49,402 nucleotides of DNA, taken from the NCBI GenBank assembly GCA_964444085.1, contig CAYUGC010000003.1, forward strand, positions 1 through 49,402. Direction: 5' to 3'. Origin of the DNA: an uncultured Bifidobacteriaceae bacterium. GTDB lineage: Bacteria > Verrucomicrobiota > Verrucomicrobiia > Limisphaerales > UBA11358. Under the pieces are notes generated by a model. It was not told the DNA's origin. It did not search any database and saw nothing but the letters and a program-made list of their open reading frames with translations. The position numbers and the translations under genes were made by a program. Of the stretch, positions 1 through 49,402 are shown in pieces; the first letter of the stretch is position 1, and each line of letters begins with the position of its first letter.

Positions 1-1016
1 CCGGTGAGCGTGGAATTTTGTCCCGAAGCCAGCAGCGCCACGGCGAATAAAATGCCGGCCCCGCCCACGCCGAGCAGCGGACTTAACAATTTGTAGGCGT
101 CCTGAATTTGTGCCACGTCCCGGTGTCCCGACCAGTGAAACGCTGCCGCCGCGAGCGCAAGAATGGCACCGTTGACCAGCAGCGCAAACATGAGCGCCAC
201 CGTCGAGTCAATCGTCGCGAACTTGATGGCCTCGCGTTTACCTTCGGGGTTCTGCTCAAACTTGCGCGTCTGCACGATGGACGAGTGCAGGTAAAGATTA
301 TGCGGCATGACCGTCGCGCCGATGATGCCGATGGCGACGTAGAGCATGTTTTGATTGGTCACAATTTCCGGGCTGGGGATGAAGCCCAGCAGCATGGGGC
401 CGGCGTGCGGTTTGGAAAAAAATAGTTCCGCCGCGAAACAGGCGGCGATGGTGGTGATGAGCGTGATGACCAGCGCCTCGATGTAGCGGAAACCTTTCGT
501 CTGCAAAAACAGCACTGCGACCACGTCCAGCGCCGTGATGACACAGCCCCAGACCAGCGGAATGCCGAAGAGCAGTTGCAGCGCGATGGCCGAGCCGACC
601 ACCTCGGCCAGATCGCACGCGGCGATGGCGATTTCGCAGAGAATCCAAAGAAACCAAACCGTCGGCGTGGAATAATGGTCGCGGCAGGCCTGCGCCAGAT
701 CGCGTCCGGTGGCGACGCCCAGCTTGATGCTCAAATGCTGGAGCAGGATTGCCATGAGATTGGAAATCATGACGACCGACAGCAGCGTGTAGCCGAACTG
801 CGCGCCGCCCGCGAGGTCGGTCGCCCAGTTGCCCGGATCCATGTAGCCGACCGCGATGAGAAAACCGGGGCCGGAAAACGCAAACAGCTTCCGCCAAAAA
901 GAAGCCGTCACCGGCACCACAATGCTGCGGTGAACTTCCGTCAGCGAAGCCTGTCCCGCCGGCTTGCGCCAGCCGGACGGGGCGGTCGGTTTATGATTGG
1001 GTTCAGGTTGATTCAT
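1..1016 (-). CDS. mntH: Nramp-family divalent-metal (Mn2+/Fe2+):H+ symporter, 3' end runs off the left edge
   Basis: Absent from the ORF track because no stop lies inside the window. My minus-strand translation from the ATG at 1016 reads MNQPEPNHKP...FSGPGFLIAVGYMDPGNWATDLAGGAQFGYTLL...IGATVMPHNLYLHS... It carries the Nramp DPGN signature and hydrophobic TM segments, and the frame stays open to base 1. Confidence 0.9.
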   Translation of the reverse strand, partial: MNQPEPNHKPTAPSGWRKPAGQASLTEVHRSIVVPVTASFWRKLFAFSGPGFLIAVGYMDPGNWATDLAGGAQFGYTLLSVVMISNLMAILLQHLSIKLGVATGRDLAQACRDHYSTPTVWFLWILCEIAIAACDLAEVVGSAIALQLLFGIPLVWGCVITALDVVAVLFLQTKGFRYIEALVITLITTIAACFAAELFFSKPHAGPMLLGFIPSPEIVTNQNMLYVAIGIIGATVMPHNLYLHSSIVQTRKFEQNPEGKREAIKFATIDSTVALMFALLVNGAILALAAAAFHWSGHRDVAQIQDAYKLLSPLLGVGGAGILFAVALLASGQNSTLT

Positions 1017-1047
1017 TTTTGGCCGTAAAAAAAATATTTTGGCCGCG

Positions 1048-1926
1048 TTAAAATCTCACCGTGATTCCAGTGAACGGATTGAAATCGGCGGCGGCGGACG
1101 TCACGCCGAAATTGCAACCACAGTCCAACTGGATGTTTTTGGTCAGCAAATACTCCAGCCCGACGTCTACGGTGCCGACCCAGTCCGTGCGCGGTTCCGT
1201 GGAGATTTCGCTGTAAAATTCCAAATAGCCGCTCAACCGGCCAAAAAGCGCGTGGTCGAGCGTGACGGAGTTGAGGAAATCTGCGTGATAATTGCCGCCT
1301 CCCTGGTCTAGGCCGAAATGGACGCCCGTCTCGCAGCCCAAATCAAAGTCGCCCGGCAGTGTTGCCGCCAGCGGCAGGATGAGGCCGCCTTCGACGGCGT
1401 TGTTGCCCAGTCCGTCCGTGCTGGTTGGGAATTTGACGAACGGCAAAAGCGCGAACGCCGTCTTGCCGCCGTCATTGCCCCACAAATTGATCTTCAGCCG
1501 CGCGGTGAGGTCGCCGACGCCGGACTGGTTTTGCGATTTGCCCACCGCCGGAAACTCGGAATGGACGTTCAGGTAATTGTCAAAGATCAGATCAAGTTCC
1601 GTCGCGTCGAACAGCCCGGCGCGCAGGTTGAAAGGAGCGACATTCCAGGCCTGCGTCGTTGCGCCGCCTGTCTTGGCGTGGCGGTAGTTCGCGAAGTCCA
1701 TTTCCCACTGAAAATGCCCCGCGTCCACGGTGTAAGGCGACTCGGTCTCGTCCGGTCGGTCGGAGTTCAGCTCCCGCAGCCCGGTGTCCGGCACCGGATT
1801 GAAAAGATTGAAACCGGCCTTGTCCGGCGGCAGGGAGTTGGTCGCCTGCGCCGCCGCGCCCAACGCCACCAGCCCCAGCAGCAGGCCGGCGGCGGCCGCG
1901 CGGAGTGGTTTGTCTTGTATCCCCAT
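1048..1926 (-). CDS. Outer-membrane beta-barrel protein (transporter/MetA-pathway-like OMP family), immediately upstream of mntH
   Basis: ORF 1048..2031, start trimmed to the Met at 1926. Signal peptide MGIQDKPLRAAAAGLLLGLVALGAAAQA, alternating beta-strand pattern, C-terminal ...FTGITVRF (terminal Phe typical of OM barrels). 31-nt gap to mntH on the same strand. Confidence 0.7.
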   Translation of the reverse strand: MGIQDKPLRAAAAGLLLGLVALGAAAQATNSLPPDKAGFNLFNPVPDTGLRELNSDRPDETESPYTVDAGHFQWEMDFANYRHAKTGGATTQAWNVAPFNLRAGLFDATELDLIFDNYLNVHSEFPAVGKSQNQSGVGDLTARLKINLWGNDGGKTAFALLPFVKFPTSTDGLGNNAVEGGLILPLAATLPGDFDLGCETGVHFGLDQGGGNYHADFLNSVTLDHALFGRLSGYLEFYSEISTEPRTDWVGTVDVGLEYLLTKNIQLDCGCNFGVTSAAADFNPFTGITVRF

Positions 1927-1933
1927 AAAAACT

Positions 1934-1994
1934 ATGTAGCCAGTGATACAACTCAATATCCGGCGCGTCAATAAAAATGTAGCCTGGGTTACAA
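1934..1994. promoter_or_regulatory. Two 18-bp dyad repeats (candidate MntR operators) in the divergent mntR / OMP-mntH intergenic region
   Basis: ATGTAGCCAGTGATACAA at 1934-1951 and ATGTAGCCTGGGTTACAA at 1977-1994. Each has TGTAGCC..GGTTACA-type dyad symmetry. Centres are 43 bp apart. Confidence 0.5.
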
Positions 1995-2042
1995 AATTAA
2001 GGCTGGACGACAAAACGGTGGTGGGATTCACTTGCCGGAGCC

Positions 2043-2504
2043 ATGCCGCGTGCCATCAAGAAACCATCCGCCCCTGTGCGTGCTGCCGCCGGATATTCGC
2101 CGGCGCAGCAGGCCGAAATCTTCCGCCGGTCGCGCCATGACCGCGCGCTGGAGACCGCACAGGATTATGTCGAGGCCATCGCCGACTTGGCGGCCTCCCA
2201 GGGCGAGGCCCGGGTGGTGGATCTGGCCCGGCGGCTGGGCGTCACCCATGTGACGGTGAATCGCACGCTGGCGCGCCTGCAGAAGGCGGGATATGTGAAC
2301 ACGCGGCCCTACCGGGCTATTTTCCTGACCGGCAACGGCAGCCGGCTGGCGGATGAATGCAAACGCCGCCACGAAACCGTGGTTGCCTATTTGCAATCGC
2401 TGGGTATTTCCAAAAAGACGGCCGAGCTGGATGCCGAGGGGATTGAACATCACGTCAGCCCCGAAACCTTGGCGGCCTTTGAACGCCTGCTAAAAAAACA
2501 CTGA
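2043..2504 (+). CDS. mntR: DtxR/MntR-family manganese-dependent transcriptional repressor
   Basis: 153 aa. Winged-helix region ETAQDYVEAIADL...ARVVDLARRLGVTHVTVNRTLARLQKAGYV, followed by a metal-binding/dimerisation helix region (RRHETVVAYL...EGIEHHVS). Divergent from mntH. Confidence 0.85.
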   Translation: MPRAIKKPSAPVRAAAGYSPAQQAEIFRRSRHDRALETAQDYVEAIADLAASQGEARVVDLARRLGVTHVTVNRTLARLQKAGYVNTRPYRAIFLTGNGSRLADECKRRHETVVAYLQSLGISKKTAELDAEGIEHHVSPETLAAFERLLKKH

Positions 2505-2806
2505 TGCGACCGCTGGACATCCAACACATCGGCAACGAACTCGCCATCAGATGGGACGATGGACGCGAGGATTTCATCCCGCTGGAAAATCTGCGCCGCG
2601 CCTGTCCGTGCGCCGGTTGCAAGGGCGAGACGGACATCTTGGGCAACGTCTATAAAAACCCGGAGAAGCCGTATGCGGCCAACGCTTTCCAACTCGTGCG
2701 GCTGAAAAGCATCGGCGGCTACGCGGTCGCACCCGTGTGGGCGGACGGGCACGACAGCGGGCTGTTTGCCTTCGAATACCTTCGCAAGCTGGCCCCGGCA
2801 AAATAA
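2504..2806 (+). CDS. DUF971-family protein (gamma-butyrobetaine hydroxylase-like N-terminal domain)
   Basis: 100 aa: ...LAIRWDDGREDFIPLENLRRACPCAGC...GGYAVAPVWADGHDSGLFAFEYL. The start overlaps the mntR stop (ATGA-type junction at 2504). Confidence 0.75.
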   Translation: MRPLDIQHIGNELAIRWDDGREDFIPLENLRRACPCAGCKGETDILGNVYKNPEKPYAANAFQLVRLKSIGGYAVAPVWADGHDSGLFAFEYLRKLAPAK

Positions 2807-2834
2807 AACGGCGCGTCATTTAAGACGCGCCGTT
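2807..2834. terminator. Bidirectional hairpin between convergent genes
   Basis: AACGGCGCGTC-atttaa-GACGCGCCGTT, a perfect 11-bp stem, flanked by an A-run on the left. Lies between the stop at 2806 (+) and the stop at 2854 (-). Confidence 0.6.
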
Positions 2835-2853
2835 GGCGGAAACTTTCTTCAGC

Positions 2854-5800
2854 TCACGGCAGGATCTGCACGCGGTAGAATTTCACCTTGTTGCTGTTGG
2901 TGTCGGTGAATTGCAAGTCGGCACCGGTGCCGGTGTTGGTGGCGATGGCGCTCCAACTGCCCGGGAACAGGCTGAACGACCGTTCGATGACGTATTTTTT
3001 GTTGCTGACGGACGGCCAATGAATCGTGCTGGGATCGGTTGCGCCATGGCCGGACGACTTGGTCTTAAGCTTCGGGAAATTGTTCGGGACGTTGGGATTC
3101 ACGCCGGCGACATATTTCTGCCAGTTGCTGATGCCGTCGCCGGAGGGGCAGGCATTGGAGACGGACAGCAAATTATGCACGGTGCCAAACCAGCGCAGGC
3201 GCCAGACGTCAGGGATGCCGTCACCGTAGCTTGAGTTATTGGGACTGCCGACTGCTGCCTTCGCCGAGGCCGCCTTGGAAACATTGCTGGTAACACCTGC
3301 GTTGGTGCAAGTGATGATCCCTGTCAATGTCTGGTTCGGGAACGAGGCGAGGCCGTTGGGCGACGCGGACGCGTGGTCGAAATGGACGGCATAGGTGGCG
3401 TTCACCGGGGTGCCGGCCGGAATTCTGACGGACAAGGTGCCCACCGTGACCGTGCCGGTCAGGCCGGTGTTGGTGCTGTTCAACCACGCGGCGGAAAAAT
3501 TGCCGTTGCCATACGCCTCGGAGGTGAACGGCGCGCCGAGCGTGGGGTTCTGGCTGAAGCTGACGGCATTGGTCAAAGGCGGCGCGCCGTCAAGCGGCGT
3601 GACGTTCAGGTTCAGCATCAACACGCGCAGCGGATAGATGCCAAAGATGTCGGCGGTGATGGGAACTTGGATGGTCTGGCCGGCGGCACCGTAAGCGTTG
3701 CCGTTGGTGTCCCCGGCGGTGAAATTCACCTGTGGCGAAACTGCGGTGTGGCTTTGCACCTTGGCAGAGGCGGAGCGCAGGGCGGCATGGGCGGCGACGT
3801 TGGGCGTGGTTTCGGCCACGCGCGTGCCGTCGTTCCAGAAACGGCGATACCAGGTCAGGCTCGGATCGAGCGAGCGGCGGAATGTGACATACACGTCGCA
3901 TACGTCCAGGGCGCCGTCGCCAAAGGCGATCTGGTTGATGGTGGTGTCGTTGCCGTCAAAAAGCGGATTGATGGCGGCCGCCGAATAAGAGTTGGTATAG
4001 TAGTTGTAATTGACATCCGCCGGGTCGGTGTCCAGCACGCCGATGTTGCCGCACGAATCCATACCGTCGTAAAAATCCGTGTCGCTCGGTGGGACGTTCA
4101 AAGTGGTCGGGCCGTAGGTGGCCGACTGATAAACCTGCTCCACGTCGGCACTGACAATATTGCTGGAGCCGAAGTCGCCTGCATTGAACCAGCGGAACGG
4201 ATACACGCTGCCCGCGATGTATTTCCGCTGGCCGACCGTGACAAACTTTAGCGCGTTGATGGGCGAGCCGCCCGCCGTGGAACCATTGGTCGGAGCATCG
4301 ATATACACGTCGGCACCGGGTGCCCCGATGCCGTCGGAGGTCGCGGAAGGCCGGCCGATCTGAATTTGGTAGGTCTGGCCGTTGGTGGCGCTGATCGGCA
4401 CTTGGAAGGCGTAGCCGCCCACCTCAATCTTGCCGCCGCCCTCGGAGTGCATCACGTCGTGTGCCATTGAATAGGTGATCAAATCCTGGCCTTTGGTGTT
4501 GTAAAGGTTCGTGCGGGACATGCGTTCTATCCAACCGACGCTCAGGAGGTTGTCGGAGAGGTTGGTGAAGAGCAAGCTTTGGAACCAGTTGCCGTTATAC
4601 AAAAAGCTGCTGGAATCCGGCTGCGGCAGCGCGCCGCTGGCCTCGAACATGAACGGCGGAATCGGGATGAAAAACCCCGGGATATCCAGATCCGGCTGCA
4701 TCAGGAACGAACTGAAATCGAAGGCTCCCGGCGTGATGGCCGGGCCGGGATTCGGGCCGGCGTTGGTGGCCGTCAGGTTGAACTGCAAGCTATAGATTTG
4801 TGTGTTGGGCAGCATGGTCAGCGTCACCGGCGCGTAGAAGGTCTGGCCGGGCGCGGCCACGAAATCGCTGGAGGCCTCACCGCTGGCGAAGCCGAAGCTG
4901 ATGACATTCGCCACGAAGTTTGACGGCGAGAAGGAGGTGGAGACGATGGCACTGTCCTGATAATTCGGGCGGACGGCAATCACTTTGAACAAAGTATTGG
5001 TGGTGATCGGAAAACCGACCGTCCAGAAGTTTGTCCGGGTTGCCACCGTTCCCAAATCAACGCCGTTGGTCGCGGAAGGATCGGTGCCGTCAATCGTGTA
5101 ATACAAGTGCGCGTTGTCGGTCACATCGCTGATGTGGAACTGCGCTGCGTTGTCGCCTGAAATATTCGGATTGGCCGTCACGAACTGGAAGCGCCCCGAC
5201 GCGATGCTGCTGTTGGGGCTGCCGTCCTGCTTGGCCCCCATGGCCTTGATGGTGAAATCAGGCAGGTGCGGGTTCACGTTGTAAATCGCCACCTGACTTT
5301 GGGCCATACCATCTGTATAACCCACCGGGGCGGACGCGGAATTCGTGGTCGGGTCGGGGATCGAATTGGTGCCCGTGGCTCCATAGGTGTAATACGTCTG
5401 ACTGCCGGCGGTGCCTAGGATGATTATCGGCGAGTCATCATTGTTGAAAATAAACGACGCCTCCTGATGAAAGACCGAGCTGTAGACAGGAAAGGTAGTC
5501 GCCGGGAAATCCACATAGCCGATTTGCGGATCTGGCACGGGCGGGAACGGCACCGTGGCGCTGGCCTCCGCCGAATTAAAGCCTTCACCGCCGGCGTTCA
5601 CCGCCGAGACGACATAGTAATAAGTTTTCCCATTTTGCACGGTCGTATCGGTGTAGCCGGTGCCACTGGTGCTGCCTTTGGTTGTGTAAGGCCCGCCACT
5701 GGATTCCGAGCGCTTCACGTTGTAGTTCGTCGCGCCCAACGAGGCCGACCACGTCAGCGACACCTGGCCGTAGCTGGCCGTGGCCACGAGGTTGAGCGGC

Positions 5801-8800
5801 GCAAACGGCGGCGGCGGCAGCGGATAAAAACCCGAGTTCAAAATGCCGCGGATGTCCTTGTAAGTCGTTTCCGAGACATAAACTGTCCCCGACGCGCTCA
5901 AGGCGATGCCCACCGGCGAGAGCATGGAGACAAAATTCGGGCTGCCCGGTTGCACCGGGTCAATGGGTTGGCCAAACCAGAGGTTCGCGTTGGTGGAATT
6001 CAACACGACGCTGACGGAGCCAAGGTCGTTCGCGATCACCACGCGGTTGTTGCCGGAATCCACGATGGCCAGTTGCCCGCCGAGCGCGGTGGCGAGTCGC
6101 AGCGGCGTGTTCAGTTTGGCAAAGCCGGCGGCTCCGAGCGTCTTGCCGGGCGTGCCGAGGATGCCGGTGAACAGCACGGCGTTGGTCGCGCCGGGCGCAA
6201 TTTTCCAGATGACGTGGTTGCCGGCGTCGCTGACGACCACCGAGCCGTTGTCGAGGATCGTGATGCCCTCCAACTGCACGCTGGCATTGGTGTTGATGGT
6301 GGCCAGCGTGTTCGACGTGCCGCCGCTGAACCATTGCACCGCGCCGGTTTGTTCTGCGACGTAGAGGTCGCCGTTGAACTTCAGCTTCATCGCTGTCGGG
6401 AAGGGTAGACCCGCCGCGTTGGTGGCAAGCAGGTTGCCGAATTGGTCATACTCGTAAATCGAGCCGTTGCCGCCGGTGCCTTGGTTCAAAACATAAAGGT
6501 TGTCACTGCCGTCCACGGCCACGTCCACTGGCTGGTAAATTCCGTTGCTGGCCGTCAGGAACGGCGTCGTGGTGTTGAGCACCAAGTCTAGCACGCTGAC
6601 CGTGTTGTTGGTCGGGTCGGTGATGAAAAGCTTGTTGCCAACGGTGTTGAGCGCGATGCCCGCCGGCTGCGCAAAGACGGGCAGGGGAACGCCAGGGTTG
6701 AAGGCGGCGGCGGTGATGCCGGAGCCGGTCACACCGCGGATATCGTCGTAGAAAACTTCCGAGGCGAAGACAAAGCCGCCGCCGACTGCCACGCCGGACG
6801 GTTGCACCATCGGCACGAACTGCGGGCTGGTGTTCAAAACCGGGTCGCCGGGCAGGCCGAACCAGACATCCGCATTGGCGGAGTTCAGGACGTTGGTGAT
6901 GGCGCCGGCCCGGTTCACGGTGACCAGGCGGTTGTTACCATAGTCGGCGACCACGATCAGGTTGTTCGCCGCGCGCGTCAACTGGTGCGGCAGGTTGAGT
7001 TTGGCAAAATTGGACGCGCCCAGCGTGTTGCCGGGCACGCCGAGCTTGCCGGTCAGCCGGGTATAACTTTTGGTGATGGCGTTGATCGACCAGATGACCT
7101 GGTTGCCGGAATCGCTCACGGCGATGCTGCCATCGTCAAACAGCGCGATGCCCTGCAGGGAAACCCCGGCGTTGGTGATGGTGACAATGGTGTTGGAAAT
7201 GCCGGCACCAAAGACGCGGATGGCGCCGCCCTGTTCCGCGACGAAGAAATTGCCGTAGCCATCCTGCAAAAATGCGTTCGGCTGGTTCAATCCCTCCGCC
7301 ACGTCGCCCAGCGGATTGCCGTAGATGTCGTAGGCCGAGATGAAGCCGTTCACGCCGCCGTTCTGATTGAGGACGTAGATGTATTCATTGGTGTCCACCA
7401 GCACGGACACAGGCTGGCTCAAGCCGTCGAGCGAAGACAGGAAGGTGGTGGTCAGGTTGCTTTGCAGGTCGAGCATCTGCACCGCGTTCTGCGACGGATC
7501 GGCGATGAACACGTTGTTGCCGTAAGGGTCATAGGCGATGCCCGCCGGCAGGTTGAAATATGGCAGCACGTCGAACGGCCCGGTGGGCGGCTGGGTCACG
7601 CCGGTGCCGGTCAGGCCGCGGATGTCGTTGAAATAAGTTTCCGAGGCATAAACCAAACCGCCGGGGCCGACCGCCACGCCGAAAGGTTGGATCATCACGG
7701 GGAAACGTGAACTCGTGTTTGGCACCGGGTCGCCGGCCTGGCCGAACCAGACGCTGGCGTTGGTCGAGTTGAGCACGTTGGTGATGGAGCCGGCGCGGGT
7801 GACGTTGACGAGGCGGTTGTTGCCGTAATCCGCGAGGACGAGCTGGTTGCCGCCGGCGCGGGCGAGCTGGTGCGGCTGGTAGAGCTTGGCGAAGTTGGAC
7901 GTGCCGAGCGTGGTGCCGGGCACCGCGAGTTGCCCCGTCAGCCGCGTGTATTTTTTGGTGATGGGGTTGACCGTCCAGATGACGTGGTTGCCGGCGTCGC
8001 TCACGGCGATGGCGCCGTCGTCAAAGATCGCGATGCCCTGGAGCGACACGTTGGCGTTGGTGATGGTCGCCAGAATGTTCGAGACGCCGGAGCCGAACGC
8101 GCGGATGTTGCCGCCCTGCTCGGTGATGAAGAGGTTGCCGTAGCCGTCCATGGTGAACGCCGTGGGCATGTTCAACCCGGTGATGTTCGTCGCCAGCAGG
8201 TTGCCGAACACATCGAATTCTAGGACGGAGCCGTTGGTGCCGGCGTTCTGGTTCAGCACAAATATATTCTGGTTCGTGTCAATGAGGACGGAGGCCGGCT
8301 GGTTGACGCCATTGGTGATGGTCAGGAAAGTGGATGTCTGGTTGTTGACGAGGTTCAGCAGCTGCACCGCGTTGTTCACTTGGTCGGCGATGTAGAGGTT
8401 TTGGCCGGACGCATCCAGCGCAATGCCGGCGGGCTTGTGGAACAGCGGCGGCAGTCCCGGCGCGACCCCGGTCAGTCCGGTGCCGGTGATCTTGCGCAGG
8501 AGATTGTAATAAGTTTCCGTGTCGTAGAGCGTGCCGTCCGCCGCGAGCGCCAGCCCGTAAGGCTGGCGGGACTGCACCATGTCCTGCGTCTCAATCGGGT
8601 TCACTGTGCCGTCGTTCCAGCCGAGCGTGACGAGGCTGGCCACCTTGCCCCAGTATTTCTGTTTGACGCCGTAGAGCCGGCTGACGGTGCCGTTGGCGTC
8701 CACGGTCTTCACCTTTTGGTTCGACCGGTCGGCCACGACCAAAATGCCGTTGCCCGCCTGAATCACCGTTTGCGGGCCGTTGAACGCGGCATACGCCGCT

Positions 8801-9576
8801 GGGCCGTTGGTGTCGGCGGCCCCGTGAAAACCGGTGAACTTGACCGCGTTGTGGAGGATATTCGTGTTGTTCGGATCCATCAGCCAGATGCCGTGGTTGC
8901 CGGCGTCGGCGATGGCCAGCTTGCCGGTCGCCAGATACGCGAGGCCGCGCAGCGAGGTCTTGGCGTTGGTGACGACGCCGACGATGCTGCTCACGCCGGC
9001 GGGTGTGACCTTGATGACGGTGTTGCCCTTGACCGTGAGGTAGGCGTTATTGAAACCGTCCAGACTGATGCCCGCCGCGTTGGTCAGGTGCGTGGCGTTG
9101 GTGGAGATGACGATTCGAAGTTGGTAATCGTTATTAGCGACAAATAAGTTGCCGTTGAACACCATCAGGCTGCCGTTCTTCCCGTTGCCGTAATTCAGGA
9201 CGTAAATATTGGTGGCGGAATCCACCGCCACGCCCATGGGATGACTGATGCCGTTCTGGGCGTTGTAGGCGGTGAAGGTGGTGCTGGAGGCCTGGCCGAG
9301 GTTATTGACCATGCGGATGGCATTGTTCGTGGCATCGGCGACGAACAGCAGCGAACTGGACGGGTCGAGCGCGATGCCCGCCGGGAAGCGGAACTGCGCG
9401 GTGTTTAAAGTGTTGCCGTTCGCATAGCCGGCCCGGCCGTGGTTGGCGTCGTTCAAGGTGGTGACCGTAGCCTGGCCGAAGGCATGTGTGCCGCCCAGCG
9501 CCAGCATCAGGCCAAGGCCGCAGGCGAGGTGGCCAAACCGGCTCTTTAACAACCTGCGAAAAGTTGAAACATTCAT
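2854..9576 (-). CDS. Giant (2,240 aa) secreted NHL-repeat beta-propeller protein with FN3, cohesin-like and dockerin-like modules and a C-terminal '...FYRV' module
   Basis: Signal peptide MNVSTFRRLLKSRFGHLACGLGLMLALGGTHAFGQA. Four propeller modules with NHL-type blades (PAGIALD..NLYIAD..NNAVQ; ADYGNNRLV). FN3 (LVATASYGQVSLTWSASLGATNYNVKRS...YYYVVSAVN). Cohesin-like GQTFYAPVTLTMLPNTQIYSLQFNL and GQTIQVPITADIFGIYPLRVLMLNLNV. Dockerin-like GDGALDVCDVYVTFRRSL. Tail GDGISNWQKYVAGVNP...KYVIERSFSL...KFYRVQILP. Confidence 0.9.
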   Translation of the reverse strand: MNVSTFRRLLKSRFGHLACGLGLMLALGGTHAFGQATVTTLNDANHGRAGYANGNTLNTAQFRFPAGIALDPSSSLLFVADATNNAIRMVNNLGQASSTTFTAYNAQNGISHPMGVAVDSATNIYVLNYGNGKNGSLMVFNGNLFVANNDYQLRIVISTNATHLTNAAGISLDGFNNAYLTVKGNTVIKVTPAGVSSIVGVVTNAKTSLRGLAYLATGKLAIADAGNHGIWLMDPNNTNILHNAVKFTGFHGAADTNGPAAYAAFNGPQTVIQAGNGILVVADRSNQKVKTVDANGTVSRLYGVKQKYWGKVASLVTLGWNDGTVNPIETQDMVQSRQPYGLALAADGTLYDTETYYNLLRKITGTGLTGVAPGLPPLFHKPAGIALDASGQNLYIADQVNNAVQLLNLVNNQTSTFLTITNGVNQPASVLIDTNQNIFVLNQNAGTNGSVLEFDVFGNLLATNITGLNMPTAFTMDGYGNLFITEQGGNIRAFGSGVSNILATITNANVSLQGIAIFDDGAIAVSDAGNHVIWTVNPITKKYTRLTGQLAVPGTTLGTSNFAKLYQPHQLARAGGNQLVLADYGNNRLVNVTRAGSITNVLNSTNASVWFGQAGDPVPNTSSRFPVMIQPFGVAVGPGGLVYASETYFNDIRGLTGTGVTQPPTGPFDVLPYFNLPAGIAYDPYGNNVFIADPSQNAVQMLDLQSNLTTTFLSSLDGLSQPVSVLVDTNEYIYVLNQNGGVNGFISAYDIYGNPLGDVAEGLNQPNAFLQDGYGNFFVAEQGGAIRVFGAGISNTIVTITNAGVSLQGIALFDDGSIAVSDSGNQVIWSINAITKSYTRLTGKLGVPGNTLGASNFAKLNLPHQLTRAANNLIVVADYGNNRLVTVNRAGAITNVLNSANADVWFGLPGDPVLNTSPQFVPMVQPSGVAVGGGFVFASEVFYDDIRGVTGSGITAAAFNPGVPLPVFAQPAGIALNTVGNKLFITDPTNNTVSVLDLVLNTTTPFLTASNGIYQPVDVAVDGSDNLYVLNQGTGGNGSIYEYDQFGNLLATNAAGLPFPTAMKLKFNGDLYVAEQTGAVQWFSGGTSNTLATINTNASVQLEGITILDNGSVVVSDAGNHVIWKIAPGATNAVLFTGILGTPGKTLGAAGFAKLNTPLRLATALGGQLAIVDSGNNRVVIANDLGSVSVVLNSTNANLWFGQPIDPVQPGSPNFVSMLSPVGIALSASGTVYVSETTYKDIRGILNSGFYPLPPPPFAPLNLVATASYGQVSLTWSASLGATNYNVKRSESSGGPYTTKGSTSGTGYTDTTVQNGKTYYYVVSAVNAGGEGFNSAEASATVPFPPVPDPQIGYVDFPATTFPVYSSVFHQEASFIFNNDDSPIIILGTAGSQTYYTYGATGTNSIPDPTTNSASAPVGYTDGMAQSQVAIYNVNPHLPDFTIKAMGAKQDGSPNSSIASGRFQFVTANPNISGDNAAQFHISDVTDNAHLYYTIDGTDPSATNGVDLGTVATRTNFWTVGFPITTNTLFKVIAVRPNYQDSAIVSTSFSPSNFVANVISFGFASGEASSDFVAAPGQTFYAPVTLTMLPNTQIYSLQFNLTATNAGPNPGPAITPGAFDFSSFLMQPDLDIPGFFIPIPPFMFEASGALPQPDSSSFLYNGNWFQSLLFTNLSDNLLSVGWIERMSRTNLYNTKGQDLITYSMAHDVMHSEGGGKIEVGGYAFQVPISATNGQTYQIQIGRPSATSDGIGAPGADVYIDAPTNGSTAGGSPINALKFVTVGQRKYIAGSVYPFRWFNAGDFGSSNIVSADVEQVYQSATYGPTTLNVPPSDTDFYDGMDSCGNIGVLDTDPADVNYNYYTNSYSAAAINPLFDGNDTTINQIAFGDGALDVCDVYVTFRRSLDPSLTWYRRFWNDGTRVAETTPNVAAHAALRSASAKVQSHTAVSPQVNFTAGDTNGNAYGAAGQTIQVPITADIFGIYPLRVLMLNLNVTPLDGAPPLTNAVSFSQNPTLGAPFTSEAYGNGNFSAAWLNSTNTGLTGTVTVGTLSVRIPAGTPVNATYAVHFDHASASPNGLASFPNQTLTGIITCTNAGVTSNVSKAASAKAAVGSPNNSSYGDGIPDVWRLRWFGTVHNLLSVSNACPSGDGISNWQKYVAGVNPNVPNNFPKLKTKSSGHGATDPSTIHWPSVSNKKYVIERSFSLFPGSWSAIATNTGTGADLQFTDTNSNKVKFYRVQILP
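5812..8451 (-). repeat. Three tandem ~880-bp (~293-aa) coding repeats (propeller modules 2-4) inside the giant ORF; a more diverged module 1 lies at ~8452-9399
   Basis: Module boundaries come from my residue count: aa 376-670, 671-962, 963-1255. Long near-identical stretches, e.g. SLQGIAIFDDGAIAVSDAGNHVIW / SLQGIALFDDGSIAVSDSGNQVIW / QLEGITILDNGSVVVSDAGNHVIW. Confidence 0.8.
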
Positions 9577-9600
9577 GGTTGTATTGGTATTAACTGAAAA

Positions 9601-11301
9601 TTACCGGGTGTTTTCCGTGATGGGATCGCTCCAGTTCCCGCGCGGCACGGGGCTGTCCCAAGCCTGCTTGGGATTCATCGTCTGCTTCATCCGCTCCGGC
9701 GTGCTTTTGAGAAAATCGCCCGACTTGGTGGCGACTTGGAAATCCGAATCCTTGATGATGGTTGGTGTGATGAAGATGAGCAGGTTGTCCTTGTCCATCG
9801 ACTTGCTGGAGCTGCGGAAGAAAAAGCCGAGGCCGGGAACGTCGCCCAACAACGGTACCTTGGTGTAGTTGGCTTGCGGATTGTCCTTCACGAGGCCGCC
9901 CAGCACCAAGGTGTTGGCATTGGGAATCAGCACTTGGGTCTCGATCTTGCGGGTGTCAAATTCCGGTGCCAGCAAGCCGCCGGGGCCGGTGCCATAACCG
10001 AAGAAGCTGGAAACTTCCGGCAATACGTGGAGCCAGATATAGTCGTTGGCGGAGATTCGCGGCGTGACATGCAAAACGGTGCCCACGTTGGAATAGTTCA
10101 CGCTGGAACCGCCGCCGGAGACATTTGCCACCGCCGCCTGGATATTGAAAACCGGATAAGTTCTGGTGACGTTAATGGAAGCCTCCTCGTTGTCCAGCGT
10201 CACAATGCGCGGGGTGGACATCACTTGGGCGTCGGACGAGGCGTTCAAAAAGGACAGCACCGCGCTTAAACCGTCCGCGTTCAAGAAACCGGTGGCCGGT
10301 GTGAACCCGCTCTTGGTGCCCCACGAAAGCCCGCCGCCGGTGCTGGCAGGATTGATACTATTATTGAGGGTTCCGATTTGGTCATTGCCGCTCGGAACAG
10401 TGATAGGGTCGCCTTTACCGTCTTTCCCAACGGTGATGGGGGTGCCGGGAAATGTTGTGGTCATGGTTCCAGCCATTGTGCCGTTGCCGAAATTGACGTG
10501 CTGCGATTGCAGCGTGCCGCTCCAGTCCACGCCCTTCGTGGTCGTGGGGTTCGAGGAAATTTCCACCAGCCGCGTTTCGATCAGCACCTGTCGCGTGGGC
10601 TTGTCGAGCTGGGCCACGAGCGATTCCACGGCCTGCTGTTCGGGGTCGGTGGCCACCACCACCAACTGGCTGGTGCGGGGGTCCGTGAGTACCTTGCTGC
10701 GCTTGTCTGAAAGCACGGACTGCGCGTGCTCGACGAGATTGGAAACACTGGCGTATTTCAACTGGATGACCTTCGTGAACAGCGGCGGCGGCGCGGTGGG
10801 ATCCTTCATCGTGATGCGGTCAATGCCGGTGCGCTTGTCGTGGGTGAGTTGCAGGCCGTAGTTGTCCAGCAGCGCCAGCAGCGCGCTTTCCGCCGTGATG
10901 TTTTCCCAGCGGATCGAAAGCGTCGGCTCCACCTTGATCTGGCCGTTCGCGTCCGGCTGGCCGTAGCCGATTTTCGGGTCGAGCATATAATTGATGCCGG
11001 CGAGGCGCGCGAGGTTTTCAACCGCCGTGGTGATCGGCACGTCGGAAAATTTGATCTGCGGGATGCCGGCGTTCGCGGTCGCGGCATTGGTGTCAGGCTC
11101 CGTCGCCGGTGCCGGCGCGGTGATCGCGGCGGCGTTGGTGTCCGCCAGCGGTGGCGGCGGCACCGGGGCATTCGTGTCTGCCGCCGGGGCGACCGCCACG
11201 GAGTTCGTGGCGGGGGCGTCGGTGGTCGCGGGCGGATTGGTTTGCGCCACGGCGGAGAACAGGCAGGCCAGCGTGAGGAGCAGGGTGGTGATGGTTTTCA
11301 T
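9601..11301 (-). CDS. pilQ: Type IV pilus / type II secretion-family secretin
   Basis: Start trimmed to MKTITTLLLTLACLFSAVAQ (ATG at 11301). Ala/Pro/Thr-rich linker. STN-like VPITTAVENLARLAGINYMLDP. N1-type VIQLKYASVSNLVEH...LTDPRTSQLVVVATDPEQ. Secretin core ...VLIETRLVEIS...VPLLGDVPGLGFFFRS...LLIFITPTII. Confidence 0.9.
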   Translation of the reverse strand: MKTITTLLLTLACLFSAVAQTNPPATTDAPATNSVAVAPAADTNAPVPPPPLADTNAAAITAPAPATEPDTNAATANAGIPQIKFSDVPITTAVENLARLAGINYMLDPKIGYGQPDANGQIKVEPTLSIRWENITAESALLALLDNYGLQLTHDKRTGIDRITMKDPTAPPPLFTKVIQLKYASVSNLVEHAQSVLSDKRSKVLTDPRTSQLVVVATDPEQQAVESLVAQLDKPTRQVLIETRLVEISSNPTTTKGVDWSGTLQSQHVNFGNGTMAGTMTTTFPGTPITVGKDGKGDPITVPSGNDQIGTLNNSINPASTGGGLSWGTKSGFTPATGFLNADGLSAVLSFLNASSDAQVMSTPRIVTLDNEEASINVTRTYPVFNIQAAVANVSGGGSSVNYSNVGTVLHVTPRISANDYIWLHVLPEVSSFFGYGTGPGGLLAPEFDTRKIETQVLIPNANTLVLGGLVKDNPQANYTKVPLLGDVPGLGFFFRSSSKSMDKDNLLIFITPTIIKDSDFQVATKSGDFLKSTPERMKQTMNPKQAWDSPVPRGNWSDPITENTR

Positions 11302-11365
11302 GGCTTGAATGGGTTGGTTCAATTGATTTTGGCCGGAGATTTTTTTATTGGATTGTCTGGGTTCG

Positions 11366-11836
11366 TCAGGGTTCCACGTTGAGGCGGTGGAGTTGTCCAT
11401 TGATTTCCACGATGACGACGCTGTTCTGGATTTCCACGCAGCGCAGGTGCACCGGGCCGCCGGCGGTCTTGACATCGCCCTCTTCGCCCACGGAAAAGGT
11501 ATGATTGTTGATGATGGCAAACAGGTGGCCGGGCGTGCCGGAGACGCCGGGAACCTTTAGCGAGGTGATCTCCACGGTGTGCGACGCGGCCATGGCGTTC
11601 TCCACGGCGCGGACGGATTCGGGATAAAACGGATCGCGTCCGTCCCGGACGCTGGTGGGCAGGACAAACACGGACGGGATGTTGCCGAAGCCGGTCGAGA
11701 TGGCGGCCTTCTTTTCCGGGACGGCCTTGGTGGCGGGCGGTGTCTTGGTGTCCGCCGCTGACGCCGTGGTCCCGGACGCCCACGCCAGGCCGGCGGCCAG
11801 CGCCGCCAGCAGAAAAAGTTGGGGGGATTTTTTCAT
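11366..11836 (-). CDS. Small secreted pilus-assembly protein in the PilP position
   Basis: 156 aa. Signal peptide MKKSPQLFLLAALAAGLAWASG. Sits between the pilO-like gene and pilQ. Assignment rests on position and size only. Confidence 0.5.
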   Translation of the reverse strand: MKKSPQLFLLAALAAGLAWASGTTASAADTKTPPATKAVPEKKAAISTGFGNIPSVFVLPTSVRDGRDPFYPESVRAVENAMAASHTVEITSLKVPGVSGTPGHLFAIINNHTFSVGEEGDVKTAGGPVHLRCVEIQNSVVIVEINGQLHRLNVEP

Positions 11837-11840
11837 GGGT

Positions 11841-12413
11841 TCACGCGTTCGGTTTCACCAGCGCGGCGATTTCCAGGCGGAAGGAAAGTTTTTCGCCCTG
11901 CGCCTCGGGGCCGCCGGCCGTGTCAATGACCAGGTTGGTCACGCGCATGTGCGGGAATTTATTTTCCAGGTCGGCGATGAATTTGCCGATGTCATGGTAA
12001 TAGCCGCTGCCGAGGATCTGGAACTTGATCTGCTTGTAGGGGCAGTTGCCAACCAGGTCCACTTCGGACAGCACCGGCTGGCCGATGGAGGTGATATCAA
12101 CCTTGTGCGGGGTTTTGAACTGCCGGATGGTGTCGTAGGTCCAGGCAAACACGTCGCCGGTCGCGGAATCATCCTCGGCGCGGGCGAGTAACTGTGAAAT
12201 CTCCGCCACCCGGTCGCTGGTCGCGCCGGCCTGCTTGACGGTCTGCTTGATCTGCTGCAACCGTGCCCGGTCGGTGGCTTCGGCGGCGCCAAGTTTCTGG
12301 TTTCCCTCCTTTTGCGGGCTGATGAGGAGGAAATAAACCATGCCGATCAGGCCGGCGGTTCCCGCGAGGACGAGAATCAGCTTGTTGCGTTTGTCGGGTG
12401 GCAGGCGTTTCAT
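11841..12413 (-). CDS. pilO: PilO-like type IV pilus inner-membrane alignment protein
   Basis: 190 aa. N-terminal TM (KLILVLAGTAGLIGMVYFLLI), a coiled-coil segment, then a ferredoxin-like C-terminal part. Operon position matches. Confidence 0.7.
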   Translation of the reverse strand: MKRLPPDKRNKLILVLAGTAGLIGMVYFLLISPQKEGNQKLGAAEATDRARLQQIKQTVKQAGATSDRVAEISQLLARAEDDSATGDVFAWTYDTIRQFKTPHKVDITSIGQPVLSEVDLVGNCPYKQIKFQILGSGYYHDIGKFIADLENKFPHMRVTNLVIDTAGGPEAQGEKLSFRLEIAALVKPNA

Positions 12414-13084
12414 CGGATGGTCCTGTCGTTAAAACGGCACTCCAGCGTGAACGAGACAAAGGGCTTGCCGTTCAACCCAATTTGCGGCGAGGACAACGTT
12501 GTCAGCTTCACGCTGTTGGTCGTGTCCAGATTTGACTTGAAAAACGGGTTGCGTATGAGGGCGTCCTTGTAGCGGTTCACCTGATCGCCGGGGTTGGGGC
12601 TGGCGTCCTTCGCGTCCAGAGTCATGACGATGTGCTGCGTGACGGTCGGCGGGCGGCCGGCTAAGACGCCGAAATCATTGGTTTTGTCCGGCGTGCCGGC
12701 GGTCTGGGTGAAGTTCTGTTCCAGCTTGACGCGCAGCAGTTGCACGTTCGGCACATAGACCTGCTGGAGCCCGTTGAGCAGGTTGCCCTGCAGGAAGCGG
12801 TTCGTGTTGATCTGCAGCAGCGCGTCCAGCTGGCGCATGCCGTCGTTGATTTTTTTCTGGTTGAACTGCACCTGTGCAAACTCGTTCGTGTGCGCGTCAA
12901 TCTCGATGTCCACCGTGTTTTTGCGCTGCTGCGTGAGCTTGTATTCCAGCCAGGTGGAGCTGAACCACACTAGCGAGAGCGCCACCAGAAAGGCGCCGAT
13001 GAAAATCGAGCGCTTCACCGGGTCGCGCCGGCGCAACTCCTCCTCCTCCAGCGCCTCGTTCAATAAATTGATTCGTATGGGCAT
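12410..13084 (-). CDS. pilN: PilN-like fimbrial assembly protein
   Basis: 224 aa, begins MPIRINLLNE (typical PilN INLL motif), then one TM (SIFIGAFLVALSLVWF). 4-nt overlap with pilO. Confidence 0.7.
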   Translation of the reverse strand: MPIRINLLNEALEEEELRRRDPVKRSIFIGAFLVALSLVWFSSTWLEYKLTQQRKNTVDIEIDAHTNEFAQVQFNQKKINDGMRQLDALLQINTNRFLQGNLLNGLQQVYVPNVQLLRVKLEQNFTQTAGTPDKTNDFGVLAGRPPTVTQHIVMTLDAKDASPNPGDQVNRYKDALIRNPFFKSNLDTTNSVKLTTLSSPQIGLNGKPFVSFTLECRFNDRTIR

Positions 13085-13091
13085 AGGTGCG

Positions 13092-14174
13092 TCAGTAAAT
13101 CGCCAGCGCGGTGCCGATGGCCACCGTCAGTTGCGGTCCGATGTGGTCAATCTCCACGGCCTGCTGCCCCGGCAGCGCCAGTTGCAGGAAGCCCGTCGGG
13201 TTCCATGTCTTGCATTCCACCAGGAGTTCTGACCGCAAAATCTGCAAAATCATCTCCGAGCGCGTCGAGCCGCCGCTCAGGTAGATTTCCGAGACCGGCC
13301 GGTCCTGCTGGTGTTCGAAGAAATCCAGCGACGCGCGGATCTCGCGGCCCAGCGGCACCACCTGCGACTGCAGGTGAACTTCAATTTCCGGCGCCATGCC
13401 CACCTTGATGCCCTCGGCCTCGGCGTAGCTGATGCTCATCGCCTCGGACAGGCCGGCCGTGATCTGGTCGCCACCGATGTTGATGGTGCGGCTCGTCGCC
13501 AGCTCGCCGCGGTCCAGCACGCAGACCGAGGTGTGCTTGAAGCCGATGTCCACCAGCGCCACGGCTTCCTTGGCATAGACCTCCGGCTGCGCCTTTTCGA
13601 ACGCGTTGATGGGGCCGAGCAGTCCGGGCACCAGCGCGTCCGGCACCAGGCCCGCCGCCTTGGCGGCCTGCATGAAGTCGGCGATGATCTGCTGCTTGGC
13701 CGCCGCCGCGAGCACCTTCAATTTTTTCGGCGCCGCCGAGACCGCCTTGCCGTCCTCGGGCTTGTCGCTCAGGCGCGGCGGGATGATGTAGCAGTCAAAC
13801 GCGTGGTTCGGCAGATCCTGCTGGAGATAATTCTTGTGGTTCATCTTCACGATGGCGCGCAGTTCGTCCAGCGGCATCTGCGGCAATTCCACCTGCCGCA
13901 CCAGCGCGTCGCCCAGGCCGACGGCGGCGGCGATGTATTTCGCGTTGCCGCCGAGCGCCTCGGCCACGGCATGCAGGTGGTCGGCGAGCAGCTCGGGGGA
14001 GATTTTCTTGTCCACGATGGGCGCGTCCAGCAGGGCGAAACGGGTCAGGGCGAGAAGTTCCCCGCGGCGTTCGAGCAGCACGGCCTTGGTGGTGCGGCTG
14101 CCCAGGTCCACGGCGATGATCTGGGCGCGCTTCTTCCTTGTGTCTCCATTTACAAATGGAATGGTGAAACCCAT
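13092..14174 (-). CDS. pilM: PilM, actin-fold type IV pilus assembly ATPase-like protein
   Basis: 360 aa. IIAVDLGSRTTKAVLLERRGE..., ...ALVDIGFKHTSVCVLD..., ...IYLSGGSTRS (FtsA/PilM-type phosphate and adenosine motifs). Confidence 0.85.
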   Translation of the reverse strand: MGFTIPFVNGDTRKKRAQIIAVDLGSRTTKAVLLERRGELLALTRFALLDAPIVDKKISPELLADHLHAVAEALGGNAKYIAAAVGLGDALVRQVELPQMPLDELRAIVKMNHKNYLQQDLPNHAFDCYIIPPRLSDKPEDGKAVSAAPKKLKVLAAAAKQQIIADFMQAAKAAGLVPDALVPGLLGPINAFEKAQPEVYAKEAVALVDIGFKHTSVCVLDRGELATSRTINIGGDQITAGLSEAMSISYAEAEGIKVGMAPEIEVHLQSQVVPLGREIRASLDFFEHQQDRPVSEIYLSGGSTRSEMILQILRSELLVECKTWNPTGFLQLALPGQQAVEIDHIGPQLTVAIGTALAIY

Positions 14175-14245
14175 GGGTGATTCTTATCGGTTGGTCAGTT
14201 TTGTTTCAAGACTGATTTTTGGTTTTCTTTTTCCGACCCTTGCCA

Positions 14246-14261
14246 AGCAGTTGCCGCGCCA
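14246..14261 (-). promoter_or_regulatory. sigma54-type -24/-12 promoter candidate upstream of pilM
   Basis: The minus strand reads TGGCGCGGCAACTGCT (GG and GC spaced as in the TGGCACG-N4-TTGCW consensus), ~72 nt upstream of the pilM ATG. Near-identical to the box at 17682-17697. Confidence 0.5.
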
Positions 14262-14344
14262 ATCCGGCGGCGGCGGATGGGATAAGTTGTGTAATCCTCC
14301 CGCCGCCCCCCCGCCGGGCGGCTCCGGCGTTGGTTGTATCCGAA

Positions 14345-14424
14345 TTTGGAGTGCGGCAACATGTTGCCGCTTTCCGCCGCCGCGACATGTCGCGGCATTC
14401 CCCAGCGCGGACGTGTCCGCGCAC
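14345..14424 (-). repeat. 80-nt triple-palindrome intergenic element, copy B (inverted relative to copy A at 30957-31036)
   Basis: Three palindromes: CGGCAACATGTTGCCG, GCGACATGTCGC, GCGGACGTGTCCGC. I count 61/80 identities to copy A when reverse-complemented. Flanked by the direct repeat CGGCTCCGGCGTT(T)GG at 14319-14333 and 14439-14454. Confidence 0.7.
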
Positions 14425-14513
14425 TACCAATCAGGACACGGCTCCGGCGTTTGGGGACAGAGAATCTTTACCCGCCGTCCACCGGCTGTCTTTGTGGGTG
14501 ACAAGGCTGTCCT

Positions 14514-14543
14514 GAAAAATTCCGCCCGGCCGGAGGCGGGCGG
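14514..14543 (-). terminator. Rho-independent terminator after the minor-pilin operon
   Basis: Minus strand: CCGCCCGCCTCCGGCCGGGCGG hairpin followed by AATTTTT, starting 8 nt after the stop at 14552. Confidence 0.55.
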
Positions 14544-14551
14544 GGACAAAA

Positions 14552-16432
14552 TTAATTGTGCGACGCCGTGTAATTCGTAGTGCCCGGCGGCGGCACACAC
14601 CACGAGAAACGGATGGGCACCAGCGCCAGTGGGATGCCCGGCGGCACCTTGGACGGATTCAGGAAATTTAGATCGAAGCTGTAGTGCCGCGTGGGCGGAT
14701 TGTAATACGGGTTCACCGGTGTCGGGGTGAAGCCATAAGGATTGCGGAATTGGTTGGTGGCCATGTTGCTGTCCCAGAGGCGAAGAATCGAGGTGTTCAG
14801 CCACAGGTTTGCGCCGCTCCAATATTCAAGCAGGCGGGGCAGGTTGTGGACGCCGCCGCTGAAAGTGGTGTCGGTGATGCCGGTGGTATGCATCGTGCCG
14901 GTGACGATGGCGGCATTGATGGTGTCATCAACGGCTTGAAAAGTTGAGTTCTGCGCATAGGTGGTGTAACCGTCGCTGTCGTTCCAGTTCGCCGAAAGCA
15001 CCGTGAGCGCATCGGAGAACAGGGCGGCGGGCACGGTGTAACTCGTGTTAGTGGTCGCGGCGGAGGCGTTTGCTGCGCTGCCGGAAATTTGTGTGTTGTA
15101 GTTGCCTAGGACATAAAGCGGATCGGGCGTGGCCACGGAGAAGCCCAGGTTCCCATTGGCCGGCAACTGTGCCCCGTTCACCAGACGCACCGCCGGGAGC
15201 TGCCGGGAATTATAGCTCCGTCGGTCGGCCACATATATAAGTGTCGGATAAATTCCCGACGCCGCCGACAGTTTGCCCTGCACGAGAGAATTGGTTGCGC
15301 TCCAAGTAGCCAGCTTGCCCACGTCAATTTGCGTGAACAAGTTGGTGTCAGTTTCACGCTGGTCATAGGTTCTGTTGGTCAGGCTCAAGAAGGGCAGGTT
15401 GGTGCTCAATGAGGCGGGCGAGGAGTTGGTGTAAGGATTGACGACTTTCGCGGAGTCGCTGCCATTCACGTTGCCGTTCGCACCGAGCTGCAACGTGAGC
15501 AGCACCATGGGATTGGAGGCTCCGTTCATGTCGTTGGTCACGATGAGGATCATCTGCGCCTGGTTGTAAAGCCGCTGCGAGCCGGTGGTGGAGGTCGGGT
15601 CTTCGCCCGCCGGCGGTATATCGATGATGAAATGCGAGTTGGTCATGTTGAGCGACACCGTGACGGCGGCGACGTTGGTGGTGTAGGCGGGTGTGGCGTT
15701 GAAGGTGGTGTTCCAAGAGCCGGCGGCAAAAGCGCTTAAACCATCATCCGCCGGAGCCGTCAAGGTGCCAGTGGTGTTGACCGGGCTGTTGAAGGTCAGG
15801 GAGGCTGAAGTGCCGACATAGATGTCGCCATTGGCTTGCACGGGGCCGTTGACACTCATCGTGGCGCACTGCGTGAATTCCAAAAGGCCGTTATAAAAAA
15901 TTGCCCAGGTGTTCAACGGCACCAGCGCCAGCAGCACGTCTTCCTGCGCCGTGCCGATGACCCCGGTGGTGGAATTGGTCAACTGCGCGTTGGAGATGAT
16001 GCGGTAAATCGGCGAGTTGGTGGTGCAAAATCTTCCTATGTAAGCCGACGGCAGCGGCCCGCCGTAGGTGCCGACCTGGTAGATGCAGGTCTGTCCGTTG
16101 TTGCCCGCACCGTCGGAGAAATTGAACTGGGACCAGTAGGGGTCCTCGCTGGCGTTGGGCACGTTGGTCTGGAAGGCTGCGAGCCTTTGGGAGACACCAG
16201 CCACGTTCCAGTATTGGAACCAATAGACCATCTGGGCGTAGGACTTCTCCACGGCGGCCTCGGCGGCGCTGCAGGCGACGGCGTATTCGTTGTTGCGATT
16301 GTTGACGATGGCGATCGACTGCGTGCGGTTCAGCGCGCTGGCCACGATGAGCAGGCTGATGCCCACGAGGATGAGCACCAGCAGCAGCGCATACCCGCGC
16401 TGGCGTTGGAGAACTGGGCAGCTGATTTTCAT
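14552..16432 (-). CDS. Large PilX-N-terminal-domain pilus-associated protein (626 aa)
   Basis: N-terminus RQRGYALLLVLILVGISLLIVASALNRT (PilX_N-type hydrophobic helix). The rest is Thr/Asn/Ser-rich and predicted extracellular. Last gene of the minor-pilin operon. Confidence 0.7.
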   Translation of the reverse strand: MKISCPVLQRQRGYALLLVLILVGISLLIVASALNRTQSIAIVNNRNNEYAVACSAAEAAVEKSYAQMVYWFQYWNVAGVSQRLAAFQTNVPNASEDPYWSQFNFSDGAGNNGQTCIYQVGTYGGPLPSAYIGRFCTTNSPIYRIISNAQLTNSTTGVIGTAQEDVLLALVPLNTWAIFYNGLLEFTQCATMSVNGPVQANGDIYVGTSASLTFNSPVNTTGTLTAPADDGLSAFAAGSWNTTFNATPAYTTNVAAVTVSLNMTNSHFIIDIPPAGEDPTSTTGSQRLYNQAQMILIVTNDMNGASNPMVLLTLQLGANGNVNGSDSAKVVNPYTNSSPASLSTNLPFLSLTNRTYDQRETDTNLFTQIDVGKLATWSATNSLVQGKLSAASGIYPTLIYVADRRSYNSRQLPAVRLVNGAQLPANGNLGFSVATPDPLYVLGNYNTQISGSAANASAATTNTSYTVPAALFSDALTVLSANWNDSDGYTTYAQNSTFQAVDDTINAAIVTGTMHTTGITDTTFSGGVHNLPRLLEYWSGANLWLNTSILRLWDSNMATNQFRNPYGFTPTPVNPYYNPPTRHYSFDLNFLNPSKVPPGIPLALVPIRFSWCVPPPGTTNYTASHN

Positions 16433-16447
16433 AAATTTTGTATGGGT

Positions 16448-17104
16448 TTATTCCGGCAGGTGCGGCGTGGCGCGGAACTCGATCTTGTAATAGTCGTAAA
16501 GCCCGTTGGTGCCAACCGGCGTAAGCGGATATTGAAACTGGCAGTATTGCAGCGTCGTGTGGACTACCTGCTTCCAGCCCCTGCTGGTGCCGTCGTTCGT
16601 CATGAGATTGCCGTTGAAATTTTCCACGTTGAACGTGTAGCCGCCGCCCAGCCAGTTCACCAGGTTGGAGGCCAGCACCACCGGGTTCCAGACTGTGTTG
16701 GTGGCATTTCGCACCAGATGGCCGTCGTTGTTGTTGGAATAGGTCAGGTCAAAGTAATAAAGGATATACGCGCTGCCGTTCGTGCTCTCAAACAACTTTA
16801 GCGCCGTGCCCGACGCGGCATTGGTGGCGATTACAAAATTGGTTCCTGACATGTTGCCGATGAACCACATCTTCGCCTGCTTGATGTCCTCCGGCAGCTT
16901 CTGCAGCACCTTCCGCGAGGAATCGCTCGCGCCGCTCTTGGTCTCGACCCACTGGTCCTCGCGCAGCCCCACCAAGTGCGCGGCCATGATGGCGATGATC
17001 AGCATGGTCATGATCGCCGAGGCGAACATGATTTCGACGAGCGTGCCGCCGGCTTCAGGCCGGCGGCGTTTGCCGGGTTGGAATGGGAGCAGGCAGATGT
17101 TCAT
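16448..17104 (-). CDS. Prepilin-type N-terminal domain protein (PilW-like minor pilin)
   Basis: Track ORF 16448..17698 trimmed to the ATG at 17104 (MNICLLPFQPGKRRRPEAGGTLVEIMFASAIMTMLIIAIMAA), a class-III signal-peptide-like G/TLVE motif. That start lies 3 nt after the upstream gene's stop (17107). Confidence 0.7.
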   Translation of the reverse strand: MNICLLPFQPGKRRRPEAGGTLVEIMFASAIMTMLIIAIMAAHLVGLREDQWVETKSGASDSSRKVLQKLPEDIKQAKMWFIGNMSGTNFVIATNAASGTALKLFESTNGSAYILYYFDLTYSNNNDGHLVRNATNTVWNPVVLASNLVNWLGGGYTFNVENFNGNLMTNDGTSRGWKQVVHTTLQYCQFQYPLTPVGTNGLYDYYKIEFRATPHLPE

Positions 17105-17106
17105 TC

Positions 17107-17652
17107 TTAAAATGGGGCGCGGTTGTCCGGCGCCAGCAGGGTGCCTACGGTGTTGGTATAGGTTCGCTTGGAAAATTTCCCCCAGCCGGCAAACGGCCAC
17201 ACCGTGTCCACCCGGACCATCTGGAGTTGGATGTTTGGATTGGTGACGCCATTGACGAACACCTGTGAGACGGTGATGAAATTGGTGGCGATGCTGTAAT
17301 TGTTGGTATGCCACGGCACGTCCAAAATGTTCGTGGTATAGCCGGTCATTGTCCAGCCGCCGCCCGCCGTGGCGTTCGTCACCTTGTTTATCAGGCTCAT
17401 GCCCAGGATTTCGATTTTGCCGCTGGAGGCATCCCACGCTGCCGAGCGTGTCTGCTCCAGCGTTTGCAGCGAGAGGGTCTGTGCCGCGAGCGAAAAGCCC
17501 GACCACTCCGCCTTCGTCGCGCCGCCGACGTAACCGCCCACGATGGTGCCAAACGAAACCGCCACAATGACGAAGGCGATGAGCACCTCCCACAGCCCGC
17601 CGACATAGCCGGCTTGCCGCCGCCTGCCGCTGATGTTTTGTCTTATGTGCAT
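17107..17652 (-). CDS. Prepilin-type N-terminal domain protein (PilV/GspH-like minor pilin)
   Basis: Trimmed to the ATG at 17652: MHIRQNISGRRRQAGYVGGLWEVLIAFVIVAVSFG (Gly-hydrophobic-Glu pilin-like N-terminus). Confidence 0.65.
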   Translation of the reverse strand: MHIRQNISGRRRQAGYVGGLWEVLIAFVIVAVSFGTIVGGYVGGATKAEWSGFSLAAQTLSLQTLEQTRSAAWDASSGKIEILGMSLINKVTNATAGGGWTMTGYTTNILDVPWHTNNYSIATNFITVSQVFVNGVTNPNIQLQMVRVDTVWPFAGWGKFSKRTYTNTVGTLLAPDNRAPF

Positions 17653-17681
17653 GAAATGATTCTCCGCAACCTCCGAAACGT

Positions 17682-17697
17682 AGCACTTGCCGCGCCA
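17682..17697 (-). promoter_or_regulatory. sigma54-type -24/-12 promoter candidate upstream of the minor-pilin operon
   Basis: The minus strand reads TGGCGCGGCAAGTGCT, ~30 nt upstream of the ATG at 17652. 15/16 identical to the pilM-proximal box. Confidence 0.5.
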
Positions 17698-17787
17698 TTT
17701 TTCCAAATTCTTATTCACCCCACCTGCCGCGTCAATCCTCGTTCCACAACGGGACAGCCTTGTCCCAAATCACCGCAGTCGGTGGGA

Positions 17788-18660
17788 TTACACCAGCTCC
17801 TTCGCCCGCTGCCGGGCCATCTGCAGGAACGCCTCCAGCAATGGCGTCGCCTTGCCGCGCCACTGCGCGCCGATGAGCGCCGGCGGAAAATTCTTCAGCG
17901 GCAGCACCCGCACGTTCGCCGGCAGCGGGCGCTGCGGCACCGCCACGCCGAGGCCGATGCCCAGTCCGCCTGCCACATAGGTCTCAATCAGGTCCACCGA
18001 GCTGGCCTCCACCGTCGGGAACCATTCCACGTCCAGCTCCGCCAGCCGCGCCAGGAAATTTTTCGTCAGCGGCTCCGTCGCCGGCAGGCAGATGAGCGAC
18101 TCGGTGATCTTGTCGCGCGCCCACAGTTCTTCCGCCGACTTCAGTGTGGACTTTTTTTCCACCAGCAGCGCCAGCGGCAGCTCCAGCAAAATTTCCGACT
18201 GGAAACCCGCCGGCGGCTTGCGCTCGACCAGCGTGATGACCATGTCAATTTCATCCTTCGCCAGCAAATCCTCCAGTTGCGCCGGGAACCCTTCGCGCAA
18301 GGAAACCTTCAGGCCGGGAAATTTTATATGCACGCCTTGCAACAACTTTGGCAGATGGTCGCGCAGCACAATCGTCGAGGCGCCGATGCGGAAATGCCGC
18401 GCGTGCCCGCCTTGGAATTCCGCCGCGACCTTGCCGAGGTTCGTGAAAAACGGCGCGCAGAAGGCGTAAAGCTTTTCGCCCGCCGGCGTCAGCGCAAACG
18501 GTCGCCGCTGAAAAAGCGTCACGCCTAAATATTCTTCAAGTTGCGCCACCTGTGCGCTCACCGCCGGCTGCTGGATGCCGTAGGGGATGTTGCGCACCGC
18601 CGGCATGATGCCGCCGTGCCGGGCGACGTAGTAAAAAAGTTCGAGGTGATGGACATTCAT
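17788..18660 (-). CDS. LysR-family transcriptional regulator
   Basis: Trimmed to MNVHHLELFYYVARHGGIMPAVRNIPYGIQQPAVSAQVAQLEEYLGVTLFQRRP (canonical LysR HTH), followed by a substrate-binding domain. Confidence 0.9.
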   Translation of the reverse strand: MNVHHLELFYYVARHGGIMPAVRNIPYGIQQPAVSAQVAQLEEYLGVTLFQRRPFALTPAGEKLYAFCAPFFTNLGKVAAEFQGGHARHFRIGASTIVLRDHLPKLLQGVHIKFPGLKVSLREGFPAQLEDLLAKDEIDMVITLVERKPPAGFQSEILLELPLALLVEKKSTLKSAEELWARDKITESLICLPATEPLTKNFLARLAELDVEWFPTVEASSVDLIETYVAGGLGIGLGVAVPQRPLPANVRVLPLKNFPPALIGAQWRGKATPLLEAFLQMARQRAKELV

Positions 18661-18720
18661 GGCGCGCGCCTCTGCCGTCAGTCTTATCGAAGCGGCTGGC
18701 TGCTGCAAGTGTCGAACGGA

Positions 18721-19671
18721 TTATTTTTGCACCGGCACCGCCGGGTTCACCGGCGTGAACGGATTGTCCGCGCGGGTCGCGGCGCGGACGCCAAGCGCCG
18801 CGCCCTCGTCGCGCACCAGGTGGCTCAGGCTGCGCAAACCGTGCCCGGCATTCTCGACGGAAAAATTATACCACTGCGCGTGTTCATCCGTCACGATGCC
18901 GTCCACGCCCATTTTAATATAGTGTTTCAACAGGATCGGATTGTTCACCGACCACGTTCCGACGAAACGGATTTGGTGCAGTTCGTCGCGCATCTGGCAG
19001 GCGAGTTTCACCGCGCCGTGAATCAGAAACATGTTCAGGAACGTGTTCACCGGCACAATGCCGTCGCAGAATGCCTGGTTCGCGACATGGGCATCCGTGA
19101 AAATTCCGCTCACCATCACCGGATCGGAATAGCCGTCAATCATCACGCCCTCGCGCGGGCCGAGCTGGTTGGCAATGCGCGCGAACATCGCCTTGTCCTT
19201 GGGCTTGCCGACGGAAATCAATGTCACCATTTCCGTGCGGTCGGGTTCCGCGCCGACCAGGTGCTGGCGGATGGCGGCCAGCAGTTGTTCGCCGTGTTCC
19301 GGCGTGGCCGCGAGCGTCTTGCAGTCGAAATATACGAGGCAGAATTTGTCATCCCCCTTGGCCAGCGTGTGCAGGCCGTCGAGAAATTCCGCCAGCGGTA
19401 TCGCCTCAGTTTTTTTGGTCGCGCCGCCGCCGAGGTCCGGGCCGTGGCCGATGCACAGGACGTTCGTCTCGCCCGCGAGTTCGTTCACGTCAATTTCCAG
19501 CGCGTTCGCGCCCGCCGCGAGACATTCGCGCGCCTTCGCCAGCGTGTTCGCGCCGTGCGCGATGATATAAAATGGCCGCAGCGGCTTGGCTGGTGAATTT
19601 GTTTCCGCACCCAAAACCGCCGGTGCCAAGGCCAGCAGCAGGGCGATACAGATTTTTTGGGCGGCGATCAT
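18721..19671 (-). CDS. Secreted GDPD-fold phospholipase D / sphingomyelinase-D-like enzyme
   Basis: Trimmed to MIAAQKICIALLLALAPAVLGAE (signal peptide). PFYIIAHGANTL...AGANALEIDV...LCIGHGPD reproduces the His / Glu-x-Asp / His catalytic pattern I recall from Corynebacterium PLD and spider SMase D. This is from memory and unverified. Confidence 0.6.
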   Translation of the reverse strand: MIAAQKICIALLLALAPAVLGAETNSPAKPLRPFYIIAHGANTLAKARECLAAGANALEIDVNELAGETNVLCIGHGPDLGGGATKKTEAIPLAEFLDGLHTLAKGDDKFCLVYFDCKTLAATPEHGEQLLAAIRQHLVGAEPDRTEMVTLISVGKPKDKAMFARIANQLGPREGVMIDGYSDPVMVSGIFTDAHVANQAFCDGIVPVNTFLNMFLIHGAVKLACQMRDELHQIRFVGTWSVNNPILLKHYIKMGVDGIVTDEHAQWYNFSVENAGHGLRSLSHLVRDEGAALGVRAATRADNPFTPVNPAVPVQK

Positions 19672-19810
19672 CGTTGGCGCAAACACGGGCGGCACAATAA
19701 TCGCCGCGCCGCGCCGGCAAAAGCAAAATGTCCGCCATTGACGGAAACGATACCGCCGAAGTTTTATCAATTCACGCTCGTGCCGGAAACACGATTACAG
19801 TGGCATTGCG

Positions 19811-20353
19811 ATGAAAGCCATGACCTTTCTTCTCCTGCCGCTGGCCGCGTTGCTGGTGACCGGCTGCGTGGGTCTGGTCGTGCCGCTGCCGTCGTCCGGC
19901 GGTAAGGCTTACGGTCACGCCGTGACGCCGGCGCAGGTGAAGTTCATCGTCCCCGGCCAGACCACGCGGGCGGAAGTCGTGCGGGAGTTCGGCGGCCCCG
20001 GCCACATTTCACTGCGGCAGCCGGCGCTGGCCTACACTTGGGAGGAACCTGCCGCCGACCTGCTGTGGTTCTGGATCATTCCGTTTCCGCCGGGAGCCGG
20101 CGACGGCGGCTGCGTCGAACGCGCCCATTGGCGGGCATTTTTTGTGGCGTTTGATGCGGCGGGAAAAGTCAGCCGCACACAATTCATTTTGCTCGCCGGT
20201 GGCCGGTCGCTGGACGAGCAGCTCGACCGCTGGGCGGTGCGCGACCGCGAAGCCTGCCGGGTGGCCGAAATTTTCTTTGATGCCGATTCCGGCGCGCCCA
20301 TTTTCGTCCAGGCGGCGCTGGATCATTTGGGCAAACGCTACCAACAAAAATGA
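19811..20353 (+). CDS. Lipoprotein, SmpA/OmlA(BamE)-like fold suspected
   Basis: 180 aa. Lipobox LLVTGC. The motif ...IVPGQTTRAEVVREFGGP... is typical of the BamE-like domain. Confidence 0.6.
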   Translation: MKAMTFLLLPLAALLVTGCVGLVVPLPSSGGKAYGHAVTPAQVKFIVPGQTTRAEVVREFGGPGHISLRQPALAYTWEEPAADLLWFWIIPFPPGAGDGGCVERAHWRAFFVAFDAAGKVSRTQFILLAGGRSLDEQLDRWAVRDREACRVAEIFFDADSGAPIFVQAALDHLGKRYQQK

Positions 20354-20415
20354 AGCCGCACCTTCCATTCGCCGTGCTCCCGTCCGCGCCGAAACGGTGC
20401 GGGCTGCAAAAGGTT

Positions 20416-20826
20416 TCAACCTTTGATCCGCTTTTTCAAAGTCCACCAGCACTCCGCCATCAGGAGGAAAAACACCGCATCGGCGATGCCGAAGATTTCG
20501 CCGAAGGCGACGTGCGGCAGGTGGCCTTGCGCCCAGTAATAAATGGCCGTGCCCGCATAGGCCAGTTTGTAGAGCGTGCCGACGAGGATCAAATCCGCGT
20601 TGCGCTGCAAATCGCCACGCGCGATCAAAACATAGGCGATGCCGATGACCAGCACGAACGCGCCCAGCAGCGTCAGATAACCGCGGATTGCCGGCAGCTT
20701 GTCGCTGATGCCCAGCGCGGCAAAGGCGCGCTCGGCAAAAAACATGAAGGTGACGCCGAGCAGAAAATCGTAAATGGCGGAGATGGTAAAAAGGGCCCGA
20801 TAATACTTTTCTCTGGCTGGCTTCAT
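20416..20826 (-). CDS. Small integral membrane protein (4 predicted TM), unknown function
   Basis: Trimmed to the ATG at 20826: MKPAREKYYRALFTISAIYDFLLGVTFMFF... Hydrophobic helices throughout. Confidence 0.6.
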   Translation of the reverse strand: MKPAREKYYRALFTISAIYDFLLGVTFMFFAERAFAALGISDKLPAIRGYLTLLGAFVLVIGIAYVLIARGDLQRNADLILVGTLYKLAYAGTAIYYWAQGHLPHVAFGEIFGIADAVFFLLMAECWWTLKKRIKG

Positions 20827-20862
20827 GTCATAAGTTTGTAGCGCAACCCCGAATGGAATCAA

Positions 20863-21249
20863 ATGAAATCTAATCCAAATCTTTTCCTCGCCTGGCTGTG
20901 GATTCTGCTCGGCTTCGTCTCCGGTATGGTGCTCGGCCTGTTCTTCCACCGCGAAAACTGGCTGGGCGGCTATGGCAGTTTCAAGCGCCGGATGTATCGG
21001 CTCGGCCATATTTCATTTTTCGGCCTCGGTGCGGTCAACCTGCTGTTCTGTCTGACGGTGCAAAACTTTGCGCTGGTGGGGCAGGGCATTGGCATTGCGT
21101 CGTGGGCCTTCATTGTGGGCGCGATTGCGATGCCTGTTTGCTGCGTGGTGATGGCGAGTTTTCCCAAAGCCCGCTTGATTTTTTCCGTGCCGGTCGTGAG
21201 CCTTATCACCGGGGCGACCTTTACCGTGTGGCAACTTTTGAAACAATGA
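20863..21249 (+). CDS. Small integral membrane protein (4 predicted TM), unknown function
   Basis: 128 aa, MKSNPNLFLAWLWILLGFVSGMVLGLFF... Divergent from 20416..20826 with a 36-bp spacer. Confidence 0.6.
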   Translation: MKSNPNLFLAWLWILLGFVSGMVLGLFFHRENWLGGYGSFKRRMYRLGHISFFGLGAVNLLFCLTVQNFALVGQGIGIASWAFIVGAIAMPVCCVVMASFPKARLIFSVPVVSLITGATFTVWQLLKQ

Positions 21250-22099
21250 GAACGCTGGCTGCCAGCTTGGTTGAATTGTGCTACCACCGTCTTTCGTTCG
21301 CCCTGAGAGCCGGTCTAAAAATGGTGGCGTCGGCCATCTTGGCTGACGTAGAGCCGGGGCTTCCAGCCCGGCGGAACGGCGTCGCAGCGAAGAAAACCAC
21401 TGGTCCATTCGGGCGTTTCACCCCGCCGGCGTTTTTTTCGGGCGGCAAGATGCCGCCCTCTGCGGCAAGCAGGGATGCCTGCCACCACAATTTCAGACAG
21501 CCTCTAAGCCGGCGGAACGCCGGCGCTCCGCTTCATCGAAAGGATTCCCCGAATCCCGATTCGCGCATTGCCTTCCCGAACCCTCTTGTGGTCAGGCTTT
21601 GTCGAGACGCAGGGAAAGTTTCTCCCTCTCCGCGTTTGACTGGGGCAGAGGGGTCAAATGGGGCCGGGGTGAGGTGCTCCTCCCACCATCTTGGGGTTCA
21701 TAGGGAGTGGACCGGGTTCATAGGTCCCGCCTTTTCCTTCGGTTCGAACCTTGTTACCCCGGCTGCTCCGGTTTTGAAATCAGCTCCGGGGGCTGGCGGC
21801 ATGCCGCCCCCGGGCTGGGAGAGTGTAAATTGTACAGAAAATATAATATACAATATTAGGCTTGCCTTCCCGGCGACCTTGGCTACGCTGGGTCGCATGC
21901 AGCCTGAATCTCTTCCCCCGTTTCGGTCTGTCCGCAGGCGGCTCGCCGCCTGCGCGATCAGCTTGCCGGGCTGCTCGATCAGGCCTGCGGGGAAACCCTC
22001 GCGCCAACAACCCCGGCAACTCCCACCACACCGCTGGTCCGGCCAAACCACGAATGTATCAAGCCCACAACCACCTCCAGAACGCCACCTTCGGGCCGT

Positions 22100-22176
22100 G
22101 TCACCTTTTGTCACTTTTCTGCACTTCCAAAACCGGGTGACAAAAAGGGACAAATCGTGCCAAAAAGTGCCAAAAA
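22100..22176. repeat. 15-bp-arm inverted repeat plus a 10-bp-phased A-tract array
   Basis: GTCACCTTTTGTCAC (22100-22114) pairs with GTGACAAAAAGGGAC (22137-22151), 13/15 complementary. A-tracts start at 22142, 22152, 22162 and 22172 (exact 10-bp period), with an extra A4 at 22129. Confidence 0.7.
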
Positions 22177-22340
22177 GTGTCATTCGATTGCTCAGAAATG
22201 ATGGGAGCGGGCATTTTTGCCGGGGTGTTTCCCCCTCTTCCGGCCTTCGGTTGCCTTCTCTCCCACCGGGGGAGAAGGTCAGGATGAGGGGGCGCTCGCA
22301 GTCAACCGGGCGTCCATACTTAAGTTTTCTACAAATCCGG

Positions 22341-22372
22341 TCTTCTTTGGTCTGGTTTGGTCTGGTTTGGTC
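22341..22372. repeat. Tandem 10-mer TCTGGTTTGG x3 (first unit TCTTCTTTGG)
   Basis: Read directly: tcttctttgg tctggtttgg tctggtttgg tcg... Confidence 0.8.
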
Positions 22373-22494
22373 GTCTCCCGGGACGCCCACGCCTCCAATT
22401 GGGTGGCCCGGATTGGGTCGCCAGACGGGCTGGCCAGCGCCGATGCCCCTTCCCCTTGGCGGGCGTTCGCCCGGCGGCGCACCGAAACATGGGC

Positions 22495-22540
22495 GACAAA
22501 AACGCCAAAACGCGACAAATTGCGCCAAAACACGACAAAT
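22495..22540. repeat. Second 10-bp-phased A-tract array (alternating CGACAAA / CGCCAAAA)
   Basis: A-tracts start at 22498, 22507, 22517, 22527 and 22537. Ends ~58 nt upstream of the radical-SAM ATG. Confidence 0.75.
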
Positions 22541-22597
22541 CGGGTCTCGGACGGTCTTTGTCAGTGGTTTTGACAGAAACTCAACCATAGGAGCGTT

Positions 22598-23956
22598 ATG
22601 AAAACAATTGCCTTTATCGCCATGAGCGGTGTCCGCGCGCACAACGCGGAACTCACGCAACTCGGTCTTACACTGCCGGGCTTCGTGGACCGCAACAAAA
22701 TCATCGCCTCGCTGCCGAGCCTCGGCCTGCTCACGCTCGCGGGGTTGACGCCGGACAAGTTTGACGTCAGCTATCACGAAATCGCGGACCTGAAAACGTT
22801 GCCGGAGCTGCCGGTGGATTTCGACCTCGTGGTCATCAGCACCTTCACCGCGCAATTTTACGAGGCGTGCGACGTGGCGGATTATTACCGCGCGAAAAAC
22901 ATTCCGGTCGTCATGGGCGGCATCACCGTCACGTCGCTGCGCGAGCAGGCGAAGGAGCATTGCACCAGCGTCGTCATCGGCGAAGGCGAACTGCTCTGGC
23001 CGGAATTGCTCGCGGACTTCGAACGCGGCGCGCTGAAACCGTTTTACCAGACGGCCAGGGAATTTGATCTCGCCGACGCGCCCATGCCGCGCTTCGATTT
23101 GCTCGACCCGGAGAAATACAACCGCCTCACCGTGCAAACCAGCCGCGGCTGCCCGCACAAATGTGAGTTCTGCGCCAGCTCGATCTTGCTCACGCCGCGC
23201 TACAAGGTGAAGCCGGTGGAAAAGGTCATCGCCGAAATCCGCGCCATCAAAAAGATCTGGGCCAAGCCGTTCATTGAGTTCGCCGACGACAACAGCTTTG
23301 CCCACCGCGAGCATTACAAAAAATTGCTGCGCGAGCTGGCCAAGGAAAATGTCCGCTGGTTCACCGAGGCCGACGTGCGTGTGGCGGAGGATGACGAACT
23401 GCTCGCGCTCATCCGCGATTCCGGCTGTCAGCAGATTCTCATCGGCTTGGAAAGCCCGGGTCGCACCAGCCTTCACGGCCTCGAGACGAAATCGGATTGG
23501 AAATTCCGCCAGCAGGATTTTTACAAGGAAGCGATCGCGAAGATCCAATCCTACGGCATCACGGTGAACGGCTGTTTCATCCTCGGCCTCGACGGCGACA
23601 CGCGCGACGTGTTTACCGATGTGCTGGATTTCGTGCGCGACTCCGCGCTCTACGAGGTGCAGGTGACGTTCCTGACCGCGTTTCCCGGCACGCCGCTTTA
23701 CGCGCGGCTGAAAAACGAGGGCCGCATTCTGCGCGACCGCGCGTGGGAACTGTGCACGCTGTTCGATATCAATTTTCAGCCGAAGAACATGAGCCTGGCC
23801 GAACTGCAAGCCGGCTTTCTCGGCCTGGTGAAACTGCTTTATTCCGCCGGGGAAACACATGCGCGCCGGACCAACTTCAAGCGCATGTTGAAAACCTCGC
23901 CGCACTTTGGCCGGCACGCCAAGCGCGACGATAAGCAGTTGGCCGTGCAAAATTAG
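22598..23956 (+). CDS. B12-binding-domain radical SAM protein (class B)
   Basis: 452 aa. N-terminal Rossmann-like B12-binding region (FDLVVISTFT...NIPVVMGGITV). Radical SAM cluster motif SRGCPHKCEFCAS (CX3CX2C). AGGAG lies 5 nt upstream of the ATG. Confidence 0.9.
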   Translation: MKTIAFIAMSGVRAHNAELTQLGLTLPGFVDRNKIIASLPSLGLLTLAGLTPDKFDVSYHEIADLKTLPELPVDFDLVVISTFTAQFYEACDVADYYRAKNIPVVMGGITVTSLREQAKEHCTSVVIGEGELLWPELLADFERGALKPFYQTAREFDLADAPMPRFDLLDPEKYNRLTVQTSRGCPHKCEFCASSILLTPRYKVKPVEKVIAEIRAIKKIWAKPFIEFADDNSFAHREHYKKLLRELAKENVRWFTEADVRVAEDDELLALIRDSGCQQILIGLESPGRTSLHGLETKSDWKFRQQDFYKEAIAKIQSYGITVNGCFILGLDGDTRDVFTDVLDFVRDSALYEVQVTFLTAFPGTPLYARLKNEGRILRDRAWELCTLFDINFQPKNMSLAELQAGFLGLVKLLYSAGETHARRTNFKRMLKTSPHFGRHAKRDDKQLAVQN

Positions 23957-23998
23957 ATTGATTCGCAAACCAATCGGATTCACAACGGTATTACCGCC

Positions 23999-25186
23999 AT
24001 GAAAACCACCGACATCGAAAAAATCCACGAGGCCGGCTTCATCACGGCCGAGCAGCGCGACAAAATCATCGCGCACTTCGGCTTGAAGGAGGAAGGCGGC
24101 AAGTTTCTCGTCATCATCTCCTTCATCGGCGCGGTGATGATTGCGGCGGGCATCGCGCTGCTCATCTCGGCGAATTGGAATGACATTCCGCGCGGTGTGA
24201 AAATCGCCGCCGGCCTTGTGCTCATGCTCGGCGCGCATGGCGCGGGCTGGTGGCTGCGCGAAGTCCACGGCCAATACCGCAAGACCGGCGAGGCGCTGCA
24301 ATTTCTCGGTTCCGCGCTGTTCCTCGCCAACATCGCGCTGGTCGGCCAGATTTATCACCTCGAATCGCGCACGCCGAACGCCTTCCTGCTCTGGCTGCTC
24401 GGCCTTGCCGCGCTGCCGTGGCTGCTGCGTTCCAAGGCGCAGTTCGCTTTGTTCCTCGCCGCTTTCTCCGTCTGGTTTGGTTGCGAAATTAACGAGCGCG
24501 ACAGCCTGATTTTTTTCAGCAACGAATCGCAGGTGCTCGCCTACGCGCTGCTCGGCCTGAATTTTCTCGGCGCGGGTTTTCTGCTGCGTCGGACTCCGTT
24601 TCCCGATTTCGCGCCGGTCGCGGAAAAGCTCGGTGCGCTCGGCCTGCTGCTTTTTGCGTATCCGCTGACGTGGGCGGGCTTTTTGAGCTGGTCGCACGAC
24701 GACGCCAGTTTGTGCCGCTGGCTGCTGCCGGCGCTGGCGGGACTGGCCGTCATCGCGACGGCGGCGGGAGTCGGCAACCTGCCGGGCCTGACGCGGCAAT
24801 GGCGTTTCACCTGGGCGGGATCGCTGGCGGCGGTGGCGGGACTGTTGTGCGCGGCGTTTTTCGCGCCGCGTGAACAGCACTGGTTTTGGGCGGGCAGCTT
24901 TGACATGGTCAATGCCGTGGCCGTCATCACGCTGTTTGTTTTCTGCCTGCTCCAGATCCAGGCCGGCCTGCAACTGCGCTCGCGGTTCCTCGTCAACCTC
25001 GGCGTGGCGTTCATCGGGCTGGACATCGTCTCGGCGTATTTCGGCCTGTTCGGCACGATGGCGCGGACGGGGCTCATGTTCGTGGTGTCGGGCGTGTTCC
25101 TGCTCATCTTCGGGGTGTATCTCGAAAAGAAACGCCGGAAGCTGATAGGAAAAATCAAAACCGCCAAAATTACGGAGGCCGCATGA
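23999..25186 (+). CDS. Polytopic membrane protein, DUF2157/DUF4401-like
   Basis: 395 aa. Short cytoplasmic N-terminus (ITAEQRDKIIAHFGL), then ~11 hydrophobic helices. Assignment rests on architecture and on its conserved pairing with the following GDYXXLXY gene, as I recall it. Confidence 0.65.
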   Translation: MKTTDIEKIHEAGFITAEQRDKIIAHFGLKEEGGKFLVIISFIGAVMIAAGIALLISANWNDIPRGVKIAAGLVLMLGAHGAGWWLREVHGQYRKTGEALQFLGSALFLANIALVGQIYHLESRTPNAFLLWLLGLAALPWLLRSKAQFALFLAAFSVWFGCEINERDSLIFFSNESQVLAYALLGLNFLGAGFLLRRTPFPDFAPVAEKLGALGLLLFAYPLTWAGFLSWSHDDASLCRWLLPALAGLAVIATAAGVGNLPGLTRQWRFTWAGSLAAVAGLLCAAFFAPREQHWFWAGSFDMVNAVAVITLFVFCLLQIQAGLQLRSRFLVNLGVAFIGLDIVSAYFGLFGTMARTGLMFVVSGVFLLIFGVYLEKKRRKLIGKIKTAKITEAA

Positions 25187-25731
25187 AAAACAAACTGCTC
25201 ATCCTCGTCCTCGCGCTTCAGGCCGCGTGGGTGCTCGGCACCGTTGTCCGGCAGGAAAATCTTCTGCGCGTCGGGCAGGTGGTGCTGCTCGAAACCCAGC
25301 CGGTGGACCCGCGCGATCCGCTGCGCGGCGATTTCGTGCGTCTCAACTACAAGATCAGCGACGTGCCGGTGAATTTGTTTGCGCCGCCGGTGAAAACGGA
25401 TCTGCCCGCCGGCGCCAAAATCTACGTGGCGCTCGCGCCGGCGGGGACAAACGGGTTTTATGAAGTCACGCGCGCCAGCCGGGAAAGGCTGGTGCCGGCG
25501 ACCGGTGAGATCGTGCTGCGCGGCAAGAGCGGGCGAAGCTGGCGCAGCGCCGCCGGCTCCATTCACGTCGAATACGGGCTCGAACAATATTTCGTCGCCG
25601 AGGGCACCGGCAACCCGCACGGCAAGCTCACGGTGCAGGCCGCCGTGGACAAATCCGGCACCGCGCGCATCAAGGAAGTTTTCGTGGACGGCCAGACTTA
25701 CGCCGAAGCGATGAAACCTGCCGCCCGCTGA
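25183..25731 (+). CDS. GDYXXLXY-domain membrane-anchored protein
   Basis: 182 aa. N-terminal anchor MKNKLLILVLALQAAWVLG. The motif DPRDPLRGDFVRLNY matches the family-defining GDYxxLxY. The start overlaps the previous stop (ATGA at 25183-25186). Confidence 0.8.
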   Translation: MKNKLLILVLALQAAWVLGTVVRQENLLRVGQVVLLETQPVDPRDPLRGDFVRLNYKISDVPVNLFAPPVKTDLPAGAKIYVALAPAGTNGFYEVTRASRERLVPATGEIVLRGKSGRSWRSAAGSIHVEYGLEQYFVAEGTGNPHGKLTVQAAVDKSGTARIKEVFVDGQTYAEAMKPAAR

Positions 25732-25757
25732 AACGGTCTGACGACCTTTAGACGGTC

Positions 25758-26663
25758 ATGAACAAACGCGCTTTCACGCTTATCGAATTGCTGGTGGTCA
25801 TCGCCATCATCGCAATCCTGGCGGCGCTGCTGCTGCCGGCGCTGTCCAAGGCCAAGCAGCGGGCGCAGGGCGCGGTCTGCCTCGGCGGCGGCAAGCAGAT
25901 GATGGCCGCCATGCTGTTGTATGTGGACGAGAACAACGACCGCTTTCCACCCAACCCCGACGACGGCAACACCGTGCCCGGCCACAACTGGTGCTGCGGC
26001 AATGCCGGCATCGGCGGACCGCAGGAATTCAACCCCGATGTGCTGGTGGACCCCACGCGCAGCCTGCTAATCGGCTTCCTTTCCGGCAATGCCAGGATGT
26101 TTTGCTGTCCCGCCGACCGGCGCGAGGGGATTTATCAGGGTACCAACAACCCCGCCTTGATCGGGCAGATCGTTCCCGCCGCGCGCACTTTCGCCATGAA
26201 CCAGGCCGTCGGCAGCATCTGTCCCGGCTATGATGCCAGTGAATTCTCAGGCTCCGGTTATGTGCATAGTGGCGCGTCAACTTTGTCGGTCAACGGCCCG
26301 TGGTTGGACAGTTCCTTTCATCACCGGCGCAATTCTCCGTGGAGCACCTACGGCAAAATCTCCACCATCGGCGCTCCCGGCCCCTCGTCGCTCTGGGTGC
26401 TGCTGGATGAAAATGCGGGCAAGCTGAACGACGCCGCGTTTGCCATGAGCCTGCAGACGCCCGGCTGGCTGGATTGGCCGGGTTCCTATCATGCCGGCGC
26501 GTGCGGGCTGGCCTTTGCCGACGGCCATTCCGAAACACACCGCTGGCGGCAGGACAGCACGCTGCATTCCGGGCAGGGGGCGATGGGCACCGGCTCCGCC
26601 AACCCGGCGGACTGGCCGGACTGGCAATGGCTCGCCGACCGCACCTCCGCCCGCGCGCAGTGA
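25758..26663 (+). CDS. Prepilin-type N-terminal cleavage/methylation domain protein with DUF1559-like C-terminal domain
   Basis: [37 protein letters not shown]... and ...[13 protein letters not shown] near the C-terminus. This architecture is expanded in PVC bacteria. Confidence 0.85.
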
Positions 26664-26786
26664 GGCGGGGATTTGGGGAAAACTTCTGGCCGTTTGGGTG
26701 AAATGATTTCACCGCATTGATCGTCGGCTGATAGCCAGCCCCGTTCAGGGGCGGAATCTTTGTAGCCGGAGAATCTCCAAAAATTC

Positions 26787-26841
26787 AAGCTCCGTCCGGA
26801 GCGACATCATCAGGGTATGCCGCTCCTGAACGGAGCTTTTT
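26787..26841. terminator. Nested hairpin between convergent genes (REP-like)
   Basis: AAGCTCCGT (26787-26795) pairs with ACGGAGCTT (26830-26838), with an inner GGAGCG/CGCTCC stem, followed by TTTT. Confidence 0.5.
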
Positions 26842-26875
26842 CAATTAGCGATGTCGATTCCCATGCCCTTATGCT

Positions 26876-28096
26876 TCACTGAAGTTGAAAAATATAGAAA
26901 CGTTGTTTGTCACTAGCGGTGACCGGGTTGGTGAAGTTGAAGTTTCCGCTGCCATTAAAAACATTGGTGGCAATGCGTGTCCAGCTTGAACGTGGCAATG
27001 TTAGGTTGGTTGTGGTCAACACGTAGAATGTGCCGTTGTTCAGACCGTTCGTGCCAGCGAACACGGCGTTTGTGCCATTGAGCGTCAGCGAGGTCACGAC
27101 TGGCCGCTTGGGAACCGCGAAAAGAAACTGGCTTGGCTGCAACGCCGTGTCGCTGATGCGGACTTCATCAATGTAGCCGTAGAAACGGTCAACGTGATCG
27201 TCGCCTGGATTCGCGCTGGTGCCGAAACGTCCACGGCCAACCGACCAAGCCCAGGTGCTGCCATCCGACATCGTTGCATAAGTCCCTGTTGGAATGGCCA
27301 AAGCGGTGTTGGTGCTGGTTTCCGCCATCGTGCCGACGAGTTGGTAGCCGTTGCCATCGGTGGAATCTTTGTAGAGGAACAGGTTTGTTCCGTCGCTCAC
27401 AGCAGCTACATTATACCAATGGTTGAGCGCCAAGCTGACTGAATCGTGGAGGTCGTAATAAACTCCTGCTCTGTCCATAAACTTAATGACCAGATTGGTC
27501 AAATTTGGAAAGTAATTATATACGGAAAAATATAGTGGGCTTTGACCGGCGTCAATATTGGCAACGTGATTGCCATCCCGCCCGACAAAAGTATGAAATT
27601 GCCCGGTGAACGATGTGCAATAGATGGACGCCTCAACCGTCCATGCTTTGGGGCTTATGGTTTCAATGTCCGTGCCGGTGGGATGTGATATGGCCGACCA
27701 AGTCGCAATGGCTGGATAATTGTTTCCGTAAGGCACCGTCCAAATTGACCAATTATTGCTCGCCTCGGTCTGAGGTAACGTCGGCGCGGGCACAAAATTT
27801 TCATATTCAATCCAAAAGCCATTATATCCGGCGGGATTGCTGTCCCAACTGTAAAGGGTGTTGCCATTGCCCGACGAATCCACCGCCAGCACGCCATTAT
27901 TTTGCACCGCCGTGTGCTGGGCAAATCCGGTTAACTGCGCGCCGGCCGTGGGCGCATTGGTTCCGTCGCCTTCAAACCGCCAGTAGGCCACGGTGCCAGC
28001 ATGAAGGTAGCTGGACGCAAGCCCGGCCACTAAGATTATTATTTTGCCGATGTTTGTATGCATTTTTGATTTCATATAAAAGATTCCAGTTTTCAT
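26876..28096 (-). CDS. Secreted LamG (concanavalin-A-like lectin) domain protein with C-terminal '...FYIFQLQ' module
   Basis: 406 aa. Signal peptide ...IIILVAGLASSYLHAG. VAYWRFEGDG start and YIDEVRISDTAL end are typical of LamG_3 domains. The last ~75 aa (VVTSLTLNGTNAVFAG...FYVLTTTNL...WTRIATN...QRFYIFQLQ) resemble the tail of three other proteins in this window. Confidence 0.8.
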   Translation of the reverse strand: MKTGIFYMKSKMHTNIGKIIILVAGLASSYLHAGTVAYWRFEGDGTNAPTAGAQLTGFAQHTAVQNNGVLAVDSSGNGNTLYSWDSNPAGYNGFWIEYENFVPAPTLPQTEASNNWSIWTVPYGNNYPAIATWSAISHPTGTDIETISPKAWTVEASIYCTSFTGQFHTFVGRDGNHVANIDAGQSPLYFSVYNYFPNLTNLVIKFMDRAGVYYDLHDSVSLALNHWYNVAAVSDGTNLFLYKDSTDGNGYQLVGTMAETSTNTALAIPTGTYATMSDGSTWAWSVGRGRFGTSANPGDDHVDRFYGYIDEVRISDTALQPSQFLFAVPKRPVVTSLTLNGTNAVFAGTNGLNNGTFYVLTTTNLTLPRSSWTRIATNVFNGSGNFNFTNPVTASDKQRFYIFQLQ

Positions 28097-28192
28097 TTGT
28101 TGGTCAATGCCATTTCTTCGGTTGGTGGGCGGCGCTGCCGCGCCGCCCCATTTGAATCCCGGCTGACCGGCAGGTCAGCCCTACCGGTCGTT

Positions 28193-29047
28193 TCACGCCG
28201 GCACGGCCACGCTCACGGTCGCGCTCCAGAGGCCCACTTGTTTGTCGACCAAACGATAGATGGCCTTGTAAGTCCACGCCGCTTTGGCGGTCGGGAAGGG
28301 TTGCGTGTCGGTGTAGTTCGGCGTGGTGTCAATGGTCAGCAAGTTAAACCCCTTGCCATCGCCACGATCCACCTGAATTTCGCAACTGTCCAGCCACGCG
28401 CTGTTGCCTTGCCAGCCCCATTTCACGTCCACTCCGCTGCCGGAGACTTTGGCGCTGATGACCGGTTGCACGGTGCTCAGGTCGGGGCCGTTGTCCGCGC
28501 CGCCCACGATGCCCAGTTCCACGGCGATGGCGTCGGTGATTTTGTGGCCGTTCTTAATGTCCTGCACGGCGGTGAAGAGGCGGGTGAGGGAACCTTCATT
28601 CTGCGGCGTGACGCCGGTGGGCAGGGCGGGCGCGGAGAAACCGGGCAGGGTGACGAGCGCGGCGTTGGTGCCGGTCATGGCGGCGGTGGCGGTCTGGGTG
28701 CAGCCGAGCGAGAAGGTGCGCACGGCGTCGAGCCAGTTTTGGAGGACATAGGCCAGCCAGAGGGCGTCGGCCACGAGGGCGGTGACGGTGGCGGGGGCGA
28801 GGCCCAGCAGGGTGGCTTTGCCGGGGAGTTTGCCGGCGAAGTTGAGCAGCCAGGCGATTTGTTCGGCCATGCGGCTGGGGTAGTAGTCTTGTCTTTTCAT
28901 GTGTGTTTTTTTGTTTTTAGTGGTGTTTACGGACGGAGAGGGGTTCACATAGCCGGGATCGCCGGGTTCGGGGAGGTAGCCCCACCGGAGGTTGGGGTTG
29001 CCCCAATACATTTCCGGGTCGCCGGAATCCCAATAGGCGGTTCGCAT
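28193..29047 (-). CDS. Hypothetical protein with FN3/Ig-like C-terminal domain; start uncertain (29047 or Met at 28900)
   Basis: 284 aa, no signal peptide. The N-terminal 49 aa are W/Y/G/P-rich (YWDSGDPEMYWGNPNLRWGYLPEPGDPGYVNP). After MKRQDYYPSRMAEQIAWLLNF comes a helical region, then a beta-rich end (VDVKWGWQGNSAWLDSCEIQVDRGDGKGF...WTYKAIY). 96-nt gap to the LamG gene on the same strand. Confidence 0.6.
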   Translation of the reverse strand: MRTAYWDSGDPEMYWGNPNLRWGYLPEPGDPGYVNPSPSVNTTKNKKTHMKRQDYYPSRMAEQIAWLLNFAGKLPGKATLLGLAPATVTALVADALWLAYVLQNWLDAVRTFSLGCTQTATAAMTGTNAALVTLPGFSAPALPTGVTPQNEGSLTRLFTAVQDIKNGHKITDAIAVELGIVGGADNGPDLSTVQPVISAKVSGSGVDVKWGWQGNSAWLDSCEIQVDRGDGKGFNLLTIDTTPNYTDTQPFPTAKAAWTYKAIYRLVDKQVGLWSATVSVAVPA

Positions 29048-29138
29048 GGTCGGGTGGGGTTAAAACGGGCATTTTTGGTGTAAATAGTTGATTGCCAGAC
29101 AAAAAACCGGCGTCCAGTTGCTCCGAAACGGTTCCCCC

Positions 29139-29347
29139 GAATGAAAAGGGGGCGCCCCCTTGCGAGATGGGGGCAGTGGAATATGAAAAGGGGGTGAGGA
29201 AACACGCAAAGGGGGTGCCGGAAAATGATTTTGGGGTAACGGAAAACGGAAAGGGGGCGCTGGAAAATGGTTTTCCGGGGTGGAAAAATGAAACGGGGGC
29301 GGCGGGAAATGAAATTCCGGCACCGGAAAACCAAATGGGGGCGTCGG
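29139..29347 (+). repeat. Ten tandem, degenerate 21-bp purine-rich repeats (consensus ~GGAAAATGAAAAGGGGGCGCC)
   Basis: G4-5 runs start at 29148, 29169, 29190, 29211, 29233, 29253, 29277, 29295 and 29337, with one degenerate unit near 29316. Spacing is 21 +/- 3 bp. All six frames are open across it. Confidence 0.8.
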
Positions 29348-29792
29348 TCAAGGATTGGGAGGCGGCGGGCGGAGCGACCGTCTGGAGAAAGACGCGGAGA
29401 CTATGCGCGGTTGCCGTTGCGCGGTTGCCCAAATCCCAATTCATAAATAACACGACCAGCTTCCGATAAGGAGGGCTGGGATTGTAAGCCAATATTTTAG
29501 AAAAGCAAATCATCACCAGCGACGGGCATAGACCGCCGCTACAAATTTAAGACCGGTTTTTCGTGGCAAACCCATTTTGACGTTCCCCGCGTCTGGGAAA
29601 TATCCGGCGCTGGATGGGGCGAGCCATCATTCAAGCCACCGGAACCGTGAATCCACGCTACGCCTTTCAGTAATGTCATCCCCCTACGGCTCCGTGCCGT
29701 GGGGGGGCCGGTTTGCCCGGTGAAGGCGGCTTTCGCCGTGTTAAAAACTTGCCTTTGCCAGCCGCTTTGTGAAAAAATTCACGAAGTATTTT

Positions 29793-30881
29793 ATGGCACA
29801 CGCTAAACTGCACATACCGGGGCCGGTCGAGGTCAGCGAAAAAACCTTCAAGGCTTTTTGCTCGCCGATGATTGGCCATCGCGGCCAGGGGTTCAAGGAC
29901 CTCTACGCCAAAATCCAGCCGCAACTGCAAACGCTGCTGTCCACCAAGCAACTGGTTTATTTGAGCACGTCCTCCGCGTGGGGCGTCATGGAAGGTTCTC
30001 TCCGCAATCTCGTACAGAAGAAGGTGCTGAACTGCATGTGCGGCGCGTTCTCGGACAAGTGGTTCGATGTCTCCAAGAAGTGCGGCAAGCAGGCCGACGC
30101 GCTCCAGGTGGAATGGGGTTCCCCGATTCGCGCCGAGGCGATTGACAAGAAGCTCGCCACGGGCGAATTCGACGCGGTGACGCTCATCCACAATGAGACT
30201 TCCACCGGCGTCATGTCGCCGCTCGCGGAAATCGCCGCACTGAAGAAGAAATATCCCGATGTCATGTTCATCGTGGACGCGGTCAGCTCGATGACGGCCG
30301 TGCCGCTGAAGTTCGATGAACTGGGCATTGACGTGCTGCTCGCCGGCACGCAGAAGGCGTTCGCCTTGCCGCCCGGACTCGCGGTGTTCGCCGCGTCGCC
30401 CGCCGCGCTCGCGAAGGCGGCGACGGCGAAGGATCGGGGTTATTACTTTGACTTCGTCGAGTTCCAGAAGAATGCCGAACAGAGTATGACGCCGAGCACG
30501 CCGAGCATCGGCCACATCTACGCGCTGTCGTCCAAGCTGGACGATTTCTTCGCGGAAGGGCTGGAGAACCGTTATGCGCGCCACGCGAAGACAAACCAAA
30601 TGACGCGCGACTGGGCGGCGAAGCATGGCTTCAATCTGTTCCCGGAAAAAGGTTTCGAGTCCATCACGCTCACCTGTGTCAGCAACGGCGCGCGTCCTGG
30701 CGGCCGCACGGTGGACGTGGCGAAGCTGCAAAAGCTCGTCAAGGATGAGGGTTTCCTGATCGACGGTGGCTACGGCAAGATCAAGGGTACGACGTTCCGT
30801 CTCTCGAACATGGGCGACGAGACCGAGGCCACGATGAACCAGCTCTACGCCGCGCTCGACAAGGCGATGGCGCAGTTGTAA
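29793..30881 (+). CDS. Class-V pyridoxal-phosphate aminotransferase (alanine-glyoxylate / serine-pyruvate family)
   Basis: MAHAKLHIPGPVEVSEKTFKAF...; ...LIHNETSTGV...; ...FIVDAVSS...GTQKAF (PLP Lys in the TQK context). The track ORF begins at GTG 29769; the ATG at 29793 is preferred. Confidence 0.9.
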   Translation: MAHAKLHIPGPVEVSEKTFKAFCSPMIGHRGQGFKDLYAKIQPQLQTLLSTKQLVYLSTSSAWGVMEGSLRNLVQKKVLNCMCGAFSDKWFDVSKKCGKQADALQVEWGSPIRAEAIDKKLATGEFDAVTLIHNETSTGVMSPLAEIAALKKKYPDVMFIVDAVSSMTAVPLKFDELGIDVLLAGTQKAFALPPGLAVFAASPAALAKAATAKDRGYYFDFVEFQKNAEQSMTPSTPSIGHIYALSSKLDDFFAEGLENRYARHAKTNQMTRDWAAKHGFNLFPEKGFESITLTCVSNGARPGGRTVDVAKLQKLVKDEGFLIDGGYGKIKGTTFRLSNMGDETEATMNQLYAALDKAMAQL

Positions 30882-30919
30882 AAGCGAAAGTCGAAAAGCG
30901 AAAAAGTGAAAATCTGAAA

Positions 30920-30952
30920 CCGGCGATGGCGCAAGCTGTCGCCGGTTTTTTT
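30920..30952 (+). terminator. Rho-independent terminator of the aminotransferase gene
   Basis: CCGGCGA-12 nt loop-TCGCCGG followed by T7 (30946-30952). Confidence 0.7.
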
Positions 30953-30956
30953 GGGA

Positions 30957-31036
30957 GTACACGGACACGTCCGTGCTTTGGAACTGGGAGACATGTCTCC
31001 CAGTCGGAAAGCAGCGACCTGTCGCCGCACTCCAAA
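30957..31036 (+). repeat. 80-nt triple-palindrome intergenic element, copy A
   Basis: ACGGACACGTCCGT, GGGAGACATGTCTCCC and GCGACCTGTCGC, with centres 26 nt apart, ending ...GCACTCCAAA. Same architecture as 14345-14424 in inverted orientation. Confidence 0.7.
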
Positions 31037-31100
31037 CGCGGCCACCGATGAAATTTCCTTTCGTGTGTTTCGTGTCTTTCATGGTAAAAAAATATTTGTC

Positions 31101-32009
31101 ATGTCCGGCGACTACCAACTCGTGCAACTGCGCAGCGGCGCGCAGACTTTGTTTTCCGCCAGCTACGGCGAGAAGATGCATCCCGGCCTCGGCCCGGCGG
31201 CGGAGGCGGAGTTGCTTTACGTCCGGCAGTTGCAAATCCGCGAGCGGCTGCAAAGCGGGGCAGGGGAGTTTGTCGTCTGGGACATCGGCCTCGGCGGCGC
31301 GGCCAACGCCACGGCGCTGTTGCGCGCCACGCGGGAGATCCCCGGTCAACTGCGGATCGTCAGCTTCGACAATACCGCCGAGCCGCTGGCGTTCGCGCTG
31401 AACAATGCGGCGGCGCTGAATTATCCCGTCGGCTATGAAAACCAACTGGCGGAATTGCTAGATTTACGCAGCGCTCAATTTCAAAACGGCAATTGTTCGG
31501 TGGAATGGGAATTTCACCTCGGTGACTTTCCGGCGTGGCTGGAGCGCCGGGCACCGTCCCGGCCAGTTGATGCAATTGAGTCTCAACGAGCCGAGACGGT
31601 GCTCGGCGCTCCCGCGCCGCACGCCATCTTTTACGACGCCTTTTCGCCGGCGAAGAATCCGGCGATGTGGACGTTGCCGGTGTTTGAGAATCTGTTCCGC
31701 GCGCTGGATTCGGCGCAACCCTGTGCGCTGACGACGTATTCCCGCAGCACGCTGCTGCGCGCGACGCTGCTGCTGGCGGGGTTTTTTGTCGGCGTGGGGC
31801 ACGCGACCGGAATGAAGGAGGAGACGACCATCGCCGCGAACCGGCTGGATTTGATTACCGAGCCGCTCAACGTCCGCTGGCTGGAACGCGCCGTGCGTTC
31901 GGACAGCGCGGAACCGCTGCATGAACCGGTTTACCGCCGGCAAAAGCTTTCACCCGAAACCTGGGAGCGGCTGCGCGCGCATCCGCAGTTTCGGGCAATT
32001 GACGTTTGA
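31101..32009 (+). CDS. MnmC-like SAM-dependent methyltransferase domain protein (DUF752 type)
   Basis: Trimmed to the ATG at 31101 (MSGDYQLVQLRSG...). ...VWDIGLGGAANA... (SAM-binding Gly loop) and ...IFYDAFSPAKNPAMWT... match the MnmC methyltransferase-domain motif FLDGFAPAKNPxMW as I recall it. Confidence 0.75.
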   Translation: MSGDYQLVQLRSGAQTLFSASYGEKMHPGLGPAAEAELLYVRQLQIRERLQSGAGEFVVWDIGLGGAANATALLRATREIPGQLRIVSFDNTAEPLAFALNNAAALNYPVGYENQLAELLDLRSAQFQNGNCSVEWEFHLGDFPAWLERRAPSRPVDAIESQRAETVLGAPAPHAIFYDAFSPAKNPAMWTLPVFENLFRALDSAQPCALTTYSRSTLLRATLLLAGFFVGVGHATGMKEETTIAANRLDLITEPLNVRWLERAVRSDSAEPLHEPVYRRQKLSPETWERLRAHPQFRAIDV

Positions 32010-32114
32010 CATCCGCCGGCCCCTTTCCTAGAGTCGCGCTCGAACTTCGTCGCTGGCATCAATCAGCAGATGCTGACCGGTGCGGCGGCAACTAATCAAC
32101 AAACTGATAAAACT

Positions 32115-32462
32115 ATGGGATTAATCATCGGACTCTTCGTTCTGGCGGTCGAGCTTGTCGTCATCATCGCCATCGTCGCGGGCTTCTGGAAAGTGTTCAC
32201 CAAGGCCGGCAAGCCCGGTTGGGCGGCCATCGTGCCTATCTACAACATCGTCGTGCTGCTGGAGATTGCCGGCAAACCGCTGTGGTGGATCGTGCTGTTC
32301 CTGATCCCGGTCGTGAATATCGTCATGGGTATCATCGTCAGCATCGCTGTCGCCCGGAACTTCGGCAAGAGCGACGCCTTTGGCATCGGCCTCGGCCTGC
32401 TGGGCCCCATATTCTATCCGATCCTCGGCTTTGGGAGCGCGGAGTATCAGGGTGTGAAATAA
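32115..32462 (+). CDS. Small membrane protein, DUF5684-like
   Basis: MGLIIGLFVLAVELVVIIAIVAGFWKVFTKAGKPGWAAIVPIYNIVVLLEIAGKP...; the FxKAGxxGWxAxIP motif. The ATG at 32115 is preferred over 32070. Confidence 0.65.
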   Translation: MGLIIGLFVLAVELVVIIAIVAGFWKVFTKAGKPGWAAIVPIYNIVVLLEIAGKPLWWIVLFLIPVVNIVMGIIVSIAVARNFGKSDAFGIGLGLLGPIFYPILGFGSAEYQGVK

Positions 32463-32481
32463 AGCCAAAGCCGTTTTTGAA

Positions 32482-32527
32482 CAACCGCCGCCGTCGCGTT
32501 TTTGGACGCGCGACGGCGGTTGTGTTT
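32482..32527 (+). terminator. Imperfect GC-rich hairpin after the DUF5684-like gene
   Basis: CAACCGCCGCCGTCGCG ... CGCGACGGCGGTTG (one 3-nt bulge), then TGTTT. Confidence 0.5.
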
Positions 32528-32631
32528 AATGGCATGCGGTTGGAAACGGGCGACAGGCGGCGGCCTTCCGGCCCGAAAAATATATGACGATATAAACCGT
32601 GCCGCCTGATTTGTGTGCTACGTTCACGCAT

Positions 32632-32847
32632 ATGAACCCGCTCCCCAGTCTCCTGCCGGCCGTCGTGGTCGTGCCGTTGGCAGTAAAAGCCACCTTGCTC
32701 CTCGCGGAATTTAACATGGTCAAGGTGTCGGGCGGCGCGGATACGGCCACGCCCTGGCCGCTCACCGAGCGCGCCACGAAGATCACTATTGTCCTCCGGC
32801 AAATCCTAGCGAACCAAGGCTGGAAGCACGGCGGCCTGAACGATTGA
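32632..32847 (+). CDS. Possible small protein (71 aa), unknown function
   Basis: MNPLPSLLPAVVVVPLAVKATLLLAEFNMVKVSGG... Third codon positions are mostly G/C by my read of the frame, as in the real genes here. I recognise no homology. Confidence 0.35.
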   Translation: MNPLPSLLPAVVVVPLAVKATLLLAEFNMVKVSGGADTATPWPLTERATKITIVLRQILANQGWKHGGLND

Positions 32848-32924
32848 TTCGTCGCGCCACCGCCAAACCAGTAGGACCTCATGGTTTGGCTTTTCCCCCG
32901 CCGCCGGTACGTTATCCTGCCCTC

Positions 32925-34043
32925 GTGCCGACTGACATCAAATCCCTGACCCGCGAGGAACTCGAAGCCCAGTTCAAAGCTTGGGGCGAACCCATCTATC
33001 GCGTGAAGCAACTCATGGACTGGCTTTACGTCCAGCGCGTGACGGATTGGGACGCGATGAGCAATCTCGCCAAGCCGCTGCGCGAAAAGCTGCGCGAAAA
33101 CTTTTCGCTCGGCACGCTCAAGCTTGTCCGGCAACAGGGCAGCCGCGACACCACGCGGAAATTTCTCTGGCAGCTCGCCGACGGGGCGTTCATTGAAAGT
33201 GTTTTGATTCCCGCCAACCCGTCGCTCTACGGCGAAGTCAGCGACCGCCACACGCTGTGCATCTCCACGCAGGTCGGCTGCGCCTATGGTTGCAAGTTCT
33301 GCGCGAGCGGACTCGACGGCTGGAAGCGGAATTTGCTGCCGCATGAAATTATCGAGCAGGTGATGTGCGTGGAACGCCACTGCGCCGCCGAGGAAGCCGC
33401 GAACGGCGGCAAGACGGCCACGAGTTTTCCCGGCACGCGCATCGTGGACAATGTTGTGGTCATGGGCATGGGCGAGCCGATGGCCAACTACGACAACCTG
33501 CTCAAGGCGCTGCGCCTGCTCAATTCGCCGTGGGGCGGACGCATCGGCGCGCGCAAGATCACCGTTTCCACGAGCGGCCTCGCGCTGCAAATCCGGAAGT
33601 TCGCCGACGAGCCGGAACAATTTTCCCTCGCCATCTCGCTCCACGGCGCGACGGATGCCGTGCGCGGCAAGATCATGCCGGTGAACAAAAAATATCCGCT
33701 GGCCGAACTCACGGCGGCGCTGGAGTATTACCGGGACAAGCGCGGCCGCTTCATCACGTTTGAATACATTCTCATCGCCGGCGTCAACGATTCGCTGGAG
33801 CAGGCGCGTCCCCTTGGTGCGCTCGCCCGGCGGCTCAACGCGAAGGTGAACCTGATTCCCTACAACACCGTGGAGGATCTGCCGTGGCAACGTCCCGACG
33901 AGGAAACGTGCGAACAGTTCCTGCGCGCGCTCAAGGCGCAGAAAGTCGTCTGCACACTGCGCCGTGAAAAAGGCCACGACATTGACGCCGCCTGCGGCCA
34001 ATTACGCTTGAAGACGGAGCGCGAATTGGCAGAATCCAAATAA
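32925..34043 (+). CDS. rlmN: 23S rRNA/tRNA (adenine-C2)-methyltransferase, radical SAM
   Basis: ...YRVKQLMDWLYVQRV...; CISTQVGCAYGCKFCASG (CX3CX2C); MGMGEPMANY; ...ISLHG...; ...DIDAACGQL. The in-frame GTG at 32925 is preferred (VPTDIKSLTREELE...); the track start 32844 is TTG. Confidence 0.9.
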   Translation: MPTDIKSLTREELEAQFKAWGEPIYRVKQLMDWLYVQRVTDWDAMSNLAKPLREKLRENFSLGTLKLVRQQGSRDTTRKFLWQLADGAFIESVLIPANPSLYGEVSDRHTLCISTQVGCAYGCKFCASGLDGWKRNLLPHEIIEQVMCVERHCAAEEAANGGKTATSFPGTRIVDNVVVMGMGEPMANYDNLLKALRLLNSPWGGRIGARKITVSTSGLALQIRKFADEPEQFSLAISLHGATDAVRGKIMPVNKKYPLAELTAALEYYRDKRGRFITFEYILIAGVNDSLEQARPLGALARRLNAKVNLIPYNTVEDLPWQRPDEETCEQFLRALKAQKVVCTLRREKGHDIDAACGQLRLKTERELAESK

Positions 34044-34046
34044 TCC

Positions 34047-34952
34047 ATGAAAATCCAACGCCGCGAATTCCTGAAAAAAACTGCGCTCGCCACCGGCTGC
34101 GTCCTGGCCGGTGCGCAACTTGGCGCGGTGGAGAATGCGGCCCCAAAAACGTTTGATCCTTACGAACTGGTGCCGTTGGGCAAATCGGGGTTGAAATTTT
34201 CCCGCGTCTGCATGGGCACCGGCAGCAACGGCGGAGGCCGCCAGTCCAATCAGACCCGCAAGGGCCGCACCGCCTTTCAGAAACTCCTGCGCGACGCCTA
34301 CGAGCGCGGCGTGCGGACTTACGACCTCGCTGATCTTTACGGCTCGCACACCTATCTGCCGCCGGCGCTGGACGGGATTCCCCGCGAGAAATACAATCTC
34401 ATCAGCAAAATCTGGTGGATGGGCGGCAGCCTGCCCGAACCGGAACGGCCCGCCGCCGACATCGTCGTGACACGCTTTCTCAAGGAACTGAAGACGGATT
34501 ACATTGACCTGCTGTTGCTGCATTGCGTCATGGATGCCAACTGGCCGCAGCAACTGCGTTCGCAGATGGAGGCTATGAGCAAGCTCAAGGCGCAGGGCAA
34601 AATCCGCGCGCTCGGCGTCTCGTGCCATTCCATCGAAGCACTCGAAGCCGCCGCGGCGGAACCATGGGTGGAATCCGTCCACGCCCGCATCAATCCCTAC
34701 GGCATGAGCATGGACGGCCCGCCGGACACGGTCGTGCCCGTGCTGAAAAAACTTCACGCCGCCGGCAAGGGCGTCATCGGCATGAAGATCATCGGCGAAG
34801 GCCGCCTGCGCAACGACGATGCACGCCGCGATGAATCGGTGAAGTTCGCACTCAACCTCGGCTGCGTGGACGTCCTGGACGTCGGCTTCGAGAAGATCGA
34901 GGAAGTGGACGACTTCGCCGCCCGCGTGCGCAAGGTGTCGCTGCCGGCCTGA
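34047..34952 (+). CDS. Aldo/keto reductase with Tat-type signal peptide
   Basis: MKIQRREFLKKTALATGCVLAG (twin-arginine motif); ...RTYDLADLYGS...; ...DLLLLHC...; ...ALGVSCHS... Confidence 0.85.
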   Translation: MKIQRREFLKKTALATGCVLAGAQLGAVENAAPKTFDPYELVPLGKSGLKFSRVCMGTGSNGGGRQSNQTRKGRTAFQKLLRDAYERGVRTYDLADLYGSHTYLPPALDGIPREKYNLISKIWWMGGSLPEPERPAADIVVTRFLKELKTDYIDLLLLHCVMDANWPQQLRSQMEAMSKLKAQGKIRALGVSCHSIEALEAAAAEPWVESVHARINPYGMSMDGPPDTVVPVLKKLHAAGKGVIGMKIIGEGRLRNDDARRDESVKFALNLGCVDVLDVGFEKIEEVDDFAARVRKVSLPA

Positions 34953-35000
34953 TTAAATTCTGTGTTTCATCCGGGTTTCATCTGTGGCTAGAATAGTCGC

Positions 35001-35621
35001 GTGATTGCTTTGCTTGATTACGGTTCCGGCAACCTCCGCAGCGTCCACAAGTCGCTGCTCAAGGTCGGCGCGGACGTGCGTCTCGTGCAGCGCCCCGACG
35101 AGATCGGCGACGCCCGCGGCTTGGTGTTGCCCGGCGTTGGCGCGTTCGACGACTGCATCCACGCGCTTCAAAAACAGGAACTGCTCGGTGCCGCGAAGAA
35201 TTTCATCCAGACCGGCAAACCGTTTCTCGGCATCTGCGTCGGCTATCAGGCGCTGTTTGAGAAGAGCGAGGAATTTAATTCCTGCGCCGCCGGCCTCGGC
35301 GTCTTCCAGGGCAAAGTCGTCCGCTTCACCGAAAAGCCCGGCCACAAGATTCCGCAGATCGGCTGGAACCAATTGGAGATTGTGAAGACCGATTGCCCGC
35401 TCTATCGCGGCATCGTGAGCGGCAGCTATGTTTATTTCGTGCACAGCTTTTATCCGCAGCCGGTGGACGCCAGTATCGTCGCCACGCGCACGGATTACGG
35501 CGACAACTTTGCCTCGTCCGTCTGGCGCAACAATGTGTTTGCCACGCAGTTCCACCCGGAGAAAAGCCAGAAGGTCGGATTGCAACTGCTCAAGAACTTC
35601 GTGGAGCTGACGAAAGCCTGA
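35001..35621 (+). CDS. hisH: Imidazole glycerol phosphate synthase, glutamine amidotransferase subunit
   Basis: (GTG)IALLDYGSGNLRSVHKSL...LPGVGAFDDC...PFLGICVGYQAL (nucleophile Cys)...ATQFHPEKS (His/Glu). No other his genes are adjacent. Confidence 0.9.
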   Translation: MIALLDYGSGNLRSVHKSLLKVGADVRLVQRPDEIGDARGLVLPGVGAFDDCIHALQKQELLGAAKNFIQTGKPFLGICVGYQALFEKSEEFNSCAAGLGVFQGKVVRFTEKPGHKIPQIGWNQLEIVKTDCPLYRGIVSGSYVYFVHSFYPQPVDASIVATRTDYGDNFASSVWRNNVFATQFHPEKSQKVGLQLLKNFVELTKA

Positions 35622-35803
35622 CCATCGTTACGCCACAAACCGGCAGTCGCTTCGCGGGCAAAGTATATATCCAGCGCCGCCCTGCCGTCGTTGGTGAAGA
35701 TATTCTTTCCTGATTTCATCGCAGTTTCAAGCCTGTGCACAACGCGATGATGAGATGGCCGATGCACGCGGAACGGTGTCCGTACTCCACGTTTGCCATC
35801 CGC

Positions 35804-36364
35804 TCATGCCTTGCGCAGCTTCCGAACAACGCTCACGCCCAGCGGAAACAACAACAATGCACCAGCAAACCAAGTTCCTGATTCAGGGATAGCGGCCGAA
35901 CTCTCATTCACAACCAGATTATCCATTGCGAAGGAACAAGAGGAGACGGGAGTAAAAAACAAAACCGTATCAATTCCGGTGTAATTGAAATCGCACCAAG
36001 TTGGAGCGGTGCTGCTCAGAATATATGTATTATCATACAAAACAGCGCCCCCGGATTTGCCAACGACTTCAATTTGAGCGTCACCACCAAACCAAGTTAG
36101 ATAAGCCGAATTCAAAGTGAAAGAAGCGGGCCCGCTTGTAAACGCCGGTACGGTGTAATCACTGGCAATCCCTGCTGCGTATTCGCCCGATGGATCAACA
36201 CTGACGCTGAATCGATTCCATTGCAGACCGCCATAACCCTGGGGAACCCCACCTGAAGAATGAATCAAATCCGCAGGCGTAATATCATCAAACGTGATCA
36301 GCGAGGCACCGGCTGTCTGCATCAAAACAAAGCCCAAGGATAAACCGAACGAGATTCTTTTCAT
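35804..36364 (-). CDS. PEP-CTERM sorting-domain protein
   Basis: Trimmed to MKRISFGLSLGFVLMQTAGASL (signal peptide). The C-terminus IPESGTWFAGALLLFPLGVSVVRKLRKA has the PEP-like motif, a TM helix and a basic tail. Local GC is visibly lower: 28/60 G+C at 36001-36060. Confidence 0.75.
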   Translation of the reverse strand: MKRISFGLSLGFVLMQTAGASLITFDDITPADLIHSSGGVPQGYGGLQWNRFSVSVDPSGEYAAGIASDYTVPAFTSGPASFTLNSAYLTWFGGDAQIEVVGKSGGAVLYDNTYILSSTAPTWCDFNYTGIDTVLFFTPVSSCSFAMDNLVVNESSAAIPESGTWFAGALLLFPLGVSVVRKLRKA

Positions 36365-36739
36365 AACGACATCATTATTAATTATGGTTTCCCCGCTATT
36401 TAATGCAACCAAACACTAATTCTAAATACAATGCCAATTTGGGACATATAGAATCATTTTTGAGCCATCAATGTTGCAGAAAAACCCACGAAGTTCTTCC
36501 AATCTTTGCGAATTAACCCATTCCGTTTAGTCAGCACCGCCTTAATCATCACGCCACCCGCCAGTTTGAGCGTGGCTGCTCAGAATCTTTACTGTCCAGA
36601 CACTAAATCAAACCAAATCCCCCCCAAAGGTTTGGGCACTCCGGTTTCTCCAAATCTCTTGAAGCATTTTTCGGCGTGCCGCGCGCTTCACATCGCCAGT
36701 CGCCACCGGGGCCGGCATAACTTCTCATTTCCTTGGTTT

Positions 36740-37675
36740 TCACCGGGAGTGATCGGTTGAAACCGGATGGTTCGTCACCGCCGCTGCCTTGACAATTTCG
36801 CTGACAATGGAATCGGAAAGATCGCCGCTGACCGGGAACATGGTCTGTAGATGGCCGGAGGCATCCACAATCAGCGTGCGGAAATTATGGTTGATGGTGG
36901 TTCCATCGGATTCATAGCTGACGCCGGACTGGCGGGCCAACTCGCTGATTTTGTCGGCCGGTCCGGTCAGAAAACTCCACTGCGCCGGATTGTAATGATA
37001 GTTCTCGCCATAGGCTTTCAACATCTGCGGAGAATCGAACTGCGGATCCAGCGAGACGGAGAGCAGGTGCCAGTTTTTTGGCGCCTCATGGAGGGCCGCT
37101 AATTTTTGCGCAACCAACTGGAAATTTTTTGAAAGCCGCGGGCAAAACTCTGGCAGGGGACAGCGCGTGTAAAAAAAAGTGATGGCCACCGCCTGTCCTC
37201 GAAAAAAGTTCAAGCTGACGGGCTGGCCAAGTTCGTTGGTGAAATGATAGTCGCGCAAAGGTTGCATGGCTGGTGCCATGGCCGGGGCGGGCGGCGGCAG
37301 AGCCATGATTCCATGCTTGGCGAGGTGGTCCACCCAGCTTTCGGTGGCGGTCACATGAAGTTGAAAAGTGAGGCGGTCGCCACGTTCAAGTCCGGCGAGT
37401 TCGCCCGGGTTTTGTGTTGTGAATGGCATGGTCATCGCCGTCATGTAATTGGAGATGGCTTCGTGCTGGATGACAATCTGCCGCTCGTCGCGGTTGACGG
37501 ACAAGACCACGCCTTGGGCCGCGAAACTCCGTGGGCGGGCGGCCTCGGTGTCGGCGGGCGGCTGCGATTTGGCGGATGGGGCACTGAATAAAATCAGCAG
37601 CGAAATACCGAATGGCAATACGTTGAGGATGGATTGGCATACCAACATTTTGTTTGTCTGTCTCGACATTTTCAT
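36740..37675 (-). CDS. SCO1/SenC-family copper chaperone fused to an N-terminal CusF-like metal-binding domain
   Basis: GVVLSVNRDERQIVIQHEAISNYMTAMTMPF (CusF-like M-x-M). Thioredoxin-fold part FFRGQAVAITFFYTRCPLPEFCP...LLSVSLDP. An alternative GTG start at 37696 overlaps the upstream stop. Confidence 0.8.
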   Translation of the reverse strand: MKMSRQTNKMLVCQSILNVLPFGISLLILFSAPSAKSQPPADTEAARPRSFAAQGVVLSVNRDERQIVIQHEAISNYMTAMTMPFTTQNPGELAGLERGDRLTFQLHVTATESWVDHLAKHGIMALPPPAPAMAPAMQPLRDYHFTNELGQPVSLNFFRGQAVAITFFYTRCPLPEFCPRLSKNFQLVAQKLAALHEAPKNWHLLSVSLDPQFDSPQMLKAYGENYHYNPAQWSFLTGPADKISELARQSGVSYESDGTTINHNFRTLIVDASGHLQTMFPVSGDLSDSIVSEIVKAAAVTNHPVSTDHSR

Positions 37676-37692
37676 TTCAGTTTTTCCGGCCG

Positions 37693-38586
37693 TCACGGGT
37701 TGGGCAGGCGTCCGACCCGGTAGAAACCGGCATTCGCCGTCGCGTTGAAATCGGTAAACGTCACCGGACTGCTGGCCGCGGTGTTGGTGATGAGCGCAAA
37801 CCAGTTGGTCGTCAGCAAATTGGTTGAACGTTGGACGAAGTAGCGTAACCCGACATTCGCCGAATAGCTGAACTGAAAGTTGGTTGGTGCTGTCCGTGAA
37901 AGTGAGCTGAGGGTGACCGGCACCGGCGTGACGATGTTGATGCTGGCCGTGTTCGTCGCCTTTAATCCATTGTTGTCCGTGGCGATGGCGGAAAGGGTGT
38001 AGCTGCCCGCCGCCAGATTATTGGTTGTGGCGGAATAGGGCGCGGCGGTTTCGTTGGTCAATACGCCGGCACCCACGAGGAATTGCACATTGGTAACCGC
38101 GCCGCTGCCGTTCGTGACCGCCGCTTGAATGGTCACATTCGCGGGGGCGGCGAAGACCGCGCCCGACACCGGGTTGGTGATGGCGATGGTTGGCGGCAGT
38201 GCGGCAGATATCACCACGACCGCGCCAGTCATCCCAAAGTTAAAATGCACCTGGCAATAATATGAAAAATTGCCCGCCACGGGGAACGTGTTGGTGAAAG
38301 TTTGCGGCAGGGTGGTAATGGTGCCTGAATTCCAAAGTCCGCTGGGCACACCATTATCATCGCCCGCCACACCGTTGGTGCCGCTGGTCGTGGAGTGGAA
38401 GGTGGACGCCCAAGTCCACACCACCTGATCCCCGACGGCGATGGTGACCACCGCGGGTGTGAACCGGTCAAACGTGCTTCCCACGGAGACATTAGCCGTG
38501 GCCGCAAAGCTGGAAGGCACCAGGCCGAGGCTTGGCAGTGTTGCCACTGCGATGACCGGCAAAAAGTATTTCTTGAAAAAAATCAT
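37693..38586 (-). CDS. Secreted cupredoxin (plastocyanin/azurin-like) + Ig-like domain + C-terminal '...FYRV' module
   Basis: Trimmed to MIFFKKYFLPVIAVATLPSLG. Type-1 copper ligand pattern ...TFHSTT... and YYCQVHFNFGM (Cys-x2-His-x4-Met). Ig-like PTIAITNPVSGAVF...YTLSAIATDNNG. Tail FQFSYSANVGLRYFVQRSTNL...WFALITN...FTDF...GFYRVGRLPNP. Confidence 0.75.
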   Translation of the reverse strand: MIFFKKYFLPVIAVATLPSLGLVPSSFAATANVSVGSTFDRFTPAVVTIAVGDQVVWTWASTFHSTTSGTNGVAGDDNGVPSGLWNSGTITTLPQTFTNTFPVAGNFSYYCQVHFNFGMTGAVVVISAALPPTIAITNPVSGAVFAAPANVTIQAAVTNGSGAVTNVQFLVGAGVLTNETAAPYSATTNNLAAGSYTLSAIATDNNGLKATNTASINIVTPVPVTLSSLSRTAPTNFQFSYSANVGLRYFVQRSTNLLTTNWFALITNTAASSPVTFTDFNATANAGFYRVGRLPNP

Positions 38587-39005
38587 GGCTGTTTGCTTTG
38601 TTAGTAAGAGGCGTTTTAGTGTGATATTGTTCCCGCAAATTTCGCTTCGCTTCACGGCCACCCACTAGCATGGCGAACGGGTGGCGGTTGCTAGGTAAGA
38701 GTGACGGGCCGGCATTTTGTTCCCCGCAATTTGTAAATTTATTTTTCGAATCCGGATTCTCGGCGGGAACCTATTCACCGCTTCATCCCTCATACCAGCG
38801 AACGGCGCAATGCTTGCGCCAGCCAAAGGTGAAATTTGCACCGGCGACATCGCCTCAAAATTATGAATCGAATTCGAGTGGCCCTTTTTAATGACCGGGC
38901 GGCGGCTGAGCCGATCCGCGAACATCTCTACTGCGAACATTGCCATTTCATGTGGCCGAAACCAGATGCCGCGCCGCGCTGATGCCAGGTGGAGTTTCTG
39001 TTTCC

Positions 39006-39758
39006 ATGAAAATGTTCCGCATCGTTAGCTCCCTGCTATGTGCCGCCAGCACCTTCCTATTTGTCGGTGCGGGTGTCGGTCGCGCTGAAGCTGAACCGAA
39101 TGCCGCCATCAAAATACGCAGCGCAGGGGCTGAATTCGCCAACCCGTCTCCCAGCGGCGAGCCGGGTTCCCCAACCTACCTTAGTGATGTGTTGCCGATC
39201 ATGATGAGCAAGTGCGCCCGGTGCCATGGCGATCCCAACAGCGTTCTGTCGGATTGGCTGGATTATCGGACGGCATTCAACGACCGCGTGGAAATAAAAC
39301 GGCGGGTGTGGCAGAGCTGGAATCGTTCCTATTACAAGCAGCCGATGCCTGCCGGAAATAGTGTGGAAGCCCAGAGCATGACGGCAGACGAACGCCAGAT
39401 CATCAAGCGCTGGGTCGAGGCCGGCGCGCCCTGCGGTGTGCCGCCGACCGATGCCGCCATTCACTCCAAAGCGGAAAAAACCGAGCTTGGAAAACGGCTC
39501 TTTGGCACAGTCTGTGGCATTTGTCACCAGCCAGCCGGGCAAGGTATTGCTTCCCGATTTCCGCCCTTGGCGCGGTCAGATTTTTTGAATGCCGACAAGT
39601 ACCGGGCAATCAGAGTCGTCCTCAATGGGTTGCAAGGTGAACTGGTCGTCAACGGCAAAAAATTCAACAACAGCATACCCAGATTCCCGCTCAGTGATCA
39701 GGACATCGCAAATATCCTCACCTATGTCTTCAATTCCATGGGCAATTCTGGAAAATAA
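39006..39758 (+). CDS. Di-haem cytochrome c (planctomycete-type PSCyt1-like N-domain + class I domain)
   Basis: Trimmed to MKMFRIVSSLLCAASTFLFVGAG. Two CXXCH motifs: CARCH and CGICH. Confidence 0.8.
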   Translation: MKMFRIVSSLLCAASTFLFVGAGVGRAEAEPNAAIKIRSAGAEFANPSPSGEPGSPTYLSDVLPIMMSKCARCHGDPNSVLSDWLDYRTAFNDRVEIKRRVWQSWNRSYYKQPMPAGNSVEAQSMTADERQIIKRWVEAGAPCGVPPTDAAIHSKAEKTELGKRLFGTVCGICHQPAGQGIASRFPPLARSDFLNADKYRAIRVVLNGLQGELVVNGKKFNNSIPRFPLSDQDIANILTYVFNSMGNSGK

Positions 39759-39935
39759 AATCACCGCCGGTGAGGTCGGCGCGGCGCGGACGGAAAAAGC
39801 CGATCAAAATCAAAATACGGATGGGCAAACGCCACAGGCAAAACCTGTCTAAGAAGGGAACCCTTTTGAATGAAGGTGTTTATCAGGCTGAAACCACGAA
39901 AACGCCGCGATATAAAATCGCGCTCGCCTTTTTGG

Positions 39936-39960
39936 GGAACAAATGTTGCACTGAACCGTC
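39936..39960 (+). promoter_or_regulatory. ECF-type promoter (GGAAC-N16-CGTC) directly upstream of the ECF sigma gene
   Basis: GGAAC at 39936-39940, a 16-nt spacer, CGTC at 39957-39960. The ATG is at 39980. Confidence 0.5.
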
Positions 39961-39979
39961 TTATCCTTGATGACTTGGC

Positions 39980-40501
39980 ATGGCTGACAATAACGAATTT
40001 GAAAGCTTGGTGGAGCGGTTTTACGCTCCCCTGTATCAATTTGCGTTCAGTCTCACGCGCGCGGAGGCGGATGCCTGTGATTTGACGCAACAGACGTTCA
40101 CGGTTTGGGCCACGAAAGGTCATCAATTGCGTGATATGTCAAAAGTGAAAACTTGGCTATTTACCACCCTCCACCGCGAGTTTCTGAATTCCCGGCGGCG
40201 GCAAACTCGTTTCCCGCATTTGGAACTCGATACGGTGGCCGTTGAATTACCAGTCGTTTCCCCGGCAACCGTCAGCCGGCTCGACACCGCGCAAGTGCTC
40301 GACGCCCTCACCCAAGTGGATGATGTCTATCAGGCTCCCGTGGCGCTGTTCTATTTGCAGGATTGCTCCTATAACGAAATGGCTGAAATCCTGGGCGTGC
40401 CGTTGGGCACGGTCAAGTCACGCCTCGCGCGCGGCATCGGTCAATTGCAACATTTGCTGGCACGCGACATCGCCGCCGGTCAACCACCAGCCATTTTGTG
40501 A
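39980..40501 (+). CDS. ECF (sigma-70 group IV) RNA polymerase sigma factor
   Basis: 173 aa. Region 2 (FYAPLYQFAFSLTRAEADACDLTQQTF) and region 4 HTH (CSYNEMAEILGVPLGTVKSRLARG). Confidence 0.9.
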   Translation: MADNNEFESLVERFYAPLYQFAFSLTRAEADACDLTQQTFTVWATKGHQLRDMSKVKTWLFTTLHREFLNSRRRQTRFPHLELDTVAVELPVVSPATVSRLDTAQVLDALTQVDDVYQAPVALFYLQDCSYNEMAEILGVPLGTVKSRLARGIGQLQHLLARDIAAGQPPAIL

Positions 40502-41253
40502 ACGTCAACGAAGCGAAAAATATCTTATTGCTTTACCGCCCCGGAATGGCGGATGCGGAAGACTCTGAAATCGCCGAGGCGTTGGCGTTGGCTAAAGTTG
40601 ACCCGGACCTGGGTCGCTGGCTGGAAGTGCATTGCGCCCGCCAATTTGTCATTCGCGAGAAATTCCGCCAGATCACCGTGCCCGCCGGGCTGAAGGAGCA
40701 AATCATCTCCGAACAGGCGGCGAGTGAAAAAATGATTTCGACGCGGCGAACAATCCAGTTCGCGGCGGCGGCGGCCATCCTGCTGTTCGCTGTCCTGGCG
40801 GTCTTCCGTTTTTTGCCGCAGGCGTCGGATGACACGCTGGCCGTTTATCAAAATCAAATGGTGGGCGTGGCGTTGCGTGGCTATGCGATGGATGTGCAAA
40901 CAAATGACGCGGCCGCGATCCGCGCCTATCTTGTGCAAAACCATGCGCCGGCGGATTTTGTTTTGCCGGCACCGCTTCAGCAGGCGGCCCTGGTGGGGTG
41001 TGCGGTGGAAGACTGGCAGGGCGTGAAGGTCTCCATGATCTGTTTTCGTACCGGCAAGCCGCTGGCACCGGGCGTCGCGAGCGACCTCTGGCTGTTTGTG
41101 GTTGACCGGACTTCGGTAAAAAATGCGCCGGCTGGAGCTGCCCCGCAATTTACCAAAGTCAACCGGCTCATGACCGCCACTTGGACGCAGGGAGGAAAAA
41201 CTTACCTGATCGGAACGGCGGGCGATGTGCTGACCCTCCGGCAATATCTCTGA
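40498..41253 (+). CDS. Putative anti-sigma factor (single-pass membrane protein)
   Basis: The GTG start overlaps the sigma stop (GTGA). One central TM (FAAAAAILLFAVLAVF). No HX3CX2C zinc motif was seen. Assignment rests on position. Confidence 0.55.
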   Translation: MNVNEAKNILLLYRPGMADAEDSEIAEALALAKVDPDLGRWLEVHCARQFVIREKFRQITVPAGLKEQIISEQAASEKMISTRRTIQFAAAAAILLFAVLAVFRFLPQASDDTLAVYQNQMVGVALRGYAMDVQTNDAAAIRAYLVQNHAPADFVLPAPLQQAALVGCAVEDWQGVKVSMICFRTGKPLAPGVASDLWLFVVDRTSVKNAPAGAAPQFTKVNRLMTATWTQGGKTYLIGTAGDVLTLRQYL

Positions 41254-41283
41254 TGAAAATCCCGCTTTCCATGTTTGTGCGCG

Positions 41284-42174
41284 TCAGTTTTCAATGCTCA
41301 TGTGTGTCAGCACCCAGTCGAAGTCAGCGTGTTCATCGGCCGGCGTGGCGGGAATCTCGATGGGCAGGTTCGCGGCGTGCGCGGCGGGCGGGCGGAAGGT
41401 GCTGGCTTTCAACCAGTGATGGAGCGTGGCGTGGCCGTCGGCAAAAGTGAAGGCGGTGGAGCGGTTATGGTAGGTGGCCGGCAGGTCGTGCCATTCGTCA
41501 TCCGTGGCCGCGTAAGCGCCGCTGGCCGCCGGCGCATCCTTGTTGAGAAAATAGCCGTCACCAATGCTGTCCGGGTGTTCATCCAGAAACACAAAAATGT
41601 CCGCCGGGTGCGGAATCTGCGTCGTCTTTAAAAACTGCTGGTAGCCGGGATTATTGGTGTTTGCGCCGCCGACAATCGCCGGTCCCGCATTTCCCAGCAT
41701 GGCATTCATCGAATAGCTGCGGATGCGATGATCCCAGCCGGCACCGCTTTGAATCGAGCTTAAGGCGTGGTCAGACGGACAGCGGTAAATGGCCGTGCCG
41801 CCACCATTGTATAAGCCCAGGCTCGCCTCGGTGATGGTTGCGGGATTGGTGTTATCGGGACTTAAACTCCAAGTCATGACGTTGTTGACCCAGTTGATAT
41901 TGTTTCGGGGGGAGTTGTCCGACATCACCAGATTATACGGCAGGAAACTTTCGTGATCATCGGTGTAAAGCTGGCACGCCAGCTCAAGCTGTTTGGTGTT
42001 GTTCAGGCAGACGACGCCCCGAGCGCGCTCCTGGGCCTTGGAAAGCGCCGGCAACAAAATCGCCGACAGAATCGAGATGATGGCAATCACCACCAGCAGC
42101 TCGATCAAGGTAAAACCAACACCACCCCACCAGCATGGGCATGACGGGCTGTTCGCGGGGCGCGTATGGTTCAT
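41284..42174 (-). CDS. Prepilin-type N-terminal domain + DUF1559-like protein (second paralogue)
   Basis: ...[33 protein letters not shown]... and ...[13 protein letters not shown]. Confidence 0.85.
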
Positions 42175-42354
42175 GTTTTTGGCGACAACCGCCGACTTTG
42201 AAAGATTTTAAACACTAATTAATTCCATTATCAATCTTTGTCAATAGCTGCAAAACCAAAGTGGCGAAACCAAAGCGGCGGGAAAAAGACCAAACCCAGG
42301 CGGCACGCTAGTGCCGACCGGGCTTGGCTGATGCAATCCGTTTACCGGGTTCCT

Positions 42355-43476
42355 TTAAAGTACGCCATGGCCGAAACCCTTCGGCGGCGTCAAGCCGGTA
42401 TAATCACCAACCACTTTTGCGTCATATGGTGCATACAAACCGTTCTGTGAAGTATGGGGGTCATAACCGACATTGTTTCCGATCGGATCGCCCCCGGCCA
42501 ATGGCAAACCATAGCTGGCAACAATTTCGCCAGCCAGACTGACCCGGATGACGCGGTTGTTAAATTGGTCGCTGATCATCGTGTCGCCGTTTTTGAGCCG
42601 CACGGCACGGGTGGGCAGCGGGGCGGGAACACTGTTCGGGTCGGTATCTGTGAAGTATTGCCAGATGACATTGTCATTGGTGTCCACTTCGACGGCGCGG
42701 GAATTACCGGCATCGGTCAGCAACGTGTCGCCGTTTTCAAGACGGCTGGCAAACGCCATGATGTCAACCGTGCCACCGGCACTGAAGGTTTTGACAATCT
42801 GATCGTTCCGGGTGACTTCAATCGCCCGGTTGTTGCCCTGGTCAGCAATCAGGATGTGGCCGTTCTTCAGCAGTTCGGCGGAGTTTGGACCATTGAGTTG
42901 GTCAGCCTCATTCGTGTTCGATCCCGGGTATTGCCAGACAATTTTCTTCTGCAAATTCACCTCGATGATGCGGTTGTTCGCCTGATCGGTGATGAGCACA
43001 TGGAAGTTCGGCAGGAAGGTGCTTTGCACCGACGTGTTCAACAAGTTTGGCCCTGATCCCGTTTGGCCGAACTGCCCGTATTGCCAGACAATCTGGCCGG
43101 CGGGGTTCACCAGCAGGACGCGATTATCGGCCGCACCGTCGGGAGCCTGTGGAATTACGCCGGCGGGCGTGCCGGTGCCGGCCATCAAGGTGAGCGGCCC
43201 GACGCGCTGCACATCATTGACGCCGATGACGGAACGGGCTGAAAAGTCATTCGGTCCAAGGCCGAATGACCAGACAATATCCCCGTTCGGGTTGATCTCG
43301 ATGACGCGGTTGTTGAACTGATCGGCAATCAGAATATTGCCAGCCTTATTAAAGTCGTGACGAGATTTCATGCTGTCTGCCGACACGGTGCCTGCTAACG
43401 CAAGAACGCCAACAGCGGCGAGAACGAAACAGCAAACCTGGCTGCATGACAGATTTCGATTGCATGTGTTTTTCAT
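42355..43476 (-). CDS. Secreted six-bladed NHL-like beta-propeller protein
   Basis: 373 aa with a signal peptide. Six repeats of the ...ILIADQFNNRVIEIN / ITDQANNRIIEV / IADQGNNRAIEV / LTDAGNSRAVEV / ISDQFNNRVIRV type. Confidence 0.75.
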   Translation of the reverse strand: MKNTCNRNLSCSQVCCFVLAAVGVLALAGTVSADSMKSRHDFNKAGNILIADQFNNRVIEINPNGDIVWSFGLGPNDFSARSVIGVNDVQRVGPLTLMAGTGTPAGVIPQAPDGAADNRVLLVNPAGQIVWQYGQFGQTGSGPNLLNTSVQSTFLPNFHVLITDQANNRIIEVNLQKKIVWQYPGSNTNEADQLNGPNSAELLKNGHILIADQGNNRAIEVTRNDQIVKTFSAGGTVDIMAFASRLENGDTLLTDAGNSRAVEVDTNDNVIWQYFTDTDPNSVPAPLPTRAVRLKNGDTMISDQFNNRVIRVSLAGEIVASYGLPLAGGDPIGNNVGYDPHTSQNGLYAPYDAKVVGDYTGLTPPKGFGHGVL

Positions 43477-43765
43477 AGATTTTTGAATTTTTGGTTTAAA
43501 CCAAGCGTTTCAACAGTTAAGAGGAGTGAACCCTGAAATTGTTCCCGGCAAAATATTGTTTCGTCAGCACAAAACCCGCGTCAGTCTTTCCACCATGCCT
43601 GAAAATTAGCATGAGACCGCCAACAATTATTGCCATATGCGACCCGAAGAAATTTGCTTTTCCCAGCCTTTCTTCCATGTGTTCGGGGGTGGAAAAAGCC
43701 ATTCCCAATAAGTTGGCCTGCAACTGCTGAAGAACTTTGAGAAACTGACAAACGCCTAGGCTGGT

Positions 43766-44641
43766 TTAGTTTCGTTGTCTGTCCGCCCAGGAAAGGTCAA
43801 TCATTTTACGGCGCAGTTCTTCTCGCAGTTTTTGAATGTCCGCTGGCGTGCGGACTTCCAGATAGACTTCGCACATGTCGTCCAGCGTCCGGTAGAGATG
43901 GCCGTATTTCAGGCCGGCCACGGCTTCGGGTGGAATGTTTTTGTCCCGTTGCATTTTCGCCAGACCCGCCACAAGCCATTCGTAGCGGCGGCCGATTTGG
44001 ATTTCCAGATTGGTGAACGAACAATCTCCGGCCGGGCGGTTCGTGTCCGGAAAGCCGATAAAACGGTCGAACCACCAGTAGCGGCAAATGTCCTGCCGGC
44101 TTCTGGCGTTGGTAGTCGGTTTGGAAAACTGCTCCACGATTGCGTAAAGCGATTTTTGCAGCGGCGCAAAATTCGTGTTGCCGTCGAGCTCGTGGAACAG
44201 GATCAATTCCATCATACGCGTCAGGTCGCTTTCTAATTTCCGGCGCGTACCGGCTTCGGCTGGATTGGTTGAGTGGAAATAAGCTGACTCCGCCTCCATT
44301 TCAGCGTGATGTTTTGCCATGACCCAATCGTGTGTTTTTTCGATGAATTGGTCGCACGTCAGCAGCAGCGGGTCTTTTTGCCAGGCGTTGGTTTCCAGCG
44401 CGGACAGATTTTGTTTCAGCTCCCGGATTTCACCCAGCAATTGTATGACCGCAGCATTGGTGGACGTCGCGTGCAGTTCGAGCGCCCGTTCAGCATCTCG
44501 GTGATATGAGACTGATTGCGGCACCGTCGAGGCGGGCAATGATATGGGTGATGGCGGCAGATCGGTCGGGTTGAACGGTGCGGAAACAGCCAGCGGACAA
44601 ACCCACGCTGCCATTAGAACCAGAATGAACCAGCGCATCAT
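43766..44641 (-). CDS. Secreted hypothetical protein (mostly alpha-helical)
   Basis: 291 aa. Signal peptide MMRWFILVLMAAWVCPLAVSA. The start overlaps the upstream stop (ATGA at 44638-44641). I recognise no motif. Confidence 0.6.
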   Translation of the reverse strand: MMRWFILVLMAAWVCPLAVSAPFNPTDLPPSPISLPASTVPQSVSYHRDAERALELHATSTNAAVIQLLGEIRELKQNLSALETNAWQKDPLLLTCDQFIEKTHDWVMAKHHAEMEAESAYFHSTNPAEAGTRRKLESDLTRMMELILFHELDGNTNFAPLQKSLYAIVEQFSKPTTNARSRQDICRYWWFDRFIGFPDTNRPAGDCSFTNLEIQIGRRYEWLVAGLAKMQRDKNIPPEAVAGLKYGHLYRTLDDMCEVYLEVRTPADIQKLREELRRKMIDLSWADRQRN

Positions 44642-44904
44642 TTGGCGGGAAACTTTTTCAGGCCGACCTCTTGGGCAATGTCGTCGAACTCCTCTTTGCT
44701 GACGGTTTCGAGGCGCTGGCCGCGCGCCTTGAGTTTTTCGTTGAGCTTGATGGTCTTCTCCGTCATCACCTCGTGCGTCTCCTGCGTGCCACCGATGAGG
44801 AGAAAATTGTCGCCCTTGGTGATGCGCTTGTGGCCGTCGGAATCCAGCCCGACGCCGAGCAGCGCGGCCTTGCGTTTGTTTTTTTTGGCGTTCGCCATGC
44901 CCAA
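44638..44904 (-). CDS. Small basic hypothetical protein (88 aa)
   Basis: MGMANAKKNKRKAALLGVGLDSDGHKRITKGDNFLLIGGTQETHEVMTEK... Clean coding frame, translationally coupled to the next gene. Confidence 0.6.
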   Translation of the reverse strand: MGMANAKKNKRKAALLGVGLDSDGHKRITKGDNFLLIGGTQETHEVMTEKTIKLNEKLKARGQRLETVSKEEFDDIAQEVGLKKFPAK

Positions 44905-44949
44905 AACGTAAAGCCCGCCAGCAGACGGGTCAAGGACGGCACGGAATTT

Positions 44950-46737
44950 TCACTGCACGCCGACGCGGTAGAAATATGGGCCGCCGTTCGTGGTCGAGGT
45001 GTCCGTGTAGCTGGTCGAAACCGCATGGCCGGTGAGATTGCTGACGATGGAGGAGAACGGCGGTTGCACGGCGAGGTTGGTGCTGCGTTGGAGATAATAA
45101 GACACGCCGCTCACGCTTTGCCAAGTCACCTTCATGCCGGAAAGACTGTTGGACGGTGATGACAATTGCAGCACCGAGGCCGCGTTGGTGGGAATGGTGC
45201 CAGCAATCCACTCCTGCCAGTTGTTCATGCCGTCACCATCGGAATCAATCGTGTCAGCCGTGCCATCTGTGGGCAGGCCGTATTGTTGCGCCCAAGCGTA
45301 GGAGAGCAGCGAGGCCGGCGTTTGATATTCATAAGCGCCGATGTCCACCGTGCCTCCAACGATGCGATGGTTGCCGTCGAGATCATTAGTTCCAGAAACG
45401 TAAGCGTTATTTCCAGCGTTGATGCAGGGAGAGTTTGATTGCAGAGAATAATTTCCCAGCGCTGGATTTACGAACAGCGGATCGCTTGTCCAACAGTTGG
45501 TTAATTTTGCATTGTAAACATTGGATGTGGCGACGAAAACGGAAGTGCAGTAGTTGCCATAGATGATGCAGTTTTTCAATGTTCCGCCATAAACGCCGCC
45601 GCCTTGATTGGTTGCCGTATTTCCGACGATCGTACAATTAGTTAAAATCGGCAAAATACCAGTATTGTTGACTGTATAAACGCCGCCGCCATTGCCATAG
45701 ACAACATTGCTGATAACAAGGCAGTTGTTTAGCATCGGAATATAACTTCCATTAGGCGGTTGCTGGTAGCTTCCCCCGCCACTTCCAATTCCAATTCCTC
45801 CAACCACAGGAAGCATACAGACGTTGTTGCTTAAAATGCAGTAGTTCAAAATTCCAAAGCAATCTCCCCCACCTGAAGTTGTCGAAAGATTTCCCGCAAT
45901 CAGGCAGTAATTTGCGGTGCACATATAGGTTCCGCCGCCCCAAGAGGTGGAGCCATAGAATGGGGCTATGTTCCCGATTACTTGGCAATAATTTAATAGG
46001 CAATAAGCCGCCCCACCGCCGAAGCTGGCGCTGTTGCTGATGATTAAACAATTATTCAAAACACTGTCAAAAGCACCGCCTCTCACGGCATAATTCCATT
46101 GAGTGATCGGTACAAGGTTGTTTGAGATAACACAGTTGTTCAAAGTTCCTTGGTAAACTCCGGCACCGCCATACGCCGCGCCACTCCCCGCACAAACATT
46201 GCCGGTTAACACACAGTTGGTCAGAAAGCAATTGGTGGATTCGCAATTTACCCCGCTGCCGGAGCCAGTCCCTCCGCCGCCAGTGACGGTGAAGCCATCC
46301 AGCGTGGCATTGTTGGTCAGATAAACGCCCCTCAAATCGTTATTGTAATTGGTGGCGCTGGCCGAATTGGTTTGAACGAAATTGTAGTGATAACCTTGAA
46401 TCACTGTCACCGCCGGACCATTGACGCTGCAGACAGTCACGGCCTTGTTAATGGCCGCACGATTGGTGATGGGGGTGGCATAACCCACGCCTCCACCAGT
46501 ATGGGAACTGTTCACCACCCTTCCGCCGGTGTTGTAAAGGCCGTTGGTGACGAGAATCAGGTCTCCATCCGTGGCCACATCAACGGCGCTTTGGATGTCC
46601 TTCGATGCCGTCGGCCAGTTGGTGAATGGCGCGGCGGGCGAGAGGTTGCCCGCATCCACATAAAACGTCGTCGCGCAAGCGTTGAAGCTAAGAACGATTG
46701 CAACCAAAACCAGAACCCATTGTGCAGATATTTTCAT
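44950..46737 (-). CDS. Secreted right-handed parallel beta-helix repeat protein with TSP3/dockerin-like Ca loop and C-terminal '...FYRV' module
   Basis: 595 aa. Signal peptide MKISAQWVLVLVAIVLSFNA. ~20 repeats of the NC.I..N...GGG.Y type. DSDGDGMNNWQEWIAGTIPTNAASVLQL, then VTWQSVSGVSYYLQRSTNL...YTDT...GPYFYRVGVQ. Confidence 0.8.
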   Translation of the reverse strand: MKISAQWVLVLVAIVLSFNACATTFYVDAGNLSPAAPFTNWPTASKDIQSAVDVATDGDLILVTNGLYNTGGRVVNSSHTGGGVGYATPITNRAAINKAVTVCSVNGPAVTVIQGYHYNFVQTNSASATNYNNDLRGVYLTNNATLDGFTVTGGGGTGSGSGVNCESTNCFLTNCVLTGNVCAGSGAAYGGAGVYQGTLNNCVISNNLVPITQWNYAVRGGAFDSVLNNCLIISNSASFGGGAAYCLLNYCQVIGNIAPFYGSTSWGGGTYMCTANYCLIAGNLSTTSGGGDCFGILNYCILSNNVCMLPVVGGIGIGSGGGSYQQPPNGSYIPMLNNCLVISNVVYGNGGGVYTVNNTGILPILTNCTIVGNTATNQGGGVYGGTLKNCIIYGNYCTSVFVATSNVYNAKLTNCWTSDPLFVNPALGNYSLQSNSPCINAGNNAYVSGTNDLDGNHRIVGGTVDIGAYEYQTPASLLSYAWAQQYGLPTDGTADTIDSDGDGMNNWQEWIAGTIPTNAASVLQLSSPSNSLSGMKVTWQSVSGVSYYLQRSTNLAVQPPFSSIVSNLTGHAVSTSYTDTSTTNGGPYFYRVGVQ

Positions 46738-46797
46738 AAGACAAGCCCTTAATGGAAATTAATTTAATCTTCCAAGTTCGCACGCAGCTGTCAACAT

Positions 46798-46821
46798 ACT
46801 TATTCCGCAAACGGAATAAGT
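46798..46821. promoter_or_regulatory. Perfect 10-bp inverted repeat (candidate XRE operator) in the divergent promoter region
   Basis: ACTTATTCCG-caaa-CGGAATAAGT. Lies 20 nt upstream of the XRE GTG and 3 nt from a minus-strand TTGACA (46789-46794) that could serve the beta-helix operon. Confidence 0.55.
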
Positions 46822-46841
46822 TTGTTGGCCAGCATGGCCGG

Positions 46842-47045
46842 GTGCGTGACACTTTGGAAAAACAACTCGCGGCGTTTCTGCGCAAGAAAGGTGGCGATAT
46901 GACGTTTGCCCAATTTTCCAAAAAGCTCGGCCTTCCCGCTTCAACACTTCATCGTCTGGAGCAATGCCAGCAGAGCATCACCTTGGGCCGCCTGCAGCAG
47001 ATCATGCAGCGTTTGAAATGCGGCTTGTCGGACATCTTTCATTAA
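46842..47045 (+). CDS. XRE-family helix-turn-helix transcriptional regulator
   Basis: The in-frame GTG at 46842 gives 67 aa: (M)RDTLEKQLAAFLRKKGGDMTFAQFSKKLGLPASTLHRLEQCQQSITLGRLQQIMQRL. The track start 46752 would sit 14 nt from the divergent gene and would include the palindrome. Confidence 0.75.
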   Translation: MRDTLEKQLAAFLRKKGGDMTFAQFSKKLGLPASTLHRLEQCQQSITLGRLQQIMQRLKCGLSDIFH

Positions 47046-47135
47046 CTCGGAAGCATATACAGTTTCGCTCATTTCGGCTCGCGAGGACGCTCGCCCCACC
47101 AGAAACTTTGCGCCTTGGCGTCTTTGCGTTAAAAA

Positions 47136-48074
47136 TCAATCGTGCGGATGGAAGTGCGATTCCTTGGCAAGCTGTTCCCACAGTTTCTTCTGCGCGTCGG
47201 TGATTTTGGCCGGCACGACGATTTTGACGGTGATGTGGAGGTCGCCGGTCTTGCCGAGGCCGTGGCCGCGCACGCGGAACTTCTGGCCGCTGGCGGTGCC
47301 GGCGGGAATCTTGATGTTCACCTTGCCGGCAAGCGTGGGCACGGCGATCTCCGCGCCGAGCGCGGCTTCCCACGGCGCGAGTTCGAGCTCGTGGATGAGA
47401 TTGTGTCCGTCCACCTCGAAGTCGGGATGCTTCGCCAGGCGGATGCGGAGATAGAGGTCGCCGCCATGCTCGCCGCGCCCGGCGATGCGCAGCTTCTGCC
47501 CCTCGGTGATGCCGGCGGGAATCTTGACCTGATGCGAGTCGGTGCGGTTCTCGCGCCGCACGGTGACGGTGCGGACGGAGCCGCGCTTGGCCTCTTCGAG
47601 CGTGACGAGAATATCGCCCTCGATGTCGCGGCTTTCTTCGGCAACCGGTTCTTCGGTAAAACCGCCTTGTCCACCAAAGCCATTGCCGCGCCGCTGTCCG
47701 CCGAACATTTGTTCAAAGAAATCGCTGAAGCCGGTGCCGCCGAAATGCGTGGAGAAATCTTCGCGGCTCATCGGGCGTCCGCGAAAACCCTGGCCGCCGC
47801 CACCGAAACCGCCCGCGCCGGGCGGTGGACGGAATTCCGCGCCAGACTTCCAGTCTGCGCCGAGCTCGTCGTATTTCTTGCGCTTGTCCGCGTCGCCGAG
47901 GACCTCGTAGGCCTCGTTGATCTCCTTGAATTTCTCCTCGGCCCTCTTCTTGTCCTTGGCCACGTCGGGATGGAATTCGCGTGCGAGCTTGCGAAAGGAT
48001 TTTTTGATCTCGTCCGCACTCGCGGTGCGCGGCACGCCGAGGCTCTGGTAATAATCTTTGTATTGAACAGCCAT
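47136..48074 (-). CDS. cbpA: J-domain co-chaperone, CbpA type (DnaJ without zinc finger)
   Basis: DYYQSLGVPRTASADEIKKSFRKLAREFHPDV (HPD motif). Gly/Phe-rich linker. Two C-terminal beta-domains. No CXXCXGXG repeats. Confidence 0.85.
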   Translation of the reverse strand: MAVQYKDYYQSLGVPRTASADEIKKSFRKLAREFHPDVAKDKKRAEEKFKEINEAYEVLGDADKRKKYDELGADWKSGAEFRPPPGAGGFGGGGQGFRGRPMSREDFSTHFGGTGFSDFFEQMFGGQRRGNGFGGQGGFTEEPVAEESRDIEGDILVTLEEAKRGSVRTVTVRRENRTDSHQVKIPAGITEGQKLRIAGRGEHGGDLYLRIRLAKHPDFEVDGHNLIHELELAPWEAALGAEIAVPTLAGKVNIKIPAGTASGQKFRVRGHGLGKTGDLHITVKIVVPAKITDAQKKLWEQLAKESHFHPHD

Positions 48075-48134
48075 CGGGGAAGAATTTGCCTGTCAGCGGC
48101 GATTTGTCAAAGCCGGAAGGAACCGGGAATTGGC

Positions 48135-48226
48135 GATTTACGAATTACGATTTACGATGGGTGTCGAAAAGTGGACGGCATGGACAGTTTTCCCAATCGT
48201 AAATCGTAAATCGGCAATCGTAAATC
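48135..48226. repeat. Long imperfect inverted repeat built from tandem ATTTACGA units
   Basis: Left arm GATTTACGAATTACGATTTACGAT (48135-48158). Right arm ATCGTAAATCGTAAATCGGCAATCGTAAATC (48196-48226), which overlaps the htrA stop codon. The loop is ~37 nt. Confidence 0.65.
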
Positions 48227-49402
48227 ACTTGGCGCGCTTGGCGTTGTCCACGCTCAGGAAGCGCGTGCCAGCGAAGTTGCCGGTGCGCCGCCAGATTTTC
48301 ACGAGGATGTGCTCGCCGCGCGCGGCCTTGCACAGCCGCACGGCGTCGTTGGCGCTGGCGACGGGCTGGCGGTTGATTTCGGCGATCAGGTCGTTCGGCT
48401 GCAAGCCGGCGTCGGCGGAATTGGAATCCGGGTTCACCTCGGTCACGAGCGCGCCGTTGACGCTGGCCGGCACGCGGAGCTGTTCGCGTACCGTCGGTTC
48501 GAGATCGGCCACGGTCACGCCGTCAAGTGCGTCAGCGGTGGCGGGACCGGCGGTGGCATTGTCATCGTCATTGGCGGCAACTTCGCCGCCGGGCAATTCG
48601 GTGAGCGTGACGTTGACGGTTTTGCCGAAGCCGTTGCGAATTATTTTCACCGCGACGGACGTGCCGGGTGCGAACTGCGACACCGTGAGCTTCAGGCTGT
48701 TCGCGTCGGTGATGGGTTTGCCGTTGATGGCGATAATCACGTCGCCAGGCCGGATGCCGGACTTGGCGGCGGGCGTGCCGGCCACCACATCGCCGACGAG
48801 CGCGCCGGACTGGTCGGCGAGGCCGAACTGTTTGGCGAGATCAGCGTTAATGTCCTGCGGGCTGATGCCGAGGTAGCCGCGCGCGAGCGAGCCGCCGCTG
48901 ACGAGCCGTTCGAGGACATTGCGCGCCATGTTGATCGGCACGGCAAAACCGATGCCCTGGTTGCCGCCGCTGCGGCTGATGATGGCGGTGTTGATGCCGA
49001 CGAGCCGGCCTTCCACGTCCACGAGTGCGCCGCCGGAATTGCCGGGATTGATGGCGGCATCGGTCTGGATGAAATTTTCGTAGCCGTTGAAACCAAAACC
49101 GCTGCGGCCGAGCGCGCTGACAATGCCCATCGTCACGGTCTGACCGACGCCGAAGGGATTGCCGAGCGCGAGCACCACGTCGCCGACTTCAAGCTGGTCG
49201 CTGTCCGCCAGCGTGACGGCGGAAAGGTTGCTGGCCGAAATTTTCAACACGGCGATGTCCGTGGCGCGGTCTTTGCCGATGACTTTCGCGGTGTATTCGG
49301 TTTTCCCGTCGGCGATGGAAACCTTCACCTCGTCGGCGTCGGCGACAACGTGGTTGGCCGTCAAAATGTAGCCGTCGGGCGAGATGATGACGCCGGAGCC
49401 GA
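48225..49402 (-). CDS. htrA: HtrA/DegP/DegQ-family periplasmic serine protease with two PDZ domains, 5' end beyond the right edge
   Basis: The frame is open to the window end: GSGVIISPDGYILTANHVV (His box)...DIAVLKI (Asp)...GNSGGALV (Ser), followed by two PDZ-like regions (GIRPGDVIIAINGKPI; GLQPNDLIAEINRQPV). Confidence 0.9.
   Translation of the reverse strand, partial: GSGVIISPDGYILTANHVVADADEVKVSIADGKTEYTAKVIGKDRATDIAVLKISASNLSAVTLADSDQLEVGDVVLALGNPFGVGQTVTMGIVSALGRSGFGFNGYENFIQTDAAINPGNSGGALVDVEGRLVGINTAIISRSGGNQGIGFAVPINMARNVLERLVSGGSLARGYLGISPQDINADLAKQFGLADQSGALVGDVVAGTPAAKSGIRPGDVIIAINGKPITDANSLKLTVSQFAPGTSVAVKIIRNGFGKTVNVTLTELPGGEVAANDDDNATAGPATADALDGVTVADLEPTVREQLRVPASVNGALVTEVNPDSNSADAGLQPNDLIAEINRQPVASANDAVRLCKAARGEHILVKIWRRTGNFAGTRFLSVDNAKRAK

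Follow-up and report, generated by a model that had tools for sequence, protein, structure and literature searches.

Tandem operators of cooperative repressors, exemplified by the MetJ met-box arrays and the ArgR ARG boxes (21-bp centre-to-centre spacing), consist of contiguous palindromic boxes with two-fold axes at the box centres and at the junctions. Their spacing equals whole helical turns, placing the proteins all on one face, and they are located at or just upstream of the promoter that they regulate. The tandem array analysed here, from a soil/peat verrucomicrobium (positions 29132–29362 of the window, the whole 49,402-nt stretch of DNA), resembles these operators in its contiguous units and in its spacing, which is of the MetJ/ArgR type (exactly 21 bp, with 118 of 119 units at offset 0 across 11 homologous arrays); palindromic units are clear in some of the lineages compared and weak in others, and the regulated promoter is putative in this case. 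However, known operators have 2–5 boxes, whereas 5–15 units were found here; the known box sequence is conserved across species, whereas it turns over here; and copy number is polymorphic, with boxes that are no longer palindromic in the window lineage. Plasmid iterons and centromere-like arrays (parC of R1 and pSK41, sopC of F) comprise 5–12 direct repeats of 11–43 bp in helical phase, which are cooperatively bound, lie beside an autoregulated gene and have a consensus that co-varies with lineage. In contrast to these, the present array has no adjacent Rep, ParR or ParB-type protein, its neighbour being a helical and fibronectin type III (Fn3) protein; it is chromosomal, among housekeeping genes, and the same consensus occurs before unrelated genes. 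Replication-origin iterons were rejected as a candidate, as no Rep initiator gene was adjacent (no Pfam or NCBIfam match), the context was not that of a plasmid or phage, and no viral contig matched.

Type III toxin–antitoxin loci (ToxIN-like) share with this locus the short tandem repeats immediately before a protein gene, an intervening T-rich segment able to form hairpins, and varying genomic contexts. Their units are 34–45 nt long, compared with 21 nt here, and the protein encoded here has no ToxN/AbiQ-like fold. This class (ToxIN/AbiQ/CptIN/TenpIN) was rejected based on the lack of a PADLOC or Pfam match, the Fn3-only fold and the occurrence of arrays before glycerate kinase and other genes. 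Phase-variable promoter VNTRs are similar in that the number of repeats varies among near-identical strains and the gene that follows probably encodes a surface- or glycan-associated module. In this case, however, 21-bp steps keep the helical phase and leave the phase of promoter spacing unaltered, and the array persists across deep divergence instead of being confined to one lineage. REP/BIME elements occur in many dispersed copies. The window contains one array in 49 kb; in ~159 kb of verrucomicrobial sequence from related loci, 21-bp arrays occurred only upstream of the family gene, plus two at other loci fetched by pattern (L072 and L110). Literature searches on 21-bp repeats in Verrucomicrobia gave nothing relevant.

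The initial annotation had described a 21-bp repeat array, and its reality was confirmed. The 11 contiguous units (no strand assigned) were in exact register without indels, as seen in 21-nt rows from 29140 (or 29132), in which the register was kept over 10–11 units (e.g., AATGAAAAGGGGGCGCCCCCT, TATGAAAAGGGGGTGAGGAAA and AACGGAAAGGGGGCGCTGGAA). Identity within 29132–29362 was 0.55 at lag 21 and 0.62 at lag 42, compared with a shuffle maximum of 0.44 (5000 shuffles, maximum taken over lags 5–60), and the lag-21 value was the highest of all 231-nt segments of the 49-kb sequence. Autocorrelation peaked at lags 21, 42, 63 and 84 only. TRF reported a period of 42 (29191–29312, score 119) in addition to a period of 21, and the repeat search recovered four 80-nt copies spaced 42 bp apart and five copies of AATGAAAAGGGGGCG with spacings of 42/63/42/42; the units alternate, giving a 42-bp super-period. 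Because offset 0 scored best for each of the 11 units against the remaining units, the array contains no internal indel. The consensus unit on the + strand, which is the G-rich strand and opposite to the downstream gene, was YGCCGGAAAAYGAAAWGGGGG; the first unit was TTCCCCCGAATGAAAAGGGGG and the last was degenerate. Runs of at least four G begin at 29148, 29169, 29190, 29211, 29233, 29253, 29277, 29295 and 29337, exactly as all nine had been reported, and seven of the nine share the same phase modulo 21. The exclusion of a CRISPR array also stood, the units being contiguous and without spacers.

The array lies 85 nt from the ATG of the 28193–29047 ORF (− strand; a distance of ~90 bp had been given), which encodes a conserved hypothetical protein of 284 aa. 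Based on the homologue search and an AlphaFold model (pLDDT 82), this protein combines a conserved N-terminal peptide with a long helical hairpin and an Fn3 domain at the C terminus. It had no match in Pfam, NCBIfam or PADLOC, although 414 homologues (database clusters) were retrieved at E ≤ 1e-5, and a fold search with the model matched Fn3 only. Since the modelled protein lacks a DNA-binding fold, a factor acting on the array would have to be encoded elsewhere, and neighbour tables of the family loci contained no conserved neighbouring regulator gene. The downstream gene (26876–28096, − strand), encoding a LamG protein (Laminin_G_3) according to Pfam and the neighbour tables, is probably co-transcribed with the 284-aa gene in the window; this neighbour was not conserved at all loci. 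Flanking genes varied from locus to locus despite the shared array, and the link drawn earlier to the divergent aminotransferase gene is therefore incidental. A phage or mobile origin was rejected: viral contigs (IMG/VR) contained neither arrays nor the family protein, and a PHROGs search with the family protein yielded just a weak match in the Fn3 region. The family loci sit on 30–400 kb contigs with housekeeping genes, such as a ribosomal protein operon in L134.

An alignment of 11 leaders delimited a conserved leader or promoter region that separates the array from the start codon (29048–29131, − strand). In the window, its − strand carries, at 29105 to 29080, the bipartite T-rich motif TTTTTGTCTGGCAATCAACTATTTAC and, at 29066 to 29056, GTTTTAACCCC. 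The form TTTTCGC-N11-12-ATTTTGC was located about 58 nt before the start codon (−58) in five of the loci read as DNA (window, L007, L009, L011 and L013) and adjoining the L072 and L110 arrays; the bipartite motif was also found at −36 in L138. With this motif lying between array and gene, the array occupies a position typical of upstream activator or repressor sites. Counted on the 11-leader alignment, the spacing between array register and leader motif was constant only approximately (62, 59 and 60 nt, modulo 21), which weighs against an operator. As for an intrinsic terminator of the type III toxin–antitoxin kind between repeats and gene, a T-run in the leader (CCGGTTTTTTG and similar) was likewise conserved, and the hairpins before it were weak and differed among loci. 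A sigma-70 consensus scan of the leader gave no match, and promoter readings by eye (sigma-54, ECF, sigma-70 and Bacteroidetes-type) were discarded, none being consistent across loci. On the other side of the array, the repeat search identified a distal short tandem repeat, TGCGCGGTTGCC(GT) in two copies with a period of 14 (29404–29431, + strand). Its motif is present five times in L009 and, as GCGCGGTT, six times (period 8) in L134, on the same strand and always on the distal side of the array (window, L009 and L134).

Among the relatives compared (55–100% protein identity, all Verrucomicrobia subdivision 3 or metagenomic), a 21-bp array was found 40–90 nt before the ATG in all 11 family loci with readable upstream DNA. 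Arrays in four more family members were deduced from over-extended gene calls with a 7/14-residue periodicity in the extension. The absence of the array from relatives, a possibility raised by the initial annotation, is thus not the case. Free variation in unit number, also raised there, was found in part, with 5–15 units per array and a five-unit difference between two populations that are otherwise identical in sequence: L011 and L012 share 535 identical bases interrupted by one 105-bp gap. Unit sequences diverged strongly among loci, and the register was kept at a mean unit-to-unit identity of merely 0.37–0.72. All length changes seen inside arrays were of whole units. For example, the L007 and L013 arrays differ by a single 63-bp gap, whereas their flanking intergenic DNA has indels of 1, 1, 4 and 45 bp; these two loci, with a four-fold-site identity of 0.93, are too close for a comparison of array and neutral rates, and unit turnover separates the window array from that of L009, leaving no site-by-site rate computable against four-fold sites. 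The arrays of L134 and L136, which share a sample of origin, are built from different unit types; one factor would not be enough if both loci lay in the same genome. G exceeded C on the strand opposite the gene in 12 of 12 arrays, including L072 and L110, an asymmetry that a two-fold-symmetric site leaves unexplained and that a strand-specific (RNA) role would fit.

Arrays with the window consensus are found in front of unrelated genes as well. L110, from the metagenome that also yielded L011, shows homology confined to the array, and in L072, from an organism with 67% GC, the array lies ~170 nt upstream of glycerate kinase. A shared consensus at these unlinked loci is expected for a shared trans-acting factor. 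The metagenome pattern scan with GGGGGNNNNGGAAAANGAAANGGGGG matched mainly poly-G/A junk, mostly on Ga0179593 contigs, and the true arrays among the matches listed were L072, L096/L115 and L110.

Many arrays are tandem palindromes with a dyad axis every 10.5 bp. Two dyad centres 10.5 bp apart, with a complementarity of 0.5–0.66, were detected in L136, L137, L007, L013 and L135. Complementarity was weak (0.43–0.46) in the window, L009 and L011; in window-type units dyad symmetry is largely lost (best 0.43 in the window), which is at odds with an operator. When 45 window-type units were pooled, positions 1 and 11, each a two-state Y, formed YG steps 10 bp apart. A unit-by-unit shuffle test for compensation was non-significant in eight of ten arrays, the arm–arm correlation being significant in L007 (p = 6e-4) and L013 (p = 7e-3), where duplication of a 42-bp super-unit can be a sufficient explanation. 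Palindromy is therefore a property of the consensus without unit-level compensation, as expected of protein half-sites and not of RNA stems. Fold z-scores were −10 to −11.5 in L136 and, for both strands of the window, only about −2 (−2.1 to −2.3); since hairpin strength differs in this way among loci, a conserved function cannot depend on hairpins.

The cooperative protein-binding array proposed in the initial annotation remains the best reading, given the presence of the array in all relatives examined, its register, the 10.5-bp dyads and the restriction of length changes to whole units; the binding itself is proposed from sequence comparison. The array is quite possibly a helically phased, operator-like DNA element for a putative cooperative DNA-binding protein, situated immediately before the promoter region, with the gain and loss of whole units as its means of tuning. 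We infer that the duplex, not a transcript, would be the active form, that a protein would bind it and that the adjacent promoter would thereby be regulated. Operator-like sites exactly two helical turns apart would act in cis and abut the promoter or leader of the conserved Fn3-domain gene in Verrucomicrobia subdivision 3. A putative sequence-specific protein, probably a dimer polymerising side by side, would fill successive sites on one face of the duplex, and the resulting cooperative protein–DNA filament, extending from about −45 to −300, would set transcription of the gene as an activator or silencer. The ancestral unit may have been a 21-bp palindrome, about GAAAAGGGG-CGC-CCCCTTTTC, tandem copies of which would place a two-fold axis at each 10.5-bp step along one face of the duplex. 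Within the window lineage, one arm would have decayed, such that only the GAAAAGGGGG half-site recurs at 21-bp steps. Slippage or recombination between units might add or remove whole units, altering the number of sites but never the helical phase, and could tune expression between strains. Because arrays hold 5–15 units, a number that differs even between otherwise identical sequences, site dosage cannot be critical. A more far-reaching proposal, which we advance with considerable doubt, is that these arrays represent a new class of bacterial regulatory DNA, in which 5–15 tandem 21-bp palindromic operators would initiate a protein filament on one face of the duplex, ahead of the genes of a small Verrucomicrobia subdivision 3 regulon. 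Under this proposal, the period would be fixed by helical geometry, the recognition sequence would co-evolve rapidly with the putative factor, and the number of sites would be tuned by whole-unit slippage between strains.

The strand asymmetry noted above would also suit an element acting at the RNA level, in which transcription of the array would yield either an extended 5′ leader of the family gene, C-rich and poor in G, or a small G-rich RNA running divergently. Such an RNA might present many hairpins or binding sites to an RNA-binding protein, or act as a sponge, Rho-loading site or attenuator. The strong hairpin potential of several lineages such as L136, the C5...G5 hairpin that the first unit can always form on the gene-sense strand, the terminator-like hairpin with a T-run at the distal end of the L110 array (G strand) and the arm–arm correlations in L007 and L013 point in the same direction. 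We nevertheless regard such a role as rather unlikely: it leaves the exact 21 nt in all lineages and the dyads at 10.5-nt intervals unexplained, the fold z-score of the window is low on both strands, compensation is missing in most arrays, and it is the proximal leader that is conserved, with no conserved promoter-like block distal to the array. No Rfam family was recovered even at E ≤ 10; the window had no gathering-score match, and nothing fell below E = 1.8 in 28900–29800. The more specific suggestion of a CsrB/RsmZ-type sponge had been built on about 14 GGA triplets, and the likeness extends to the many short, degenerate units of ~20 nt whose number varies between species. This suggestion could not be maintained, since sponge RNAs lack strict periodicity, GGA occurs at the level set by composition (11 on the + strand of 29100–29360, compared with 11.2 ± 2.6 in same-composition shuffles) and is absent from the L137 consensus units, and no conserved independent promoter or terminator accompanies the array. 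The polymorphism in copy number, in turn, is what would be expected of a functionless minisatellite, that is, a slippage-prone 21-bp palindromic repeat renewing itself by unequal recombination with no benefit to the cell. Contigs frequently end within the array (L003, L004, L006, L010 and L072), which suggests population heterogeneity, and the window and L009, whose neutral sites are 87% identical, have little of their unit order in common. This origin is improbable, however, given that the array is kept in place in every lineage down to 55% protein identity, at which four-fold sites are saturated (about 0.65 identity), that the first unit and its distance to the ATG are conserved among loci, and that no single-base indel occurs in 119 units, even in the degenerate L134 (unit identity 0.37), whereas the flanks do gather small indels. 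Near-complete turnover of the unit sequence between lineages at a constant period of 21, together with the whole-unit length changes, could instead indicate a phase-preserving spacer, in which the array sequence would matter little and the distance from a distal element (e.g., the GCGCGGTT repeats) to the promoter would have to stay a multiple of two helical turns, such that only 21-bp steps are tolerated. In agreement with this, 21 is the smallest whole number of base pairs giving a whole number of 10.5-bp turns, and several loci have distal short tandem repeats. A mere spacer would need neither the clear unit consensus with a near-invariant G-run seen within each lineage nor the identical consensus at unlinked loci, and the GCGCGGTT repeats are missing in L007, L011, L013, L135 and L138, making this explanation quite improbable.

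The period of 21 is also divisible by three, and the array could be read as seven-codon repeats encoding either a small repetitive protein (e.g., + strand PENEKGV) or additional N-terminal residues of the family protein. ORFs of 100 aa (L002 and L005) and 93 aa (L011) have indeed been called over arrays, gene-sense ORFs of L134 and L135 share the reading frame of the family gene, extended proteins exist (P0078, P0096, P0101 and P0119), and the frame AAT GAA AAG GGG is open in window-type arrays. However, the peptides are unrelated between lineages (PENEKGV, SRLPGTS, YGELRLE, LEARLQS and WGAPQVK), whereas the adjacent protein is 55–60% identical, and the called ORFs differ in strand and frame. 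The 45 pooled units have no third-position pattern (phase means of 1.02, 1.12 and 1.23 bits), with the main polymorphisms at codon positions one and two of the open frame. Each register-defined frame carries stops in at least 3 of 12 arrays, the start codon is not conserved, in-frame stops separate array and family ATG in the window, L007, L009 and L011, and the L011 ORF product had no homologues among 5.8 billion proteins. The ORF spanning the array in the window (29167–29469, + strand), called as a 100-aa gene in the identical metagenome contigs L002 and L005 and uncalled in L001, was accordingly judged spurious from gene calls, conservation and stops in relatives. Nor are all six frames open, as had been stated: inside the array, one of three frames is stop-free on the + strand and two of three on the − strand. 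The array is thus non-coding in character, and the coding reading is largely refuted, retaining only the faintest plausibility. A non-B DNA structure (G-quadruplex, H-DNA triplex or cruciform) would be the working form of the array, e.g., a sensor of supercoiling or a hotspot of recombination, if the G5 run every 21 nt and the 73% purine + strand of the window array, the short homopurine mirror repeat GGAAAA-TG-AAAAGG of window-type units and the high palindromy of L136 and L137 were taken as its signature. The earlier idea of a quadruplex or triplex fails on the 16-nt loops, which are far from canonical G4, and on the lack of conservation of G-runs and purine bias: the L138 array is 51% purine with mostly GG runs, L135 units contain GGAGG, and regular runs of three or more G are missing from both. 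Palindromy, for its part, is weak in window-type arrays. As these properties vary among orthologous arrays, no single non-B structure is common to all, and we consider this explanation highly improbable.

To our knowledge, Verrucomicrobia subdivision 3 (Pedosphaerales-like; soil, peat and freshwater) is abundant and almost uncultured, and its gene regulation is next to unexplored. The array provides a cis element that is sharply defined, readily spotted and associated with a single conserved gene family, with an unusual evolutionary signature of invariant geometry, free sequence and polymorphic copy number. It also explains a practical artefact, namely the spurious repeat 'proteins' and N-terminal extensions produced by gene callers over arrays, and assemblies tend to break at these sites. 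If a factor binds the array, the locus could serve as a VNTR marker for strain typing in metagenomes and would be a natural example of selection on helical phase alone. Such binding would also offer a direct handle on a lineage-specific regulator and its regulon.

The 745-bp intergenic region upstream of the 284-aa ORF (28193-29047, minus strand) holds 10-11 tandem units that keep perfect register between 29132/29140 and ~29362, as seen when the sequence of 28900-29700 was set in 21-nt rows. The ORF starts 85 nt from the array and is followed by a LamG protein gene, and a class-V aminotransferase gene starts at ~29793 on the plus strand. The G-run starts given in the initial annotation were all matched, seven of nine falling in one phase modulo 21. 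Autocorrelation of 29100-29400 peaked at lags of 21, 42, 63 and 84 only. Within 29132-29362, identity was 0.55 at lag 21 and 0.62 at lag 42, against a maximum of 0.44 over lags 5 to 60 in 5000 shuffles, and the lag-21 value was unmatched by any other 231-nt window in the 49-kb sequence. TRF called periods of 42 and 21, a repeat search returned four 80-nt copies spaced 42 bp, offset 0 gave the best alignment of each unit with the others, and matches to a 15-mer consensus (≤ 3 mismatches) were confined to the array. Another phased repeat region (22098-22540) lies upstream of a radical-SAM/B12-binding gene (22598-23956, plus strand). Its GYGMCAAAAA units, with a period of 10 bp, cluster at 22135-22180 and 22493-22540, with inverted copies at 22098-22125, and resemble the GTGCCGGAAAA half of the 21-bp unit. 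The 567-aa ORF crossing these repeats (20898-22601) had no Pfam match and may be spurious.

Contigs matching the window at 100% came from peat and rhizosphere metagenomes, and the closest named genomes were MAGs of Verrucomicrobia subdivision 3. The family of the 284-aa protein is well conserved (414 clusters, E ≤ 1e-5), and in it the sole taxon-bearing name from source was "[Verrucomicrobiota bacterium]" (homologue P0057). Searches of Pfam, NCBIfam and PADLOC gave no match, and a signal peptide was absent. An AlphaFold model (pLDDT 82) predicted that the conserved N-terminus is unstructured, that a long hairpin of helices follows and that the chain ends in an Fn3 domain; fold searches returned Fn3 domains and nothing else. 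As modelled, the protein shows no evident capacity to bind nucleic acids. Its N-terminal peptide (MRxAYWDSxDPE..NPNLRWG..LEPGDPGY) was strongly conserved and predicted to be disordered. The gene neighbourhood changed at almost every locus, LamG, NHL or Ig-repeat proteins often being encoded after the family gene. A Y1 transposase (RAYT-like, PF01797) was found ~1.5 kb downstream of the family gene at locus L138 (5337-5789), and an IS110 transposase adjoined it at locus L011 (5440-6804).

DNA was fetched around homologues at 84, 78, 72, 70, 67, 64, 61, 61, 57 and 55% identity. Every family locus with upstream sequence carried a 21-bp periodic array 40-90 nt from the start codon, kept despite different genes on either side, locus by locus. 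Four more homologues, over-extended upstream by gene callers, showed 7/14-residue periodicity within the extension, which indicates 21/42-nt arrays; including these four inferred cases, the array accompanied the gene at 15 of 15 family loci. Between array and gene, the family loci shared a conserved leader comprising a bipartite T-rich motif, TTTTCGC-N11-12-ATTTTGC (~-58), and GTTTTAACCCC (~-20). Attempts to place the bipartite motif in a promoter class found no fit. Distal to the array, a second short tandem repeat based on GCGCGGTT was always on the same strand: TGCGCGGTTGCCGT twice in the window (29404-29431) and five times in L009, GCGCGGTT six times with a period of 8 in L134, and single copies of GCGCGGTT in L136 and L137. 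The equivalent place in L013 and L136 held three to four copies of GAGCCGTGACCGGC. Several independent assemblies (among L003, L004, L006, L008, L010 and L072) broke in the array or at its edge, and three contigs identical to the window stopped 162-175 nt upstream of the ATG. These breaks are consistent with unit-number heterogeneity among the sampled populations.

A lag-21 scan of ~159 kb of verrucomicrobial sequence (window and loci) found no further arrays except at two loci fetched by pattern. These, L110 and L072, were the informative loci among the matches listed in a metagenome pattern scan, which were mostly poly-G/A junk. Dozens of contigs from one JGI sample pair (Ga0179593/Ga0179591; L014-L133) carried long tracts rich in poly-G/poly-A, which any G/A-rich pattern will match and which saturated such scans; these tracts look like a sequencing or assembly artefact. 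L110 and the family locus L011 share one metagenome (contigs Ga0302320_10000574 and Ga0302320_10000437), and their similarity was limited to the array. The L110 array had nine units of the window type, and its surroundings lacked a family gene out to 10 kb. In L072, from a 67% GC organism, the window-type consensus lay ~170 nt upstream of a glycerate kinase gene. At both loci the G-rich strand was opposite the downstream gene, as at family loci, and a similar bipartite T-rich motif adjoined the array. The array-bearing segment of L110 (410 bp) lies between two direct repeats of ~85 bp (6601-6690, 7101-7185), each a hairpin-forming element (ACACGGATT...AATCCGTGT); this arrangement suggests that a REP-like element was the site of a duplication, insertion or recombination.

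The unit sequence differed among lineages. The consensus was YGCCGGAAAAYGAAAWGGGGG in the window, L009 and L011, GGGCACTTTTGAAAAGKGGCG in L007 and L013, GCGACTGGAGGTTCCGGGCAA in L135, TGAAWGGRGGTGCAACTCCAA in L136, CGCCCCTTGCGGCAAGGGGCG in L137 and YYGGACTTGCGGCAGGTKGCG in L138, and L134 kept hardly more than GGGGCG each 21 bp. A common register can be proposed in which conservation is highest in the G-run and the GAAA/CAA before it; for the distant types this register is uncertain. Units were palindromic in most lineages, which gives the array a pair of dyad centres spaced 10.5 bp (complementarity 0.5-0.66). In the window lineage, few units retained the C5 arm (GGGGG-CG-CCCCC), the remainder having CGGAAAA. 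Among 45 pooled window-type units, the G-run was nearly invariant, and variation was mainly at positions 1 and 11, where a Y with two states forms YG steps spaced 10 bp, and at position 16, a W. Across 11 arrays, 118 of 119 units stood at offset 0, with unit-to-unit identity of just 37-72%. Arrays had 5 to 15 units and differed in length by whole units: L011 and L012 shared 535 identical upstream bases with a single 105-bp gap, and L007 and L013 differed in the array by a single 63-bp gap, versus indels of 1, 1, 4 and 45 bp in flanking intergenic DNA. Comparison of the window with L009 (87% identity at 4-fold sites) showed that the first and last units were kept and the interior had turned over.

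Our tentative reading, at somewhat less than even probability, is that the array is a long run of tandem operators; a dimeric factor would polymerise along it cooperatively and so control the adjacent promoter. This reading is favoured because even deeply diverged loci keep a period of exactly two helical turns, dyad axes recur at one-turn intervals, conservation is half-site-like without compensatory change, indels are whole-unit only, unlinked loci share a lineage-specific consensus, and the array is placed directly upstream of a conserved leader. The protein-binding array proposed in the initial annotation agrees with the period, the dyads and the whole-unit indels; the binding itself we infer. 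Duplex DNA would be read by the protein from one helix face, and unit number would be a tunable parameter, variable between strains. A phase-preserving spacer, for which the constant register would also be expected, appears improbable, and a functionless self-renewing minisatellite, to which the interior turnover might point, only slightly less so.

The strand opposite the gene consistently had more G than C across arrays, an asymmetry that a symmetric site leaves unexplained, and a role at the RNA level therefore stays alive, though unlikely. Rfam had no match in the window or array region, and fold z-scores were ~-2 on both strands in the window and -10 to -11.5 in L136, so that structure is not a conserved property. 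Hairpin RNA in general was not supported, unit-by-unit arm-arm complementarity not being kept in 8 of 10 arrays. The earlier CsrB idea, based on GGA triplets, did not survive comparison with base composition (11 observed vs 11.2 ± 2.6 expected). The plus-strand GC skew of the window was +0.1 to +0.18 where long ORFs lie on the minus strand and ~0 where they lie on the plus strand (1-16000 vs 17000-27000), indicating a tendency of this genome towards C-rich sense strands; the array skew has the sign of this trend and far greater strength. Non-B DNA is very improbable: the G-quadruplex or triplex once considered would need 16-nt loops, and some orthologous arrays lack G-runs or purine bias. Coding is hardly credible. 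ORFs were called over arrays on either strand in differing frames, the implied heptads were unrelated from lineage to lineage, conservation had no third-position pattern, each register-defined frame was interrupted by stops in 3 or more of 12 arrays, and the L011 ORF product had no homologue. Spurious repeat "proteins" had been called over arrays, or the family protein extended upstream through them by up to 138 heptad-like residues (window 29167-29469, plus strand; L134 9455-9991; L135 9431-9994; proteins P0078, P0096, P0101, P0119, P0113 and P0087), giving the family artefactual N-termini in public protein databases.

MetJ met boxes and ArgR ARG boxes (21-bp spacing) are tandem operator arrays, and the array is most like these in its proposed working. 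It is also like iteron or centromere repeat arrays in this respect, but lacks the defining features of iterons, with no Rep and a chromosomal context. Those of CsrB-type RNAs, CRISPR and type III toxin-antitoxin loci are likewise missing: spacers are absent, as noted initially, and the 284-aa protein has no relevant fold or defence match. A phage origin was rejected, IMG/VR holding neither the arrays nor the family protein. Unlike known operators, the array has many more units, a rapidly turning-over recognition sequence and polymorphic copy number, and it is strictly linked to a single conserved family of hypothetical genes. While no new mechanism is demonstrated, the array is of interest because its comparative signature is clean and because it offers a way into studying regulation in a phylum about which little is known.
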